From the NCBI GenBank assembly GCA_963789375.1, contig CAWBKN010000007.1, positions 36,188 through 100,187 of the forward strand: a stretch of 64,000 bases of DNA, written 5' to 3'. The position numbers and the translations under genes were made by a program. The notes beneath the pieces were generated by a model that was given only the letters and a program-made list of their open reading frames with translations, was not told the DNA's origin and made no database searches. This DNA is from an uncultured Gammaproteobacteria bacterium. GTDB taxonomy: Bacteria; Pseudomonadota; Gammaproteobacteria; Steroidobacterales; Steroidobacteraceae. Positions within the stretch are counted from its first letter, which is position 1. Each line of letters opens with the position of its first letter. Shown piece by piece: positions 1-64,000 of this stretch.

Positions 1-1656
1 GCCGTCACCCGCCCTGCTTGCCGCCGTGTTGCTCGCAGGATGCGCGACGACGGACTCGACGTTACTCGAGCCTGCCGCCGTCGCCGAAGCACCCGGCGAA
101 AAGGCGCCGATGGACCGAGCGACGGTCACATCCCGGGCACGATTCCGCCGTCGACTCGCCAGGTGGCAGCACCTGCCGCCCGACCAGTACACCGACATCC
201 TCGACCGCATCCGCGACGGGTACCGGCTGCCGGACGTGCAGCACTTCGCGGTCGACCGCGAGGTCGAGCTCTATCGCAGCAAGGCCGGACTTCCTCGACC
301 GCACGTTCAAGCGGGGCGCGCGCTACCTGTACTACATCGTCACCGAGATCGAGAAGCGCAACATGCCGCTCGAACTCGCGCTGCTGCCGGTCGTCGAGAG
401 CGCGTTCAACCCCGTCGCTTATTCGCGCAGCCGCGCCTCGGGGCTGTGGCAGTTCATCCCCTCCTCGGGCAAGCACTACGGTCTCGAGCAGAACTGGTGG
501 ATCGACGAGCGCCGTGACGTGATCGAGGCGACGCAGGCCGCGCTGACCTACCTGGAGTACCTGAACAGGTACTTCGGCGGCGACTGGTTCCTGGCGATCG
601 CGGCCTACAACGGCGGCGAAGGCACGGTGAGCTCCGCCGTGCGTCGCAACCAGCAGCGCGGATTGCCGACGGATTTCTTCAGCCTGGAACTGCGGGCGGA
701 GACGCGCGACTACGTGCCGAAGCTGCTCGCCATCAGCCGCATCGTGCGCAACCCCGAGGCGTACGGCCTGCAGTTCGCGGCGATCCCGAACCAGCCGTAC
801 TTCGAGATGGTCGACCCGGGCCGACAGGTGCACCTGGACGAGGCCGCGGACCTCGCGGGCATCACCCGCGACGACATGTTCGCGCTCAACCCGGGCTTCA
901 ACCGGATGACGACGCCGCCGAAGGGCCCGCACCGGCTGCTGCTGCCGATCCCGAATGCCGAGACGTTCCGCCAGGCGATGCTCGAACCAGGCCGTGCTCG
1001 GGCAGGAAGGCAAGGTGCTCGTCGCCGCGGTGGAGCCGCCGCCGGACGTGCACCACAAGGTCAAGCGTGGTGAAACGCTGAGCGTGATCTCGCGCCACTA
1101 CGGCGTGCCATGGACGAGCTCAAGGCCGCCAACGAAATCCGCGGCTCGGTGATCCAACCGGGCGACTCGCTGTTGATTCCGCGGCCGGCGGCTCGGCGAC
1201 CGCGACGCTGGCCGCGCTGGCTGCTCCGCGCGAGGAGATCGCCTCGCAATTGCCGGAGAACCAGAAGCGTCGTCGGGCTCCTCCGCGAAGCCGAAGCCGA
1301 AGGTGCACGCGGTGAAGTCCGGGCGACACGCTCTGGGGCGTGTCGCGCAAGTACGGCGTGACCGTCCCGCAGCTGGCCGCGGCCAACGGTCTCTCGAACA
1401 GTGCCGGCCTCGTCGCCGGGCGCGCGACTCGAAATCCCGGGCAGCGGCGGCGCCACACGCGTCGCGTCATCGGGCGAACGCCAGCCGCATGACCTACAAG
1501 GTGCGGCGCGGCGACACGCTCTCCGAGATCGCGGACCGATTCAACGTGTCCGTGCGCGAACTCATGACGTGGAACAGGCTGCGGCAGTCTTCTTCGCTGC
1601 GCACGGGCCAGCGTCTCGTTCTATACGTCGACCCGAGCCGACAATCCGGAGGCTGA
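1..1656 (+). pseudogene. mltD: Membrane-bound lytic murein transglycosylase D (lipoprotein, SLT domain + 3 LysM repeats); 5' end off-window; multiple frame breaks
   Basis: Lipobox ..AAVLLAGC at the window edge (frame of ORF 26..517). SLT block RNMPLELALLPVVESAFNPVAYSRSRASGLWQFIPSSG...AIAAYNGGEG (ORF 18..1073). LysM repeats HKVKRGETLSVISRHYGV, HAVKSGDTLWGVSRKYGV and YKVRRGDTLSEIADRFNV sit in different frames (ORFs 955.., 1110.., 1303.., 1401..). At least 6 frame changes are needed to join them. Confidence 0.8.
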
Positions 1657-1660
1657 CACC

Positions 1661-2449
1661 GTGGGATTTCTGGCTGGCAAGCGAGCCCTGATCGTAGGGC
1701 TCGCGTCGGAGCGTTCGATCGCCTACGGCATCGCCGGCGCGATGCGCCGCGAGGGCGCGGAGCCTCGCGTTCACGTACCAGAACGAGCGGATCAAGGACC
1801 GCGTCGTCGAGATGGCGGAAGGCTTCGACTCGGTGCTGACGCTGCCGATGGACGTCGCCTCCGACGCGGAGATCGACACGGCCTTCGCGGCCATCCGCGA
1901 GGTCTGGGACGGCCTCGACATCATCGTGCACTCCGTCGGATTCGCACCGCGCGAGGCGCTCGCGGGCCGGTTCGTCGAGAGCACGACGCGCGAGGACTTC
2001 AGGGTCGCCCACGACATCTCGAGCTACAGCCTCACCGCGCTGGCCCGCGCCGGGCTGCCGCTGATGCTGGGCCGTGCCGGCTCGATCCTGACGCTGTCGT
2101 ACCTCGGTGCCGTGCGCTCGATCCCGAGCTACAACGTCATGGGCCTCGCCAAGGCGAGCCTGGAGGCGAACGTGCGCTTCCTGGCCGCGGACCTCGGGCC
2201 CGCAGAACATCCGCGTCAACGCGATTTCAGCCGGCCCCATCAAGACGCTGGCCGCGGCCGGCGTCGGCGGGTTCCGCAAGATGCTGTGCCTCGTCGCTGC
2301 GAGCCACGCCATTGCGTCGCAACGTGACGACGGAAGAAGTCGGCAATGCCGCGGCGTTTCTCTGCTCGGACCTGGCGTCGGGCATCACCGGCGAAGTGCT
2401 GTACGTCGATGCCGGGTACAGCCACGTGGGGATGAGCTTTCCGGAATAG
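1661..2449 (+). pseudogene. fabI: Enoyl-[acyl-carrier-protein] reductase (NADH) FabI, three frame breaks
   Basis: GTG start. [34 protein letters not shown] (frame 1661), then MAEGFDS...[25 protein letters not shown] (frame 1812), then [27 protein letters not shown] (frame 2107), then [39 protein letters not shown] (frame 1661). Collinear with E. coli FabI. Breaks near 1765, 2195 and 2290. Confidence 0.85.
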
Positions 2450-2492
2450 GAAGCGGATAGCGGATAGCGAATAGCGGATAGTGGAAGAGCGG
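2442..2492 (+). repeat. TAG-heptamer array (CGGAATAG-GAAG-[CGGATAG CGGATAG CGAATAG CGGATAG]-TGGAAGAGCGG); first unit contains the fabI stop codon
   Basis: Read directly. TAG at 2447, 2458, 2465, 2472 and 2479; the last four are 7 nt apart, so they cycle through all three reading frames. About 85-90% identical by eye to the inverted copy at 2987..3031. Confidence 0.9.
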
Positions 2493-2965
2493 CGACGCGG
2501 CGCCGCAGCGCCAGCCAGCGAGGCTGGTCAGACAGTTTGCCCCACCTCGTCGATGCTGTGACATCTGCGGCGCGCGCTGGCTCGCTGGCATGGATAGCCG
2601 ATCTGCTGCTGCGAGCAAGAGACTGAGTCTCGAGTTCAGCAAGTGAACTCGCGCTGCCACGATGCAGGAAGGCGACCGAAATCCTTGTCCTGCGCTTGCC
2701 GAACCTTCTGCGAGTTTGAAGCGACGGAAACGGCGCGCTCGCCGCATCTGGGCCGTCAACACCAGAAGCGTTCGGCCGGCGGGAAAATCCAGTCAGCTTG
2801 TGCATGTCGACGGCCAGCGTCGAGCGGCTCTCTGCCAGAAGCTCGAGACTCAGCTGGTGGCCACAGTGTTGGCTATCTTGCACGCGGTCAGCATCGTGCC
2901 GGCACTGCACGCGCCGGACAGTCGCCAGGATCACACCGGCCGACCGAAATACGGAGCTGCGGAAA

Positions 2966-2986
2966 GGAGCCGCCAGCGGCGGCTCC
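2966..2986 (-). terminator. Perfect 9-bp GC hairpin (GGAGCCGCC-AGC-GGCGGCTCC) downstream of ppiD, followed on the minus strand by TTTCC
   Basis: Stem/loop read directly. Position is immediately 3' of the ppiD-side heptamer array. The T-tract is weak. Confidence 0.5.
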
Positions 2987-3031
2987 CACTATCCGCTATC
3001 CGCTAGTCCGCTATCCGCTTCCGCTATTCCG
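2987..3031 (-). repeat. TAG-heptamer array, inverted copy (minus strand: CGGAATAG-CGGAAG-[CGGATAG CGGACTAG CGGATAG CGGATAG]-TGGGAGCC); first unit contains the ppiD stop codon
   Basis: The reverse complement of 2987..3031 reads ..ACG GAA TAG CGGAAGCGGATAGCGGACTAGCGGATAGCGGATAGTGGGAGCC. Same architecture and near-identical sequence to 2442..2492. Confidence 0.9.
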
Positions 3032-4937
3032 TCGCGAACAGCTTCTCGTTCCGCTTGATCTTCGCGGTCCGCCGCAGTTCGTCCAGGTAGGAATTGAGCT
3101 CGACCGACGCGGTCTGCTGCGCCAGGTTCTGGGCGAGGTCCGGCACCTGTGCGAGCTGCGCGGCGGGGTCGCCGCGGGCGCGCCGCGGTCACCACGAACA
3201 GGGCCTGGTCGCCCGAAGCGAGCGTGGTCGTGCCCGCACTGACCTTGCCGGCGCGCGGGCCGCGGGGCCTGGAAAATCGACTTGAGCATTTCGGGCGCAA
3301 TCGGCGCCGCGGTTTCGCCCTGCGGGCCAGCGCGCGTGACGGGCTGCACCGGGGTCGGCTGGGCGCCGGCGCTCGCGGCGACCGTGGCCAGCGCTTCGCC
3401 GGCATTGATACGCTGCGCCAGCGCCTTCGCGGTGTCGGCGGCTGCTTTGCGGGCGCCCTCCTCACGCAGCCGCGCCGTGATCTCGTCGCGCACTTCTTCC
3501 AGCGGCCGCTGCTTCGCGGGCTGGTGGTCCGTCACGCGCAGGACGACGACGCTCTCGTCGCCGATCGGGATCGGCGGGCTGTTCTGGCGCTCGACTGCAG
3601 GACCTCGTTGCTGAACGCGGCATCGATGACGTCGCGGCTGGTGCCCAGGGCGCCGCCGCCCTGGCGCGTGAAGCCCTCGACCGTCTGCAGCGTCATGCCG
3701 AGCTTCTTCGCCACGCTGTCGAGTTCGCTGAGCGCGGCGAAGGATTCGTCGGCCAGCTGCTGCGACTTCTCGTAGAACGCGTTCTGGGCCTGGTCCCGCC
3801 GGAATTCGGGCTCGAGCTCCGCGCGCGCCTCGTCGAAGCTGCGCACGTGCGGGGTCTCGATTTCCTCGAGCTGGATCACGTGGTAACCGAACTGCGTCCG
3901 GACGGGGCCGGCGATCTCGCGCCTGCTGCATGCCGAACAGCGCGTCGGCGAATTCCTTGACGTACGCCTCACGCGTCGCCCAGCCGAGTTCGCCGCCGGC
4001 ATCCTTCGAGCCGGGGTCGTCGGAGTTCTCGCGGGCCAGCTTGGCGAAGTCCTCGCCGCGCCTTCGCGCGCGCCAGGATGGCCTCGGCCTTCTTCTTCGC
4101 GGCCGCGTCGTCGCTGCCCCGCTCGATGAGGATGTGGCGCGCGCGGCGCCGTTCGGGCGTCGCGTTGCGGGCCGCGTTTTCCTCGTAGTACTTGCGCAGC
4201 GCCTCCTCGGTGACCTGCACGCTGGCCGCCATGTCGGCGAGGTTGAGCTTGAGGTACTGCAGCGCCACCGTCTCCTGCGTCATGAACTCCGACTTGTGCT
4301 TGCCGTAGTACGACGCCACGGTCTCCGGGCGTCACCGCGACCTGCGCGGCAAAAGCTGCGGCAGGAATGACGGCATAGGCGATGTCGCGCACTTCGCCCT
4401 GCAGCTCGAGGCGGCGCTTCATCTCGCCCGGCGTGACGAACGCGGAAAGGGCGATGGCGTTCTGCAGCTGCGAGGTCTCGAGGTCGCGGCGGAACTCGCG
4501 TTCGAAGTCGGCCTCGCTGCGGCCCTGCTGGCGCAGCAGCGCCGCGTAGCGGTCGCGCGAGAACTTGCCGTCGACCTGCAGCGCCTCGATCCGGGTGAGT
4601 GCCTCGGCGAGCTCCGGTCGCTGACGCGATAGCCGCTTTCGTTCGCGCGCTGCACGAGCAGCTCGCGCGCGATGTAGTCGTCGACCAGCTTCTGCTGCTC
4701 GGACTTGACCAGCTCGGGCGGCAGCTCGTCGCGCAGCTGCTGCTGCAGCTGGGACTGGCGCTCCTGCCAGGCGTTGACCAGGGTCTGCGCGGGGATCTTC
4801 TCGCCGTTGACCGTGGCGGCGGCCGTCGTCGTCGACGACTCGAACTGGATTCCCCAGAAGATGAAGACGACGGCGATCGCACCGAGGAACGTCGCCGCGA
4901 ACCAGCCCGTGATCTTGTCGCGAATCTTCTGCAGCAT
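3024..4937 (-). pseudogene. ppiD: Periplasmic chaperone / peptidyl-prolyl isomerase PpiD, about 7 frame breaks
   Basis: N-terminus MLQKIRDKITGWFAATFLGAIAVVFIFWGIQF (TM anchor). Parvulin block ARHILIERGSDDAAAKKKAEAILARAKA...GGELGW...GPVRTQFGYHVIQLEEI. C-terminus ..ASVELNSYLDELRRTAKIKRNEKLFATE-TAG. Pieces lie in ORFs 4419..5003, 3532..4422, 3969..4319, 3011..3931 and 2989..3465. Confidence 0.8.
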
Positions 4938-4944
4938 GACTTTT

Positions 4945-4984
4945 CTTAGGGGATAGCGGTTAGCGGATTGCGGATAGTAAGAGG
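4945..4984 (+). repeat. Solo TAG-heptamer array (CTTAGG-[GGATAG CGGTTAG CGGATTG CGGATAG]-TAAGAGG) between tRNA-Asp and the ppiD start
   Basis: Read directly. Same GGAAG-like/TRRGAGG architecture as the other arrays. Plus-strand orientation although both flanking genes are on the minus strand. Confidence 0.8.
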
Positions 4985-5025
4985 CGAGCACGCGGCCCGC
5001 CACTCGTTGTTTGTCCCAGATACAC

Positions 5026-5050
5026 GAAAGCCCGCTTGGGGCGGGCTTTC
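5026..5050 (-). terminator. Hairpin GAAAGCCCG-cttgggg-CGGGCTTTC just 3' of tRNA-Asp
   Basis: 9-bp stem read directly. Location fits a terminator for the hupB/tRNA transcription unit. No clear U-tract. Confidence 0.45.
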
Positions 5051-5066
5051 GTCGTGCCAGAAATAG

Positions 5067-5143
5067 TGGCGGAGTGGACGGGACTCGAACCCGCGACCCC
5101 CGGCGTGACAGGCCGGTATTCTAACCAACTGAACTACCACTCC
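5067..5143 (-). tRNA. tRNA-Asp (anticodon GTC)
   Basis: Reverse complement GGAGTGGTAGTTCAGTTGGTTAGAATACCGGCCTGTCACGCCGGGGGTCGCGGGTTCGAGTCCCGTCCACTCCGCCA. Cloverleaf, CT-GTC-AC anticodon loop, encoded CCA. Near-identical to E. coli tRNA-Asp. Confidence 0.95.
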
Positions 5144-5152
5144 GCGCTGATC

Positions 5153-5228
5153 TGGTGGGTGCTGAGGGGATCGAACCCCCGACCTACGCCGTGTAAAGGC
5201 GTCGCTCTCCCAGCTGAGCTAAGCACCC
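5153..5228 (-). tRNA. tRNA-Val (anticodon TAC)
   Basis: Reverse complement GGGTGCTTAGCTCAGCTGGGAGAGCGACGCCTTTACACGGCGTAGGTCGGGGGTTCGATCCCCTCAGCACCCACCA. TT-TAC-AC loop, encoded CCA. Confidence 0.95.
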
Positions 5229-5247
5229 GCGCCTCTCTGGGAGCCCG

Positions 5248-5520
5248 CTAGTTTACGGCATCCTTCAGGCCTTTTCCAGCCTTGAAGCCGGGGACCTTGC
5301 TGGCCGCGATCTGGATGGCCTCGCCAGTGCGCGGATTGCGCCCGGTGCGGGCGGCCCGCTTCTTCGCCGCAAACGTGCCGAAGCCCGAGAGCGCCACGGC
5401 ATCGCCCTTCTGCAGGGCCTCCGTGATGGCGCCGAGCACCGCCTCGACCGCGCGCGCGGCATCGGACTTCGCCAGCGCAGTGCGCTCGGCGACGGCATCG
5501 ATCAGGTCGTTCTTGTTCAT
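5248..5520 (-). CDS. hupB: DNA-binding protein HU-beta
   Basis: [90 protein letters not shown], 90 aa, canonical HU. Taken from the internal Met of ORF 5248..5613. Confidence 0.93.
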
Positions 5521-5542
5521 GCAATGTCCCTCGTCGTTTCGT

Positions 5543-8002
<2,460 letters not shown>

Positions 8003-8102
8003 GTGGGGTCTCCGGACCGTCTGGCTCCCGCTCGCGCGTCGGCGCGGAGCGGGTTGGGTGAGGGCTTCAAAATATTATCGCGCCCTGTGGCGCGCAGGGG
8101 GG

Positions 8103-8131
8103 AGATTTGGGCGGCGGACCGAACTTTCAAG
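8103..8131 (-). promoter_or_regulatory. Candidate sigma-32 (heat-shock) promoter for lon
   Basis: The minus strand reads CTTGAAA-N13-CCCAAATCT (consensus CTTGAAA-N13/14-CCCCATNT), about 100 nt upstream of the lon start. lon is a classic RpoH regulon member. Confidence 0.5.
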
Positions 8132-8141
8132 GCCGGACGGA

Positions 8142-8253
8142 CGGCTAGTGACTAGTGGCTAGTGACTAGTGACTAGTAAGAGGTGCCGCTGCAGCGTGAC
8201 GTTCGGCTGCACCTCCTACTAGTCACTAGTCACTAGCCACTAGCCACTTCCGG
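8142..8253. repeat. Inverted pair of CTAG-rich TAG-heptamer arrays forming a long hairpin between clpX stop and lon promoter
   Basis: Left arm CGGCTAG TGACTAG TGGCTAG TGACTAG TGACTAG TAAGAGG (8142..8183). 28-nt centre with its own TGCAGC/GCTGCA stem. Right arm (8212..8253) reverse-complements to CCGGAAG TGGCTAG TGGCTAG TGACTAG TGACTAG TAGGAGG. Confidence 0.9.
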
Positions 8254-9558
<1,305 letters not shown>

Positions 9559-9685
9559 GTGCCGAAAATCCTGGTCCAGGAGGCTCAAAACCTGGCTCCG
9601 TGGCTTATACCACGCGAGCCCCCATCCGCAAAAATGCCCGCTGCCGACAGTGGACTTATGCTAGCCCCCGGCCGCTGCGACGCGC

Positions 9686-10324
9686 CTATACCCGCGTCGC
9701 CGAGCCCGCTTCGCCGCGCTGCTGCAGCACGGCGTCGATCAGGCCGTATGCGGTCGCCTGCTCGCCCGTCATGAAATTGTCGCGATCGGTGTCGGTCTTG
9801 ATCCGGTCGATGGTCTGGCCGGTGTGCTTCGCCAGGATCGTGTTCAGGCGGTGCCGGGCGTCGAGGATCTCACGGGCGTGGATCTCGATGTCCGTGGCCT
9901 GGCCCTGGAAGCCGCCGAGCGGCTGGTGGATCATCACGCGCGAATGCGGCAGGCAGAAGCGCTTGCCCTTCGCCCCGCCGGCCAGCAGCACCGCGCCCAT
10001 GCTCGCCGCCTGCCCGACGCAGATCGTGCTGACGTCCGCCCGGATGAACTGCATGGTGTCGTAGATCGCGAGGCCGGCGCTCACCGACCCGCCCGGCGAG
10101 TTGATGTAGATCGCGATGTCCTTCTCCGGGTTCTCGGATTCGAGGAACAGCAGCTGCGCCACCACCAGGTTGGCCATGTAGTCCTCGACCGGGCCCACGA
10201 GGAACACCACCCGCTCCTTGAGCAGGCGCGAATAGATGTCGTAGGCACGCTCGCCGCGCGCCGTCTGTTCGACGACCATCGGGACGAGGTTGAGGGCGCT
10301 GGGTTCGATGAATGACATGTGCAT
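9686..10324 (-). CDS. clpP: ATP-dependent Clp protease proteolytic subunit ClpP
   Basis: Intact 212-aa [31 protein letters not shown]..., catalytic context [11 protein letters not shown] and MIHQPLGG. The start may be the second ATG at 10318. Confidence 0.95.
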
Positions 10325-11620
10325 CAGGCTCCGAAGTTCATCAGTTCCTTGAACGTGGACGGCTGGTCGGTGACCTTCGCCCGCTCGAGCAGATAGTCCA
10401 CCACCTGGTCCTCCATCACCATGTTCTCGACCTGTCGCATTGCATCGGCATTCTGGCGGTACGCGCCGAGGATCGCATCCGGATCGGGGTAAGTGGCAGC
10501 CAGTTCAGCGAGCCGGGCATCGACCCGCGCGCGGTCGAGCTGCAGGCCCGTCGTCTTGACCAGCTCGCCCACGAGCAGGCCAAGCGCAACGCGCCGTCGG
10601 GCCGGCTCGACGAACGTATCCGGCGGCGGAACCTGCGATGCATCTTTCGCGCCAATGCGGCGGGCAGCGTCCACCTGCATGTCGCGGACCTGCTGCTCGA
10701 CCAGCGCCTTCGGCGCGTCGACCGGGTTCGCCTCGATGAAACGGTCGAACAGCTGCTGCTTCAGCCGCGCCAGGACGTTGGCCTGCAGCTCGCGGCGCAT
10801 GTTGTCCGCCACTTCGCTCAACAGTTGCTCGATACCGCCCTCGGTCACGCCGTACTCGCGGCAGAACTCGTCGTCGAGCGGCGGCAGCTGCTTTTCCTCC
10901 ACCTTCTTCACCTGGACGGAAAAATCTGCCGTGCGGCCGGCCAGGTCCTTGTTGTGGTACTCGGCCGGGTAGCCCACCGTCACCTGCTTCGCTTCACCCG
11001 CCTTGACGCCGGTGATGCCCGTCTCGAAGTCCTTGAGCATGCGGCCCGCGCCGAGCACGACCGCGACGTCCTTGCCCTCGCTGCCCTCGAAACCCTTGCC
11101 ATCGAGCTGGCCCTGGAAGTCCATCGTCACGCGATCGCCTTCGCGGCTCTCGCGCTCGACCGCTTCGAACTTCGGACGCTGCTCGCGGAGGTTCTGCACC
11201 ATGGCCTCGATGTCGGCCTGCGTGACCTCGGCGACCTGCCGGTTCACGGCCAGGCCCTCGACCCTGGCCGAGCTTGACCTCGGGGAAGACTTCGAAGATC
11301 GCGCGGTACTTGAGGTCTTCGCCCGGGGCGGTGGCGACCGGCTCGATGCGCGGGCCGGTGACCGGCACCAGCTTGGCTTCTGTGACCGCCTTCGTGAACG
11401 TCGACTGGACCAGGTCGCCGACGACCTCCTGGCGGACCTGCGCGCCGAACTGCTGGCGGATCACCTTGATCGGCGCCTTGCCCGGGCGGAACCCCTTGAG
11501 CTTCGCGGTGCGACTGACCTTCTTCAGGCGCTCGTCGACGGCCTGCTCGATCTGTTCCTTCGGAACGCTGACTTCGATGCGGCGCTCGAGGCTGCCGGTC
11601 GATTCGACGGAAACTTGCAT
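10324..11620 (-). pseudogene. tig: Trigger factor, one frame break near 11260
   Basis: MQVSVESTGSLERRIEVSVPKEQIEQAVDERLKKVSRTAKLKGFRPGKAPIKVIRQQFG (ORF 10994..11638) continues in ORF 10324..11247 (..VTMDFQGQLDGKGFEGSEGKDVAVVLGAGRMLKDFE.. FKBP-type PPIase domain). Confidence 0.88.
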
Positions 11621-11688
11621 GGGCTCTTCGGTCCTCAAGGGGGTCTGCGTGCCGGGGCTATGCCCGGAAAAGCCGCATATTGTGCCAT

Positions 11689-11787
11689 GGGGGAAGCGGT
11701 TAGCGGTTAGCGGTTAGCGGATAGGAAGAAACTCGATCCCAGCTATTTGCGGCCTGTCCGCCACCCGCTATCCGCTATCCGCTTGAA
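11689..11787. repeat. Inverted pair of TAG-heptamer arrays between tRNA-Leu and tig
   Basis: Left arm GGGGGAAG-[CGGTTAG x3, CGGATAG]-GAAGAA (11689..11730). 33-nt spacer. The right arm (11764..11787) reverse-complements to TTCAAG-[CGGATAG CGGATAG]-CGGG and sits 2 nt from the tRNA-Leu 3' end. Confidence 0.88.
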
Positions 11788-11789
11788 TC

Positions 11790-11875
11790 TGGTGCGAAAG
11801 GAGGGACTCGAACCCTCACGGGGGTTACCCGCTGGAACCTAAATCCAGTGCGTCTACCAGTTCCGCCACTTTCGC
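11790..11875 (-). tRNA. tRNA-Leu (anticodon TAG), long variable arm
   Basis: Reverse complement GCGAAAGTGGCGGAACTGGTAGACGCACTGGATTTAGGTTCCAGCGGGTAACCCCCGTGAGGGTTCGAGTCCCTCCTTTCGCACCA, 86 nt, encoded CCA. Confidence 0.93.
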
Positions 11876-11930
11876 CTGAGCCGGGCGGGCGGATTGTACC
11901 CTCCCCGCCCCCGGTCGGCCGCGAGCCCCT

Positions 11931-13130
11931 TCAGCGATGCCGGTCGAGCAGGCGCATCGGCACCCAGGCCGCCAGCAGGCTGAGCACCAGCAGCGCCGTC
12001 GAGACATCCAGCACCCGGCCGTACTGGTCCTCGCCGATGACGAGCGCGGCGACCAGCGGGCCAGAGGCCATGCCCATTTTCGACGCGAACCCGCCCAGGG
12101 CCGCCATCTGGCCGGTCCGGTCGAATTCCGCGCTCATGCCGAGCAGGCACGGGATACCGAAAGCCCAGGTCATGCCGACGAGACAGTTGGCGACCAGGTA
12201 GACGGCCCCCGTGGCACTGAAGTGCAACGCCCAGGTACCGGCGGCGGTCAGCAGGATCGCCGTGACGAGCCGGAAGCTGCGCCCCCGTGCCGGTGACGAA
12301 AAAATGACCAGGGCCGCCCCCGCGAGCCCCAGCCAGGAGGCCGCGGCCAGCGTCGGGCTGATGAAGCTCATCGGATGCCCGGCATGCACGGCGAGGCCGA
12401 TCAGGTACGCCGACGCACCCATGTTGCCGGCCTGGAACAGGAACGTGGCGAGCAGGCTGAGCGCGAGCGGACCCTTGCGCACGCCCTCGCCGGCCTGGAT
12501 TGGCCGCGGCGGCACCGACGTCACCGGATAGCCGGTGAGGAAAGGCAGCATCGCCAGCGTCGCGAGGCTGAACAGGATCAGCGCGAGGAACAGCACGAAC
12601 GTGCCGTACACCGGCACGAGCGGCGGCAGCACCAGCATGCCCAGCCCACCGAGGCCGAACTGCACGAGCAGCAGGTAGCCGAAGGTGCGGTCGGTGTTCG
12701 AGGTGCGGGCAATGATCGAAAAGCCGACGCCGACCAGCATGCCGCCGAAGAGCCCGTGTCCGAAGCGCATCACGACCAGGGGCAGGAAGTGCTGCAGCAG
12801 CATCGACAGCAGGTCCATCGTGATCAGGCTCGCGAGCAGCAGGTAGGCGACTTTCTTCCAAGCGATGCGCTTGACGAAGAACACGGCGGCCAGCGCGCCG
12901 AGGGCAGCGCCGTAGATGTTGCTCGACGCCACCAGGCCGGCCTGGCGATTGGTGAAGCCCGCGCCCTGGATCAGTCCGTCCACCAGCGCCGGCATGATGT
13001 TGACGTAGTAGATGCCGGCACTGGCGAGGAACGCGAGCAGGACGCGCGCGATCTCGCCGTTGGGCGCGGCCTGCCGCAGCCCCAGCACGACGACGTGCCG
13101 CGGTGTTTCGTCCAGGGTGTTTGCGTTCAT
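11931..13130 (-). CDS. MFS transporter (substrate unknown)
   Basis: Intact. About 12 hydrophobic segments. Start taken at MNANTLDE.. inside ORF 11931..13247. No specific subfamily motif recognised. Confidence 0.75.
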   Translation of the reverse strand: MNANTLDETPRHVVVLGLRQAAPNGEIARVLLAFLASAGIYYVNIMPALVDGLIQGAGFTNRQAGLVASSNIYGAALGALAAVFFVKRIAWKKVAYLLLASLITMDLLSMLLQHFLPLVVMRFGHGLFGGMLVGVGFSIIARTSNTDRTFGYLLLVQFGLGGLGMLVLPPLVPVYGTFVLFLALILFSLATLAMLPFLTGYPVTSVPPRPIQAGEGVRKGPLALSLLATFLFQAGNMGASAYLIGLAVHAGHPMSFISPTLAAASWLGLAGAALVIFSSPARGRSFRLVTAILLTAAGTWALHFSATGAVYLVANCLVGMTWAFGIPCLLGMSAEFDRTGQMAALGGFASKMGMASGPLVAALVIGEDQYGRVLDVSTALLVLSLLAAWVPMRLLDRHR

Positions 13131-13155
13131 TACAGTTGTCTCGTTGTACGCAGGC

Positions 13156-14763
13156 TCAGCCGACATCGATGCCGGCTTGCTGCAGCAGGACGCGGACCGG
13201 TTCCAGCTGGCGCTCGACGCGCCGCCACTTGCCGACCGAGGTGTCATACACGGGCCGGCGGACCTGGGTCGCGCTGGCCGTGGTGGACGCCTGCGCGTTC
13301 TCGTGGAAGCGCAGGCAGGCGTCGTCCCAGGGCAAGCCGCAATGGGCCACCAGGCGCCGCGCCTGGCCTTCGAGGTCGGCCACGACGTCTTCGTAGCGCA
13401 CGTCGAGCACCACGCCCGGGATCACGGCGTGCCAGTGCTCCATCAGTCGGTGGTACGCGACGTAGTAACGGCCCAGTTCCCCGAGGTCGTACGAGAACGG
13501 ATAGGCATCCTTGAAGAGCTGCTTGTAGACCGCGAAGCAGGTGTCGAGCGGATGGCGCCGCAGGTGGATGATCCGCGCGTTCGGCAAGGCCAGGTGGATC
13601 AGCCCGGCGTAGAGGAAATTGAAAGGCAGCTTGTCGACGAAATACGGCCGGCCGTTGCGCAGCGGTTGCACGGCCTGCAGGTACGCCCGGCCCAGCGCAG
13701 CGAAATCGACCTGCGCCGTGGCGCGGCACGAAGTCGAGCCGAGTCCGCGGCGGCACGGCTCCCTGGCGCTGCGAGCCAGGCGATCAACTCCAGGCCGAAC
13801 GTGTTGAGTTCCCCGGCCGACTGCACGTCCGGGTGGCTGCTCAGGATGCGCTCGACGAGCGTGGTCCCGGTTCGCGGCATGCCGAGCACGAAGATCGGGC
13901 CGGTGTCTGGCACAGCCCGGCTGGCGGCCGTCGAACGGGACGCGGTCATAGACGTCGCGGCGATGGCTTCCGATGATCGCGAGGTCGGTCTCGACGCTGG
14001 TAGCGCATGTGGCGGCGCTTGGTGTCGGCGCCGGCTTCGAGGCTGCCGAACGAGCGCCTCGTAGTCGCCGAGGTCCTCGTATTCCTTGGCGAGCGCGTAG
14101 TGCAGCTGCACCAGCCCTGCCGGATCGGCGCGTGCGCGCGATGACCTGCTGCAACTGCGCCACGTGGTTGCGTTCCCGGCGTCTGCGTGCGCACCTGCGA
14201 GCGCGCGTTGTAGGCCTCGTACTCGTCGGGCTTCAGCGCCAGGGCCGCATCGAATCCCGCCTCGGCCGCCTCGACCTGGCCGAGGTAGCGGTGGAGTGCC
14301 GCCTGGTTGAAGCGATACTCGGCGACCGCGGGCTCCAGCTCGACCGCCCGCGTGTACTGCGCCAGCGACTCCGCGTGCCGGCCGAGGAGCAGCAGCAGCG
14401 AACCCAGCTCGCTGTGCAGGCGCGCGTCGCCGAGGCTTGCGGCCCTGAGCGTGCCGAGCAGCCGCGGCGGTCGCCCGGCAGGTCGCCCGGATTCGAAGAG
14501 GCAGCGCGCCTGGTGCAGGCGATACTCGCGCCAGGTCATCGAGCGCCACTGCCCGCTCGATCGCGCTGCAACGCATCGCGCAGGCGATGGACCCGGCGCA
14601 TCAGGAAACTGGCGAGGTACCAGCCGTACGCGTCAGCCGGGATGCTGCCGGTTCAGCTGCTGGCACCACGCCAATCCCTGCGCGACGTCGTTCGCGTCGA
14701 TGCAACGCGACGATCGCATCCGCCAGCTGCTCACGGGTCGATGATCGACCGGCTGCTCGTCAT
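13156..14763 (-). pseudogene. TPR-repeat sulfotransferase family protein, many frame breaks
   Basis: TPR part ..DAYGWYLASFLMRR.., MTWREYRLHQARCLFESG..AESLAQYTRAVELEPAVAEYRFNQAALHRYLGQVEAAEAGFDAALALKPDEYEAYNAR. Sulfotransferase part PIFVLGMPRTGTTLVERILSSHPDVQSAGEL and ..NARIIHLRRHPLDTCFAVYKQLF..YSYDLGELGRYYVAYHRLMEHW. Pieces lie in ORFs 13156.., 13599.., 13946.. and further frames up to an ATG at 14763. Confidence 0.7.
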
Positions 14764-14785
14764 CGCCCGCGAGTGCTAGCGCTCT

Positions 14786-17377
<2,592 letters not shown>

Positions 17378-17465
17378 GCCGACTCCCCCTTCATTCTGGC
17401 GGTGCGGGGCACCGTTTGATTCATCTTGAAAATAGTGGACCGACGGGCGCGCACATAGGTCCAGT

Positions 17466-18359
17466 TCAACACTGCGCATGGATCCAGCCGTTCAGGTCTC
17501 GTCCCGCGCGCGGCCAGGCACACTGCAGCGGTCCGAGGCTCGCCAGGGCCGCCGAACCGGCCGGGCCCGCGCGATACGGCGGGAACTCCACCGCGGTATC
17601 GCGGAAGCTCTTGAGCACCTGGCCGAGCCCGAGCAGGCCGCGCCGCCGGCTGCGCCGCACCGCCGCGAAGTCGATCTCCACGGGGATGATCTCGTGACCC
17701 GTGCCGGCCTGGTGGATCACGTTGCCGTCGGGGCCGACCACGATCGAGCGGCCGTAGCCCAGCGTGCCCGCGCATGTTGATGTCGAAGAAATAGCACTGG
17801 TTGACCGCCGCGCTGGTGCGCGCGATCGCCAGTTCGAGGTCGCGATCGATGGTATTGGTGAGGCGTCGGGTGCAGGATGACCTCGGCGCCCATGCCAGGC
17901 GAGCGTCCGCGTGGTCTCCGGGAACCACATGTCGTAGCAGATCGACACGCCGAAGCGGCCCACGCCCGGACATCGAAGACCACGAAATCCGCGCCGGGCG
18001 TCACCCCGGTCTCGTAGGGCAGGAACGGGAACATCTTGCGGTACCGCGCGATCACCTCGCCGTCCGGGTTGATCACCGGCGCGGTGTTGTAGACGCGGTC
18101 GCCGTCGCGCTCATAGAGGGAACCGGGAACCAGCCAGAGATCCAGTTCGCGCGCGATCTGGCAGAGGTCCTGCTCGACGGGGCCCGGCAGCGGCTGCGCA
18201 CGGTCCTTGTTCGTGCCGAACAGGCTCAGTTCAGGCGAGCAGCGCCATGTCGACCCAGGGAAAGCGTTGCTTGAGCCGCACCAGCTCGGCGCGGATCAAT
18301 GGCAGGTTGTCCCGGGCCGCGAGTTCGAGTTGCAGTCCAGCGATCGAAAAATGGCTCAT
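17466..18359 (-). pseudogene. Carbon-nitrogen hydrolase (nitrilase superfamily) protein, several frame breaks
   Basis: MSHFSIAGLQLELAARDNLPLIRAELVRLKQRFPWVDMAL.. then ..INPDGEVIARYRKMFPFLPYETGVTPG.. and catalytic Cys context GVSICYDMWFPETTRTLAW. Spread over ORFs 17717.., 17466.., 17374... Confidence 0.75.
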
Positions 18360-18399
18360 CGCATGTCCCGCCGTCGGGCGACGACCGCCCGGACGCAGG

Positions 18400-20278
18400 C
18401 TAGGAGAGCTTAGGGCCCTGGCGTAGTGCCAGATGCAACGTACCGATGGTGCCAGTCAGGTGAGACGGGCGCGGCAGGAACGTGAGCGTGTCTTCGATAT
18501 AGCCCGATTCGAGGTAGAACTTGATCCGCTCCCCGTCCAGCACCACCGCGTAGGAGGCAGGCTCCGCCGTACGACCAGCGCTGCCACTGGCGGACGTAGC
18601 GATCGCCCTCGATCCACCAGCGCCCGCTGTCGAGGTCTTCGCCCGCGTGACCGGCGCAGCCGCTCATCGTGCCGAACGCGTTCCAGCGGATCTCGAGCGG
18701 CTCGCCGTAAACGCGCCGGGTCTGCATCGACGCGCCAGGCAGCAGGGACCGCAGGTCGTCGGCCAGCAGTCGCCTGCCCTGGCAGTGGTCCAGGTGCTCG
18801 GTCGCACCCTCGGTGAAACCACGGACGACCGCGGCGAGTGTCGCCACGCCAGCGCGGATCCGTTCCTCCTTGATGCCCGACACGCCCATCCGGAAACAGT
18901 TCAGCGGCTGCCCCGCCAGCCCGTAGAAATGCTCGACCGGCTCGACCAGCACGCCGCGCGCGCGCGGCCTCGGCCACGAGCCGGGACACGTCGAGGCCCT
19001 GGGCGCCCTGCACCCAGATCAACGTCCCGCCATGGCTGGGAGCCAGCAGCCACCCACGGCGGCAGGTAGAAGTTGAGCGCCACGCGCAGCGCCTCCCAGC
19101 GGCGTCCGAAGGTCTCGTGCAACTTCGACGTCAACGCGTCGTAATGACCCAGGCGGATGAAGTGCGCCATCGCACGCTGGTTGTTGCGCGGCGGCTGGCC
19201 GACCATCAACCGGCGCAGCTTGCGCGCTTCGGCGATGAGCTCCGGAGCAGCGACCATGAACCCGAGGCGCAGCCCCGGCGCCAGGACCTTGGACAGGCAC
19301 GACAGGTAGATGACGCGGTTGTCGCGGTCCATGCCGCGCAACGCGGGGTGCGGATAGCCCTTGTAGTTGCTTTCGCAATCGAAGTCGTCCTCGATGACGA
19401 GCATGTCGCGCTCCGCCGCCTTCTCGAGCAGCGCGCAACGCCGGTCGAGGGACATGGTCACGCCCGTCGCGGCCTGGTGACTGGGGGTCACGTAGACCAG
19501 CCGGCACCCGTCCAGGGCCCGGTCCACGACCATGCCTTCCCCGTCGATCGGCTGGTGCACGACCGGCGCGCCGCGTCGGCCCATCAGCTGGCGCAGCACC
19601 GGATAGCCCGGCTCCTCGATCGCCACCGCACTGTTCGAGTCCACGAGCATTTCCGCGAGCAGGTAGCGCGCCTGCTGCGCACCGACCGTGATCAGGATCT
19701 CCTCGGCTCGCGCATGGATGCCGCGTCGCGGCAGGATCTTCGTCCTGCAGTTCCTCGATCAGCAGCGGGTCGTCGAGGCCCCCGCCCGCGGCGGACCAGG
19801 CCGCGATATCGCCGCTGCCGTGGGCGTAGCGAACCGCTTCGCGCCATTCGTGGACCGGGAACAGCGAGGTATCGAACTGGCCGTCGAGGAAGCAGTACGG
19901 GTAGTCGCGCGCGTCGGCGGGTGCGAATTGCGCGGTGTCGGGATGGGCCCGTGCCTTGAGCCACTGCTGCCAGCGCCCGGTGATCGCCCCGCGGCCCGCG
20001 GGCGTATCGGCGGCGGCCGGAGCTCGAGCGACGCGCTTGGCGACGTACAGGCCGCTGCGTGCCCGGCCGGTGAGCAGGCCCTCGGCGACCAGTTGCTGGC
20101 ACGCGAGCACGACCGTATTGCGCGCCACCCCGAGTTGTTCGGCCAGCTTCCGCGACGAGGGCAGCCGCGTCCCCGGCTTGAGGATCTCCAGGTGAATGGC
20201 CTCGACCAGCTTCTGCCGGATCTGCGCCTGCAGGTTCAGCGTACTGTCGGGGTCCAGGTAAAGCAGCGCCTCGAGCAT
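18400..20278 (-). pseudogene. MocR/GabR-type regulator (GntR wHTH + PLP aminotransferase-like domain) with an extra ~130-aa C-terminal region; several frame breaks
   Basis: wHTH LPSSRKLAEQLGVARNTVVLACQQLVAEGLL (ORF 19019..20278). Aminotransferase fold ..EEPGYPVLRQLM..VYVTPSHQAATGVTMSLDRR..VIYLSCLSKVLAPGLRLGFMVAP (ORF 18901..19650). Tail ..GRWWIEGDRYVRQWQRWSYG + EPASYAVVLDGERIKFYLESGY.. ends at TAG 18400. Confidence 0.72.
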
Positions 20279-20364
20279 GCACGGTTTATAGCAGCACGGT
20301 TCCCCGAAATCCCGGGTTCACCAATGAACCCAGCAGCCGGCTGCCGATCGAATAGGCTGTCGCC

Positions 20365-21540
20365 ATGGATTCACTGACCCACATCGCCCTCGGCGCCGCC
20401 GTCGGCACGGCCGTCCTCGGCCGCAAGGCCGGCCCCAGGGCGGCGGTGTGGGGTGCGGCGTGCGCCACGCTGCCGGACCTCGACGTCCTGATCGCGCACG
20501 GCGACCCGGTCCGCGACTTCACCTTCCATCGAGCCGGGAGCCACTCGCTCTTCTGGCTGACGCTCGCCTCGCCCGTGATCGCGCTGGGGGTCGCCCGCCT
20601 CTCCCGCGCGGCCGGCGCGACGTTCCGGCAATGGTGGCTGCTCGTCTGGCTGGCCCTGCTCACCCATCCGCTGCTCGACGCCTTCACGGTCTATGGGACG
20701 CAACTGCTGCTGCCCTTCAGCGATTACCCGGTGGGACTGGGCAGCATCTTCATCATCGACCCGCTGTACACGGCGCCGTTGCTGGTCGGGGTGTCGGTGG
20801 CGTTGTGGGGCCACTTCAGGCGACGGTCCCTCACCCGCCTGTCGGCGACCTCTCCCGCAGGCGGGAGAGGTGAAGACGCCCTGTCGCGCTGGAACACCGC
20901 CGGGCTGGTCCTGAGTTCGCTGTACCTGGCCTGGACGGTGGCCGCGCAGTCTTACGTCGCGACCGTGGTGCAGCGCTCGCTGGCGCGCACGCCATTGGCC
21001 GAGGGCAAGCTGCTGGTCACGCCGACGCCCTTCAACACCCTGCTGTGGCGCGTGGTGGTGATGGAGCCGCGGGGCTACCACGAAGGCCTGCGCTCGATCT
21101 TCGACGGGCCGGCGGGGACCGCACTGACGCGCCATCCGAGTTCACCCGAGCTGCTGGCCGGCCTGGAACGCGAATGGTCCGTGCAGCGACTCGCCTGGTT
21201 CACGAAAGGGTTCTACGCGGTGACCGCGGCGGATCGAGACGTCCCGGTGGCGCGCCGCTCCAGCAGCTCGATGCGACAGCTGTTCGGCGCCGTGGAGACG
21301 GCGTCGGCCGCGTCCCTGTCGACGAGGCCGCAAGGCGCACCGATCGTCATGACCGACCTGCGCATGGGCCAGACGCCCTGGTTCGTGTTCTCGTTCATCG
21401 TCGGCGAACGCGACGGCGACGCGGCGTGGCCGGTGCCCAGCCACCAGCTGCCGATGCAGCGACCGCCGGTGGCCACCTTGCCATTCCTGTGGCAGCGGAC
21501 CTGGGATACAAAAGCAACCCTGCAAGGGAGACAACCATGA
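20365..21540 (+). CDS. Membrane-bound metal-dependent hydrolase (YdjM/DUF457-like)
   Basis: Intact 391 aa. N-terminus MDSLTHIALGAAVGTAVLG...LPDLDVL..HRAGSHSLFW, typical of the family. Divergent from the MocR gene. Confidence 0.78.
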   Translation: MDSLTHIALGAAVGTAVLGRKAGPRAAVWGAACATLPDLDVLIAHGDPVRDFTFHRAGSHSLFWLTLASPVIALGVARLSRAAGATFRQWWLLVWLALLTHPLLDAFTVYGTQLLLPFSDYPVGLGSIFIIDPLYTAPLLVGVSVALWGHFRRRSLTRLSATSPAGGRGEDALSRWNTAGLVLSSLYLAWTVAAQSYVATVVQRSLARTPLAEGKLLVTPTPFNTLLWRVVVMEPRGYHEGLRSIFDGPAGTALTRHPSSPELLAGLEREWSVQRLAWFTKGFYAVTAADRDVPVARRSSSSMRQLFGAVETASAASLSTRPQGAPIVMTDLRMGQTPWFVFSFIVGERDGDAAWPVPSHQLPMQRPPVATLPFLWQRTWDTKATLQGRQP

Positions 21541-21923
21541 CGACGGAACTGACGCTGCTCGCGTGGTCGGTGGCGCTGCTGATCGTGCAGATGCTCATCG
21601 CCATCGTGGGCGCGATGACGCAGTTTTCACTGGCGACGCTGGTCGGCAACCGCGAGGTCCCGGTCGAAGGCCAGGCCTGGGTCGGGCGCGCCCAGCGCGC
21701 CTATCGCAACATGCTCGAGGGCCTGCTGCCCTTTGCCGCCGTGGTCCTCGCAGCGGCGGCCGCGGGCATCAGCAACCCGGCCACCGTGCTCGGCGCCCAG
21801 CTGTTCTTCTACGCGCGGCTGGCCTACGCGGTGGTCTACGTCGCCGGCATCCCGTGGCTCAGGACCGTCGTCTGGACGGTGGGCCTGGTCGGCATCCTGC
21901 AGATCCTGGTCCAGCTGCTGTAG
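21537..21923 (+). CDS. MAPEG family membrane protein
   Basis: 128 aa, ATGA overlap with the upstream gene. RAQRAYRNMLEGLLPFAAVVL matches the MAPEG R..RA..N..E..P.F motif. Four hydrophobic helices. Confidence 0.78.
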   Translation: MTTELTLLAWSVALLIVQMLIAIVGAMTQFSLATLVGNREVPVEGQAWVGRAQRAYRNMLEGLLPFAAVVLAAAAAGISNPATVLGAQLFFYARLAYAVVYVAGIPWLRTVVWTVGLVGILQILVQLL

Positions 21924-21926
21924 CCA

Positions 21927-21956
21927 CCCGCAACGGCCCCCAGGCGTCGTTGCGGG
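21927..21956 (+). terminator. Hairpin CCCGCAACG-N12-CGTTGCGGG after the MAPEG gene
   Basis: 9-bp stem read directly, 4 nt after the stop. No U-tract. Followed by a degenerate CGGTAG-CGGTTAG mini-array. Confidence 0.35.
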
Positions 21957-22108
21957 CTGCGGCGGTAGCGGTTAGCCCGAATGGCTGGCGGCGGGCTGCG
22001 GTTCGAAAATCGAGGTGCCAACCGACGGGTCGCCCGCCACGGTCAAGCACGCAGGTCGTCGTGGTATGCCGGCACGCAGCCCGCCCCGGTTTGGCGAGGA
22101 GACCCGAG

Positions 22109-23431
22109 ATGCACACCGCCATCGATTCCCAGCGCCCTTCCCGCTCCGGCCCACGGCGCCTGGGGCGTCTGCTGACGGTCGCACTCCTCGGCGGGCTCGC
22201 GCTCGGCCTGGCCGGCTGCATCGAGATCGAGCAATCGCCCGCCTATGCGCGCGTACTCAACGCCAGTGCCGACTACGAGTCGCTCGACCTCTACTTCGAC
22301 GATCGCCTGCTGATCGAGAGCGTCGGCTACGAGACCGCGAGCGCTTACGTCGAAGTCGATGCCGATGCCTACACGCTGGAGTTCACGCGCGCCGACGTGA
22401 CCAGCACGCTGCTGTCCGTGCGTGAAGATCTCGACGACCAATCGCACACGACACTGGTCGCCTTCGGGCCGACCGGCGGGTTCGACACGCTGCGGATCGA
22501 CGAAGACGTCGCGCAGCCCGATGCGGGTGGCGCCAAGGTCCAGGTCGTCAATGCGGCGACGGACGCGGGCAGCCTCGACGTCTATTTCACGGCTCCGGGC
22601 GTCGGCCTGGGCGACGTCGCGCCGACCTTCAGCGCGCTCGAGCCGGGTTCGGCCGCGGACCTTCCCGTCACCGTCGACGACGGTACCTACCAGCTGCGCA
22701 TCACCGCGGCCGGCAGCAAGACCGACCTGCGCTACGACCACGATTCCGTGACGCTGGCGAGCCGCTCCGTCACGAACTTCGTCATTACCGGCACCGGCGG
22801 CGGCTTCCTCGTGAACGTGGCCGCACTGCCGCAGCGCGGCGCGTTGAGCGTCATGCGCAACGACATGGCGCGGATGCGGGTTGCGGCGGGCATCACGGAT
22901 GCCGCGACCGTGACCGTGCGGACCGGTGGCGACACCGTCGCCGCGGCCGTGCCCTACACGACCTTGACCGGTTACCAGCTCGTCACCGCCGGCAATACGC
23001 CGCTCGAGATCCTGGTCAACGGCACGCCGGTGCTGACGACGAATGCCACGCTGGACCCGGGCGCGGATTTCACCCTGCTGCTCTACGGCACGGTTGCGAG
23101 CCCGGGCGGCGCGATGCTCGAGGACGCCAATCGACTGCCGACCGGCCAGCTGGCCCAGCTGCGGCTGGTCAACGGCATGTCCGGCCTCGGGGCGCCCATC
23201 AACGCCATCGTCGACTATTCGCCGGTCATCGAGAACGTGCCCCTCGGGGCCGCGTCGCCGCTGGTCGAGATCTCGACCGCGGTGGACGCCCGCATCGACG
23301 TGACGCAGGCGAGCAATGGCTCGACGCTGTATTCGCAGACCGGCGTCGACTTCGACGCCGAATCGATTTTCACGCTGGTCATGTTCGGCGGCCCCGGCTC
23401 GACCACGGGCGTGCTGCGCAAGGACCGCTAA
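22109..23431 (+). CDS. DUF4397 repeat lipoprotein
   Basis: Lipobox LGLAGC. Four internal repeats of the type RVLNASADYESLDLYFDD / KVQVVNAATDAGSLDVYF / RMRVAAGITDAATVTV / LRLVNGMSGLGAPINAIVDY. GAGGAG RBS 7 nt upstream of ATG 22109. ORF 21563.. is an upstream over-extension. Confidence 0.78.
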   Translation: MHTAIDSQRPSRSGPRRLGRLLTVALLGGLALGLAGCIEIEQSPAYARVLNASADYESLDLYFDDRLLIESVGYETASAYVEVDADAYTLEFTRADVTSTLLSVREDLDDQSHTTLVAFGPTGGFDTLRIDEDVAQPDAGGAKVQVVNAATDAGSLDVYFTAPGVGLGDVAPTFSALEPGSAADLPVTVDDGTYQLRITAAGSKTDLRYDHDSVTLASRSVTNFVITGTGGGFLVNVAALPQRGALSVMRNDMARMRVAAGITDAATVTVRTGGDTVAAAVPYTTLTGYQLVTAGNTPLEILVNGTPVLTTNATLDPGADFTLLLYGTVASPGGAMLEDANRLPTGQLAQLRLVNGMSGLGAPINAIVDYSPVIENVPLGAASPLVEISTAVDARIDVTQASNGSTLYSQTGVDFDAESIFTLVMFGGPGSTTGVLRKDR

Positions 23432-23433
23432 CG

Positions 23434-23510
23434 GGAAATTGGGGACACTCTCCTGTTTCCAAGTCTCTGATCCTGCAGGGCCTGGGAAATAGGAGAGTGT
23501 CCCCATTTCC
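23434..23510 (+). repeat. Inverted repeat of 20-21 bp arms (GGAAAT(T)GGGGACACTCTCCT) with a 36-nt loop; possible terminator, different family from the heptamer arrays
   Basis: Arms 23434..23454 and 23491..23510 are complementary apart from one extra T. Followed by GCATTTTCC. Arms are visibly lower in GC than their surroundings. Confidence 0.7.
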
Positions 23511-23603
23511 GCATTTTCCGGCGGTGGGGGTTGAAATCGGTTAGACTATGCGGTTCCGGCGCTCGCCCGGACCCCCTCCCGCCTCTCCTCCCCCCGGGCA
23601 TCA

Positions 23604-25208
23604 ATGCTCTCCACGACCAATCTTTCGATCCAGTTCGAAGCCAAGCCCCTGTTCGAGCATGTCTCGGTCAAGTTCTCGGACGGCAACCGCTATGGCCTGA
23701 TCGGCGCCAACGGCAGCGGCAAGTCGACCCTGATGAAGATGCTGGGCGGCGAACTCGAGCCCAGCGCCGGCGACATCGTGCTGCAGGCCGGGATGCGACT
23801 CGGCAAGCTGAACCAGAACCAGTTCGGCTACGAGGACGAGCGCGTGCTCGACGTGGTCATGCAGGGGCACGTGGAACTGTGGCAGGCCATCCACGAGCGC
23901 GACCGGATCTACGCGAACCCGGACGCGACCGACGACGACTACATGCGGGCGGCCGAGCTCGAGAGCAAGGTCGCGGAGTACGACGGCTACACGGCCGAGG
24001 CGCGGGCCGGCGCGATCCTGATCGACGCAGGCATCGACGAGTCGAAGCACAACCTGCTGATGCGCGAGATCCCGCCGGGGCTCAAGCTGCGCGTGCTGCT
24101 GGCACAGGCGCTGTTCTCCCGCCCGGACGTGCTGCTGCTCGACGAACCGACCAACAACCTCGACATCCACTCGATCGGCTGGCTCGAGCGCGTGCTCAAC
24201 GAATACGACGCGACGATGATCATCATCAGCCACGACCGGCACTTCCTCAACCAGGTGTGCACGCACATCGCGGACCTCGATTACCAGCAGCTCAAGATCT
24301 ACCCGGGCAACTACGACGACTTCATGCTCGCGTCGGTGCAGGCGCGCCAGCGCGTCGAGTCCGCCAACGCCAAGGCCAAGGCGCAGATCTCGGACCTGCA
24401 GGAATTCGTGCGGCGCTTCTCCGCCAACGCCTCGAAGGCCCGGCAGGCCACCTCGCGCAAGCGGCAGATCGAGAAGATCAAGATCGAGGAAATCCGCCCG
24501 TCCTCGCGCCAGAACCCCTACATCCGCTTCGAGCAGGCGAAGAAGCTGTATCGCTCGGCCGTCACGGTCGAGGGGCTCACGTTCCGCTATCCCGGCGCCG
24601 ACGCCGACGTGTTCACGAACCTCAATTTCACGATCGAGGCCGAGCAGCGCGTCGCGATCATCGGCCCGAACGGCATCGGCAAGACCACGCTGATGCGCCT
24701 GCTCGCCGGCGACCTGGCACCCACCTCGGGCCGCATCACCTGGGTCGAGAATGCCCAGGTCGGCTACATGCCGCAGGACCCGCAGGCGGAATTCCAGGAG
24801 AAGACCGACCTCTTCACCTGGATGTCGACGTGGAGCGGCAAGGCCGATGACGAGCAGATCGTGCGCGCGACGCTCGGCCGCCTGCTGTTCTCCGGCGACG
24901 AGACCAAGAAGTCCGTGAAGGTGCTCTCCGGCGGCGAGAAGGGCCGCATGATGTACGGCAAGCTGATCCTGACGCGGCCGAACGTGATGCTCATGGACGA
25001 GCCCACCAACCACATGGACATGGAAACCATCGAGTCGCTGCAGATCGGGCTCGAGAAGTACCCGGGCACGCTGGTCTTCGTCTCGCACGACCGTGAGTTC
25101 GTCGGCGGCCTGGCCACACGGATGATCGAGCTGAAGCCGGACGGCAGCTTCGTCGACTTCACCGGCACCTACGACGAATACCTCGACAGCCAGCACGCGG
25201 AATACTGA
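23604..25208 (+). CDS. ybiT: ABC-F family ATPase YbiT
   Basis: Intact 534 aa, collinear with E. coli YbiT ([42 protein letters not shown]...). Two ABC cassettes, no TM domain. Confidence 0.93.
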
Positions 25209-25210
25209 CC

Positions 25211-26979
25211 ATGAAGACCCCAGCCAGACCATCCGCGATGGAATCCGCCAGCGAATCCGCCAGCGAATCCGCAAGCGTCTCCTTCGCCGACCTCGGCCTG
25301 GGCCCGCAGGTGCTCGAGGCACTGCGGGAGGTCGGCTACGAGTCGCCCTCGCCGATCCAGGCCGCCACCATCCCGGTGCTGCTCGCGGGCCGCGACATGA
25401 TCGGCCAGGCGCAGACCGGCACCGGCAAGACCGCCGCGTTCGCCCTGCCGCTGCTCAGCCACATCAAGGTCCGCACCGGCCCGCCGCAGGTCATCGTGCT
25501 GGTGCCGACGCGCGAGCTCGCGATCCAGGTGGCCGAGGCGTTCCAGAAGTACGCGTCGAAGATCAAGGGCTTCCACGTGCTGCCGATCTACGGCGGCCAG
25601 AGCTACACGCCGCAGCTGATGAGCCTGAAGCGCGGCGCGCACGTCGTGGTCGGCACGCCGGGCCGCGTGATGGACCACATCAAGCGCGGCACCCTGGACC
25701 TGGGCGGCGTCACCGCACTGGTGCTCGACGAAGCCGACGAGATGCTGCAGATGGGTTTCGTCGACGACATCGAGTGGATCCTCGAGAAGACCCCGGCGAA
25801 CCGGCAGGTCGCGCTGTTCTCGGCCACGGTGCCGAGCCCGATCCGGCGCATCGCGCAGAAGCACCTGCGCGACCCGGCCGAAGTGACGATCGCGAGCAAG
25901 ACCAGCACGGCGGCGAACATCCGCCAGCGCTACTGGATCGTCAGCGGCGTGCACAAGCTCGACGCGCTCACGCGCATCCTCGAGGCCGAGCCGTTCGACG
26001 GCATGCTGATCTTCACGCGCACCAAGCAGTCGACGGTGGAACTCGCCGAGCGGCTGGAAGCGCGCGGCTTCGCGGTGGCGGCCCTGAACGGCGACATGCA
26101 GCAGAAGGACCGCGAGCGCACGGTGACGCGACTGAAGGGCGGCCAGCTCGACATCCTCGTCGCCACCGACGTCGCCGCGCGCGGCCTCGACGTCGAGCGC
26201 ATCAGCCACGTCGTCAACTACGACGTGCCCTACGACACCGAGTCGTACGTGCACCGCATCGGCCGCACGGGCCGCGCCGGCCGCAACGGCGAGGCGATCC
26301 TGTTCATCACGCCGCGCGAGCGCAACATGCTGCGCTACATCGAGCGCGCGACCCGCTCGCCGCTCGAGCCGATGGACCTGCCGTCGGTCGCGGACGTCAA
26401 CGAACAGCGCGTGGCGCGCTTCCGCAGCCGCATCACCGAGGCGATTGCCGCCGGCGTTGCCGAACCGTTCCGCAGCCTGATCGAGGAGTTCGAACGCGAG
26501 CACGACGTGCCTGCGGTCGAGATCGCGGCTGCACTCGCGGGCCTGCTGCAGGGCGGCAGCCCGCTGCTGCTTGAAGGACAGGCCCGCCGGTTCGTCCAAT
26601 GATGGCGAATCGGTTCGTGCGCCGAAGCACGAGTCGACGCGCACGGCCGAGCGCCTGGCAGAGGAAGACACCGAGACGTTCCGCATCGAAGTCGGCTACG
26701 TGCACGGCGTGAAGCCCGGCAACATCGTCGGCGCCATCGCCAACGTCGCCGGGCTCGAGGGCCGGCAGATCGGCCACGTCGACATCCGCGAGGATCACAC
26801 GTTCGTCGGGCTGCCCAGGGGCATGCCCGATGCGACCATGGTCGAACTCGCGAAGACACGCGTCGCCGGGCGCATGCTGCTCATTGCCCAGGTCGATCAC
26901 GTGCCGCCCAAGCCGCTGCGCAAGCCGCCGAAGCGTCCGCCGCACGGGCAAGCCGCCGGCGCGCGGCAAGCGCAGCTGA
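25211..26979 (+). pseudogene. deaD: DEAD-box RNA helicase DeaD/CsdA with DbpA-type C-terminal domain; frame break near 26590 and probably a second near 26947
   Basis: Q-motif/Walker A GQAQTGTGKTAAF, DEAD (VLDEADEML), SAT, HRIGRTGRAG (ORF 25211..26602). DbpA-like RNA-binding domain FRIEVGYVHGVKPGNIVGAIANVAGLEGRQIGHVDI (ORF 26571..27107). End at TGA 26977-26979 is assumed (..KPPARGKRS). Confidence 0.82.
25241..25276 (+). repeat. Three tandem in-frame 12-nt units (GAATCCGCCAGC x2, GAATCCGCAAGC) encoding (ESAS)3 in the DeaD N-terminus
   Basis: Read directly; the protein reads MESASESASESASVSF. Confidence 0.9.
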
Positions 26980-27103
26980 CGCAGGCCCGCTGCGCCAGCC
27001 TGGCGCTTTTCGCGCTGCGCCGCAGCGCAACAGCACCAGTCGATCTGGTCCGCTTCGCGACAAGGCACGGGCATTTGCCGACCCGCGCTGTTAGTGTGCG
27101 CAG

Positions 27104-28534
27104 ATGAATGCACCTCTACCGCAGATCATCCAGGGCGGCATGGGCGTGGCGGTGTCGTCGTGGCGGCTGGCACGTGCCGTAGCCCAGCGCGGCCAGCTCG
27201 GAGTGGTCTCGGGGACCGGGCTCGACACCGTCGTCGCGCGCCGCCTGCAACTGGGCGATCCGGACGGTCACCTGCGCCAGGCCTTCGACGCGTTTCCCGT
27301 TCCCGAGATCGCAACGCGCGTGTGGAACCGGTACTACGTCGAAGGCGGCAAGGCCACGGGCGCCGCGTTCAAGTCGAAGGCGGTGCCTTCGATCAAGATG
27401 CCCTCCGCGTTGCTCGACCTGATCGTGCTGAGCAACTTCGCCGAGGTGTTCCTGGCGAAGGCGCAGCACGCCGGGCAAGTGGGCATCAACCTGCTCGAGA
27501 AGGTGCAGCTGCCCAACCTCGCCTCACTGCTCGGCGCGATGCTCGCGAAAGTGGACTACGTGCTGATGGGCGCGGGGATTCCGCGTGCCATCCCGGCCAT
27601 CCTCGATCGTTTCGCCGCAGGCGACACCGCGGAGATGGCACTCGACGTCGCCGGTGCACAGCCCGGCGAAAAGTTCTACACGCGCCTCGACCCGCGCCGC
27701 TTCTTCGGCGATGCGTTGAGCAGCCTCAAGCGGCCGGACTTCCTGGCGATCGTCTCCTCTTCGACGCTCGCGCTGACGCTGGCCCGCAAGTCGCAAGGCA
27801 AGGTCAATGGCTTCGTCGTCGAAGGGCCGACGGCCGGCGGCCACAATGCACCGCCGCGCGGGGCGATGACCCTCGACGACAAGGGCGAGCCGATCTACGG
27901 ACTGCGGGATTCACCGGACCTCGAGCAGATTCGTGCGCTCGGGCTGCCCTTCTGGATGGCCGGGTCATACGGCGGTGAGGACCGGCTGCAGCACGCCCTG
28001 TCGCTCGGTGCGAGCGGCATCCAGGTCGGCACGGCATTCGCGTTCTGCGAGGAATCGGGGTTGCCGCCGAGATCAAGGCATCGGTGTGGCGGCGAGCCGC
28101 GCAAGGTCGCGTCAGCGTGTTCACCGACCCGCTCGCCTCGCCGACCGGCTTTCCGTTCAAGGTCATGCAGGTCGAGGGCACGGTTTCCGAGCCCGACGTG
28201 TATGCCGCTCGCACGCGCATCTGCGACCTCGGTTACCTGCGCCAGAACTACCGCAAGGAAGACGGCACGCTGGGTTACCGGTGCCCGGCCGAGCCGGTCG
28301 AGGATTACGTCGACAAGGGCGGCGACTGAGGCCGACATCCACGGCCGCAAGTGCCTGTGCAACGGGCTGCTCTCGGCGGTGGATACGGGCAGGTGCGCCA
28401 CGACGGCACCCTCGAGCCGTCGATCTACACGGCCGGCGACGAAGCGACCGAAGTACAAGTTCGTGCGACCGGGCCACACGAGCTATACCGCCGACGACGT
28501 GATCGACCGGCTGCTCGGCCTGCAGCCGGCCTGA
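27104..28534 (+). pseudogene. Nitronate monooxygenase / 2-nitropropane dioxygenase family flavoprotein, about 3-4 frame breaks
   Basis: MNAPLPQIIQGGMGVAVSSWRLARAVAQRGQLGVVSG..., GFVVEGPTAGGHN, GIQVGTAFAFCEESG. Continuation ..VFTDPLASPTGFPFKVMQVEGT.. in ORF 28084..28329. C-terminus ..YTADDVIDRLLGLQPA back in frame 27104. Confidence 0.75.
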
Positions 28535-28559
28535 GCCGCGTCCGGGTCCCGCCGCCGCT

Positions 28560-30058
28560 TCAGCGGGAAGGGATCGCGGCCACCGGATCCCCGGCTTCCG
28601 GCGACTCCTTGTCCTTGATCAGCCTGCGCAGGAACGGGATCAGCAGCACCAGCACGACGCCGACGATCGTGGCGCCCCAGCCGAGCCGCGCGAACAGGCT
28701 GGCGTATTCGGGATTGGACGCGACCGCCGTGGTGCCGACGGCTCGGGAATCATCCCCGAGAAGTCGCCGGCATAGAGCGACGCCAGGCCGGTGACCAGCA
28801 TCCAGCTGCCCATCATCACGCCCTGGTACTGCCGTGGCGCGAGCTTGCCGATCATCGCGTAGCCGATCGGCGAGATGAACAGCTCGCCGACGCTCTGCAG
28901 CACGTAGCTCAGGAACAGCCAGACGAAGGCCACCTTGCCGAGGTCGTTCGCCATCGAGATGCCGACCGGCAGCACCAGGAACGCGAGCCCCATCAGCAGC
29001 AGCGCGATCGCGAACTGCTGCGGGATGTCGATGCGCCAGCCGCGCGCGCGCAGCCGCATGAACACCGCCGCCATCAGCGGACCACCGAGCACGATCACGA
29101 CGGTGTTGATGTTCTGGATCCACTGCGGCGCGACCTGCACGCCCCAGACGTACAGGTCGACGTTGTGCACGGCGAACAGCTGCAGCCCGTTCGGCGCCAT
29201 CTGGTACAGCGCCCAGAACACGAGCGAACCCAGCCCCAGGATCAGGTACGCCCACATGTTGTTGCGCTCGCGCGCGTCGCGGTGCTTGAGCGTCAGCCAG
29301 AGCAGCGTAGCCCGACGGCGAGACCGCCCAGCTTGAACAGCGTCTCGGTCGATCCGCCGCGCTGGAGCAGGAACCAGACGAGCGGCACCAGGGCGACGAG
29401 GATCGCGACACCGCACCGCATTGCGCGACCGGTACTGCCTGGAGGTCGCGAGCAGCAGCGGCGTTTCGATGTCGGCGAGTGCCTTCCAGTTGAAGGCGGC
29501 CAATACGATCGCCGCCAGGTTGCCGACCGTCGCGAACAGGAAGAGGCTGCGGTAGTCCTCGGTGAGCTGGAAATGCCCGGCGACGGCGAAGCCGACGAAG
29601 AAGCCGATGTTCATGCCGGCGTAGTTCCAGAGAAACGCCGTCTCGCGACGCACGTCCTCCGGCTTGAAGCGCTGCGTCAGCATCATGTTGATGCAGGTGA
29701 CGTTCAGGCCGCTGCCGGTCAGGAACAGCGCGAGTCCCCAGTACAGGGCCGTGAGCGTGCCGGTCGAGATCCACCCGCACCCGAGCACCTGCAGCGCCAT
29801 GCCGCCGAGGAACAAGTTGCGGTTACTCAGGAACCGGCCGCCGAGGTAGCCGCCGAACAGGTGCAGCCCGTAATTGAAGGCGCCGAACAGGCCCATGATC
29901 GCGGCCGCGTCCTTGGCCGTGAAATCGAAGTGACGCGTCGCATACAGGACCAGCGTCGAGTACAGCACCGCGAAACCGAGGGTCGCGAAGACCTGGATGA
30001 AGAACAGCGCCGCCGTGCCGTCGGGCATGCGGTTCAGCCGGGAGCGGAGGCCGGTCAT
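28560..30058 (-). pseudogene. POT/PTR2 family proton-dependent oligopeptide transporter, several frame breaks
   Basis: MTGLRSRLNRMPDGTAALFFIQVFATLGFAVLYSTLVLY...FLWNYAGMNIGFFVG (PTR2-like) in ORF 28640..30664. ..ISPIGYAMIGKLAPRQYQGVMMGSW.. and C-terminus ..IPFLRRLIKDKESPEAGDPVAAIPSR in ORF 28560..29780. Confidence 0.75.
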
Positions 30059-30120
30059 GGGGACCCTCTGTCGTGCGCCGGCACACGGCCGGCCGTGCAG
30101 GGTAGTCCCGAGTCCGCGCT

Positions 30121-32030
30121 TTATCCAGCGCCCGGGGTGGTCACGGCCGCCCGGATCTGCTCGAGCGCCGAGGGGTCCTCGATGGTCGTGAGGTCGCCGG
30201 GGTCCTCGCCGTCGCACAAGCGCCCGGATCGAGCGCCGCAGCAGCTTGCCCGAGCGCGTCTTCGGCAGCGCCGTGACGAAGTGCACCCGCGACGGCCGCG
30301 CCACCGCGCCGAGCTGGTTGTCGACGACCTTCATGACCTCGGCCTCGTGGGCGGCACGCTTCTCGGCTCGGTGTCGATCAGGCTCATGTCCTTGAGGACG
30401 GCGAAGGCCATCGCGACCTGGCCCTTCAACGCGTCGTGCACGCCGACGACCGCGACCTCGGCGACGTTCGGGTGCGACGAGATCGATTCTTCGATCTCGC
30501 GCGTGCCGAGCCGATGGCCGGCGACGTTGATGACGTCGTCCGTGCGGCCGAGGATGAAGTAGTAGCCGTCGTCGTCCTTGATGCCCCAGTCGAAAGTCGA
30601 GTAGGCATGGCGCCCCGGCACGCTCTCCCAGTAGGTCGAGACAAAGCGCTTGTCGTCGCCCCACACGGTCGTCATGCAGCCCGGGGGCAACGGGCCGTTG
30701 ATGGCGACGACGCCCTTCTGGTTGGCGCCGACCTCTTCGCCGGTGCCCGCGTCGAACAGGCGCACGTCGTAACCGTAGACCGGCACGCCCGGTGACCCGA
30801 ACTTGCCCGGCAGCGCTTCCACGCCGCGCTGGATGGCGAGGATCGGCCAGCCCGTCTCCGTCTGCCAGTAGTTGTCCACCACGGGTTTCCCGAGACCTTC
30901 GGAAATCCAGCGCGCGGTCGGCTCATCGAGCGGCTCACCCGCCAGGAACAGCGTGCGCAACGAGGAGAGGTCGTACTTCTGCAGCAACGCCGGGTCCTGC
31001 TTCTTGAGCACCCGGATCGCAGTCGGCGCCGAGAACATCGTGGTGACCTTGTACTTCTCGACGATGCTCCACCAGACCCCGCCGTCGGGGCGGATCGGCG
31101 TGCCCTCGTACAGGATCGTCGCCATGCCGGCGATCAGCGGCCCGTAGATGATGTAGCTGTGGCCGACGACCCAGCCGATGTCGCTGGTCGCGAAATAGGT
31201 CTCGCCCTTGCGGCCGCAGTAAATGAGATCCATGGAGGCGGCGAGCGCCACGGCGTAACCGCCGGTGTCGCGCTGCACGCCCTTCGGCTTGCCGGTGGTG
31301 CCGCTGGTGTAGAGGATGTAGCTCGGCTCCGAGCTCTCCAGCCACTCGCACGGCACTTCGTCGTTCATGTGCTCCGCGCGCAGCTGGCCGTAGTCGACGT
31401 CACGTCCCTCGACGCGGCTCATCGCGGCCATGCCGCGGTCGACCAGCAGCACCTTCTCGGGGGGAACCTGGACAGCCGGATCGCCTCGTCGAGCAGGTGC
31501 TTGTACGGCACCGCCTTGCCGCCGCGCGAGCCGGCGTCGGCGCTGATGATGAGCTTCGGCCTGGCATCGTCGATGCGCGTCGACAGGCTGAGCGAGGCGA
31601 ACCCGCCGAACACGACGGAGTGGATCGCACCGATGCGCGCGCACGCGAGCATGGCGAAGGCCGCTTCGGGGATCATCGGCATGTAGATCAGCACCCGGTC
31701 GCCCTTGCCCACGCCCAGCGCCCCGAGGATCCCCGCCATGCGGTTCACCTCGCGATACAGCTGCTTGAAGGTGTAGGTCTTTTCCTGCTCCGTCTCGGTC
31801 GAGACGTAGATCAGGGCCGGCGCATCGCCGAGTTCCGCCAGGTGCCGGTCGATCGCGTTGTGGCACAGGTTGGTGCGCCCGCCGACGAACCACTTCGCGA
31901 ACGGCGGCTTGGAGTATTCGAGCACCTGGGTGAACGGGGTGTGCCAGTCGATCCGTTGCGCCTGCTCGCCCCAGAAACCCGCGGGATCGCTGATTGAGAG
32001 GGCATGGTTGGCGAGGTAATTCTTGAGCAT
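30121..32030 (-). pseudogene. prpE: Propionate--CoA ligase (PrpE), several frame breaks
   Basis: Collinear with E. coli PrpE. ..FWGEQAQRIDWHTPFTQVLEYSKPPFAKWFVGGRTNLCHNAIDRHL.. (ORF 31419..32030). ..ILYTSGTTGKPKGVQRDTGGYAVAL..NVAGHRLGTREIEESISSHP.. (ORF 30331..31893). ..LPKTRSGKLLRRSIRAL + CDGEDPGDLTTIEDPSALEQIRAAV.. ends at TAA 30121. Confidence 0.85.
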
Positions 32031-32219
32031 GCCGGAATCCCCAGAAGACGGGTCAGTGGGCCTGTTTTACCCAGTCCCCGGCAAGCCGACAATCGTTCAT
32101 TGGTCGTAGCCCGCCGGCAGCTCGGGCGAGCCATCCGTATCGACTGCGTATTGCGACCCGCCGCACGACCAAGGAAAATTTGCATGATCACCGCGCCGGG
32201 ATCGCACGGAGTGCCCGAC

Positions 32220-32957
32220 ATGCCAGCCTGTTTCAGAAACGCAGTGTTGAGTCTTGGGCTATGTGTCGTCGCAAGCCCGTTGCATGCGGCCGAATGGAAG
32301 CATGAGATCGCCCCCTACCTCTGGGGCTCGTCGATGCAGGGCACCGTCGGCGTAGGCGCCCTCACGGCGGAGACGGACCTGAGCTTCTCCGACATCCTGG
32401 ACAACCTCGAATTCGGCTTCATGGGTTCGTACCGCGCCTCCACGGATCGCTACTCCATCACCATCGACGCCATCTACATGGGCCTCGGCGTGACCGAGAA
32501 AGGGCCGGGCGGCGTCCTGAAGGCCGACATAGACATGGACCAGGTCGGGCTCGAGGCCGATTTCGGCTACGCCTTGAGCGATCGATTCACTGTGCTGGCA
32601 GGCCTGCGTTACGTGGACCTCGAGACCCAGATCGAGGTCGGCGGCCCGCTCGGCAACGAAAGGTCGACCCGCGAACAGCAGAGCTGGGTGGACCCGGTCA
32701 TCGGCGCGCAATACGCATGGCCGTTCGCGGACCAGTGGTCGCTGAACCTGCGCGGTGACATCGGCGGGTTTGGCGTCGGTTCGGACTTCGCCTGGCAGGC
32801 GATTGCCACGCTGCGCTGGCAGTTCTCGCCACGCACGGGCGTTGGCCTGGCCTATCGCCATCTCGACATGGACTACGAGGACGGCAAGGGCGCCGACCGC
32901 TTCCTTTACGACGTGGCCACGTCCGGTCCCGCGCTGGGCGTCGTCTTCACGTTCTGA
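32220..32957 (+). CDS. Outer-membrane beta-barrel protein (unassigned family)
   Basis: Signal peptide MPACFRNAVLSLGLCVVASPLHA, alternating beta-strand pattern, C-terminal ..ALGVVFTF aromatic terminus. Intact. Confidence 0.65.
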   Translation: MPACFRNAVLSLGLCVVASPLHAAEWKHEIAPYLWGSSMQGTVGVGALTAETDLSFSDILDNLEFGFMGSYRASTDRYSITIDAIYMGLGVTEKGPGGVLKADIDMDQVGLEADFGYALSDRFTVLAGLRYVDLETQIEVGGPLGNERSTREQQSWVDPVIGAQYAWPFADQWSLNLRGDIGGFGVGSDFAWQAIATLRWQFSPRTGVGLAYRHLDMDYEDGKGADRFLYDVATSGPALGVVFTF

Positions 32958-33009
32958 GCGAACTTCCACTGCGGCGGCGGTCCGGTGCAACTCCGGGACC
33001 GCCGTCGCA

Positions 33010-33483
33010 TCAATGGAACGGGCCCACGCCGAACACCATGCTCACGATCGCGAAGATCCCGATCGTGAGCAACAGCAGCGCGACGACGAGCGTCAGCGAC
33101 AACGGGAACCTCGTTTCGCCGTGGATGAGCCCGTCGCGTTTCAGCTCGATGCGCAGGCGCCGCAGCTCGACCATGTAGCTCACGTGGTAGCCGATGCCCA
33201 GCGCGAGCATCAGGATGCCGAGCAGCACCAGCGCCTTGCCGAAGTTCCCGGCCGCATAGGCGCTTTCCACGACCTGCATCTCGTGCAGCTTCTGGAACAC
33301 CTGGAAGATCGTGAAGCCAAAGCCGATCAGCGACAGCGAGGTGCGCATGACCGACATCAGTGTCCGGTCGGCGGACATGCGTGTGCGGTGGAACGACATG
33401 CCGGTGCGTCGCGCCGACAGGTCGGTCGACACGTCGGTCAGCTTCGGTCTTGCAGCGGCGTCAACGTCAGGGTGGTTGTCCAT
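33010..33483 (-). CDS. DUF202 (YidH-like) membrane protein
   Basis: ..RTRMSADRTLMSVMRTSLSLIGFGFTIFQ.. matches the DUF202 R.R...ER..LAW.RT signature region. Three TM helices. Intact. Confidence 0.68.
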   Translation of the reverse strand: MDNHPDVDAAARPKLTDVSTDLSARRTGMSFHRTRMSADRTLMSVMRTSLSLIGFGFTIFQVFQKLHEMQVVESAYAAGNFGKALVLLGILMLALGIGYHVSYMVELRRLRIELKRDGLIHGETRFPLSLTLVVALLLLTIGIFAIVSMVFGVGPFH

Positions 33484-33550
33484 CGGCAGTTTCTCCGGCT
33501 AGGCACCGTGCTGCGGGCGAACTCGTGCAGCAACGCTTCCATGTCACCGC

Positions 33551-35098
33551 TCAGTGACCGGCGCCGCCGATCGCCGCCTGCATCTTCTCCAGCGCCTGGT
33601 CGATGGTGAACGACGCCGCCCGTTGCCGCGGTGGATACTCCCTGAACGTCTTCAGGAACTCCTCGACGATGCCGGAGGCGGCCGCCAGCATGTACGTCTT
33701 TCCCAGGAACCACTCGTAGTAGGTGTTCGACGTCGTGTCGGCGCGCTCCAGCGGATCCGTCCGCAGGTTGAAGAGTTTCGGCATGCGCAGCGGCACGAAG
33801 GGTTCTGCCCACACTTTCATCGTCCCCACGCAGCGCTGTTCCATGAAGACGACCTTCCAGTTGTCGAAGCGCACCGCGACCAGGTCGCCGTCGTCGTTGA
33901 AGTAGATCAGCCCCTTGCGCGGGCTGGGCATGCCCTTCTCGGTCAGGAACGGCAGCAGGTCGTAGCCGTCGATGTGCACCTTGAACCGCTTGCCAGCCGC
34001 GTCACAGCCCTTCAGCAGCTTCGCGACGATGTCGGGCTCGCCCGCCATCGCGAGGAAGGTCGGCAGCCAGTCGTGGTGCTGGACGATCTCGTTGGTGACG
34101 AAGCCCGCCGGCACCATGCCCGGCCAGCGCACCAGCAGCGGAATGCGGAACGCGCCTTCCCAGTTGGTGTTCTTTTCGCTGCGGAACGGCGTCATCGCGC
34201 CGTCAGGCCAGCTGTTCATGTGCGGCCCGTTGTCGGTGCTGTACATGACGAAGGTGTCGTCGGCGATGCCGAGCTCGTCGAGGAGATCGAGCAACTGCCC
34301 CACCTGGCGGTCGTGATCGATCATCGTGTCGTGGTACGGCGATTGCCAGCGGCCCGCCTGGCCGAGGCTCTCCGGCTTGGTGTGCGTCCGCCAGTGCATG
34401 TGAGTGGTGTTGACCCAGCAGAAGAACGGCTTGCCGGCCGCGTGCTGCCGCTTCATGAAGTCGCCGGCAGCCGCGACGAACTCGTCGTCGCAGGTTTCCA
34501 TGCGCTTGCGGGTCAGCGCACCCGTGTCTTCGATCTTCTGCTTGCCGATCCGGCCCCAGCGCGGCTGCTCCGTCGGGTCGTCCACGTCGGTCGCCCAGCA
34601 GCGCAGCACGCCACGCGGTCCATAGGCGGCCTTGAACTTCGGGAATTCCTTCGGGTCCGGATAGTCGCGATCCTCGGGCTCTTCCTCCGCGTTGAGGTGA
34701 TAGAGGTTGCCGAAGAACTCGTCGAACCCGTGCACCGTCGGCAGGTACTTGTTCATGTCGCCGAGGTGGTTCTTGCCGAACTGGCCGGTCGTGTAGCCCT
34801 GCGCCTTGAGCAGCTCGGCAATCGTCGGGTCCTCCGCCTGCAGGCCGACGTCCATGCCGGGGGCGCCGACTTTCGACAGGCCCGTGCGGAAGACGCTTTG
34901 CCCGGTGATGAACGCGGCCCGGCCGGCGGTGCAGCTCTGCTCGCCGTAGGCGTCCGTGAACAGCATGCCTTCGGCCGCGAGGCGGTCGATGTGGGGCGTG
35001 CGGTATCCCATCATGCCGCGGCTGTAGCACGAGAGATTCCAGATGCCGATGTCGTCACCCCAGATGACGAGGATGTTGGGCTTGCTTGCCTTTGCCAT
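33551..35098 (-). CDS. Arylsulfatase (formylglycine-dependent, Cys-type, motif C-T-A-G-R), no signal peptide
   Basis: MAKASKPNILVIWGDDIGIWNLSCYSRGMMGYRTPHIDRLAAEGMLFTDAYGEQSCTAGRAAFITGQ... Intact. Start at the internal Met of ORF 33551..35299. Confidence 0.9.
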   Translation of the reverse strand: MAKASKPNILVIWGDDIGIWNLSCYSRGMMGYRTPHIDRLAAEGMLFTDAYGEQSCTAGRAAFITGQSVFRTGLSKVGAPGMDVGLQAEDPTIAELLKAQGYTTGQFGKNHLGDMNKYLPTVHGFDEFFGNLYHLNAEEEPEDRDYPDPKEFPKFKAAYGPRGVLRCWATDVDDPTEQPRWGRIGKQKIEDTGALTRKRMETCDDEFVAAAGDFMKRQHAAGKPFFCWVNTTHMHWRTHTKPESLGQAGRWQSPYHDTMIDHDRQVGQLLDLLDELGIADDTFVMYSTDNGPHMNSWPDGAMTPFRSEKNTNWEGAFRIPLLVRWPGMVPAGFVTNEIVQHHDWLPTFLAMAGEPDIVAKLLKGCDAAGKRFKVHIDGYDLLPFLTEKGMPSPRKGLIYFNDDGDLVAVRFDNWKVVFMEQRCVGTMKVWAEPFVPLRMPKLFNLRTDPLERADTTSNTYYEWFLGKTYMLAAASGIVEEFLKTFREYPPRQRAASFTIDQALEKMQAAIGGAGH

Positions 35099-35154
35099 GT
35101 CAGTCTCCTTGCGCGGTGTGCCCCTGGGCTGCGCGACACTGCTACCGCCTGACC

Positions 35155-36681
35155 TCACTTGCCGGCGCCCGCACCCTGCTCGAGCTGCCGCATCACCTGG
35201 TCGATGTTGAAGCTCGCCGACTTCTGCCGTTGCGGGAACTCCTTGAACGACTGCAGGAAGTGGCCGACCAGCGCCTGCATGGGCACGAAGGCCCAGCACT
35301 TGTCCGCCATCCAGCGCGCGGCCATCGGTGACTCGGCGAAGTTCACCTGGGCCTCGAACGGGTCCATGCGCAGGTTGGTGATCTTTGGGAAGGCCTGCGG
35401 CAGAGGCGGGCCGCCGTACAGCCAGTCGCCCGGGAGTGCGAAGGTGGCCTTCCAGTCGCGCACGCGCACGGCATTGAGGTTGCCGCTGTCGTCGAAGTAG
35501 AAGATTTCCTGGCGCTGGCCGGGTTCCTTGCCCGCGAGCAGCTCGCGCTGGTCGTAACCGTCGAGGTGCACCTTGAAGGTCCTGCCGTTGGCGACGTGGC
35601 CCTGCTTGAGCTTCTCCTTCACGTCCGGCTCCCCGGCCGCGGCCAGCAGCGTCACCGCCCAGTCCTCGAGGGAGAACAGTCCGTTGATGACCGTGCCGGG
35701 CTTGACGACGCCCGGCCAGCGGACGACGGACGGAACGCGGAAGCCGCCTTCCCAGGTACCGCCCTTCTCGCCGTGGAACGGCGACGTGCCGCCGTCGGGC
35801 CAGGTGAATTTCTCGGCGCCGTTGTCGGTCGAGAACACCACGATCGTGTTATCAGCGACGCCGAGTTCGTCGAGCTTGGCCAGCAGCGCGCCGACGATGT
35901 CGTCGAGCTGCTTCATGCCGTCGGCATAGAGGCCGTAGCCCGTGCTGTTCTCGTACTTCGCACTCAGCCGCGTCCACACGTGCATGCGGGTCGAGTTGTG
36001 CCAGACGAAGAACGGCTTGCCTGCCTTGACCGCGCGCTCCATGAAGTCGAGCGAACCGGCGAGGAACTCCTCGTCCACGGTCTCCATGCGCTTGCGCGTG
36101 ATCGGGCCGGTGTCCTCGACCGTCTGCTTGCCGACCTTGCCGAAGCGCGGGTCAACCGTCGGGTCGTCGACATTCGTGGCTTTGCAGCGCAGCGCACCAC
36201 GCGGGCCGAAGCGCTGCTTGAACTTCGGTTCCTTCGGATACTGCGGGTCCTCCGGCTCCTCCTCGGCGTTCAGGTGGTAGAGGTTGCCGAAGAACTCGTC
36301 GAAGCCGTGCACCGTCGGCAGGTACTCGTTGCGGTCGCCGAGGTGGTTCTTGCCGAACTGGCCGGTGACGTAGCCGTGATTCTTGAGCAGGTCGGCGATG
36401 GTCGGGTCTTCCGGCCGCAGCCCGAGCTCAGCGCCGGGAAGCCCGACCTTCAGCAGCCCGGTGCGGAACGGGTGCTGGCCCGTGATGAACGCGGCCCGGC
36501 CGGCCGTGCAGCTCTGCTGCCCGTAGCAGTCGGTGAAGATCGCGCCCTCCGCCGCGATTCGGTCGATGTTCGGCGTGCGGCCGCCCATCATGCCGCGGTG
36601 ATAGCAGGAGAGATTCCAGATGCCGATGTCGTCACCCCAGATGACGAGGATGTTGGGCTTGGTCGATTTCGTCATGGCCAT
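35155..36681 (-). CDS. Arylsulfatase paralog (same C-T-A-G-R motif)
   Basis: MAMTKSTKPNILVIWGDDIGIWNLSCYHRGMMGGRTPNIDRIAAEGAIFTDCYGQQSCTAGRAAFITGQ... Intact 508 aa. Collinear with its neighbour. Confidence 0.9.
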   Translation of the reverse strand: MAMTKSTKPNILVIWGDDIGIWNLSCYHRGMMGGRTPNIDRIAAEGAIFTDCYGQQSCTAGRAAFITGQHPFRTGLLKVGLPGAELGLRPEDPTIADLLKNHGYVTGQFGKNHLGDRNEYLPTVHGFDEFFGNLYHLNAEEEPEDPQYPKEPKFKQRFGPRGALRCKATNVDDPTVDPRFGKVGKQTVEDTGPITRKRMETVDEEFLAGSLDFMERAVKAGKPFFVWHNSTRMHVWTRLSAKYENSTGYGLYADGMKQLDDIVGALLAKLDELGVADNTIVVFSTDNGAEKFTWPDGGTSPFHGEKGGTWEGGFRVPSVVRWPGVVKPGTVINGLFSLEDWAVTLLAAAGEPDVKEKLKQGHVANGRTFKVHLDGYDQRELLAGKEPGQRQEIFYFDDSGNLNAVRVRDWKATFALPGDWLYGGPPLPQAFPKITNLRMDPFEAQVNFAESPMAARWMADKCWAFVPMQALVGHFLQSFKEFPQRQKSASFNIDQVMRQLEQGAGAGK

Positions 36682-37159
36682 CTCCTCTCAGCCGCTGCGT
36701 GATGCGAGCCGCCGGGCCGCGGATCAACAGGTACGGAAGGGGCCGCCCGGGCGCGCGAGCAGGTCCGCCCACAAGCGAGACAACAATTCCTGGAGTTCAG
36801 CCATGCGTCTTCCTGACGCGCTCCCCGGGCAGGCGGGGCTGCGACGCGATCGCTGCATCGCGCGCCAGACTGCCAAGCGGACCTGCCGGGCTCATTGCCC
36901 CTTCCTTCCGGCATCGAGGCTGGGCGCACCACGAATCGGCGCGTCGTCCACCCTATCGATAACACGGTAGCCCTGGCCGGGCAGGCCTTGCATCCGGGCT
37001 ATAGGAGTCGCGGCTAGGTATAAAAACACAATACGAACGCACGCTCGATTGCGCATTCAAGTCGGGGCGCGGATCCGTGCCGGCGGTTCCTAGGTAGCAA
37101 TACGGTGGCGAAGAACTGATCGCTGCATTTCACTAGGGGCCGCTTCAATTCCGGCCGCG

Positions 37160-38461
37160 GTGCAACGAATCGTGAGCGCATCGGCTCCGCCCCCCGCCCA
37201 GGGTCTCGACAAGTACAGCGCCCCGCAATGGCTCGGGGCGCGCGCCAATCGGCGCTTTCACGTGATGGCCAAGCCGGCCGGCTCGGCCTGCAACCTCGAC
37301 TGCGGCTACTGCTTCTACCTGAGCAAGCAGTCCCTGCCCGGGGGCCCTGGCGGCGGCCACATGTCGGATGCAACCCTCGAGCGGTTCGTCCGGGATTACA
37401 TCGAGAGCGTCACCGCCGACGAGGTCGTGTTCTCGTGGCAAGGCGGCGAGCCGACGCTGATGGGTATCGGGTTCTTCGAGAAGGTCGTCGCGCTGCAGAA
37501 GAAGCACGCCCGCGCGGGCCAGCGGATCGAGAACGACCTGCAGACCAACGGCACCCTGCTCGACGACGACTGGGCGCGCTTCCTCAAGGCGCACCGCTTC
37601 CTGGTGGGCCTCAGCGTCGACGGTCCGCGCGAGATCCACGACCACTTCCGCGTGACCAAGCGCGGCGAACCGACGTTCGATGCCGTCTGCAACGCGGCGC
37701 ACGCGCTCAGGAAGTTCGGCGTTCGTTACAACACGCTGACGTGCGTCCATCGCTACAACGCATCGCGGCCGCTCGATGTGTACCGGTTCCTGCGGCGCGA
37801 ACTGGGCTCGACCTACCTGCAGTTCATTCCGATCGTCGAGATCAAGGGCTTCGAGAACATCGCCCCGCAGGAGTGGGATCCGGCGTCGTTGCCCCTGCTC
37901 GGCGACCCACGGTGCCACCCGGACCACCCGGACTCCGTGGTGACGCCCTGGTCCGTCGTGGCCGAAGAATACGGCTCCTTCCTCTGCAAGATCTGGGACG
38001 AATGGCAGGCTCGCGACGTGGGCAAGGTGCTGGTCAACCTGTGCGAGACGCTGGTCGTGCAGCACATGGGGTTGCCGTCGCAGGTCTGCGTGCACAGCGA
38101 GTTCTGCGGCAAGGGCGTCGCGCTGGAGCACGGCGGCGACGCGTACAGTTGCGACCACTACGTCTACCCGGAATACCGGCTCGGCAACGTGCGTGACCAG
38201 TCGCTCGGCGACATGGTGTTCTCGCGGAACCAGGTGAAGTTCGGCTATGCGAAATCGGAGACGCTGCCGGCGTATTGCAGGCAGTGCGAGTTCCTGGGCG
38301 ACTGCTGGGGCGAGTGCCCGAAGAATCGCCTGTTACGCACGCCGGACGGCGAGCCGGGGCTGAACTACCTCTGCCCGGGCCTCAAGCGCTTCTTCTCGCA
38401 CGCCGTGCCGACGGCGAGGCGCATGGCGGCTCGGCTGCAGGCCAGGCAGACGCCTGCTTGA
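37160..38461 (+). CDS. Anaerobic sulfatase-maturating enzyme (radical SAM/SPASM)
   Basis: ..FHVMAKPAGSACNLDCGYCFYLSK (CX3CX2C), SWQGGEPTL, C-terminal SPASM Cys clusters ..CVHSEFCGKG..YSCDHYVY..CRQCEFLGDCWGECPKNR. GTG at 37160 or ATG at 37265 as start. Confidence 0.88.
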   Translation: MQRIVSASAPPPAQGLDKYSAPQWLGARANRRFHVMAKPAGSACNLDCGYCFYLSKQSLPGGPGGGHMSDATLERFVRDYIESVTADEVVFSWQGGEPTLMGIGFFEKVVALQKKHARAGQRIENDLQTNGTLLDDDWARFLKAHRFLVGLSVDGPREIHDHFRVTKRGEPTFDAVCNAAHALRKFGVRYNTLTCVHRYNASRPLDVYRFLRRELGSTYLQFIPIVEIKGFENIAPQEWDPASLPLLGDPRCHPDHPDSVVTPWSVVAEEYGSFLCKIWDEWQARDVGKVLVNLCETLVVQHMGLPSQVCVHSEFCGKGVALEHGGDAYSCDHYVYPEYRLGNVRDQSLGDMVFSRNQVKFGYAKSETLPAYCRQCEFLGDCWGECPKNRLLRTPDGEPGLNYLCPGLKRFFSHAVPTARRMAARLQARQTPA

Positions 38462-38503
38462 ATCGCACCGCCGGGGGGTCCACCCGGCGGTTGCCCTGCA
38501 CTG

Positions 38504-41500
38504 TCACCGGTCGTCGTGGCTCAGGACCGCATCCGGCAGGTTGATGCCATGGTCGACGATGGTGAGATCGAGGCTGGCAAGCTCGCCGGCACTCCTGCCC
38601 ACGTTCTCACGCACGCCGGGCAGATCCGTCTCGACGCGGTCGCCGTCCCGGAAGTCGCTGGACACCAGGCTCAATGCGCTGGCGACAGCATCCGTGGCCG
38701 CATTCGACTGTGGCATGGTAATGACCAGCGCGCCGTCCACGAACGTGATCGTGTAGTTGCCGGCGGTCAGGCCCTGCGGGGTGATGACGTACTCGCCGAT
38801 GTCGATCGCGCCCTGGCTCGTGCCGCCGTAACCCAGCGTCCCGCCCAGCACCGTCTCGGTCTCGCCGTTGACGAAACCGCTGTAGCTCACGCCGTTGCCG
38901 CCGACGTACGCCTGGCCGTCGTAGGTCCGCTCGTCGTCGTTGGCGGTCACGGTCAGCGGCGCCGGAGTGATCGTCAGCACGCCATCCGCGTACGTGATGT
39001 CGTAGTTCCCCGCCCTCCCCGTACTGAACGTCTGCGCACTCGGCGTCAGCGGAGCAGCCGCACCCGCCGGCCGTCGTGGCAACCGCAGTAGACGATAGCG
39101 TCGCCGTGCCGAGCGCGTCGCCCGCAGCCAGCGTGCCGGTCGTCACCGTCACGGCACCGGAGGTCGGGTTCGCCCCGCCGTAGCTGCGCGCCGCGTCGTT
39201 CGCCCGCACGGTGATCGGGCGCTGGCTGATGGTCAGCGCACCGTTCGCGAAGGTGATGTCGTAGTTACCTGCCGTCAACCCCTGGGGGGTAATGACGTAG
39301 CTGCCGGCATCCGTCGCGCCCTGGCTCGAACCGCCGTACGACAGCGTTCCGCCCAGCACGGCGCTGGTCTCGCCATTGACGAAGCCGCTGTACGTGACGC
39401 CGTTGCCACCCGCGTAAGGCGAACCGTCGAACATCCGCGAGAAGTCGCTCGCCGTCACGGTGAGCGGCGCCTGGCCGATGACCAGCGCACCGTTGACGAA
39501 GGTGATGGCATAGTTGCCCGCGGTCAAGCCTTGCGGCGTGATCGCGTAGGTGCCCGCATTCACGGCGCCCTGGCTCGAACCGCCGTACGACAACGCGCCA
39601 CCCAGCACGGCACTCGTCTCGCCATTCATGAAGCCGGTGTACGTCACGCCGTTGCCGCCGCTGTAGGCCGCCCCGTCGTATGTCCGGCTGTCCCCATTCG
39701 CGATCACGCTGAGCGGCGCCTGCGTGATCGTCAGCGTGCCGTTCGCGTAGGTGATCGCATAGTTGCCCGCCGACCCCGTGGTGAACGTCTGCGCGCTCGG
39801 CGCGAGCGGCGCAGTCTGCCCCGCCGCCGCCGTGGCGGTAGCGGTCGAACTGAGCGACGCAGTGCCGAGTGCATCGTTGTTGGCCAGCGTGCCGCCCGTG
39901 AGCGTCACCGTGCCGCTCGTCGGGTTGGCATAGCCGTAGTACCGGCTGCGATCGTTAGCCTGCACCGTGATCGGACGCTGCGTGATGGTCAGCGTGCCGT
40001 TCGCATACGTGACCGCATAGTTGCCGGCCAGTCCGCTGGTGAAGGTCTGCGCGCTCGGAGTGAGCGGAGCCGCCGTCCCGGCTGCCGTCGTCGAAGTGGC
40101 CGTCGAGGACACCGCCGCCGTGCCGAGCGCGTCGGTCCCGACCAGCGTGCCGGCCGTGAGCGCCACCGCGCCCGTGGTCGGGTTCGCGTTGCCGTACACG
40201 CGACTCTGGTTGGCAGCGGTCACCGTGATCGGCCGCGGGCTGATGACCAGCGCGCCGTTCGTGAAGGTGATCGCGTAGTTACCCGCCGTGAGACCCTGCG
40301 GCGTGATGACGAACGTGCCCGCATTGGTCGCACCCTGGCTCGTGCCCGCATAGGACAGCGCGCCACCGAGCACCGCACTCGTCTCGCCGTTGACGAATCC
40401 GCTGTAGGCGACGCCGTTGCCGCCGCTGTAGGCCGTGCCGTCGAACGTCCGCGCAGCGTTGTTCGCGGTGACCGTGAGCGGCGCCTGGGTGATGGTCAGC
40501 GTGCCATTCGCATACGACACGCTGTAATTCCCCGCCAGGCCGCTGGTGAATGTCTGCGCGCTCGGGGTGAGCGGAGCCGCCGTTCCCGCCGCCGTCGTCG
40601 CCGTGGCCGTCGAGGACACGGTCGCCGTGCCGAGCGCATCCGTCCCGACGAGGTTGCCGGTCGTCACGGTGACGCCGCCCGGGTCGGATTCGCGCCGCCG
40701 TACGCACGGCTCTGGTTGTTCGCCGTGACCGTGATCGCCCGCGGGCCGATGGTCAGCGCGCCGTTGGCGTAGCTGATCGTATAGTTGCCCGCGGTCAGAC
40801 CCTGCGGCGTGATGACGTAGGCAGCCCGCATTCACGGCGCCCTGGCTCGTGCCGGTGTAGGCCAGCGAGCCGCCGAGCACCGAGCTGGTCTCGCCGTTGA
40901 CGAAACCACTGTAGGCCACGCCGTTGCCACCGCTGTAAGCCGTGGCATCGTAGGTCCGCGCGTAGTCGTTCGCGGTCACCGTGAGCGGCGCCCGCGTGAT
41001 GCTCAACGCGCCGTTCGCGTAGCTGATGGCGTAGTTGCCCGCCGTCAGCCCCTGCGGCGTGATGACGTAGGAGCCGACGTTCGTCGCGCCCTGGCTCGTG
41101 CCTGCATACGACAGCGAGCCGCCGAGCACCGAGCTGGTCTCGCCGTTGACGAACCCGCTGTAGGTCACGCCGTTGCCACCGCTGTAGGCGAGCCCGTTGT
41201 ACATCCGCGCTGAAGTCGCTCGCCGTCACCGTCAGCGGCGCCTTGCCGATGGTCAGCTGGCCGTTCACGAAGTTGATCGCGTAGTTCTGGGCCGTCAGCC
41301 CCTGCGGGGTGATGGCGTAAGCGCCGGCATTCGTCGCGCCCTGGCTGGACCCGCCGTACGTCAGGAGCCCCGCCCAGGACCGAGCTCGTCTCGCCATGCA
41401 CGAAGCCGCTGTAGATGACCCCGTTGCCGCCGCTGTAGGCGAGTCCGTTGTAGGTCCGCGTGAAGTCGTTCGCCGTCACGTTCAGCGGGGCCGCCGTGAT

Positions 41501-44500
41501 CCGGCCCACGCTGCCCGTGATCGTCGACGGCAGGCTGTAGTTCGAGAGGTCCGTCGTGCCGGTCGGCGAGTAATCGCTCGGCGTGAGCGACACCGTGACC
41601 TGCTTGTTGTCGCCGACGTTCGGATTGTCGTAGGTGCCGACGGTCTCGGTGACCGTCGCGCCGTCGCTGCCCACCCAGCCGGTCAGCAGGTAATTGCCCG
41701 GCACGAGGGTCGCGAGCGTGGTGCCGTCGTAGACCCGGCTGATCGAGCCCGCAAGGTTGCCCGTGACCACCACCAGCGGCCGCGACGAGATCGTGAGCAC
41801 GCCGTTGACGAACGACAGCATGTAGTTGCTGCTGGTCAGGCCACCGGGGACGATCGTGTACGCCCCGACCGCCGCCGCGCCCTGGCTCGTGCCGCCGTAG
41901 GTCAGCGTGCCGCCGAGCACCGCACTGGTCTCGCTGTTGACGAACCCGCTGTAGGTGACGCCGTTGCCGCCGCTGTAGGCGGTACCGTCGTAGACGCGGG
42001 TGAAATCGTTCGCCGTCACAGTGAGTGGCGCCTTGCCGATGGTCAGCGCGCCCGGCTGGAAGCTGATCTCGTAGTTCGCCGCCGTGAGCCCCTGCGGCAC
42101 GATCTGGTACGCACCGGCGTTGGTCGCGCCCTGGGCCGAGCCGCCATAGGACAGCGCGCCGCCGAGCACGGCGGTGCTTTCGCCGTTGACGAAGCCCGTG
42201 TAGGTGACGCCGTTGCCGCCGCTGTACGCGAGCCCGTTGTACATCCGACTGAATGCGTTGGCCTGGACCGTGAGCGGCGCCTGCAGGATATCCAGGCCGC
42301 CGTTCAGGAACGTGATCGCGTAGTTGGTCGACGTCAGGCCCGAAGGCGTAATGACGTACGGCCCCGCATTGATCGCGCCCTGGCTGGTGCCGCCGTAGGC
42401 CAGCGTGCCGCCCAGCACCGAGGCCGTCTCGCTATTGACGAATCCAGTGTAGGTGACGCCGTTGCCGCCGCTGTAGGCAAGGCCGTTGTACGTCCGCATG
42501 AAGTCGCTGGCCTTGATGGTCAGCGGCGCCTGCGTGATGTTCAGCGCCCCGTTGGCGAAGCTCAGCGCGTAGTTGCCCGACGTGAGCCCGGAAGGCGTGA
42601 TGACGTACGAACCGACGTTCTTCGCGCCCTGGCTCGTGCCGCCGTAGGCCAGCGTGCCGCCCAGCACCGCGCTGGTCTCGCTGTTGACGAACCCGCTGTA
42701 GGTGACGCCGTTGCCGCCGCTGTAGGCCAGCCCGGTGTAAAGCCGGCTGAAATCGCTGGCCGTGACGGTGAGGGGCGCCTTGCGAGATCGTCAACGCGCC
42801 GTTCACGAAGCTGATGGCATAGTTGCCAGACGTCAGCCCGGCGGGGTGATGACGTACGAACCTGCGTTCTTCGCGCCCTGGCTCGTACCGCCGTACGCCA
42901 GCGACCCGCCGAGCACGGCACTCGTCTCGCTGTTGACGAACCCGCTGTAGGTGACGCCGTTGCCGCCGCTGTAGGCGAGCCCGTTGTACATCCGGCTGAA
43001 GTCGTTCGCCGTGATGCTCAAAGGCGCCTGCGAGATGTTCAGCGCGCCATTGGCAAACGCTGATCGCATAGTTGCTCGAGGTCAGCCCGGACGGCGTGAT
43101 GAGGTAGGAACCCACGTTCTTCGCGCCCTGGCTGGTGCCGCCGTACGCCAGCGACCCGCCGAGCACGGCACTCGTCTCGCTGTTGACGAACCCGCTGTAG
43201 GTGACGCCGTTGCCGCCGCTGTAGGCGAGGCCCGTTGTAGGGGCGACTGAAGCCGCTGGCCGTCACGGTGAGCGGCGCCGGCGTGATCGTCAGAGGGCCG
43301 TTCGCGAAGCTGATCGCGTAGTTGCTCGAGGTGAGCCCCGACGGCACGATAACGTACGAGCCCGCATTGATCGCGCCCTGGCTCGTGCCGCCGTAGGCCA
43401 GCGTAGCCGCCCAGCACGGCACTCGTCTCGCTGTTGACGAAGCCGCTGTAGGTGACGCCGTTGCCGCCACTGTAGGCGAGGCCCGTGTAGGCCCGGCTGA
43501 AGGCGCTGGCCGTGATGGTCAGTGGCGCCTGCGTGATGCTGCCGATGTTGCCGGAGAGGCTCGTGGGCAGGCTGTAGTTCAGCAGGTCGGTCGTGCCCGT
43601 GGGCGTGTAGTCGCTGCGCGTCAGCGCCACCGTCACCAGCAGGTTGCTGCCGACATTGGCCTGCGAGTAGGTGCCGACGGTCTCCGTGACCGTCGCGCCG
43701 TCGCTGCCCACCCAGCCGGTGAGCTGGTAGTTGGCCGGGGTCAGCGTGGCGACGGTCGTGCCGGTGTAGGGGCGCGTGACGGAGCCGACGAGGCTGCCCG
43801 AGATGAGCGTGAGCGGTCGCTCGACGATCGAGAGCACGCCGTTCACGAACGCGATCTGGTAGTTACCGCTGGTCAGGCCGCCCGGGATGATCGTGTAGTC
43901 GCCGACGTTGATCGCGCCCTGGCTGGTGCCGCTGTAGGTGAGCGTGCCACCGAGCACCGAACTGGTCTCGCTGTTGACGAACCCGTTGTAGATGACGCCA
44001 TTGCCGCCGCTGTAGGGGACTGCGTCGTACTGCTTGGTGTCATTGTTGGCGGTGACGGAGAGCGGCGCCTTGGTGATCGACCCCACCGCCGCAGTCAGCG
44101 GCGTGACACGGTAGCCATAGACCGGCCTCGTGCCGTTCGTGACGTTATACGAGTTGGCGCCCGACACCGTGATGCTCTTGCCGGTGCCGACGTCCTTCGT
44201 GTCGTACAGGCCCGTGCTCGCGGCGTTCACATGGATGGTGTCCCCATCGATCGCGCCGCCGACGGAAGTGTAGTTGCTCGCCAGCAGGTTCGCCGTCCGC
44301 GTGCCGTCGTACTGCTTGGCGACCGTGCCGGTCAGGGTCGCCGTCACGGTCGGCGCTCGCGTGTAGATGAGGCCGTTGCCCGTGCCGAGGATCGTGCCGC
44401 CGTAGGCCGTGTCGTATTGCTTGAAGTCGTAGACGAGCCCGCCTCGCGTGTCGAGGTCGGGATTCGTCGAGTAGACGCGCCAGTACCCGCCGCCCGACAC

Positions 44501-47500
44501 GGCGAACGCGTCGGAACCGCGGTAGTTGCGGAAGACGTTCTCGGTGACGAGTGTGATGTCGTGGCCACTCGTCGCGGAGATCACGTCCTGTACGGTGATG
44601 CCGTAGTTGAGGGCGGTGACGAACCTGCCCTTTATTGCGGAACACCACATCCGCGTTGAACGTGTAGCCGGTGCCGGGACCGGCGCCATCGCCGAACACG
44701 ATCTCGCCCGTGCCGTCGGCCCGGCCGATGACGATGGTCTGGAAGCCGGGCTGGATCCGGTCGAGCTCGCTCGCCTGCAACAGCAGCTCACCGGCCGCAT
44801 TCATCACCCCAATGGAACTCGCCGGGTCGAAAGGCGCGAACTGGATCGTGCCGGAGCCACTGAGGTTGCCCTGCGGCGTAGAAGTTGTTGGTGAGATACG
44901 CCTGGTTCGTGGCATTCACGCCGAACATGTAGATGCCGGAGCACTGACCTGCAGCGACGTCAGCGGCGTCAGGCGCCGACCGGGTCGTAGATGCCGACGG
45001 CTGCGTTGGTTGCCCGCACGTCAGGTTCCTGGCGCCGTCGACGCCGCCGATCAGGGCGACGCCTTCGCCACCCTGGATCGTCAGGTCGTTGGCCAGGGTC
45101 ATCGGCCCATTGAGCGAAACGGCGGTGCCCGATCCTGCGAGAATGTCGTAACCGAGCGTAATTCCTGACCCCTGGACGGCGAACCCGAGGCCGGCAGCCC
45201 CGCCGCTCCACGCGCCGGTCTGGGTGACCACGCCATCGGCGTATACGGACAGCGAGTTGGCCAGGTTCTGTGCGCCGAGGGTGATCGCCGTACCCGGCGT
45301 GCCGCCGGTGGTGTCGAGATTCAGGGTCCCGGTGACGCGGTTCGCGGCCAGCGTGATGTCGGCATTCGGCTGGTGGAGATCGAGAGCGGTGACCGGGTTG
45401 ACCAGCGTCAACGCGGCCGTGGTCGAAGCGTTCGTCACGACGACTGACGCCGTCGACGGCGCCGTGATCGTCACCCCGTTCAGCAGGTTGCCGCTGGCGC
45501 TCCAGCGTGACGTCGCCGCCGGCGATGAGCGTAGTGTTCTTGGTTGTTGTCGGTCAGTTCGAGCCAGCCTGTCCTGGGTCGAGCCATCCACCCGACGTGA
45601 CGCTAGAGCGTGCCGGTCAGCAGCTCTGGATCGGCCGATAGCCCGAGCGGAGCGACGTCCTCGAGGTCGCTGCCGTAAAGTCGATCGATGACGTCGCGCA
45701 CCACCGGCCGCGGCACGGCAGCCTGATGACGACGCATCGCCCGTGTAGGGCTGCCAGGTTCAGGTCGCGGCCGTCGTACCACGTCACCGCGCGCAGGCTG
45801 TTGCCTGGGTTGTTCAGCAGGATGTCGCCCACGCCCGCCGTCGCCGTCAGCCGACGTCTGCCCGCGACGTCTCAGTGCGCCGGTCTGCGTGATGTTGCCC
45901 TCCGACCGCAGGTCGAGGCAGTTGACGCAGCTGCTCAGGGTCTGCGCACCGAGGCTGATCGAGTTGTCCGTGACCGTGCCGCCCGTAACGTCGAGGAACA
46001 TGGTCGCTGCGTGGCGACGTTATTCCCCAGCACGATGCTGGCGTTACGCTGGGTCAGGGCCAGGTCCGTGACGGCATTGGCCAGCGTCAGCGACGCGTTG
46101 GTCGATTCGTTGACGACTTCGACGGTGGCGGTCGACGGCGCCGTGAGCGAAACGGCGTTGAGCCGGTTGCCCGCGGTATTGACGAAGACGTTGCCGCCCG
46201 CGACGAGCGTGGTGTTCTTGCTCGGATCGCTCAGCTGGAATGGATTGCTGCTCTGGGCGATGCTGCCGCCGGACGTCAGCGACAGGTTGCCCTGGAGCGC
46301 GAACGCGCTGTAATACGACGACGGCGAGCTGATGGTCAGGCCCGGCGCGTTCGGATAAGCGATGCTGACGTTACCGAGCTGGCTGGTGCCGCCCGTCGGA
46401 AGAGTGACAAAGCCGCCGTTGGCGTCGGCGTACGTGCTGTAGATGCTGACGTTGTAGACGCCCCCGTCGACATACACCCGCTGCAGGTTGTTGCCGGTAT
46501 TGCCGAGCAGGACGTCCCCCGTCCCGCTGATGTCGATGCTGGTGATGCCGTACGCACCCCCGACGACGGTGATCGGCGCGGTCTGCGTGACGTTGCCGCC
46601 CGCAGTCAGGCTCATCCTGCCAGGGTTGCCGATCACGGACGCGTTGAATGCGATGTTGCGACTCGCGTACAGGTTCAGCGTGGCATTGTTCACCCAGCTG
46701 ACGGTGTTGTTGACGAGAACGTCACGACCCGCTCTCCAGCCGTTCGTCGCGGTGCCGGTCCAGCCGACGGTACCGTTGACCGAGATGTCGCGATAGGCGT
46801 TCAACGCCAGCGCGTTGTTGCTGCTCCAGCTGACGCTGTCGTTGATGAAGATGTCGCCGTTGCCGCCGGTTCCGCCGGCGGTCGTCTGGATGATGACGTT
46901 GCCCGACCCGAGGTTGGTGCTGAGCTGTGCGCCGGTGATGTCGCCGCCGCTCGGCGCGATGATGTAGTCGTTCGGGATCGATCAGCCAGGTGCCGGTCGT
47001 GCCGCCCGGTGCCAGCGTCGTGACGACCGCGCCGTCCGCCACGTTCACGTGCGGCCGCCGAGGTCTCGATGAAGCCGCCGTCGCCGCCGTTGGGCGCGCT
47101 GGCATCCAGCGTGCCGCCCACGTTGACCGTGCCGGTCTGCCATGTCGCCGAGCAGCCGGATCGTGCCGTTACGGTTCTCGACGGTCTGCGCCTCGATCAC
47201 GCCCGTGTTGTTCACGACCGTGTTGAGCAGTTCGCCCGCGGCCTGCGCGGTCATCAGCACCTGCCCGCCGTCGGCCTGGATCAGGCCGCCGTTCTCGACC
47301 AGCGCATTCACCGCGCCCTGGTCGACCGTGACGTTGAGCAGGCCGTCGCCGGCGACGTCGAGCGTGATCGCATCGCCCGCGGCGAGCGCCACAGTGCCGA
47401 AGCGCGCGCTGATCATGCCCTCGTTGCTGACGTTCGCGCCCAGCAGCGCGACATAGCCGCCGTCGGCGCCTGATCGAGCCCTGGTTGAGCACGCTGCCGC

Positions 47501-48061
47501 TGCCGCCACCGGCAGACGAGAAGGAATAGCGGCCCGCCATGAAGTCGGCGTCGCTGAGGTCGAGGGTGGAAGCGACCAGCCCGCCCACGTTCACCTGCGC
47601 GCCCTTGCCGAACAGGACGCCGTTCGGGTTGACAGGAACACCTTGCCGTTGGCCGACAGGCTGCCGAAGATGCTCGAGGGATCCGCGCCCAGCACCCGGT
47701 TGAGCGCCACCGAGCTGCTGTCGGGCTGCACGAACGGTGACGACCTCGCCCGGCCGATGCTGAAGCTCTGCCAGTTGATCGCGACGTTCTGGCTCGACTG
47801 GTTGATGGTCGGTTGCCGGCGCCGCGTCGCGATGCTGGCGCTGCCGGCGGACACCACGCCGCCCGTCGGCAACTCGGCCTGCGCACCGGCGCCGAACAGG
47901 AGCAGGCAGCCCGCGAACGCGGGCCCGGCGATGCGCGCTTGCCGCCGCCACACGACCGGTCCTCGGCGAGGACCTCTTGCCGGCCCTCTTGCGTGATCTC
48001 GGAGACTGCGACGAACGTGTTGCGCTTGTCACACCAGATCGATCCGATACGTGTGGTTCAT
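38504..48061 (-). pseudogene. Giant two-partner-secretion exoprotein (TpsA; filamentous-haemagglutinin family adhesin with >20 MBG/YDG-type repeats); about 20 or more frame breaks
   Basis: ESPR-like start MNHTYRI/IWCDKRNTFVAVSEITQEG. Signal ..AGCLLLFGAGAQA. TPS domain AINWQSFSIG..ALNRVLGADPSSIFGSLSANGKVFL..VNPNGVLFGKGAQVNVGGLVASTL. Beta-helix region 44.1-47.5 kb. Then repeats of YDGTAYSGGNGVTYSGFVNGETSAVLGGTLSYGGTSQGATNAGSYVITPQGLTAGNYAITF.NGALTI. Confidence 0.85.
38700..44100 (-). repeat. Tandem ~250-bp (about 83-aa) coding repeats inside tpsA
   Basis: The near-identical 30-mer GTAGGTGACGCCGTTGCCGCC(G/A)CTGTAGGC recurs at about 42447, 42697, 42946, 43198 and 43449, and in diverged form throughout. 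Protein-level repeats are listed above. Confidence 0.85.
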
Positions 48062-48122
48062 GGCGGTTCCTGAAATCGGTGGTCGTGTTCCCCGCTGCGT
48101 CTGTCGTCCTTCGGTCCGTCAC

Positions 48123-49797
48123 TCAGAAGAACTTCACGACCTGGACCCAGAAGCGGCTGTCGGCATCCGGAGCCGAGGTCGCTTCGTCGTTACCCAGCTT
48201 GAGGGCGTAAGAGAGCTTCACCATGAAGTTGTTCTCCTCCGCCCAGTTGATCCCCAGGCCCGCGGCACCGAGGCTTCGCCGGTTGTCGCCGGGTGCCCAC
48301 GGATCCTTGTGCAGGGTGACCTCGCCGGTAGTCGACGAAGCCGACCAGACTCAGCGTGCCCGGCATGCGCTCGGAAAACGCCGGCAGTGACCATCGACCT
48401 TCGATGGTCGCCACATAGCCCTGGTCGCCGTAGGCCTCGCCTTCGGGATACGCACGCACGGCGTACGGGCCGCCCAGTCCCATCTTCTCGGAGATGTCGA
48501 GGTTCTTCGACGCGACCTGGCCGTTGAACGAGCCGTAAAGCGAAACGCTGCTGGTCAGGTACTGGAGCCGCGTGACGGTGAGCGCAGCCTTGTCGTAGCG
48601 ACCGTTGGTGCGCGCGGTCGCGGCATCGATGGTGAGAACCTCCGCCGTCTTGATGTCGAGGTCGCCGCTGCTCCAGGTCAGGGACCAGCGCGTGTACCCG
48701 CCGCCGCCCAGCTGGTCGGCGTGATCGCCGTTGGCGTTCAGCATCCAGACGTTCGCGTCCTTGTCGGAAGCCGTGTCGACGATGCCGGCTTCGTCGTGGA
48801 ACTCGCGCTGGTCGTAGCCACCCTGGAGATACAGGTTGGTCGCCCGCGTGCGGAGCAACGGGTAGCTGGCGTAGCCGCTCGCCACCTTCGCGGTACCGTC
48901 GGCTTTCAGGTCCGCGAACTCCTCGCCGAGTCCGTACTGCATGTAGGCGTAAGACGCGCCGAGGCGGAACGCCCCGACCTGGAACTGGTAAGCGGCGCGG
49001 CCGTAGTCAAGGTCGTCCGCGGAAGTCATGCCGCGCAGCGTGAACGAGTCGCCGATGCCGAAGAGTTGATTGAAATTGACCGTGGCGCCGAGGCGGTTCT
49101 GGCCGGTGTAACGATTGCCGCCGTTGTCCGCGTCGACGCTGCCGGTAATGAACTGGCCGGGTTTCACTTCGACGGCCAGATCGGAGGTGCCGACCGTCGC
49201 ACCCGGGGACAGCGTGGCTTTCACCTTGACGCCGGGCAGGTCGGAGAGGAGCAGCAGGCTGCGCTCGAGCGGCGCCGCAGTGACCGGATCACCCGCGCGG
49301 ACATTGTCGTTGAGGAGGCGGTTGGCGAGTCCGTCGTTGACGCGCGACGTGTTGTCGAGCTTCAACTGGCCATAGCGACCTTCCACGACCGTGATGTAGA
49401 CGGTGCCGTCCGTGATCTCCTGCGCGGGCAGGTAGGCCTGCGCGACGAAGTACCCGCGGCGGTGGTAGTAGTCGGCAATGCGGCCGGCCATGGCACGCAA
49501 CTGGGTAAGCGTGAACTGGCCTCCGGCGCCGAAACCGGACTGGGCTATGAGATCACTCTCGGGGAGGGCGGCGGCGCCCGACACACGCAGTCGGGTTACG
49601 GCGAACTTAACCTCGTCCGCAGCGGCGGCTGGCACGGCCGGCGCGGTGCCAGGCTGGACCCTCAACTCGGGAGCCGTCCTTTCCAGGGCGGGCGACTGTG
49701 GGATCTGCTGGATCTGGCTGCCGGCCCGCGGCGGAACTTGAGCGAACACGCCGGGGGCAAGGGCGATCAACGCCAGCACGAGATATCTGCTTTGCAC
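48123..49797 (-). pseudogene. TpsB outer-membrane translocator (ShlB/FhaC/HecB family), one frame break near 48335
   Basis: Signal VQSRYLVLALIALAPGVFAQ (GTG 49797 with GGGGAG RBS). POTRA region ..FAVTRLRVSGAAALPESDL..YYHRRGYFVAQAYLPAQEI.DGTVYITVVEGRYG. Barrel ..GGPYAVRAYPEGEAYGDQGYVATIE.. C-terminus ..FWVQVVKFF in the shifted frame. Confidence 0.85.
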
Positions 49798-50184
49798 CGT
49801 GGGCTCCCCTTTGTTCTGGCACGGGGTGACCAGGGCTGGGGGCACGGGCGAGTCTTTGCACCATGGCGCACCGGCTGCTCGCGGCGGTCAACTCTGGGCG
49901 CACGTATGCATCAGATCGAAGTTATGTCATGTCAGACAATCGGGGAAAGCAACTATGCAGCCTGCCTTGGCTGCTGGACGCCTGCCACGCGGCCTGCTCG
50001 TCATCGACACGCGCAAGAGCTGTCCTGCGGTTGTCGCGTAATCCAAGGCAGGCCCGGCCCGCAAGCGGGAAAACCCGTAATTTCTACGCGGTCCCCTGTC
50101 GCTATCAGGCGTAAGAATAATGTCTAATTTCACCCTACGACGCAGCCGGCACCGGTGTCCCCGCTGGCGTCGCGGAGCGCTTCG

Positions 50185-51220
50185 ATGCACATGGCCGATG
50201 CACTTCTGTCCCCGGCAGTGGGCGGGACGATGTGGGCTGCAACCGCAGTCACGGTCGCATATTGCTCGCGCCGGCTGAGCCACGACGCGGACGACCGTCG
50301 GGTGCCGTTGATGGGTGTGCTCGGCGCTTTCCTGTTCGCCGCGCAGATGATCAATTTCGCCATCCCGGGCACCGGATCGAGCGGCCACCTCGGCGGCGGC
50401 TTGCTGCTCGCGATCCTGCTCGGCCCGCACGCTGCCTTCCTCGTCATGGCCTCGGTGCTCATCGTGCAGGCGCTGTTCTTCGCCGACGGCGGCCTGCTCG
50501 CACTCGGCTGCAACATCTTCAACCTCGGCTTCTTCCCGGCGTTCGTCGGCTATCCCGTTGTACCGATACCTGGCCGGGGACGCGCCCAGTACGCCTCGCG
50601 CCTCGGTCGCCGCCGTGCTTGCAGCGGTGCTGTCGCTGCAACTGGGCGCCTTCGCCGTCGTGCTGCAGACCGTCGCCTCGGGCATTTCGGCGCTGCCGTT
50701 CGGTACGTTCCTCACGTTCATGCTGCCGATCCACCTGGCGATCGGCATCGTCGAGGGCGCAGTCACCGCCACCGTCATCTCCTTCGTTCGCGCTGCACGC
50801 CCCGGCATGTTGCCGGTGGCGGGACGTTCCGGGCACGCCGTGCGCGGCATGGCGTCTGCCCTCCTCGTCGTCGCCCTTGCGCTCGGCGGCGTGGGCAGCT
50901 GGTTCGCGTCGACGAACCCGGACGGACTCGAATGGTCGATTGCCAGGGTCACCGGTTCGATCGAACCCGAAACCTCGCAAACCGGGGTGCAGGCTGCACT
51001 GGGTCGACTGCAGCAGCGGACCGCGATCCTGCCGGGCTATGGAGTTGGCGACGGGTCGATCACGGGCGCGCAGAAGGTCCAGGACCCGGGCGTGATCCCC
51101 CAGGGCGACAGCAGCGAGCGTCTTGGGAAGTCCCTGGCTGGGGTGATCGGCGGTTCGATCAGCCTTGTGCTCGCATTGCTCGTCGGCTTTGCGTTGAGAC
51201 TGTGGTCCGGGCGACGCTGA
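50185..51220 (+). pseudogene. cbiM: ECF transporter substrate-capture component CbiM/NikM fused to a PDGLE domain; one frame break near 50555
   Basis: MHMADALLSPAVGGTMW..GTGSSGHLGGGLLLAILLGP..QALFFADGGLLALGCNIFNLG (ORF 50155..). ..LPIHLAIGIVEGAVTA.. and ..WFASTNPDGLEWSIAR.. (ORF 50558..51220). Confidence 0.8.
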
Positions 51221-51224
51221 TCCC

Positions 51225-52040
51225 GTGTCCGCTCCCGCAGTCCTCACCAGCCTTCTCGACTTCCGACGCCTCGATCTGCTGGCGACTGGCGATTCGGCGC
51301 TGCATCGTCTCGACGCCCGCGCAAAGGTCCTCGTCACGCTGGTTTTCATCGTCTGCACGATGTCATTTCACCGCTATGCGGTGGCATCGCTCATCCCGTT
51401 CTTCGTTTACCCGGCGGCGGTCGTCACGGCGGCCCGGCTGCCGATCGCATTCCTGTTGCGCAAGGTCGCCCTCGTGCTGCCGGTGGCGCTGCTGATCGGG
51501 CTGCCGAATCCCTGGTTCGATCGCGCGGTGATGTTGCAGCTGGGTGGGCTGGAAGTGAGTGGCGGCTGGATCTCGCTGCTTTCGATCGTGCTGCGATCGT
51601 TGCTTGCCGCCGCGGCTGCCATCGCGCTGGTGGCAGTCACGGGGTTTCCGGCGATCTGCGGCGCACTGGAGCGGATGGGCATGCCTCGCTCGCTGGCGGT
51701 ACAGCTGCTCTTCCTCTATCGCTACCTGGCCGTCCTCGGCGAGGAGGCCGTGCGGATGACGGTCGCCCGTGAGCAGCGCGGCGGCGGGCGCCCGTTGTCG
51801 ATTCGCCTCTACGGGACGCTGGTCGGTCGCCTGCTGCTCAGGACCTGGGACCGGGCGGAGCGCATCTATCTCGCGATGTGCGCTCGCGGCTTTACCGGCG
51901 ACTTTCGTGGCGGCCCGCCGTCAGGATTCGGGCGCCCTGGCATCGCCTACGTGGCCGGTTGGTGCGGACTCTTCCTGCTGCTTCGCACCCAGGACGTGAC
52001 CGGCTGGCTCGGCGCGGCGGCGCTCGGTGTGCTGCGATGA
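51225..52040 (+). CDS. cbiQ: ECF transporter transmembrane (T) component CbiQ/NikQ
   Basis: Intact 271 aa. ..LHRLDARAKVLVTLVFIV.., ..MPRSLAVQLLFLYRYLAVLGEEAVRMTVAREQRG.. (CbiQ signature region). GTG start 4 nt after cbiM. Confidence 0.8.
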   Translation: MSAPAVLTSLLDFRRLDLLATGDSALHRLDARAKVLVTLVFIVCTMSFHRYAVASLIPFFVYPAAVVTAARLPIAFLLRKVALVLPVALLIGLPNPWFDRAVMLQLGGLEVSGGWISLLSIVLRSLLAAAAAIALVAVTGFPAICGALERMGMPRSLAVQLLFLYRYLAVLGEEAVRMTVAREQRGGGRPLSIRLYGTLVGRLLLRTWDRAERIYLAMCARGFTGDFRGGPPSGFGRPGIAYVAGWCGLFLLLRTQDVTGWLGAAALGVLR

Positions 52041-52795
52041 GCCACCACCTGGTCGAAGCCCGCGGGCTGTCGCACGTCTACGAGGACGGCACCGTCGCGC
52101 TGAAGGACGTGTCGTTCCGGATAACGCACGGCGAGTCGGTCGCGATCATCGGCGCCAACGGCGCGGGCAAGTCCACGCTGCTCATGCATCTCAACGGCCA
52201 TCTGAGCCCGACGAGTGGTGAGATCCGCATCGGGGAGACGCCGCTCACGAAGGAGACCCTGCCAGCGATTCGCCGGACGGTCGGCCTGGTCTTCCAGGAT
52301 CCCGACGACCAGCTGTTCATGCCGACGGTCTACGACGACGTCGCGTTCGGCCCGCGCAACCAGGGGTTGCCCGAGGCGGAAGTCGACCGCAGGGTTCACG
52401 AGGCACTGCAGCGTGTCGGGGTCTGGCACGTTCGCCGCAAGCCCCCCTACCGGCTGTCCGGCGGCGAGAAGAAGCGGGCCGCGATCGCCGGCGTCCTGGC
52501 GATGGCGCCGGACATCCTGGTGATGGATGAGCCGACCAGCGGACTCGACCCGTACGCGCGCCGGCAACTGATCGAACTGCTCGGCGAGTTCCATCACACA
52601 CGAATTTTCACGAGCCACGACCTCGACATGGTCCTGGACCTCTGCCCGCGAACGATCGTCCTGCTCGAGGGCGCGGTGATGGCCGACGGGCCGACCCGGG
52701 ACATATTCGCGGACGATGCCCTGCTGTCGAGATGCCGGCTCGAGCGGCCACTGGCCCTGCAGGCTTGTCCGGTCTGCGGATCCAGGCGCGACTGA
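52037..52795 (+). CDS. cbiO: ECF transporter ATPase component CbiO/NikO
   Basis: ATGA overlap with cbiQ. Walker A GANGAGKST, signature LSGGEKKR, Walker B ILVMDEPTSGLD. Confidence 0.88.
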   Translation: MSHHLVEARGLSHVYEDGTVALKDVSFRITHGESVAIIGANGAGKSTLLMHLNGHLSPTSGEIRIGETPLTKETLPAIRRTVGLVFQDPDDQLFMPTVYDDVAFGPRNQGLPEAEVDRRVHEALQRVGVWHVRRKPPYRLSGGEKKRAAIAGVLAMAPDILVMDEPTSGLDPYARRQLIELLGEFHHTRIFTSHDLDMVLDLCPRTIVLLEGAVMADGPTRDIFADDALLSRCRLERPLALQACPVCGSRRD

Positions 52796-52808
52796 GAGGG
52801 AAAAGAGC

Positions 52809-53279
52809 ATGGAACGAATCACGATGTCGATCGACGAGGAGCTCGCGAAGGCGTTCGACGAGTTGATTGCAGCCCGGGGCTACACGAGTCGATCCGAGGC
52901 GATGCGCGACCTGCTGCGTCGCGAGGTGGGGACACGCCGTGCCAGCGACAAGCCGCGCTCGCAATGCGTGGCCAGCCTGTCCTACGTGTACAACCATCAC
53001 GTGCGCGACCTGGCGGAGCGCCTGACGGCTGCGCAACACGCGCACCACAGCCTCGTCGTCGCGACGACGCACCTGCATCTGGATCACGAGCATTGCCTGG
53101 AGAACGTGTTCCTCAAGGGACCGACGCTGACCGTACGCGAGTTCGCAGACAGCGTTCTTGCCGAACGTGGGGTTGCGTACGGCGCGATCAACCTCATCAC
53201 CGTGGAGGGCAGCGACAGGCACCCGCTCGCCGCTCCGCACCAGCATCACGGACACATGCACCTGACGCCGGTCACCTGA
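52809..53279 (+). CDS. nikR: Nickel-responsive repressor NikR
   Basis: RHH N-terminus MERITMSIDEELAKAFDELIAARGYTSRSEAMRDLLR. C-domain SLSYVYNHHVRDLAERLTAAQHAHHSLVVATTHLHLDHEHCLE is collinear with the E. coli NikR Ni-site residues. His-rich tail HQHHGHMH. Confidence 0.88.
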   Translation: MERITMSIDEELAKAFDELIAARGYTSRSEAMRDLLRREVGTRRASDKPRSQCVASLSYVYNHHVRDLAERLTAAQHAHHSLVVATTHLHLDHEHCLENVFLKGPTLTVREFADSVLAERGVAYGAINLITVEGSDRHPLAAPHQHHGHMHLTPVT

Positions 53280-53925
53280 CCCCGCCGCAGTTCACGGCTG
53301 CAAGTTTCCGGTCCCGGGTCGACTTGAAGCGCTTCAGGCGATAATGCGCCTCGCGCTCGCGTTCGCCGAGAAACTGCACGATGGTGCGGATCTCGGCCTG
53401 CAACCGGGGCAGCACCCGCTCTTCGAGCACCCGGGTCCGCCGCGTCACGCGCAGGATCTCCTCACCGAGCATCTTGAGCTTGCTCTCGAACGCGGCAATT
53501 TCCAGCATCGTCTCGAGGATCGACTCGAACAGGCGCGTGGCCTCGTCCAGGTGCGGCGTAGTGACGGTGTAGTCGTAGCCACGCTCCGCGGGCTGGCGCA
53601 CGAACGGGCCGAACACGGTGAGCTCACGGTAGCGCACGCCCATCGCATTGCGTTCCTCGACGTCGACGCCGACCGGGCGCTCGGCCAGCGAGGCCAGCGA
53701 CTCGATGCTCGCCATGCCTTCGTGGCCCTCGCTCAGGTGCAGCTCGCCGAGCGCCTTCGCGTAATCGAGCCGGATGGCATCCCGCGAGCGCACGAACGGA
53801 CGGATCGACTCGAGGAAGTCGCGAATCAGTGCCTGGCGCCGCGCCTTCAGGATCGCGACGCTGTTGCCGATCGAGGCGGCCTTGCCCTGCAGCTCGCGCA
53901 GGTCCGTGCGAGTCGGATGGATCAT
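53272..53925 (-). CDS. V/A-type ATPase subunit D
   Basis: Intact 217 aa. MIHPTRTDLRELQGKAASIGNSVAILKARRQALIRDFLE.. coiled-coil central-stalk subunit. Last gene of the operon. Confidence 0.85.
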   Translation of the reverse strand: MIHPTRTDLRELQGKAASIGNSVAILKARRQALIRDFLESIRPFVRSRDAIRLDYAKALGELHLSEGHEGMASIESLASLAERPVGVDVEERNAMGVRYRELTVFGPFVRQPAERGYDYTVTTPHLDEATRLFESILETMLEIAAFESKLKMLGEEILRVTRRTRVLEERVLPRLQAEIRTIVQFLGEREREAHYRLKRFKSTRDRKLAAVNCGGVR

Positions 53926-55265
53926 GCCAGCGGCAGCCCGAACCGTTCGAGCAACGCCCGACTGGTGTCGAGCGTATCGCCGATCGTGCGTCGAACGGCG
54001 CCCTGGTGCACCACCTCGCGTTCGAACGCGTCGGCGAATTCCAGCATGCGCTTGTCCGCGTCGCTCAGGCCTTCGCGGCCGACGATGGCCTCGAGTCGCC
54101 GCAGGTCACGCCCCTTGGCGTAGTGCATGTACAGCGCGTTGGCCACGGCGCGGTGGTCTTCGCGCGTGCGGCCCTTGCCTATGCCCCGCTGCATCAGCCG
54201 CGAGAGGCTCGGCAGCACGTCCACGGGCGGGAAGACGCCCCGCTGGTGCAGCTCGCGGCTCAGGACGATCTGCCCCTCCGTGATGTATCCCGTCAGGTCG
54301 GGGATCGGGTGGGTGATGTCGTCTTCCGGCATGGTCACGATCGGCAGCATCGTCACCGAGCCCGGACTCTGCTTGATGCGGCCTGCGCGCTCGAAGAGCG
54401 ACGCGAGGTCGGAATACAGGTAGCCCGGATAGCCGCGCCTGCCGGGCAGTTCTTCGCGCGCCGTGGAGACTTCGCGCAGCGCGTCGCAGTAGTTCGTCAT
54501 GTCGGTCACTACGACGAGCACGTCGCGCCCATGCTCGAACGCCAGGTACTCGGCCACCGTGAGCCCGAACCGCGGCGCCAGCAGGCGCTCGACGACCGGG
54601 TCCTTCGCCAGGTTGATGAATGCGACGTAGTCGCCGCGGACCTGCTCGAGCGTGCGCCGATAGAAGGCGTACTCGTGGTACGCAAGACCCAGCGCGACGA
54701 AGACCACGATCGAGCGCTTGCCGGGCCCGGACTCGTCGCCGCCCGTCGTCCTGGCCTGCTCGAGGATGCGCGCGGCGATCTCGCGCGACGGCAACCCGGC
54801 GCAGGAAAAGATCGGCAGCTTCTGCCCCTTCACGAGCGTGTTCAGCCCGTCGATGCACGACAGACCGGTCTCGATCATCTCCTGCGGGCGCTCGCGTGCC
54901 ACCGGGTTGATCGGAAAGCCCGTCACCGGCGCCCATTTCTCCGGCAGGAACATCGGCATGCCATCGAGCGGCTGGAACGACCCGCCGAAGGTCCGGTTGA
55001 GCACCGCGAGCGACAGGGGTGCCCGCTTGATGGTGTCGGTGAACACGACGCGGGAGCGGTCGAGGTCCAGGCCGCGGCTGTCGCCGATCACCTGGATCAG
55101 CACCGTGTCGCGCTCGATCCGCAGCACCTCGCCTTCCGCCTCGTGACCGTCCGGGAACACGATCGTGACGACCTCGCCCATGCGGGCTGCGACGACCGAG
55201 TCGACGAACAGCAGCGGCCCCTGGATGCTGCGCAGCGTTGCGTAGCTATGCTGGCTGAGTCGCAT
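53922..55265 (-). CDS. V/A-type ATPase subunit B
   Basis: MRLSQHSYATLRSIQGPLLFVDS...; ..YPGYLYSDLASLFERAG.., ..VTMLPIVTMPEDDITHPIPDLTGYITEGQIVL.. Intact. An alternative upstream start is at 55313. Confidence 0.92.
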   Translation of the reverse strand: MRLSQHSYATLRSIQGPLLFVDSVVAARMGEVVTIVFPDGHEAEGEVLRIERDTVLIQVIGDSRGLDLDRSRVVFTDTIKRAPLSLAVLNRTFGGSFQPLDGMPMFLPEKWAPVTGFPINPVARERPQEMIETGLSCIDGLNTLVKGQKLPIFSCAGLPSREIAARILEQARTTGGDESGPGKRSIVVFVALGLAYHEYAFYRRTLEQVRGDYVAFINLAKDPVVERLLAPRFGLTVAEYLAFEHGRDVLVVVTDMTNYCDALREVSTAREELPGRRGYPGYLYSDLASLFERAGRIKQSPGSVTMLPIVTMPEDDITHPIPDLTGYITEGQIVLSRELHQRGVFPPVDVLPSLSRLMQRGIGKGRTREDHRAVANALYMHYAKGRDLRRLEAIVGREGLSDADKRMLEFADAFEREVVHQGAVRRTIGDTLDTSRALLERFGLPLA

Positions 55266-56727
55266 GGTGTCCGTCCGTGCTTGCGGCTTCGGCCGCGGCG
55301 CCTTCAATGACATTCCTCAGCGTCTCGCCCTGCGCGAGCCTCGCGGCGGCTGCGTCGTGCTCGGCGAGCAATCGCCGGATCGCGGCGCCGGTCTGCAGCG
55401 GCGTCGAGAATGCATCCTCGGTGTAGGCGTTCTGCGCGAGGAATTTCTGCCGGATCAGTTCCGTCGTGCGCATGAGCAACCGGTCGGCGTCCTGCAGACC
55501 CTCGGTGCCCACGATCTCCGCGACCTCCCGCAGGCTTTCCTCCCGTTGCAGCAACTCTCGCGTCCTCTGCCGCAGCGCGCCCCAGTCCGGGGCGACCTGC
55601 TGCTCCAGGTGCGCGACGACCTCGGCTTCGTACAGCGAAAAGCTCCTGAACCAGTGGATGGCCGGGAAGTGCCTGCGGTGCGCAAGCGACGTGTCGAGCA
55701 TGAAGAACGCGCCGGTATTGCGCAGGCACGACTGCGTGACGGGTTCGGTGAAGTCGCCGCCCGGCGGCGAAATGGAAAGCAGCACGGTCAATGAACCGAT
55801 CTTGCCGTCGAGCGTCTCGACGACGCCTGCGCGCGCGAAGAACTCGGCGAGGCGCGAACCGAGGTACGTCGGATAGCCCTCCTCGCCCGGCATTTCCTCG
55901 AGCGCCGACGAAATTTCCCGCAGGGCTTCGGCCCAGCGCGACAGGCTGTCCGCCAGCAGCAGCACGTGCTTGCCCATGTCGCGGAAATACTCGGCCATGG
56001 TGACGGCCGTGTAGATGGACGCTTCGCGCGCCGCGACGGGCATGTTCGACGTGTTGACGACGACGATGGTCCGTTCCATGAGCGGACGCTTGCGCCACGG
56101 ATCCTCGAGCACGGAAAAATCGTCGAGCATTTCCGCCATCTCGTTGCCGCGCTCGCCGCAGCCCACGTAGACGACGATGTCGACCTCGGCGAACTTCGCA
56201 ATGGACTGCTCGAGCAGCGTCTTGCCCGTGCCGAAGCCGCCGGGAAAGATCGCACTGCCGCCGCGCGCGAGCGGGAACAGGAAGTCGATGCTGCGTTGCC
56301 CCGTGACCAGAGGCTCGAAGGTCGACAGCTTGCGTCGATAGGGCCTTGGCAGGCGGACGGGCCAGTCTTCCGCCGCGCCGGCGTCATCCTTCCCGGCCTC
56401 GACCGTCCCCGCGGACTCTCCCGGCCGCAGGAATGGCCCGTGTGCCCGGTGCATCGCCTCGAGCGGGCGCTGCAGGCCATCGAACATGTGCCCGAGCAGA
56501 CCGGGCTCGAGCCTCACGGTGAGCTGTGTGCCCGTGCCGATGACGGGCTCGCCGACACCGAGCCCGCGCGTGCTTTCGTACACCTGCACGATCGCCCGTC
56601 CACGCTCGAGGCGGACCACTTCGCCCATCAGCGCGGCGTGCCCCACGGTGACCCGCTCGTAGAGCAGCAGGCCCGGCAGGTCGACCGTGACCGTCGGGCC
56701 CGAGATGCCGATGATGCGCCCTTCCAT
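55246..56727 (-). CDS. V/A-type ATPase catalytic subunit A, short form (493 aa) lacking the bulge/non-homologous region
   Basis: [15 protein letters not shown].., P-loop GGFGTGKT at about residue 163, A-subunit signatures VYVGCGERGNEMAEML and SRWAEALREISSALEEMPGEEGYPTYLGSRLAEFFARAG. Intact. ATGA overlap with subunit F. Confidence 0.92.
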   Translation of the reverse strand: MEGRIIGISGPTVTVDLPGLLLYERVTVGHAALMGEVVRLERGRAIVQVYESTRGLGVGEPVIGTGTQLTVRLEPGLLGHMFDGLQRPLEAMHRAHGPFLRPGESAGTVEAGKDDAGAAEDWPVRLPRPYRRKLSTFEPLVTGQRSIDFLFPLARGGSAIFPGGFGTGKTLLEQSIAKFAEVDIVVYVGCGERGNEMAEMLDDFSVLEDPWRKRPLMERTIVVVNTSNMPVAAREASIYTAVTMAEYFRDMGKHVLLLADSLSRWAEALREISSALEEMPGEEGYPTYLGSRLAEFFARAGVVETLDGKIGSLTVLLSISPPGGDFTEPVTQSCLRNTGAFFMLDTSLAHRRHFPAIHWFRSFSLYEAEVVAHLEQQVAPDWGALRQRTRELLQREESLREVAEIVGTEGLQDADRLLMRTTELIRQKFLAQNAYTEDAFSTPLQTGAAIRRLLAEHDAAAARLAQGETLRNVIEGAAAEAASTDGHHATQPA

Positions 56728-57044
56728 CAGCTGAGCCTCACCTGGTAGCCGATGGCACGGCGAATCAACTGCAGGACGTAGTCCTCCTCGACGGCCTCGC
56801 CCTTCTTCGGGGCGGGCAGTGCGATCACGAGTCCCGGCCACGCCCTGTCCAGCTCGCGCATCAGCTCGCGCATCGCCCTGCTGACGAGCCTTTCGTCGAT
56901 GATCACGAGGCCCGCCAACGGGTCGCGTGAGATCGCGCGAAGTACGCCTGGCGCCTGGTCGGCGTCCGCACTGAGCTGCCGGACTCCGGCAAGCGTGAAT
57001 CCGTGCATCGCATCCGGTGGCGTGACGACCACGATTTTTTTCAT
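56727..57044 (-). CDS. V/A-type ATPase subunit F
   Basis: [24 protein letters not shown]...LVIIDERL..., 105 aa. In the ORF track it is artificially fused to subunit C (ORF 56727..57977). Confidence 0.8.
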
Positions 57045-57977
57045 GCGATCAGCTCCCGCTCCAGCGCGCCGGGGTCGAGGTCCCCCGCATGGAACAGGAG
57101 CGCGCGGTTGCGCGCGTGGATGTACTGGCGCCACGCGTAGTCGAGGATCGTCCCTACGTCGCCCTCCCGGCCAATGCGCGTGAACGCAGGCGGTCAGGCT
57201 GCCGAGCAGGATCGACTCCAGCGCAACCTCGTTCGTCGCCACCGGCGGGGCATCCCGTCCGGCGACGGTCCTGACCAGTTCATCGAGCGCCACACCGTCC
57301 CGGCGTGCCGAGGCGTCCCGCAGCCGCGCGCAATCGATCCTGCCACCGACGATGAAATCCCCCGCATCCCCCGCGCCCCAACGCAGGTGCTTGTACAAGG
57401 TCATCAGGTTGCGCAAGTCGATGTAAGCGACGAAGAATCGCCTGATCGCCGGATGCAGGCGCAGCTTGCCCAGGCTCTCGAGATGGGCACGCACCAGTCG
57501 ATGCTCGAGCCCATGCAATCCCTCCCTGGCGTAGGCGCGCTGCAGCAGAGCGACCTCGTCGGCTTCGTCGGACCACGCCTCGGCGAGCGCAGCCGTCGCG
57601 GCGGCGACGTCCTGCTGCCCGAGCATTGCGTCACGGAGCGCATCGCTCAACTGGCTGTCCGCGAGCAGTCGCTCGACGTCCGACGCGCGCTCGGCCGCCT
57701 TGTTCCTCAGGCACAGCACGATCGTCTTGATCTCGAACAGGACGAACACCGGCGTGAAGTGATCACGCAGCGCGCGGTTCATCTGGGCGCGCAGCCAGGC
57801 GAATTCCCGCAGCATCGCGTCCCAGATGGCCTCGTCGGACGAAGCCGGCGTCCCCCGCGGCGTGCGCGAGTTGCGCCACTCCGCAGCCAGGGCGGCGCGG
57901 CGCGCCCTGACTCGCGCGAGCAGGTAATCGGTGGGGTAACCATCCCCCGGCAAGTCACGCAGCAGTTGCTTCATCAC
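57041..57977 (-). pseudogene. V/A-type ATPase subunit C (eukaryotic d-like), one frame break near 57180
   Basis: [62 protein letters not shown].. The shifted frame gives ..[50 protein letters not shown], overlapping the F start (ATGA). Confidence 0.75.
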
Positions 57978-58540
57978 GTGACTCCGGCAGGAGGGTTCCG
58001 ATCAGCGCTGGCAGGATGTCCGGCCAGGCCATGGCGAGCCGCGTCTCCAGTGTATTACTGACGTGGACGCGCCCCTCGACCGCATCGACGGTCATGCCGC
58101 CGGAGATCGATGGATCACACACGACCTCGGCCACGGGAAACCTCGAGCGCGCCAGGTCAGCGTCCGCCGGATTGACCCGGACGCGCTGCCAGTCGAAGGC
58201 GGGCAGCTCCGCCGCAAGCGCCGAGAACAGTGCGCCGCCAAATTGCTCGCGAAAGCGAGGCAACTCCTCGGCGGCCAGGCATCGGCAGCGCTCGGCGAGC
58301 CCGAGCGGCAGCCTTGGCGCGAGCTTCGCGGGCGTGTCGCCGTGCCTCGGTCATGGACTCGCTTTCGATCTTCCGCTTGAGCGCCGTGGCCGCTTGCGAG
58401 TATTTCGCGCGCTCGGCCGCCGCCACCCGGGCCAATTCCTCGCGGTAGGCCTCCGCGGTGGCCCGGGCATCGCCCCACACGGCCTCGCGGTCAGCCGCGG
58501 CCTTGCCCCGCAGCGACTCGAGCAGTGCCTCGCGGCCCAT
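57955..58540 (-). pseudogene. V/A-type ATPase subunit E (peripheral stalk), one frame break near 58310
   Basis: Coiled-coil N-terminus MGREALLESLRGKAAADREAVWGDARATAEAYREELARVAAAERAKY.. (ORF 58157..58540). Globular C-terminus ..VRVNPADADLA..GGMTVDAVEGRVHVSNTLETRL.. (ORF 57955..58263). Position between K and C. Confidence 0.7.
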
Positions 58541-58543
58541 GAC

Positions 58544-58777
58544 TCATCCCTGCAGCAGGATCATCGCGGCGATCACGAAGCCGAGGATGACGATCGTCTC
58601 CGGGATGGCGAGCAGGATGATGATCGTCGCCGTGAGTTCGGGCTTCTCCGCCAATGCGCCGGCGCCCGACGCGCCGATCCGCGACTGGACCCACGCCGTG
58701 GCCAGCGCGCTGATGCCCAGCGCGAGGGCGGCGGCAAACGCCATCAGGACCTTGTCCCAGTGCACTGCAACGTCCAT
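58544..58777 (-). CDS. V/A-type ATPase proteolipid subunit K (single-hairpin c subunit)
   Basis: MDVAVHWDKVLMAFAAALALGISALATAWVQSRIGASGAGALAEKPELTATIIILLAIPETIVILGFVIAAMILLQG, 77 aa, two TM helices with the conserved PET carboxylate. Resembles the Thermus-type proteolipid as I recall it. Confidence 0.85.
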   Translation of the reverse strand: MDVAVHWDKVLMAFAAALALGISALATAWVQSRIGASGAGALAEKPELTATIIILLAIPETIVILGFVIAAMILLQG

Positions 58778-58788
58778 GGCAGACCTCC

Positions 58789-60663
58789 TTATTCGGCTTT
58801 CTTGAGCGGCTGGTAGCGTCGACCGCCGGTCTCGAGGAACTTGCTGAAGAACTCGACATAGTGAAGACGCAGCGCGTGCACGGTAGGCGCAAACACGCCG
58901 AGCACGATGTTGAACGCATGCAGCAGCACGGCGACGAAGACGCCCAGCCAGAGGCTGCCGGCCGCGCCCGCGAGGCTGTTGGCGACATAGGCCAGCAGCA
59001 CCGACGCGAGGCCGACGGCCATGATGCGCACGTAGGAGACGACGTTGCCGAGTGTCCGCAGCAGTTCGAACGGCGCGAGCAGGCCGCCCGTGAGCAACAG
59101 GACCGGCACGGCGACGAGGACCGCCATCAGCAGCGGCTTGCGGAACAGCTCGCCGACCGGCGCCATGTACGAGGCGAGCAACCCGCCGATGCAAAGCAGC
59201 ATGACGATGCTGACGACCCTGGAGGCCGCTTCTTTCCTGTGGTGAGCCTTTACGGCGCCAAACACCCCGACGACGAGTCCGATGAGCATGTGAACACCGC
59301 CGACCGCGAGGGCGAAGTACAGCATCGGCATGATCGAGGTGCGCCGATCGATGCAGGCGGTCTGCAGCCCGAGCAACCGCATGCCGAAGTCGCCGAAGCA
59401 TTCGCCGTAGAGGACGCCGAACACGATCGTATAGATCGATGCGACCAGCAGTATCTGCCCGACCTGCCGCAGCGTGCGTCGACTCCTGCGTTTTCCGACC
59501 AGCATCAAGGCCCCGGCAGCAAGAAGCAGCAGCGCGCCATAGCCCACGTCGCCGAGGATCATGCCAAAGAAGAGCGGGAAGAAGATGCCGATGAAAGGCG
59601 TGGGATCGATCGACGTGTAGCGCGGTGTGGGCAGCATCCGCACCAGCAGTTCGAATGGCCGAAAATAGCCCGTGTTGCGCAACGCGACCGGCACTTCCTC
59701 GAGGTCCTGCTTGAGGATTTCGCGCTCTTCGACGACGACCGTGTCGCCGTGGTGCTCGGCGAGTTTGCCGCGCAACCCGTCGACGGCCGCGGCCGGCATC
59801 CAGCCATACAGGACGAAGCATCGGTCGGTCTCGTAGACCGACGCGCTGGTCCGCAGCAGTGAAAGGCGGCGCTGCAGCCACGCCCGCACGCTGGAGTAGA
59901 TCCCGCGCCAGGACGTCGCGAAATCGTGGGCTTCCTTCTCGATGGCTGCGATTTCGGCGATCAAGCCGTCACGCTTCTGCTGTGCGAGCCGGAGCTTCTC
60001 CGGCAGCGGTCGTTCTTCCAGGTACGACGGCAGGCTGATCTCGGGGATGTGGCTCTCGCGCAGGCTCTCCTTGAGCTTCGCCGCCAGGTCCTTCTCGGTC
60101 GTGAGCAGGCCGATGTAGGAACCGTCCTGGGCCTGGGCGGTGCGGACCTCCGCGCCCAGCAGGACGCGGCCCGCGACGCGCGTGAGTTGCTCGAGCGCGG
60201 CGGGATCCCTCACCTCCACGCCGATGAAGTCGAGACCGGCCGCCTCCGCGCCTTTCGGTGCGAGCGACTCGACGGTCGTCAGGAACACGAGGTAGCGACC
60301 GAGCTGGGAGAGCTCCGCCTGGAGCTCGTCATGGTGCTGTCTGCGCTTCTCGGCGGCGTCGAGATGCTTGCCGATGACGTTGGCGATCGAGTTGATCGCC
60401 CGCGACGGGTCCAGGTAGGACTCGCGCGTCTCCACCTTCGGCAGCAGGGCCAGCAGCCGCTCGACCTTCAGGTTGAGGTCTTCGAGGAACAGCCGCTCCG
60501 CGAGCGTCTTGCCGTCGAGCGCCAGGGGCCGGATCTCAGGCACGACGCCTTCGTCGATGCGCTGCCGGATGTCGGGATCGATCTGCAGGACCTCCGACCT
60601 CTGGATCGTCTCGAGCACGGGCAGCAACAGGGTGCGCGGCCCGGTGATCTCGACCTTGGACAT
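58789..60663 (-). CDS. V/A-type ATPase subunit I (a-subunit, stator/ion channel)
   Basis: MSKVEITGPRTLLLPVLETIQRSEVLQI.. soluble N-domain, then 7-8 TM helices with ..NVVSYVRIMAVGLASVLLA.. (essential Arg region) and ..LRLHYVEFFSKF.. Start at the internal Met of ORF 58789..61050. Confidence 0.88.
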   Translation of the reverse strand: MSKVEITGPRTLLLPVLETIQRSEVLQIDPDIRQRIDEGVVPEIRPLALDGKTLAERLFLEDLNLKVERLLALLPKVETRESYLDPSRAINSIANVIGKHLDAAEKRRQHHDELQAELSQLGRYLVFLTTVESLAPKGAEAAGLDFIGVEVRDPAALEQLTRVAGRVLLGAEVRTAQAQDGSYIGLLTTEKDLAAKLKESLRESHIPEISLPSYLEERPLPEKLRLAQQKRDGLIAEIAAIEKEAHDFATSWRGIYSSVRAWLQRRLSLLRTSASVYETDRCFVLYGWMPAAAVDGLRGKLAEHHGDTVVVEEREILKQDLEEVPVALRNTGYFRPFELLVRMLPTPRYTSIDPTPFIGIFFPLFFGMILGDVGYGALLLLAAGALMLVGKRRSRRTLRQVGQILLVASIYTIVFGVLYGECFGDFGMRLLGLQTACIDRRTSIMPMLYFALAVGGVHMLIGLVVGVFGAVKAHHRKEAASRVVSIVMLLCIGGLLASYMAPVGELFRKPLLMAVLVAVPVLLLTGGLLAPFELLRTLGNVVSYVRIMAVGLASVLLAYVANSLAGAAGSLWLGVFVAVLLHAFNIVLGVFAPTVHALRLHYVEFFSKFLETGGRRYQPLKKAE

Positions 60664-60996
60664 CCTAACGAGCACGGACGCGTCTCCGGCACGAGCACCA
60701 CGAGGCACTCGCGCACCTTGTCTCTCAGCGCTGCTTCGGACCAGCGATCCACCGCCCCCGTGACCTGGGCCGATTCGGCCAACGCCAGCGCCGCGTGGTC
60801 TTTCGCAGACTGTCCGGACCGCCTCTTCGGCCCGCTCTGCCTCCTGCCGGATCCGTTCCAGCTCGGCCAGGTGCGCCGTCTCGATCTCGCGCCGCGCATT
60901 CTCGAGCCACTGGCTCGCTTGCTGGCGTTCGGCGTCGAGCTGCTCGCGCAACTGCTTTTCGACCCCGAGGATTTCCTGAAGTGTGCTTTGCTCCAT
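60664..60996 (-). pseudogene. Small coiled-coil V/A-ATPase subunit (G/H-like), first gene of the operon; 3' end unclear (frame break or fusion to I)
   Basis: MEQSTLQEILGVEKQLREQLDAERQQASQWLENARREIETAHLAELERIRQEAERAEEAV.. Typical peripheral-stalk heptad pattern, and its position upstream of I matches G-I-K-E-C-F-A-B-D operons. A plausible continuation ..AKDHAALALAESAQVTGAVDRWSEAALRDKVRE.. is in another frame. Confidence 0.5.
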
Positions 60997-61153
60997 GGCG
61001 GGCGGCGAAGCTTCCTTTACGAGCCTAGGCCGCCCTTTGCGCAATCGCATCGGGGATAATCGCCAGCCGACGTTCGCATTCGAACGGCGGCAGGTCTTTT
61101 GCGGTGTCCTTGAGCGTCAAGCCACTCGGACCGGTCACTGCAGGAGGTGACCC

Positions 61154-61714
61154 ATGCGTCGCCGCCCTTTCTCGACTATCCGCATCGGGTGCACGCTGCT
61201 GTTCCTGATCGCATCTCTGGCAGGAGGTTCTGTCATGGCCATGGAAATTTCGTCGACGGCGTTCGGCCCGGGTGCCGCAATCCCTTCACGACATACCTGT
61301 GAGGGGGGCGACGTTTCGCCACCCCTGAAATGGAGCGGTGTGCCGGCCGGCACGAAGTCGCTGGTACTCATCGTCGACGACCCGGATGCGCCGGATCCGC
61401 GCTCGCCGAAAATGACCTGGGTGCACTGGGTGCTCGCAAACCTTCCACCGGATGCGGATGGACTGCCGGAAGGCGTCTCGCGCGACGCCTTGCCGCACGG
61501 AACGATCGAGGGCCAGAACGACTGGAAGCGCACCGGCTATGGCGGCCCGTGCCCGCCCATCGGCCGGCACCGGTATTTTCACAAGATCTACGCGCTGGAC
61601 ATCGGCCTGGCGGGACTCAGACATCCGACCAAGGCCGACGTCGAGGCCGCGATGAAAGGACACGTGCTGGCGCACGCGGAGCTCGTGGGAACCTACGCGA
61701 AGAGCGCGCGCTGA
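61154..61714 (+). CDS. YbhB/YbcL-family PEBP (Raf kinase inhibitor-like) protein with signal peptide
   Basis: ..SLVLIVDDPDAPDP..WVHWVLANLP..GYGGPCPPIGRHRYFHKIYALD.. canonical PEBP motifs. Intact 186 aa. Confidence 0.88.
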   Translation: MRRRPFSTIRIGCTLLFLIASLAGGSVMAMEISSTAFGPGAAIPSRHTCEGGDVSPPLKWSGVPAGTKSLVLIVDDPDAPDPRSPKMTWVHWVLANLPPDADGLPEGVSRDALPHGTIEGQNDWKRTGYGGPCPPIGRHRYFHKIYALDIGLAGLRHPTKADVEAAMKGHVLAHAELVGTYAKSAR

Positions 61715-61800
61715 GCGAATCTCCGGCCGGTTCCGTAGTCGCGTCCACCAGGATCGCGCATGGCCGTCACTTGCATCCGCTTACGGATGCAGGCAGCCGG

Positions 61801-62636
61801 TCACAGGTGATACTTGAACATCAGGCTCACGGCCGACTGGTTCGTGTCGAACGCAGCTGAACTGGGGATCTGGTACTTGTTCCACCAGAAGTCCAGTTCG
61901 ACACCCGCAAACAACTTGTTGGGCTTGCCCCAGACGTTGCCGAGGTCGACCGACACCTGCGGATTGAGGTGATAGCTCCAGCTCCTCCGATCCGAGTCCG
62001 AGCACCCAGTCGAAATAGCCGTCCGCGAGGAACTGCGCCTTGCCGATGGCGAAGGGTCGCGCCGCGACCATGGTGACTTGCACGTCGCGGAAGCCGTCCT
62101 TCGTGCCCTCGGTGAGTTCGCTGCGTCCGTATACGTTCAGCTGCGCATACCTGAATCCGGACTCCCCCACGTCGAAGTCGAAGCCCACGCCGACGAGCGC
62201 TGCTTCGGCCACGTCGGCATCCTCGCCGCGCTCGTACGTACCGGCGACCAGCACGTCCTTGAACAGCGAGAACGACAGGTCCTTGTCGAGCGTCTTGCCG
62301 AGGCTGAGCCGCGGGCTGATCTCGCCGTACCAGGTGCTGTCGTCCGCGCCGTCGGGCGCGCCGTGAAACTTGATCAGCGTCGACGAAGATGAAGAGGTCG
62401 CCGATCCTGGAATCGTGCACGTGCTCGTACGTGAACGTCGACTGCTCGCCAGGATCGACCTCGAAGCCCCATCCATAAGGCAGCAGCGTCAGGCTGTTGT
62501 CGGACCAGTTGATGAACGGCTTCGGGTCCGCGGCGACGGCCTGGGGCATTCCCGGTGTTGCGTCCTGGGCGTGCGCCGCCCCGATGCAATTCACACACGC
62601 GAGCGACAGGCCCAGCAAGGCAATCCTGGAGTTCAT
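61801..62636 (-). pseudogene. Tsx/OmpK-like outer-membrane channel, about 2 frame breaks
   Basis: Signal MNSRIALLGLSLACVNCIGAAHAQ, ..NWSDNSLTLLPYGWGFEVDPGEQSTFTYEHVH.. (ORF 61827.. frame). ..WYGEISPRLSLGK..FRYAQLNVYGR.. (ORF 61781..62476). C-terminus ..LDFWWNKYQIPSSAAFDTNQSAVSLMFKYHL. Family call is by resemblance only. Confidence 0.55.
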
Positions 62637-62704
62637 GACTTGACCAATGTGACGAGGTTGATGCGGATCGCGTCGATGCGCAGGTGCTGCGCCTGCGCGC
62701 GACG

Positions 62705-64000
62705 TCAGGCCTCGACGGCCATGTAGACGAATCGCGCGACGAACAAGGCCGCCAGCGCGAACAGCAGCCAGTCGTCGCGGTTGACGCGCCGAGCGGCGAT
62801 CTTCAGGAGGGCGTAGGCGACCACGCCGAATGACAGGCCGTTGGCAATCGAGAACGTCAGCGGGATCGTGATCAAGGTCAGGAACGCGGGGATGGCGACG
62901 ACCGGGTCGTCCCAGTCGATCTCCATCAAGGGCGCCATCATCATGCCGCCCACGAGGATCAGCGCCGGTGCCGTCGCGGCCGCCGGGATCACCTGCGCCC
63001 ACGGGGCGACGAACAGCGTGGCGAGGAAGAGAAGGCCGACGACGACCGCCGTCAGGCCGGTGCGCCCGCCCGCCGAGACGCCCGAAGCGCTCTCGATGTA
63101 GCTGACCACGGTGGACGTGCCCGCCAGCGAGCCCACGACCGTGGCGCTCGCGTCGGCGAACAGGATGCGGTTCAGGCGCGGTATGGTGCCGTCAGGCTGC
63201 ACCAGTCCCGCCTTCTTGCTGACCGCCACGAGCGTGCCCACGTTGTCGAACAGGTCGACGAACAGGAAGACGAACAGGATCTCCAGCAGCGCCAGGCCGA
63301 AGCCGTGGCCGCCGATGCCGAGCGCAGCCGGGATATCGAGCTGGAACGCGGTCCCGGTCATCTGGCTCGACGTCGTAGGGCTGCGGCGCCCACACGGCGA
63401 GACCCAGGACCCAGCCGAGCACGGCGGTCGCGACGATGCCGATCAGGATCGCGCCGCGCACTTTCAGCACGGTCAGGACCGCAAGGATCGCAAGACCCAG
63501 CAGCGCGAGCTGGGTGGCAGGCGCGTGAATGTTGCCGAGTCCGACCACGGTGGCGGGGTTGGCCACCACCAGGCCCGCGCCGCGCAGGCCGATGAATGCA
63601 ATGAAGAGGCCGATGCCGGCAGCGATCGCCGAGAACAACGCACGCGGGATGGCACTGACGATCAGCTGGCGCACGCCGGCGAAAGTCAGCACCAGGAACG
63701 CGACACCGGAGATGAAGACGAGGCCGAGCGCCGTCTGCCACGGCACGCCCATCCCCTGCACCACGGTGAAGGCGAAGTAGGCATTCAGTCCCATGCCCGG
63801 CGCGAGTGCGATCGGGTAGTTGGCGATGAGCCCCATCATCAGGCAGCCAATGCCGGCGGCGAGGCAGGTCGCCGCCGCGACGCCTGCGGCCGGCATGCCG
63901 GTGGTGCTCAGGATCGAAGGATTGACCAGGACGATGTAGGCCATGGTCAGGAAGGTCGTGAACCCGGCCAGCACTTCGGTCCGGACGGTGGTTCCGGCTG
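62705..64000 (-). pseudogene. NCS2/AzgA-family purine (adenine/guanine/hypoxanthine) permease; N-terminus off-window; frame break near 63360
   Basis: ..LAGFTTFLTMAYIVLVNPSILSTTGMP..GMGLNAYFAFTVV.. (ORF 63192..63974). ..LVAVSKKAGLVQPDGTIPRLNRILFADASATVVGSLAGTSTVVSYIESASGV.. (ORF 62705..63361). Confidence 0.82.

Follow-up and report, generated by a model that had tools for sequence, protein, structure and literature searches.

Inverted TAG-heptamer arrays flank a frameshifted intervening-sequence protein gene between fabI and ppiD of a Steroidobacteraceae bacterium

The convergent genes fabI and ppiD of an uncultured Steroidobacteraceae bacterium, found in a 64,000-nucleotide stretch of DNA that was analysed as a whole (the window), are separated by an element in which two inverted arrays of heptamers ending in TAG enclose ~490 bp. 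A PF05635 "23S rRNA intervening-sequence protein" (IVP, or S23p) gene survives in this interior as a frameshifted relic. As the interior is a decayed PF05635 gene, the element is better described as a cassette of the intervening sequence (IVS) type than as an anonymous MITE. We consider it probable that positions 2450-3023 are an IVS-type cassette outside rRNA, namely a pseudogenised PF05635 gene closed by two inverted TAG-heptamer arrays, with arms that come from a lineage-specific family of heptamer-microsatellite hairpins. This family has the form 5'-(N4TAG)n-loop-(CTAN4)n-3', occupies intergenic gaps of this genome and of some relatives, and is mostly ORF-less.

Anatomy of the fabI-ppiD element

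Read directly from the sequence, the two arms are inverted (N4TAG)4 arrays (Table 1). Alignment of one arm with the other gave 48 identical columns of 55, with 2 mismatches and 3 indels, and when the whole 596-nt element was folded, the arms paired in the minimum-energy structure (z = -9.2). No palindrome occurs within the tandem array of an arm, and a hairpin arises only from the arm pair. A first-pass annotation had described a ~590-bp element with the arrays as its terminal repeats, in inverted orientation, which these results bear out, and had noted a stop in all three frames, which can be followed in the left array (TAG at 2458, 2465, 2472, and 2479). The flank pattern that it gave, GGAAG-(units)-T[AG][AG]GAG, holds in the window; relatives carry the version RGGAAG-(GGGGWTA)n-G-TCGGA.

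The motif TAG-N4-TAG-N4-TAG was matched 16 times in the window and not once in 100 dinucleotide shuffles, and CGGATAGCGGATAG with up to 2 mismatches was found 12 times against an expectation of 0.34. A chance origin of the TAG-heptamer arrays is excluded. Period-7 arrays were reported by TRF at 2452, 2989, 4947, 8145, 8218, 11695, and 11757. Rfam searches of the window and three relatives returned no family at the gathering threshold, and no rRNA was found in the window; sub-threshold matches to miRNA precursors at 8144-8251 were rejected as the reflection of a generic long hairpin.

Both neighbouring genes run up to the arms. The 3' end of fabI reads CCG GAA TAG followed by GAAG, and that of ppiD, on the minus strand, ACG GAA TAG followed by CGGAAG, with the ppiD frame confirmed by three-frame translation. 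Compared with the proteins of relative L081, FabI was identical at 226 of 261 positions in a frameshift-aware alignment with 3 frameshifts, and PpiD at 469 of 634, the orthologue being labelled by Pfam.

For the interior, whose gene the first-pass annotation had missed, Pfam searches of the three raw frames gave no match, and tblastn of an intact IVP against the window placed its best match at the relic with an E value of 0.23, a weakness explained by the frameshifts in the relic. Frameshift-aware alignment was therefore needed. Dynamic programming against the IVP of relative L001 gave a score of 127, while shuffles scored 31.8 ± 4.8 and the plus strand 49; against the L081 IVP, the score was 134, with 9 frameshifts in 344 nt. 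A hand-stitched translation of the relic matched PF05635 with an E value of 3.4e-19 (2.5e-37 for the intact L001 orthologue). No second IVP copy was found in the 64-kb window. The frameshift-rich neighbouring genes of this assembly weaken the call of a pseudogene, not the IVP homology. The IVP/S23p family is a relative of DGR Avd.

Table 1. Features of the fabI-ppiD region and further heptamer arrays of the window
Feature	Position	Strand	Remarks
fabI (enoyl-ACP reductase)	1661..2449	+	By translation; stop TAG 2447-2449; 3 frameshifts in this assembly
Left arm	2450..2492	+	Outer flank (G)GAAG; heptamers 2454-2481, CGGATAG CGGATAG CGAATAG CGGATAG; inner purine-rich flank TGGAAGAGCGG
PF05635 (IVP/S23p) gene relic	2490..2837	-	~8-9 frameshifts
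Leader between right arm and IVP homology	2838..2979	-	~100-140 nt, GC-rich, structured in the fold of the element; position inferred from alignment beginning at residue 15
Right arm	2980..3023	-	Minus-strand reading: CGGAAG, CGGATAG CGGACTAG CGGATAG CGGATAG, then TGGGAGCCG; heptamers span 3017-2989, inward of them TGGGAGCC
ppiD (periplasmic chaperone/PPIase)	3024..4937	-	Stop TAG 3024-3026; 7 frameshifts in this assembly
Solo array	4947..4984	+	TAG-oriented on plus strand, hence CUA-oriented in ppiD 5' leader; inner flank TAAGAGG
ORF-less hairpin between clpX stop and lon	8141..8252		Arms (TGRCTAG)5 and complement; palindromic 42-nt spacer; stem ~46 bp
ORF-less hairpin between tRNA-Leu and tig	11692..11787		Arms (CGGTTAG)3-CGGATAG and degenerate complement; fold z ~-4.9 on both strands
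Weak two-unit remnant	21958..21972	+	GGTAGCGGTTAG; below 3-unit criterion

Orthologous sites and the dispersed array family

The relatives used for comparison were Steroidobacteraceae MAG loci (designated by L-numbers). Alignment of the orthologous fabI-ppiD gaps, which had been proposed at the outset, revealed that the element is absent from close relatives, with gaps of 14 bp (L003) and 37 bp (L004) that hold no arrays. An ORF-less inverted array pair occupies the gap in L005, and arrays together with an intact IVP gene are found there in L001, L081-84, L088-91, L222, and L224, the gene lying in the opposite orientation to the window relic. Against the empty sites of L003 and L004, neither a target-site duplication nor a footprint of excision was recognisable, because these relatives are too diverged (80-83% nucleotide identity in the flanking genes). 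Unit number at this site differs among near-identical contigs, with 3 in L082 and 6 in L081 and L083.

It had also been claimed that the arrays supply the stop codons of both genes. This does not stand for fabI and ppiD, which in array-less L003 still end in Glu-TAG at the same position, as does ppiD of L004; judged from these alignments, the stop codons are ancestral rather than supplied by the arrays, and their positions are immediately outside the GGAAG outer flank or overlapping with it. Across the family, the claim holds in part, as an array TAG serves as the stop of 29 of the 59 abutting genes (18, 7, and 4 on the first and later TAGs). These 59 genes correspond to 34% of 175 arrays, for which a sense gene ends within -42 to +14 nt, compared with 1.9% of random positions, so that the suggested bias of a dispersed family to gene 3' ends is confirmed. 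In this test, the true frame was called by GC3 phasing; an earlier version (67% vs 8%) was discarded as biased, since arrays close every open frame.

Selection of the arrays chiefly as three-frame translational stop pads, acting as backup terminators at gene ends, would accord with the stop counts and their excess on the first TAG, with a period of 7 that closes all frames within 3 units, and with the TAG-bearing arm always being met first from either side. We nevertheless regard it as very unlikely. The fabI and ppiD stops are ancestral, homologous arms carry no stop codon in Xanthomonas (GGGAATC), L085 and L223 (GGAAGSGCA), Gemmatirosa, and Stanieria, and numerous arrays are placed ahead of genes or behind tRNAs, positions that ribosomes do not reach.

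Related arrays had been listed in the window at 4945, 8142, 11689, and 21958. The first three are real and the fourth is weak, with two units only; what had been missed is that 8145/8218 and 11695/11757 are inverted array pairs with short spacers. The hairpin at the former folded with dG values of -87 and -91 kcal/mol (z -10.5 and -11.7), and was also compared at the orthologous sites of relatives. The solo array is situated 9 nt before the ppiD ATG (4935-4937), on the non-coding strand of this gene. A separate, canonical terminator precedes it. The number of units at the ppiD-upstream site is 1 in L003, L001, and L084, 4 in the window and L002, and 5 in L088. To judge from these sequences, one conserved unit seems to have expanded into the array in place, in which case arrays need not arrive by transposition.

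Among the 40 nearest syntenic loci, TRF arrays occur in only 4, and TAG-heptamer arrays are found in the same 4 of all 80 loci. Arrays of high-GC loci have 3-7 units, commonly 4. Arm polarity is fixed, with 61 plus/minus (convergent inverted) pairs against 3 minus/plus pairs, and spacers are bimodal, at 4-130 nt or, in IVP-bearing copies, 449-507 nt. About 4 inverted pairs per 20 kb were counted in L084, and the ORF-less copies of some relatives have a conserved ~75-nt core in common. The dispersed hairpins of each genome are built of the same unit as its IVP cassette; units differ between genomes, changing in concert on both arms. An IVP gene was present in 1 of 120 metagenome loci selected by pattern, making IVP-bearing copies a small minority, and the IVP gene may be a passenger of the hairpins, not their partner. 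The REP/MITE-like architecture proposed for the family agrees with these observations.

Three other candidates were rejected. Two arrays of L154 lying 2.4 kb apart, considered as an element with cargo, are solo arrays on either side of an ordinary tsaD; CsrA (GGA) sites do not account for GGGGTTA and TGACTAG units, which contain no GGA; and tandem footprints of target-site duplication would yield direct flanking repeats, not inverted ones.

IVP genes and short-repeat arms in other bacteria

The contexts of 21 IVP genes from other bacteria were not a random sample: 13 belong to close homologues, and 8 are plasmid matches picked across taxa with their flanks as yet unseen. Five phyla are represented, and the set includes Xanthomonas; cyanobacterial, Bacteroidota, and Gemmatimonadota plasmids; and an Azospirillum 23S IVS. 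Tandem arrays of 7-9 nt adjoin the IVP ORF in all 21 contexts, with a period of 7 in 15 and of 8-9 in the rest. The flanking inverted-repeat score exceeded the 95th percentile of random placements in 19 and the null maximum in 17 (null 11.4 ± 2.4). As predicted beforehand, GGGAATC and GATTCCC arrays enclose the XCC0516-type IVP gene of Xanthomonas, which is situated between accB and accC. The Azospirillum case, located within a 23S rRNA gene, is a true 23S IVS with heptamer-array arms, and IVP genes of Anabaena and Nostoc plasmids are bracketed by heptamer tandem arrays. These 21 non-random contexts from five phyla show a general association of IVP genes with short-repeat arms, inside and outside rRNA.

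The same type of cassette was found at sites unrelated to the fabI-ppiD gap, between peptidase M20 and DsbB (L092), between PEPCK and a cyclase, with octamer arms (L085), beside a PIN toxin-antitoxin pair (L223), and in a locus of 42% GC (L199). The composite of outer GGAAG, arrays, TCGGA inner flank, and IVP gene recurs at unrelated sites.

This recurrence bears on a reading in which the arrays are plain microsatellites produced by polymerase slippage at gene ends, with G-quadruplex (G4) or other non-B DNA as the relevant property, no element, and the IVP gene as an unrelated neighbour. Slippage is evident in the unit numbers of near-identical contigs, and where some species have one conserved unit upstream of ppiD, others have 4-5. 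G-tracts of at least 3 in at least 4 units, which allow G4, are present only in the GGGGWTA arms of relatives; (GGGGTTA)n arms could form G4, and the same placement rules were given by Rehm et al. (PMC4692102), where G4 was proposed for GGGAATC repeats; a literature search by unit strings returned only G4 oligonucleotide papers, with the GGGGTTA repeat there solely as a model oligonucleotide for G4. In the window, however, no unit (CGGATAG, CGAATAG, CGGTTAG, or TGACTAG) has a G-tract longer than GG, and G4 cannot therefore be the shared property. Independent slippage would not be expected to give matched arms with a polarity of 61:3, nor does it account for a whole composite at unrelated sites or for array-bracketed IVP genes in 19-21 of 21 cases across phyla. 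We consider this reading unlikely.

A second reading takes the arrays for REP/REPIN-type elements that a RAYT (Y1 transposase), encoded at another place in the genome, moves in the form of single-stranded DNA, and the 590-bp unit for a REPIN doublet whose spacer is unusually long; this reading appears quite improbable. REP units are imperfect palindromes of 20-40 nt with a conserved GTAG-type head, and RAYT corresponds to PF01797. The family resembles REP/REPINs in its intergenic inverted hairpin doublets, genome-specific sequence, presence/absence polymorphism, and abundance (as in L084), and in combining many ORF-less copies with a gene flanked by inverted repeats. Unlike single GTAG-headed palindromes, though, the arms are tandem 7-mer microsatellites, and the repeat-flanked gene, at the hallmark position of RAYT, is in every case an IVP gene, which encodes a four-helix-bundle protein with no known catalytic activity rather than a Y1 transposase. 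No transposase gene was present among the genes called around those IVP-gene loci that carry a gene table.

The arrays could instead be bound by an oligomeric protein that recognises a 3-nt motif in nucleic acid at intervals of 7 nt, with the toroidal IVP pentamer as candidate, the ORF-bearing copy as master, and the ORF-less hairpins as clients, by analogy with RAYT and REPINs. Such a role would fit the constant physical link of IVP genes to 7-9-nt arrays across phyla, the unit common to the hairpins and cassette of each genome, its concerted change on both arms between genomes, and the usual 3-6 units when set beside a pentameric toroid (2GSC; PMC4990558). A precedent exists in the HutP hexamer of Bacillus, an antiterminator that binds UAG-N4 three times, at two sites of three units on hut mRNA (PMC2425495). 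In the HutP site, UAG recurs exactly every 7 nt and the spacer bases are free, as here, but neither a HutP homologue nor a histidine-utilisation context accompanies these arrays, and the likeness is an analogy only. Against a binding role, the arrays of the window are intact although its IVP copy is dead and no other lies within 64 kb, and S23p of Coxiella is apparently not produced in vivo (PMC4990558). The single IVP gene among 120 array-selected loci also counts against it, though this is compatible with a master/client ratio. Overall, the binding role is improbable.

Some elements lie inside operons (accB and accC, cas6 and cas4, cas10 and cmr3, clpX and lon), where termination would be harmful. 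This argues against the hairpins being bidirectional transcription terminators between convergent genes, a role suggested by their very stable stems and by their position between fabI and ppiD and other convergent pairs. No U-tract follows either arm, a scan for intrinsic terminators found none at the arrays, and the canonical terminator ahead of the solo array is a structure apart from it; a terminator role is extremely unlikely.

Relation to known systems and implications

IVSs with an S23p/IVP ORF are known from the 23S rRNA of Coxiella burnetii, Leptospira, and Brucella (PMC4990558). The Coxiella IVS is 428-444 nt long, with a 28-bp terminal stem, 2-3 GACAGAT heptamers in strain-variable number before the S23p ORF, an RNase III cut at the start of the first repeat, and a decaying ORF (PMC4990558). 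The IVS-type cassette that we favour for the fabI-ppiD gap is similar in size (about 430-590 nt overall), in its single small and decay-prone PF05635 ORF, in terminal inverted repeats that form a 28-45-bp stem (28 bp in Coxiella), and in 5' tandem heptamers whose number varies between strains (four per arm in the window); its arms have the same design as the heptamer-array arms of the Azospirillum 23S IVS. It differs in lying between protein-coding genes, not in helix 9, 25, or 45 of 23S rRNA, and in having arms made wholly of heptamers ending in TAG, which also occur ORF-less in other intergenic gaps of the window. As there is no rRNA insertion, it is filed as an IVS-like cassette outside rRNA and not as an rRNA IVS. 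To our knowledge, rRNA is the only context where IVSs have been studied, and that this element is not in rRNA counts against the favoured reading.

The first-pass annotation had not recognised a described repeat family, which was too strong a statement. The closest relatives of the arm family are the heptamer repeats of Xanthomonas and Nostoc, with the same placement and inverted pairs (PMC4692102), and the Coxiella IVS heptamers (PMC4990558). Rehm et al. (2015) reported intergenic GGGAATC and GGGGA(C/T)T heptamers, in 2-26 copies with a mode of about 4, which lie on the coding strand where they follow a stop within 50 bp (overlap included) and on the non-coding strand where they precede a start (PMC4692102). 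The long SSRs described by Mrazek et al. in 2007 (cited in PMC4679880) are grouped with these heptamers. The present arrays have the purine/G-rich 7-nt unit, the roughly four copies, and the intergenic location in common with them, as well as a G-rich strand that is coding just after stops and non-coding just upstream of starts, many convergent inverted pairs, and length variation between close relatives. The window units (CGGATAG, CGGTTAG, TGACTAG) differ in having GG in place of G3-4 and a stop codon in every unit, and hence the G4 rationale does not carry over. The IVP-gene link is absent from that paper (PMC4692102).

The analogy to cyanobacterial STRRs drawn by the first-pass annotation was reasonable, as STRR and TAACTGA repeats are intergenic heptamer tandem arrays near start codons (PMC4679880), although the Xanthomonas/Nostoc and Coxiella heptamers are closer. 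The TAACTGA survey lists 169 direct sets and one inverted (PMC4679880), and these repeats are described as direct arrays, with neither inverted-pair architecture nor IVP link. MITEs are likewise short, with terminal inverted repeats, presence/absence polymorphism, and ORF-less copies that outnumber ORF-bearing ones. They differ from the present family, in which no target-site duplication was seen against diverged empty sites, no transposase partner is known, and the ends are tandem arrays of variable length.

For the favoured IVS-type cassette, the following course of events is proposed. When a transcript crosses the element, the arms would pair as a ~45-bp duplex, and by analogy with rRNA IVSs RNase III would cut this duplex, so that the insert is either excised or severed, without effect on the genes at its sides; such processing in this organism is suggested by that analogy and could explain the tolerance of cassettes at gene ends, even in operons. 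Replication slippage would lengthen or shorten the arrays, with arm complementarity kept by selection for the duplex, by hairpin-templated correction, or by both. The cassette may move to new sites and flip its orientation by recombination with other hairpins through 30-45 bp of arm homology. A TAG in each 7-nt unit would stop ribosomes in three frames from either side, as a side benefit and not a defining function.

A broader reading, speculative and rather doubtful at present, is that IVP/S23p proteins and short-tandem-repeat hairpins are the two parts of a single widespread system. Its master would be the repeat-flanked IVP gene, encoding a toroidal pentamer that recognises or maintains arrays with a motif at a 7-nt period; the ORF-less hairpins (Xanthomonas GGGAATC pairs, cyanobacterial heptamers, and TAG arrays, in their hundreds) would be non-autonomous copies, and the classical 23S IVSs copies that landed in rRNA.

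Cassettes of this kind at gene ends and in operons bring stops in all frames, strain-variable length, and breaks in short-read assemblies, which together affect the annotation of stop codons and 3' UTRs. The arrays of the Xanthomonas IVP gene are the published "G-quadruplex" GGGAATC repeats, and G4 formation is probably not what heptamer repeats have in common. Two puzzles that were kept separate for decades, namely the role of the 23S IVS ORF with the origin of IVSs, and the over-representation of 7-nt repeats in some genomes, prove to be physically one in the link between IVP genes and arrays, which makes both testable in tractable organisms, for example at accB-XCC0516-accC of Xanthomonas. 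If the two-part system were true, it would provide a function for both the IVP family and the bacterial heptamer repeats, as RAYT explained REPs.

Inverted heptamer arrays and their turnover

In the window, fabI faces ppiD, behind which tRNA-Asp, tRNA-Val, hupB, lon, clpX, clpP, tig and tRNA-Leu follow on the reverse strand. The inverted TAG-heptamer arrays that the first-pass annotation had placed at 2442-3031 were borne out by re-inspection of the sequence; the two element ends are identical in 48 of 55 aligned columns, and the window contains TAG-N4-TAG-N4-TAG 16 times, versus 0 in 100 shuffles. TRF returned period-7 arrays at 2452, 2989, 4947, 8145, 8218, 11695, and 11757, with 8145/8218 and 11695/11757 forming inverted pairs around spacers of 42 and 32 nt, respectively. 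Related arrays claimed at 4945, 8142, and 11689 were thereby recovered, whereas that at 21958 has two units only. The arrays had also been held to supply the stop codons of fabI and ppiD, but species that lack arrays have the same Glu-TAG ending in both genes, at an unchanged residue; the stops are ancestral, then, and the arrays lie against or across them. As a whole, the earlier interpretation was supported in part.

Positions of array-associated features (L numbers are compared loci or contigs)
Feature	Locus	Position	Strand	Detail
fabI stop GAA TAG	window	2447-2449	+	from sequence
Left array	window	3' of fabI; units 2454-2481	+	GAAG, then CGGATAG, CGGATAG, CGAATAG, CGGATAG, then TGGAAGAGCGG
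ppiD stop GAA TAG	window	3026-3024	-	frame verified by three-frame translation
Right array	window	3' of ppiD	-	CGGAAG, four units (one an 8-mer), TGGGAGCCG
TAG-GAAG junction	window	2447-2453		
TAG-GAAG junction	L001, L084, L088	clpX stop		
TAG-GAAG junction	L009	ppiD stop		
ppiD-fabI gap	L003			14 bp, without arrays
ppiD-fabI gap	L004			37 bp, without arrays
ppiD-fabI gap	L005			inverted pair without ORF, spacer 48 nt
ppiD-fabI gap	L009			arrays around 330-nt interior; IVP not detected there
ppiD-fabI gap	L006	14930-15090		unrelated long palindrome, (TAGG)3 ... GGCACCTACTGACC x2
CUA-oriented array before ppiD ATG	window	4937-4977		
CUA-oriented array before ppiD ATG	L002	about 13034-13067		
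CUA-oriented array before ppiD ATG	L088	12334-12371		
~75-nt-core hairpins	L084	3915-4043, 5200-5336, 19124-19265		
~75-nt-core hairpins	L088	3900-4060, 5190-5360		
~75-nt-core hairpin	L001	15044-15177		
IVP gene in cas operon	L231	Anabaena sp. 90 pANA02		cas6, IVP, cas4
IVP gene in cas operon	L237	Picosynechococcus PCC 7003 plasmid		cas10, IVP, cmr3

For comparison, 80 syntenic loci were retrieved via Lon from GTDB species representatives, the nearest being Steroidobacteraceae MAGs (top Lon identity 91%). TAG-heptamer arrays were found among these 80 only in L001, L002, L005, and L009, and TRF over the nearest 40 gave period-7 arrays in the same four and no others. The unrelated palindrome of L006 marks the convergent ppiD-fabI gap as a hot spot for palindromic insertions. 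Arrays occupy the clpX-lon gap in the window, L001, L084, and L088, and none were found there in L081 or L002-L006. A conserved CCTCTTA-CTATCC[CG] lies upstream of ppiD; no extra unit follows it in L003, L001, and L084, and the total is four units in the window and L002 and five in L088, a range from which it follows that arrays can grow in place. The near-identical contigs L081, L082, and L083 carry 6, 3, and 6 units.

The unit itself differs by genome: GGGGWTA in L001, L081, L084, L088, and L092, CGGATAG in L002 and the window, and CGGTTAG and TGACTAG in L009 and the window. In L001, L081, L084, and L088 the (GGGGTTA)n arms hold at least four G4 tracts separated by TTA loops, and published work has used this sequence as a model oligonucleotide for G-quadruplexes; units of the window cannot form G-quadruplexes. 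At least one of the features tested speaks against reading the arrays purely as microsatellites arisen in situ with a G4 function.

Several further features of these sites were observed. The amber stop recurrently overlaps or abuts the outer GGAAG flank of the element, which may point to amber stops as a preferred target. ppiD lacks a recognisable Shine-Dalgarno sequence, and in three genomes a CUA-oriented array reaches to 8-12 nt from its ATG. In the clpX-lon gap of L084 (reverse strand, about 15420-15680), the heptamer array directly 3' of the clpX stop encloses an array of 9-mers, (GGAAGGTCA)x4.

A probably decayed IVP gene between the arms

The corresponding gap of L001, the nearest relative, spans ~535 bp, in which (TAGGGGT)n and its complement flank an intact 130-codon ORF matching PF05635 (23S_rRNA_IVP, E 2.5e-37) and TIGR02436 (four helix bundle protein, E 1.1e-33); a relative of solved structure is 2GSC, XCC0516 of Xanthomonas campestris. 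Frameshift-tolerant alignment of this intervening-sequence protein (IVP) to the window interior scored 127 on the minus strand (2490-2837), against 31.8 +/- 4.8 for shuffles and 49 for the plus strand, and the stitched translation matched PF05635 at 3.4e-19. The relic is reversed relative to all relatives: window and L001 align plus/plus in the interior and plus/minus in the flanks, and the IVP gene is co-directional with fabI in L001, L081-84, L088-91, L222, and L224. A reading as elements of REPIN/RAYT type conflicts with at least one of the features tested.

Relative to orthologues, 3 frameshifts were counted in fabI, 7 in ppiD, at least 1 in tig, and none in the intact lon, clpX, and clpP (4.4 kb). 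Those in fabI and ppiD mean that the contig is error-prone or locally decayed; their clustering at 1661-4937 and 10324-11640, compared with 5543-10324, is unexplained by a uniform sequencing-error rate and thus points either to insufficient polishing of this stretch or to genuine decay. With ~9 frameshifts in 344 nt, roughly 7x the density in fabI and ppiD, the relic is probably a pseudogene. At 39218-43538, very long tandem repeats (249, 258, and 498 bp; as many as 11 copies) presumably belong to a giant repetitive surface-protein gene.

The reading of the element as a cassette of the 23S rRNA intervening-sequence (IVS) type, probably pseudogenised and lying outside rRNA, is well supported. 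In Coxiella, the IVS (428-444 nt) has a 28-bp terminal stem, a decaying S23p ORF and, 5' of it, two or three strain-variable GACAGAT heptamers, the first of which is cut by RNase III at its start; an old proposal regards IVSs as former mobile elements, with an ORF that had a role in mobility (PMC4990558). PF05635, termed functionally uncharacterised in the literature, is related to DGR Avd (PMC10053308), a link also given by a sub-threshold NCBIfam match.

Heptamer hairpins and gene ends

It is likewise well supported that the cassette arms belong, as one member, to a lineage-specific family of heptamer hairpins. Scanning metagenomes for three units and a following T gave at least 120 loci (GC 0.37-0.71). 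Over all loci, the metagenome matches listed among them, neighbouring opposite-strand arrays ran TAG-arm then CTA-arm 61 times and the reverse 3 times; spacers there fell into classes of 4-130 and 449-507 nt, and the longer class consists precisely of the IVP-bearing copies. Predicted folds were very stable for 8130-8262 (-87 and -91 kcal/mol, z -10.5 and -11.7), 11685-11795 (z about -4.9), and the full 596-nt element (z -9.2, arms paired). Neither arrays nor hairpins matched an Rfam family. The idea that the paired arms act as a bidirectional terminator runs counter to at least one of the features tested; no terminator-type T-tract was found at the arrays. ORF-less hairpins of GGGGTTA-type genomes share an oriented ~75-nt core, a candidate structured RNA or MITE core, that includes a conserved TTTCAGAGGCGGAGCTGC and an inner hairpin; the stem of this hairpin varies in sequence while complementarity is kept.

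With the true upstream frame called by GC3 phase, a sense gene ended -42 to +14 nt from the first TAG at 59 of 175 arrays (1.9% for random positions). Its stop lay before the array in 29 cases and at the first, second, or third TAG in 18, 7, and 4. At least one of the features tested disagrees with a dedicated stop pad; halting of ribosomes from either side by TAG units would be a by-product. The arm duplex would be an RNase III substrate insulating the flanking genes, arm length could change by slippage, and arm homology could permit inversion and transfer between hairpins. A protein-binding array is less likely, with at least one of the features tested speaking against it, yet it is the most interesting of the readings that remain; its precedent is HutP, which binds UAG-N4 three times (PMC2425495).

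IVP genes with repeat arms across phyla

Close IVP homologues lie between M20 and DsbB genes (GGGGWTA arms, the DsbB stop being the outermost TAG), between PEPCK and cyclase genes (octamer GGAAGSGCA arms), beside a PIN/PhdYeFM pair with similar arms, and on a GC-42% contig (CGGTTAG arms). Rehm et al. described, in Xanthomonas and Nostoc, GGGAATC and GGGGAYT heptamers that are intergenic, transcribed, without known function, and most often of four units, with the coding strand beside stops and the non-coding strand beside starts, and with 70-75 inverted pairs per Xanthomonas genome; XCC0516, accB, and S23p receive no mention there (PMC4692102). As predicted, the published GGGAATC repeats flank the crystallised Xanthomonas IVP: in X. 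spp. and X. sacchari its gene sits between accB and accC, with GGGAATC units 3' of the accB stop and GATTCCC-type units reaching the accC ATG.

Eight plasmid homologues, chosen across taxa before their flanks were seen, came from Anabaena, Nostoc (two), Stanieria, Picosynechococcus, Gemmatirosa, Riemerella, and Azospirillum. Inverted tandem arrays lay on both sides in seven, the Nostoc PCC 7120 copy having an array downstream only (160 nt read); two armed genes lie within cas operons. The Azospirillum lipoferum 4B copy (plasmid AZO_p2, L235, 13998-15067) is a true 23S rRNA IVS with an IVP ORF, and its termini are heptamer arrays (CAGAGGA CGGATGA CAGAGGA CGGAGGA ... TCCTCTG TCTTCTG TCATCCG). 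Scored over 150 nt either side of the ORF, inverted repeats exceeded the 95th percentile for random placement in 19 of the 21 IVP contexts, and in 17 they surpassed the null maximum; arrays had a period of 7 in 15 contexts and of 8-9 in the others.

A literature search, with subscription journals outside its coverage, found no paper linking IVP genes outside rRNA to tandem-repeat arms. IVP genes appear everywhere to lie between inverted short-repeat arrays that are the genome's dispersed heptamer repeats, and it is this regularity, apparently unreported in the searchable literature, that gives the finding its interest.

Follow-up and report, generated by a model that had tools for sequence, protein, structure and literature searches.

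A palindromic TGRCTAG heptamer array between clpX and lon is one variant of a multi-copy class of bacterial gene-boundary repeats

What kind of element occupies the spacer between clpX and the putative heat-shock promoter of lon in an uncultured gammaproteobacterium, and what might it do for either gene? We approached this question in a window of 64,000 nucleotides, the whole stretch of DNA that was analysed, and in genome and metagenome sequences that share parts of it (Table 1). The element is 112 bases long, and positions 8142-8253 form a near-perfect palindrome built of 7-base TGRCTAG repeats. Tandem Repeats Finder reports a period of 7 at both 8145-8177 and 8218-8248 (92-95% matches; 4.7 and 4.4 copies); the units stand head-to-tail, at least two to an array, and a second repeat search agrees. 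The 53-nt arms show 87% complementarity, and mirror analysis puts the symmetry of the element at i + j = 16395, with a 41-bp core in which only two pairs (8151/8244 and 8179/8216) are non-complementary. As RNA, the clpX-sense strand folds with -89.6 kcal/mol (z -10.6; 0 of 200 shuffles as good), and the DNA fold reaches -49 kcal/mol (z -9.0). By complementarity as well as by RNA and DNA folding, the two arrays are thus a convergent pair able to form a stem-loop. An earlier note on this DNA had described a hairpin of about 110 nt composed of ten units, five per arm, with ten CTAG tetranucleotides and several ACTAGT (SpeI) sites. The hairpin holds up as a 112-base palindrome that is highly significant in both kinds of folding, and five ACTAGT sites lie in the element, which are all those of the 64-kb window. 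The unit count was right for the lon arm, which has five; the clpX arm consists of four full units and degenerate ends, and the number of CTAG is nine (5 + 4). Conserved flanks had also been claimed; the inner end TA(A/G)GAGG is found on both arms, the CCGGAAG flank on the clpX side only.

Table 1 Coordinates of the features discussed, as positions in the 64,000-nucleotide window
Feature	Position	Strand	Composition, boundaries and basis
Whole palindromic heptamer-repeat element	8142-8253	.	Two inverted arrays and a centre; folding, mirror analysis, independent metagenome unitigs
clpX-proximal arm	8212-8253	-	CCGGAAG, TGGCTAG x2, TGACTAG x2, TAGGAGG; period 7 by Tandem Repeats Finder
clpX arm, outer end	8253-8247	-	CCGGAAG (minus-strand reading)
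clpX arm, units	8246-8219	-	TGGCTAG x2 and TGACTAG x2 (minus-strand reading)
clpX arm, inner end	8218-8212	-	TAGGAGG (minus-strand reading)
Centre ("loop"), 28 nt	8184-8211	.	Half-palindromic itself, single-copy; mirror analysis, metagenome joints, depth
lon-proximal arm	8142-8183	-	CCTCTTA, CTAGTCA x2, CTAGCCA, CTAGTCA, CTAGCCG
lon arm, inner end	8183-8177	-	CCTCTTA (minus-strand reading)
lon arm, units	8176-8142	-	CTAGTCA, CTAGTCA, CTAGCCA, CTAGTCA, CTAGCCG (minus-strand reading)
clpX CDS	8254-9558	-	TGA stop 8256-8254; translation; tblastn against ClpX of L123, 98.8% identity
lon CDS	5543-8002 (or 5543-7945 from an internal start)	-	Best Lon matches 94% identical
Sigma-32-like lon promoter (putative)	8103-8131	-	CTTGAAA 8131-8125, 13-nt spacer, CCCAAATCT 8111-8103
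Small GC hairpin and ATAATATTTT in the lon leader	8069-8094	-	Terminator scan; conserved
E1a	2449-2489	+	GGAAG (CGGATAG)n TGGAAGAG; starts at the TAG stop of the fabI-like gene
E1b	2983-3027	-	Directly after the ppiD stop; inverted relative to E1a, about 500 bp apart
E2	4950-4984	+	GGGATAG CGGTTAG CGGATTG CGGATAG TAAGAGG; 12 nt upstream of the ppiD ATG (4937-4935, minus strand)
E3 hairpin	11689-11783	.	(CGGTTAG)3 CGGATAG arms; between tRNA-Leu and tig; -50.8 kcal/mol, z -5.05

The genes of this region are all encoded on the minus strand. One base past the clpX stop the element begins, and its other end lies 11 bp short of the CTTGAAA box, much as the earlier note had placed it. On the coding strand, the first TGGCTAG unit begins 7 nt past the stop and is thus within 50 nt of the ORF boundary. 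An exact sequence look-up of the window's ClpX returned no identical record, and the best matches of its Lon, at 94% identity, are metagenome proteins, one of which is labelled Steroidobacteraceae; an origin in Burkholderia, which the gene order had first suggested, was therefore rejected. The motif CTTGAAA-N13-CCCAAATCT is present in the window and in the compared loci L121, L122, and L123, and in looser form in L124 and L125; by its likeness to the E. coli sigma-32 consensus it is probably a sigma-32 promoter. A terminator scan of 7800-8500 called a sole canonical terminator-like site, the small hairpin read from 8094 to 8069, downstream of the lon promoter, and the GCGCGATAATATTTT of this hairpin is invariant in the window and L120-L123. 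The heptamer element was not called in the same scan, and no U-tract follows its stem, the tail reading CCGUCCGUCCGGCC; it is thus not the short GC-rich stem-loop with an immediate U-tract that characterizes intrinsic terminators. Rfam gave sub-threshold matches only for the element, to eukaryotic miRNA-precursor models, i.e., to generic long hairpins. None of the RNA sequencing runs searched for the locus contains it, and in DNA runs with the wider region the matches lie mostly in the clpX coding sequence.

The position of the element is better understood from relatives that do without it. Six metagenome contigs with Lon identities of 90-94% have kept the gene order tig-clpP-clpX-lon-hupB-ppiD, and no heptamer array was found in the 8-22 kb available for each. 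The stretch after clpX differs in each of the six, and all of them hold another strong palindrome there. In L123, CCGGAAATAGGGGACAC...GTGTCCCCTATTTTCCGG follows the clpX stop and a related palindrome is found in L125; both of these hairpins end in a U-run and are terminator-shaped. Loose contig ends such as GAGAATGTCCCCTATT occur at the post-clpX position in the metagenome datasets X29-X31. Judged from the compared sequences, the element fills what would be the clpX terminator slot, and this slot is hypervariable among relatives. Like an intrinsic terminator, the element is a strong stem-loop that adjoins a stop codon, and it occupies the slot in which the hairpins of L123 and L125 end in UUUU. 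It is unlike such terminators in the missing U-tract, in a stem of 41-49 bp as compared to about 5-15 bp, and in a core stem of about 43% G+C in a genome of 67% G+C.

The clpX-lon element is not alone in the window, which holds seven period-7 arrays at five sites, all in its first 12 kb. The sister arrays E1a, E1b, E2, and E3 have in common the period of 7, a terminal TAG, GGAAG-type outer ends, and purine-rich inner ends. Because these features are shared by the arrays of the window, the claim that the element is a variant of one heptamer element is correct, and metagenome arrays that mix unit types agree with it. E1a, E1b, and E2 also follow the rule that the 5' end of the G-rich strand lies near an ORF; the G-rich strand of E2 is the non-coding strand relative to ppiD. 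E1b is followed by a terminator-like hairpin (GGAGCCGCC..GGCGGCTCC TTT), and the stretch that separates it from E1a contains no convincing ORF, Rfam match, or match in the compared loci. That E3 adjoins the start codon of tig was rejected, as homology sets the tig start at 11620, about 70 nt off. The metagenome runs compared below lack the E3 centre; in one contig, 34 unrelated bases stand there instead. Since tig, ppiD, and the fabI-like gene are frameshifted, the window is either an error-prone assembly or pseudogene-bearing.

Closer relatives that possess the element were found among unitigs of eight sediment, rhizosphere, and soil metagenomes, which were compared with the clpX-lon locus. 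The clpX 3' end is joined to a complete hairpin, centre included, in contigs from the datasets X25, X29, X32, and probably X26, with the junction in X25 reading ...GGACCAC TAG GAAG, and a contig from X27 joins the hairpin to the lon-side flank CTTCTGCCCCTTGATTCGCGGCCTGTTGCC. The element is therefore no assembly artefact, as independent unitigs carry it at the same locus; it is real and common to at least two lineages. In all contigs that link hairpin and flank (X25, X26, X27, X29, X32), the hairpin aligns to the strand opposite that of the flank, and the strand-switch joints connect 8147 and 8256 in X25, X26, X29, and X32. A model with an inverted centre and arms that keep their flanks predicts mismatch counts of 4, 3, 2, 3, 5, 4, and 3, compared to 5, 2, 2, 3, 4, 5, and 3 observed. 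The centre thus exists in two orientations. Its inversion could be a genuine flip-flop by exchange between the arms, or the orientation of the centre in the window itself could be wrong.

With this flip allowed for, the hairpin shows a net 0-2 extra differences in 287 nt in X25, X29, and X32, while 7 of 113 nt differ in the adjoining clpX 3' end of the same contigs and the lon-side spacer is strongly diverged in X27. This suggests that the hairpin is under constraint and more conserved than the neighbouring clpX codons, an estimate that comes from three short contigs and may be biased, because the runs were picked by shared 31-mers and an 88% identity filter was applied. Sequencing depth separates the parts of the element: the centre has a depth of 2-8, like clpX, whereas the arms reach 47-729 against 5-60 for clpX. 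In soil metagenomes, the arms are present at 20-70 times clpX depth, with several different flanks and centres, and CGGTTAG and CGGATAG arrays have depths of 300-1200. As the centre is single-copy, its constancy is not explicable by copying from other arrays. The units, for their part, are replaced. After the clpX stop, one X32 contig has an array of other units (CAC TAG GGAAG TGAATGG TGAGCGG TGAATAG), and before the ppiD ATG X29 reads CAT|GGAAGAAGCGGATAG and X27 CAT|GGAAGTGACTATTGACTGA. In these relatives, post-clpX units are of the TGRCTAG or TGAATAG type, and those before the ppiD ATG are of the CGGATAG or TGACTAT type. The two boundaries thus keep an array in position while its units are exchanged, as anticipated by the proposal of concerted evolution or selection on the architecture. 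Units turn over within arrays; position and architecture persist.

The abundance of CTAG in the element had raised the question of a cognate restriction-modification system. CTAG occurs 20 times in the window, compared to 85 +/- 8 times in dinucleotide-preserving shuffles. Outside the element, 11 CTAG are observed and 54.9 expected from a Markov model, a five-fold depletion (observed/expected 0.20) and the lowest ratio among the 4-bp palindromes with usable counts in the 64-kb window; the six relatives without the element have CTAG densities of 0.12-0.52 per kb. Under-representation of CTAG and its concentration in the element, both suspected beforehand, are thus confirmed by observed and expected counts within the 64-kb window. 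A restriction-modification system is unnecessary to explain this content. At unit position 4, counted in units unforced by the search pattern in the metagenome arrays among the matches listed, the bases are A 47, T 37, G 9, and C 7; since C is the rarest base at this free position, the CTAG unit simply carries the rarest base allowed there. TAG is part of every unit of the YGRNTAG family, and in the C variant all six reading frames acquire stop codons.

The element thus represents one unit variant of a large class and is not a private oddity. A genome collection scanned with CTAGTGRCTAGTGRCTAG yielded at least 119 stretches. Among the matches listed, TGRCTAG arrays are found in Planctomycetota, Acidobacteriota, Bacteroidota, Chloroflexota, and Cyanobacteria, and further in Caulobacterales, Burkholderiales, Veillonellaceae, Patescibacteria, and others, with inverted pairs in L011, L030, L033, L034, L036, L040, L047, L054, and L090. 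The 854 kb of listed matches contain 185 perfect period-7 arrays of at least three units, as compared to 7-8 arrays each for periods 6 and 8, and 77 of these 185 consist of units other than TGRCTAG. A metagenome collection was scanned with GGAAG-YGGNTAG-YGRNTAG and gave at least 120 stretches with at least 126 distinct arrays. In the 126 GGAAG-(YGRNTAG)n arrays among the matches listed, the unit number has a secondary peak at four, and 89 have a stop codon within 15 nt upstream, compared to 32 of 113 control windows. An inverse partner lies within 220 nt of 31 of 107 arrays among the matches listed, mostly with 17-86 nt between the arms, and the far end of the listed metagenome arrays is often CTTCC. 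CGGATAG, TGATTAG, and TGACTAG units are mixed inside single metagenome arrays (L207, L236, L128). YGRNTAG arrays, often GGAAG/CTTCC-bounded inverted pairs, are therefore abundant in soil metagenomes, and TGRCTAG arrays occur in many phyla.

Two further features of the element were considered as marks of the whole class. GGAAG as a universal flank was ruled out, as it stands at 3 of 154 TGRCTAG array boundaries across phyla among the matches listed; given this rarity, it is either a lineage feature or a decayed unit, and in this GC-rich soil lineage the flanks probably represent units that have decayed or varied. The inner end of the clpX-proximal arm, UAGGAGGUG, is Shine-Dalgarno-like. Such an inner end is no general feature, as it was not seen in the arrays of other phyla among the matches listed. 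An ORF-based test of convergent gene context was dropped because TAG-bearing arrays end any open frame that enters them in GC-rich DNA.

Several systems of bacterial repeats are similar in one respect or another. REP, BIME, and REPIN elements are extragenic hairpins of about 100 nt near gene 3' ends that occur in many copies, are mobilized by RAYT transposases, and stabilize upstream mRNA. A REP arm is a unique imperfect palindrome headed by GTAG, and entire REPIN copies resemble one another. The clpX-lon element resembles them as an extragenic hairpin of about 100 nt near a gene 3' end, but its arms are tandem heptamers without an internal REP palindrome, and only the units are shared between copies. 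Cyanobacterial STRR repeats, said to have been described by Mazel et al. in 1990, are heptanucleotides as well. TAACTGA arrays stand beside start codons in Beggiatoaceae, Cyanobacteria, and Bacteroidetes (MacGregor 2015, PMC4679880). The YGRNTAG arrays share with both the character of intergenic tandem heptamers that often lie a few bases from a start codon and are patchily distributed across phyla. They differ in their unit sequences and in that STRR and TAACTGA repeats are mostly direct arrays, with one indirect repeat reported in a Beggiatoa genome.

The closest likeness is to the heptameric repeats GGGAATC / (GGGANTN)n of Xanthomonas and Nostoc, which include inverted pairs (Rehm 2015, PMC4692102). 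According to that study, a Xanthomonas genome has about 185 arrays with a mode of four units, of which 70-75 form convergent pairs that could fold into stem-loops. About 90% of the arrays are intergenic, the repeat lies near an ORF on its 5' side in any orientation and sometimes overlaps the stop codon, and between species the arrays often stay in place but vary in length. No function or regulatory role was found for them. The window's arrays are similar in position, in unit number (about four), in pairing, and in that the 5' end of the G-rich strand adjoins an ORF, either the stop on the coding strand or the start on the other. They are dissimilar in the unit, YGRNTAG and here TGRCTAG, with TAG in every unit and CTAG in the C variant, in the ends GGAAG/CTTCC, and in the hosts, a soil gammaproteobacterial lineage together with many phyla. 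Neither TGGCTAG nor TGACTAG contains GGG, so the units, without a G3-4 tract each, are not members of the G-quadruplex subclass of Rehm 2015, in which four GGGNATC units can form a G4. The TGRCTAG repeat strings themselves appear in no paper of the library searched. It is nevertheless clear that the element belongs to a multi-copy class of 7-nt arrays adjoining gene boundaries.

What such an array does at the clpX-lon boundary is a matter of weighing. The reading we prefer, with a probability of roughly 0.45 and hence tentatively, is that the element is a paired YGRNTAG array in the clpX terminator slot, with arms maintained by slippage and recombination and an RNA stem that would define or protect the clpX 3' end and cut read-through. 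Replication slippage would keep the units uniform, while template switching or recombination between the arms would preserve their complementarity and could flip the centre. In the clpPX transcript, the arms would pair to an RNA stem of about 41-49 bp, which may define and protect the 3' end of the clpX mRNA either as a barrier to exonucleases or as a substrate of RNase III. The latter is proposed because RNase III prefers long perfect duplexes. Less read-through would then enter the lon promoter region, and the element would substitute for a canonical terminator without being one. The insulating or terminating role between clpX and lon that the earlier note had suggested appears plausible from the compared loci, as a strong hairpin occupies the slot in every relative, two of them terminator-shaped, and the conservation of the element is unusual. 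Against the proposal stand the six relatives without a heptamer element and the negative result of Rehm 2015 on a regulatory role of the Xanthomonas arrays; against a terminator, the missing U-tract and a stem far longer than those of known intrinsic terminators; and against a role at the RNA level, a separate conserved hairpin with a T-run 50 nt downstream that could do the terminating.

Selection at the RNA level was also sought in the asymmetry of G-U pairs and was rejected on this evidence. Both arm differences in the window form G-U on the clpX-sense strand, yet the two strands fold almost equally well (-84.7 vs -86.0 kcal/mol), and among 18 stop-adjacent metagenomic hairpins in the matches listed, stability was split by strand 9 to 9 (p = 0.64). 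Without strand asymmetry in stability, nothing favours RNA-level over DNA-level selection.

This lack of RNA-strand bias would also be expected if the element were a neutral or selfish heptamer microsatellite, expanded by slippage, duplicated in inverted orientation, and tolerated in a non-essential spacer with no effect on clpX or lon. Many bacteria have an excess of heptamer repeats, ascribed to slippage of the polymerase (Mrazek 2007, as cited in PMC4692102). The variation of unit number and sequence between copies at the array ends, the absence of the E3 hairpin from relatives, with its replaced centre, and the lack of any array in 8-22 kb of six close relatives would all follow naturally. 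Neutrality accounts poorly, however, for a hairpin and single-copy centre that are near-identical where clpX codons differ by about 6% and the lon-side spacer has strongly diverged. The position of arrays at gene ends is strongly non-random, and about 30% of those among the matches listed are inverted pairs, which slippage alone does not make. We regard this explanation as the main competitor of an RNA stem at the clpX 3' end, and as a doubtful one.

A bolder interpretation extends function from the one locus to the class, with YGRNTAG arrays, single or as GGAAG/CTTCC hairpins, forming functional gene-boundary elements in many phyla that are read by a partner, locally constrained in sequence, and switched in their centres by arm recombination. 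Candidate partners in such a scheme would be the ribosome or S1, a nuclease, or a DNA-binding protein. So broad a claim seems unlikely to us.

A narrower variant assumes a protein that binds the array on DNA or RNA, recognizing the unit or a cruciform and modulating either the lon heat-shock promoter, at a distance of 11 bp, or the translation of genes at their boundaries. The sequence itself seems conserved, centre included, and not pairing alone; arrays adjoin start and stop codons whatever the gene orientation, a rule at the level of DNA; and the -35 box follows directly on the element. S1, Csp, and CsrA have been proposed as binders of similar heptamers (MacGregor 2015, PMC4679880). However, position 4 of the unit is free, positions 1 and 3 vary, and units are swapped at the same site. 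The relatives keep the promoter without the array, and no candidate protein is known; the CIRCE operator of HrcA, TTAGCACTC-N9-GAGTGCTAA, has no match in the window at up to three mismatches. We consider a binding array improbable.

The arm depth of 20-70 times that of clpX in soil metagenomes, with several flanks, could alternatively indicate a small non-autonomous mobile element, MITE- or REPIN-like, inserted after clpX by a transposase encoded elsewhere. The inverted-repeat ends GGAAG...CTTCC, the CCGG on both sides in the window, and a slot that is a hotspot for different palindromes point the same way. The centre, however, was found at the clpX-lon locus only, and other arm copies have other centres, so that only repeat units are shared between them. 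The inverted ends of a MITE are present, but the copy in X25 (CAC TAG GAAG) has lost the CCGG flank or never had it, GGAAG is as rare at array boundaries across phyla as described above, arrays vary by whole units like a microsatellite, and no transposase was seen nearby. Mobility of this kind is a very remote prospect. That the element is an artefact of an error-prone assembly is scarcely credible despite the three frameshifted genes and a centre whose orientation differs from that in every metagenome contig linking centre to flank, as the same hairpin occupies the same locus in unitigs from at least four independent runs and numerous short-read assemblies contain equivalent hairpins; doubt extends no further than the exact number of units and the way in which the centre is oriented.

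At the boundaries of bacterial genes, tandem heptamers have reportedly been known since 1990 in the form of STRR. They were surveyed in 2007 and again in 2015, and neither a function nor a mechanism is known to have been established for them. The present case adds the YGRNTAG unit family, the occurrence of TGRCTAG arrays across many phyla, the persistence of the architecture at one orthologous boundary while units are replaced, and a copy that is apparently more conserved than the neighbouring codons and has an invertible centre. If this conservation holds, the clpX-lon hairpin offers a convenient single locus for testing array function. For annotation the gain is small: the clpPX unit ends at the element, and the putative heat-shock promoter of lon follows shortly after. 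In L111, one of the matches in the wider class, GGACTGG, a rotation of STRR1, adjoins TGACTAG units.

In all metagenome contigs that join the centre of the clpX-lon hairpin to the clpX flank, the centre is flipped with respect to that flank (unitigs of the soil, sediment and rhizosphere metagenome runs X25, X26, X27, X28, X29 and X32). Mismatch counts between the window and the metagenome unitigs agree with a model in which the centre alone is inverted and the arms stay fixed. Either the centre genuinely flip-flops between the inverted arms, or it is misoriented in the window assembly.

Read as clpX-sense RNA, the two arms end towards the centre in UAGGAGGUGC and GCACCUCUUA, which base-pair with each other within the hairpin stem. 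The former, at the inner end of the clpX-proximal arm, is a near-perfect Shine-Dalgarno sequence, and the latter, at that of the lon-proximal arm, is similar to the 3' tail of 16S rRNA. Inner ends resembling a Shine-Dalgarno sequence or the 16S tail are not a general feature in arrays of other phyla.

Assembly quality may bear on the reading of the arrays. A tblastn search with the proteins of L123, a metagenome contig of a relative, as queries revealed internal frame changes in tig, the fabI-like gene and ppiD, and intact reading frames in clpX, clpP, lon and hupB. The frame changes, which fall in housekeeping genes, look like indel errors of long-read assembly, or else the affected genes are pseudogenes; the exact unit counts of the repeat arrays should therefore be read with some caution. 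A very large gene with internal 249-nt repeats, whose adhesin-like surface-protein product has repeat domains of the MBG (YGX-type) and YDG kinds, is likewise broken into several ORFs, here too possibly owing to frameshifts.

The stretch from the sigma-32-like promoter to the start of lon contains a small GC hairpin with ATAATATTTT after it, a feature unchanged across the window and L120-L123, contigs of relatives that carry no heptamer array. Its shape is terminator- or attenuator-like, and it may be the true stop for clpX read-through or an attenuator in the lon leader. The slot after clpX is occupied in many relatives by a second, terminator-shaped palindrome family, AATAGGGGACA..TGTCCCCTATTTT, and its member in L123 begins with CCGGAA, as does the heptamer element of the window.

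Coordinates of features in the window and in related sequences
Feature	Position	Strand
Hairpin centre	8184-8211	
UAGGAGGUGC, inner arm end	8209-8218	
GCACCUCUUA, inner arm end	8177-8186	
Small GC hairpin, then ATAATATTTT	8069-8094	-
AATAGGGGACA..TGTCCCCTATTTT palindromes	L123 4480-4560; L125 9830-9940; X29-X31 loose ends at window 8248-8253	
Frame change, tig	~11255	
Frame changes, fabI-like gene	~1762, ~2195	
Frame changes, ppiD	~4060, ~3240, ~3185	
Surface-protein gene	38607-44800	-
249-nt repeats within it	39218-43538	
Array at ppiD start	4935-4984; X29 and X27 loose ends at 4938	
Interval between inverted CGGATAG arrays	2490-2985	
60-nt tandem repeat	L052 199-536	

On the non-coding strand of ppiD, heptamer arrays reach the start codon or stop at most 12 nt from it, in the window and in two relatives (X29, X27). 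In these relatives the start reads CAT|GGAAG, which gives an mRNA leader of the form (CUAUCCG)n-CUUCC-AUG without a Shine-Dalgarno sequence and suggests that ppiD is initiated independently of such a sequence on a pyrimidine-rich leader. At the other end of the gene, inverted CGGATAG arrays adjoining the ppiD and fabI-like stops are separated by ~500 bp with no convincing ORF, no Rfam match and no counterpart among the fetched loci. The same interval in relatives comprises 8-48 nt or small inserted genes, namely a bAvd-like gene (L121) and an AbiEii fragment (L122). Possible readings of the window interval are cargo enclosed by the inverted arrays or an insertion hotspot.

Among the matches listed for TGRCTAG arrays in the genome collection (L001-L119), different heptamer arrays often stand side by side (e.g., L066, L060, L111 and L071), as they do in the metagenome stretch L207. 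Examples are (TACCGAA)n(CTAGTGG)3(CGGGTGG)n and TGACTAG beside GGACTGG, the latter unit being cyanobacterial STRR1 in rotated form. In these matches, CTAG units frequently shade into CCAG or CTGG units, a gradation that decay of CTAG through T-to-C changes would be expected to produce. In L052, a 60-nt tandem repeat of five copies contains CTAGCCACTAGCCACTAGTTGCTAGG in every copy, so that a heptamer array is nested within a longer repeat unit.

Follow-up and report, generated by a model that had tools for sequence, protein, structure and literature searches.

The V/A-ATPase of Thermus thermophilus, an H+-ATP synthase of composition A3B3DF-E2G2-d-a-c12, is encoded in the gene order atpGILECFABD. 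The Na+ V-ATPase of Enterococcus hirae (ntp), a dedicated pump, is built from a homologous set of subunits. In both, catalytic subunit A carries a bulge. The bulge belongs to the non-homologous region, which textbooks have for decades given as what sets V/A heads apart from F heads. In Thermus the bulge is defined as A113-184 and a proline-containing linker as A185-204 (PMC2775895). A table from 2008 lists V-type ATPases in Gamma- and Deltaproteobacteria, in every case beside an F-type one (PMC2359735, Table 1), and A/V-type genes are found in 46% of bacterial phyla, mostly co-occurring with F-type genes (PMC10656485). The presence of a V/A operon in a gammaproteobacterium is thus not very surprising, and the weight that a preliminary description of this DNA placed on such enzymes being uncommon in the class is reduced.

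The locus examined here lies within a 64-kb window, by which we mean the whole stretch of DNA that was analysed. Gene calls and family profiles resolve nine co-directional genes on the minus strand at 53272-60996, in the order G-I-K-E-C-F-A-B-D:

60665..60996, minus strand: G (H in archaeal nomenclature), presumed peripheral stalk; 109 aa once two +1 insertions are removed; assigned by position
58789..60663, minus strand: I (a), membrane stator and ion channel; 624 aa, intact; V_ATPase_I, PF01496, NF004430 6.6e-81
58544..58777, minus strand: K (c, proteolipid); 77 aa, single hairpin; ATP-synt_C, PF00137 7.5e-16
57955..58540, minus strand: E, peripheral stalk; 194 aa once its +1 insertion is taken out; vATP-synt_E, weak match
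57041..57974, minus strand: C (d, AC39), rotor-to-ring adaptor; ~310 aa once its +1 insertion is taken out; vATP-synt_AC39, PF01992
56727..57044, minus strand: F, central stalk; 105 aa, intact; ATP-synt_F, PF01990
55246..56727, minus strand: A, catalytic; 493 aa, intact, bulge-less; NF003220 9.7e-187
53922..55265, minus strand: B, non-catalytic; 447 aa, intact; ATP-synt_ab and VA_C; NF003235 3.9e-183
53272..53925, minus strand: D, central shaft; 217 aa, intact; ATP-synt_D, PF01813 1.9e-36, TIGR00309

Pfam or NCBIfam profiles recognise eight subunits out of nine, and none of the key residues is missing. The region is a complete prokaryotic V/A-type rotary ATPase, as the preliminary description had it. 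The gammaproteobacterial background proposed there also holds, with lon-clpX-tig in the window and Steroidobacteraceae/Nevskiaceae MAGs as nearest relatives; the host is a soil-type, mesophile-type gammaproteobacterium. An F-type or N-type identity was ruled out, as both A and B score far higher with V-type than with F-type models and the window holds no F-type beta gene.

The genes are tightly packed. As read from the sequence, B/D and C/F meet in ATGA overlaps, A/B and E/C overlap by 20 nt, K and E are 3 nt apart, the 11-nt gap between I and K contains GGAGG, and G and I are joined by TAGGATG. These readings match the junctions described earlier apart from F/A, which is TGATG with a 1-nt overlap rather than ATGA. 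A search for promoter and terminator consensus at the operon found none. The stop of D overlaps the 3' end of the convergent nikR by 8 nt, placing nikR-cbiMQO on one side of the operon, and a divergent PEBP gene lies upstream. Both cbiM and an NCS2 permease in the window also look broken.

Among the stalk and rotor genes, the central rotor set D, F and C(d) is present by PF01813, PF01990 and PF01992, with intact orthologues in relatives; the F orthologue of relative locus L035 also matches NF003047, and that locus encodes an intact 311-aa C that is 88% identical to the window protein. Matches for E are weak in both Pfam and NCBIfam (PF01991 for its C-terminal piece; PDB match at E = 0.011), and L035 encodes an intact 194-aa orthologue, 81% identical. 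The first small gene has no family match in Pfam or NCBIfam, no PDB sequence match and no detectable homology to solved G/H subunits. We presume it to be G from its position, size and Glu/Arg/Ala-rich sequence, a composition that suggests a helix; its place before I is kept in ~20 operons, and DNA alignment reveals intact 109-aa orthologues in L001, L037 and L038. Subunit B starts 20 nt inside A, a start placed by the L035, L037 and L038 orthologues, and has SCAGLPSRE instead of a P-loop at the P-loop position.

Subunit A is of V/A type, matching PDB A subunits at 1e-145 versus ~1e-40 for F1-beta, and its Walker A (GGFGTGKT) and catalytic GERGNE motifs are invariant across the family. A Pfam search gave no PF16886 match for the bulge domain. 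Aligned with Pyrococcus horikoshii A, window residues 1-108 correspond to 4-111 and 120-473 to 191-547, leaving P. horikoshii 112-190 without a counterpart. The site of the bulge is occupied by one short feature:

56371..56418, minus strand: short loop of ~16 residues (A ~104-119) at the site of the ~70-residue bulge, from alignments; followed by the WPVRLPRP linker

This loop has pLDDT <50 in the AF2 model (disordered), and the best Foldseek match of the model is Thermus A (7vai_A, 6qum_A; TM 0.78). The proline linker has been kept: the motif WPVRLPRPYRRKL...PL is conserved, and W122, P123, P127, P129 and P139 are invariant or nearly so. From DGLQR to WPVR there are 33-42 residues in the window clade versus 93-97 in full-length sister operons, which retain PF16886. 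Bulge-less A recurs in many independent assemblies (P0002-P0013, L001, L035, L037, L038). It measures 470-501 aa in the window clade and 452-461 aa in a second bulge-less clade, and a third case, P0071, has a partial deletion of the bulge. The existence of two such clades indicates at least two separate losses of the bulge in a single bacterial family. We found no description of natural bulge loss in subunit A in the literature.

According to PMC6131620, the peripheral stalk attaches to the N-terminus of B and not to the A bulge, which makes assembly without the bulge plausible. Mutations in the yeast non-homologous region, as cited in PMC2775895, change coupling efficiency, and bulge loss could thus alter or impair function. 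With the bulge lost and the linker kept, the A3B3 head would be expected to come closer to the rounder F1 head. On balance we lean towards the view that a natural V/A-ATPase lineage works without this hallmark of V/A heads, the rest of the enzyme being under purifying selection.

In the membrane sector, subunit I aligns with Thermus subunit I over residues 54-622 and both of its arginines are conserved (SYVRIMAVG against SHIRIYAVG in Thermus; HALRLHYVEFF against PIRLLWVEFF). K carries Gln31 and Pro59-Glu60-Thr61, and among solved structures it is closest to the subunit of the Thermus c12 ring (6qum_O, 1.4e-11), which has the same Q...PET. Its earlier characterization as a single 77-aa hairpin with a PET carboxylate is confirmed by PF00137 and by the alignment of Glu60 with the carboxylates of Thermus and E. 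hirae (Glu139). Na+ enzymes have a polar residue at the position of E. hirae Gln65 and a stabilising Tyr68 (PMC2359735). The ligand set of an E. hirae-type Na+ V-ATPase is incomplete here: Gln31, Glu60 and Thr61 are present, aligning with NtpK Gln110, Glu139 and Thr, but Ile62 and Leu65 replace Gln65 and Tyr68, with Ile/Leu as in the H+-coupled Thermus enzyme. Coupling to H+ is thus predicted from a Thermus-like K lacking the residues typical of Na+ enzymes, that is, from two aligned positions and the Thermus analogy. The choice between H+ and Na+, which the preliminary description held to be undecidable from K, is narrowed towards H+ at the level of a prediction.

By analogy with the Thermus architecture, the enzyme would consist of an A3B3 head and a D-F-C(d) rotor standing on a ring of single-hairpin K, with I as membrane stator and ion channel and E-G as peripheral stalks. 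Ions would pass between the conserved Arg of I and Glu60 of K, turning ring and shaft while ATP is made or split at the three A/B sites. One carboxylate per hairpin would give a high ion/ATP ratio that permits ATP synthesis, as in Thermus, and the single-hairpin c thus argues for a putative synthase-capable gear ratio rather than a dedicated pump.

The same gene order is found in ~28 loci or genomes of Gammaproteobacteria, Acidobacteriota, Desulfuromonadales and Nitrospirae, and the enzyme family also occurs in beta- and delta-proteobacteria. The family tree is at odds with taxonomy, which means that horizontal transfer took place in the family's history and that the operon family has moved between phyla. 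To this extent the earlier proposal of horizontal acquisition stands. A recent acquisition is not supported: codon usage, tree position and upstream neighbour show no sign of one. GC3 is 0.88 in the operon and 0.91 in the backbone, and relative synonymous codon usage correlates between them at r = 0.98, equal to the correlation between two backbone halves, so that the comparison suggested earlier finds the operon indistinguishable from its surroundings. In the tree the window operon nests within a clade of gammaproteobacterial (Steroidobacteraceae/Nevskiaceae-like) operons, which in part is the outcome that the preliminary description named as speaking against horizontal acquisition. The divergent PEBP gene is shared with relatives L037 and L038. 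Given host-like codon usage, the gammaproteobacterial clade and this shared neighbour, the operon is an old resident of a Steroidobacteraceae/Nevskiaceae-like lineage and not a recent arrival.

Four frame breaks interrupt the operon as given. DNA alignment with the intact orthologues of L001, L037 and L038 places two +1 insertions in G, near 60813 and 60675; against L035, E has one near 58308 and C one near 57175 together with an in-frame 3-nt difference. No frame break interrupts I, K, F, A, B or D. The preliminary description was right that the large genes I, A, B and D are whole, and right to assign single breaks to C and E, but G has two. Were these frameshifts real, the operon would be a decaying pseudogene cluster, leaving the complex without stator or rotor adaptor and dead in this organism. 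The insertions do stand in the sequence, and all four fall within G, E and C (1.85 kb) with none in the other 5.9 kb, a spread with a probability of ~0.003 at a uniform rate by our own arithmetic. The window as a whole is full of broken frames, as in a genome under reduction; it has 49 same-strand frame switches that involve no stop codon, of which at least four are true gene overlaps and ~45 are breaks. However, loss of G, E and C would have freed I, A, B and D (5.5 kb) from selection, and these contain neither frameshifts nor stops. The dN/dS values of E (0.25), C (0.21) and G (0.32) equal those of intact-intact orthologue pairs (0.17-0.43), deleting the single bases leaves the operon free of in-frame stop codons, and the universally conserved housekeeping gene tig is broken in the same window. 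Moreover, the genes are intact in every relative from another assembly (all nine in L037, L038 and L001; seven in L035, where the locus starts in K). A pseudogene cluster is therefore improbable. The uneven spread implies some process beyond random error, perhaps homology-guided frameshift correction. Because the breaks are +1 relative to intact orthologues, resemble the ~45 others in the window and come without relaxed selection, they are most likely single-base insertion errors of an error-prone assembly, without biological meaning, and frame breaks in this window are a warning against biological reading.

No F-type genes were found in the 64-kb window or in any relative locus examined; by analogy, the operon probably stands beside an F1Fo enzyme in its genome. 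It might then serve as a dedicated ATP-driven ion-extrusion pump auxiliary to F1Fo, moving H+ under acid stress or Na+, which would echo proposals for acid-tolerant nitrifiers. All listed Gamma- and Deltaproteobacteria with V-type genes also have F-type genes (PMC2359735), the two types mostly co-occur in bacterial phyla (PMC10656485), and horizontally acquired V-type operons are strongly expressed at low pH in a comammox Nitrospira, where proton extrusion was proposed (PMC13109103). The analogy is loose because the Nitrospira V-type enzymes group with archaeal AOA enzymes (PMC13109103). Further, c forms one hairpin that bears a carboxylate for its two helices, like the Thermus synthase and unlike the duplicated four-helix proteolipid of Enterococcus and eukaryotes, the polar residue and Tyr for Na+ binding are absent, and the neighbourhood (nikR-cbiMQO, PEBP) shows no link to pH or salt stress. 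We regard a dedicated pump as a possible but doubtful role. At the other extreme, the operon could encode the sole or primary ATP synthase, as in Thermus and Deinococcus, with F1Fo absent. The synthase-compatible gear ratio and Thermus-like architecture would fit, as would purifying selection on the operon across the whole clade of related MAGs. Against this, all listed proteobacteria with V-type keep F-type genes (PMC2359735), and many matches labelled Steroidobacteraceae or Gammaproteobacteria come from MAGs only, suggesting a patchy accessory distribution; this role is very unlikely.

Taken together, the locus likely represents a complete and functional Thermus-like V/A rotary ATPase/ATP synthase, with frame breaks due to assembly, encoded by a long-resident family operon and built around a bulge-less subunit A. 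Judged from its sequence, the enzyme is very probably functional. The operon itself adds little, as proteobacterial V/A enzymes beside F1Fo have been listed since 2008, although it does define a coherent and widespread soil/sediment family whose nine genes keep one order. Of more use is the catalytic subunit without its bulge. If such enzymes are active, prokaryotic V/A enzymes would not need the bulge to assemble or to carry out rotary catalysis, and what matters would be the proline linker. Natural, repeated deletions with the linker kept would then be ready-made material for testing the non-homologous region, and close relatives (A 75-83% identical) would offer matched pairs, one enzyme with the bulge and one lacking it, for direct comparison.

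Compared with known systems, the window operon has the same nine subunits in the same order as Thermus, and the solved chains that K, I (5y5x_N, 2e-38) and, at the level of fold, A (42-44% identity) match best are those of Thermus. A single-hairpin c with Gln...Pro-Glu-Thr and both a-subunit arginines are common to the two. Thermus A has 578 aa and its bulge, whereas window A has 493 aa and none (sequence identity only ~43-50%); the hosts differ, the window host being mesophile-type and probably having F1Fo too, and window G lacks detectable sequence similarity to solved G/H subunits. The E. hirae enzyme shares the A3B3DF head fold (3vr4, TM 0.80), but it is a dedicated pump whose A keeps the bulge and whose NtpK, at 156 aa, is a duplicated proteolipid of four helices bearing one carboxylate, against the 77-aa hairpin of the window. 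A further comparison is with sister operons of identical gene order and full-length A (~539 aa), for example from Gammaproteobacteria (L002-L006), Bryobacteraceae and Desulfuromonas versatilis (P0099). These are 76-97% identical to the window in K, 66-85% in B and 58-75% in A, and fall with it into one 50%-identity cluster (representative P0121), but keep the long DGLQR-WPVR segment. Finally, an engineered P. horikoshii A (PDB 5x09, 538 aa; listed as a fusion of two A segments) is ~50 residues shorter than the wild type (588 aa). Its residues 141-497 align with window A 120-473, as opposed to 191-547 in the wild-type chain, a shift which shows that part of the non-homologous region was removed. 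That protein is a laboratory construct of an archaeal subunit, whereas window A occurs naturally and is fixed throughout its clade.

The ORF list and a three-frame translation of 53272–60996 give nine co-directional genes on the minus strand, in the order G-I-K-E-C-F-A-B-D. Eight of these were identified by Pfam and NCBIfam, bearing out the V/A-type ATPase operon proposed in the preliminary description.

Operon genes identified by profile matches
Minus strand, subunit I: PF01496, and NF004430 at 6.6e-81
Minus strand, subunit K: PF00137; 77 aa
Minus strand, subunit E: PF01991, weak match
Minus strand, subunit C/d: PF01992
Minus strand, subunit F: PF01990
Minus strand, subunit A: NF003220, 9.7e-187
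Minus strand, subunit B: NF003235, 3.9e-183
Minus strand, subunit D: PF01813, 1.9e-36

The small first gene, presumed to be subunit G, had no match in Pfam or NCBIfam and no meaningful match in PDB; relatives carry 109-aa orthologues in the same position. Read from the sequence, the junctions are an 11-nt gap containing GGAGG at I/K, a 3-nt gap at K/E, 20-nt overlaps at E/C and A/B, ATGA overlaps at C/F and B/D, and TAGGATG at G/I. The junctions reported earlier stand except for F/A, described as an ATGA overlap, which is TGATG with a 1-nt overlap. No promoter-like sites were found in a promoter scan, terminator-like sites occurred at chance level, and the only RNA elements detected with Rfam were three tRNAs, all far from the operon.

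Subunit A bears the Walker A motif GGFGTGKT and the motif GERGNE, neither of which varies across 61 family members. An exact database look-up of its sequence gave no record. Among solved proteins, it is matched best by the A subunits from Pyrococcus, Thermus, and Enterococcus (1e-145 to 1e-134), against ~1e-40 for F1-beta, and an AlphaFold2 model (pLDDT 75.8, pTM 0.77) is closest to the Thermus A structure (TM 0.78). The protein is only 493 aa long. Residues 1–108 and 120–473 align with residues 4–111 and 191–547 of Pyrococcus horikoshii A, leaving ~79 residues absent, and a Pfam search found no match to PF16886, the family of the ~70-residue bulge domain in the non-homologous region (NHR). 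Sister A proteins of ~539 aa, 74–83% identical, retain the segment. In Thermus, A113–184 forms the bulge domain and A185–204 an extended proline linker (PMC2775895). Judged by these alignments, the absent piece is the bulge domain, and the proline linker is retained as WPVRLPRPY...PL; the loop replacing the bulge is disordered in the model. The deletion cannot be put down to this assembly: it recurs in twelve database matches to subunit A (P0002–P0013) and in four fetched loci (L001, L035, L037, and L038), which come from different assemblies.

Among the 120 best database matches, the segment between DGLQR and WPVR spans 28–42 residues in 36 proteins, 93–97 in 81, and 69 in one. In a neighbour-joining tree from which this segment was left out, the short forms fall into two separate clades, supported by 95/100 bootstraps for the clade of the window protein and 100/100 for a clade of 452–461-aa proteins. 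Because the nearer relatives of each clade include one with the bulge, the domain appears, from this distance-based tree, to have been lost at least twice. A single origin of the loss was rejected, the two clades being monophyletic in 0/100 bootstraps. A caveat is that, in the full tree, a bulge-bearing protein of 553 aa (P0033) forms a long branch inside the window clade. In another protein, P0071 (513 aa), the bulge is partly deleted, although its sequence is near-identical to that of the full-length P0083. Across 150 representatives of 50%-identity clusters, the only other protein aligning ungapped across the bulge position was P0197 (400 aa, 50% identical), possibly a second A-like protein without the bulge and unrelated to the others. 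Five other candidates (P0264, P0180, P0187, P0270, and P0261) were discarded as N-terminally truncated gene calls in which the bulge is still present, and two (P0267 and P0234) look frame-garbled. The stalk head reportedly binds the N-terminus of subunit B (PMC6131620), which makes assembly of the enzyme without the bulge plausible.

The reading frames of the operon are broken in places, and these breaks could reflect either gene decay or errors in the assembly. L035, a short-read contig with 92% DNA identity to the window, has intact K, E, C, F, A, B, and D, and comparison with it places one extra base in the window near 58308 in E and another near 57175 in C. Relative to the intact orthologues in L001, L037, and L038, the first gene, previously credited with one break, carries two single-base insertions, near 60813 and 60675. 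After frame correction, comparison with L035 gave a dN/dS of 0.25 for E and 0.21 for C, and comparison with L037 gave 0.32 for G, all within the 0.17–0.43 seen in pairs of intact orthologues; there is no sign of relaxed selection in the broken genes. Neither a frameshift nor a premature stop interrupts I, A, B, or D. Broken reading frames occur throughout the window (1–64000), for example at 10324–11606, 50155–51495, and 62705–63974. Viterbi decoding of codon usage found 49 same-strand frame switches without a nearby stop codon, counting only those with both flanking segments ≥100 nt, and at least four of the 49 are real overlaps between adjacent genes. A housekeeping gene, tig, is divided between two frames, and cbiM and an NCS2 permease gene also look split. 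Given breaks across the window, including in tig, the unrelaxed dN/dS, and the intact large subunits, the operon frame breaks are most likely assembly errors, noise rather than biology.

The breaks are unevenly placed: all four fall in G, E, and C, which together make up 1.85 kb, and the remaining 5.9 kb of the operon has none, a clustering with a probability of ~0.003 under a uniform rate by our own arithmetic. The strongly conserved lon, clpX, ABC-F, deaD, and sulfatase genes are unbroken. Together these features would fit homology-guided frameshift correction during assembly, and the pattern across the window suggests that the assembly is error-prone and perhaps partly homology-corrected. 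In three further loci from MFD long-contig MAGs (L026, L027, and L030), subunits A, B, and others gave tblastn matches in short pieces; these loci seem to carry similar frame breaks.

Only one neighbour of the operon is conserved, a PEBP-family gene oriented divergently to the first ATPase gene, at 61154–61714 in the window, 5098–5577 in L037, and 5389–5577 in L038. The downstream side varies: L001, L037, and L038 have TIR-TPR genes there, and L035 has an amino-acid permease gene. In the window, a Ni/Co uptake cluster (50155–53279; frame-broken cbiM, cbiQ, cbiO, and nikR) converges on the operon, the stops of nikR and subunit D overlapping by 8 nt. Beyond it lie a two-partner secretion locus (38607–49845, minus strand) and a sulfatase group whose layout is that expected for a sulfatase-maturating enzyme.

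Other loci in the window
48190–49845, minus strand: TpsB, ShlB/FhaC-type, adjoining a very large exoprotein gene
38607 to ~47900, minus strand: exoprotein with abundant MBG and YDG repeats, in several frame-broken pieces
33551–35299 and 35155–36681, minus strand: two sulfatase genes
37160–38461, plus strand: radical SAM/SPASM gene adjoining the sulfatase genes

The same nine-gene order was found in ~28 loci from Gammaproteobacteria, Acidobacteriota, Desulfuromonadales/Geobacteraceae, Nitrospirae, and beta- and deltaproteobacterial MAGs. The whole family forms one 50%-identity cluster, with the next cluster at ~52% identity. In the subunit B tree, Desulfuromonadales and Nitrospirae are basal, Gammaproteobacteria appear in more than one place, and the Acidobacteriota group includes one gammaproteobacterial MAG; this scattered and mixed branching shows that transfers between phyla took place. 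The proposal that the operon was horizontally acquired thus holds for the family's deeper history but not as a recent arrival. GC, GC3 (0.88 in the operon versus 0.91 in the backbone), and RSCU (r = 0.98, the same as within the backbone) carry no foreign signal, and recent transfer was rejected on composition. Given this host-like usage, the common PEBP neighbour, and the place of the window beside Steroidobacteraceae and Nevskiaceae MAGs in a cluster of Gammaproteobacteria, the operon is an old resident of this lineage.

With an E. coli AtpD query, tblastn found no F-type beta subunit in the window and, among the 38 fetched loci, matches only in L033 and L034, two unrelated contigs that had entered the set as weak hits. 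Literature searches for V-type ATPases in Steroidobacter gave nothing relevant. A table from 2008 (PMC2359735) lists V-type ATPases of Gamma- and Deltaproteobacteria, each beside an F-type enzyme, and A/V-type genes occur in 46% of bacterial phyla, mostly alongside F-type (PMC10656485). In nitrifiers, acid tolerance has been associated with horizontally acquired V-type operons, but those operons group with archaeal enzymes (PMC13109103).

Subunit I aligns over nearly its full length with Thermus subunit I and keeps both ring-facing arginines. The closest match of K is the Thermus c subunit, which reportedly (Toei et al. 2007, Yokoyama et al. 1998) forms the c12 ring of an H+-driven synthase. 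Dedicated pumps have duplicated proteolipids, unlike K, a single hairpin with one carboxylate, which would give a high ion/ATP ratio suited to ATP synthesis. Gln31, Glu60, and Thr61 of K align with Gln110, Glu139, and Thr of Enterococcus hirae, and the E. hirae Gln65 and Tyr68 positions are Ile62 and Leu65 in K and Leu and Phe in Thermus. A polar residue occupies the Gln65 position in all predicted Na+ enzymes (Mulkidjanian et al., PMC2359735), and on these residues we predict, with moderate confidence, that the coupling ion is H+.

Full-text literature searches turned up no account of A subunits that lack the bulge or the NHR in nature. The earlier proposal of a horizontally acquired auxiliary pump is borne out only in part. 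The operon by itself is an ordinary addition to the known V/A-type ATPases; its bulge-less catalytic subunit is a new variant that deserves specialist attention.
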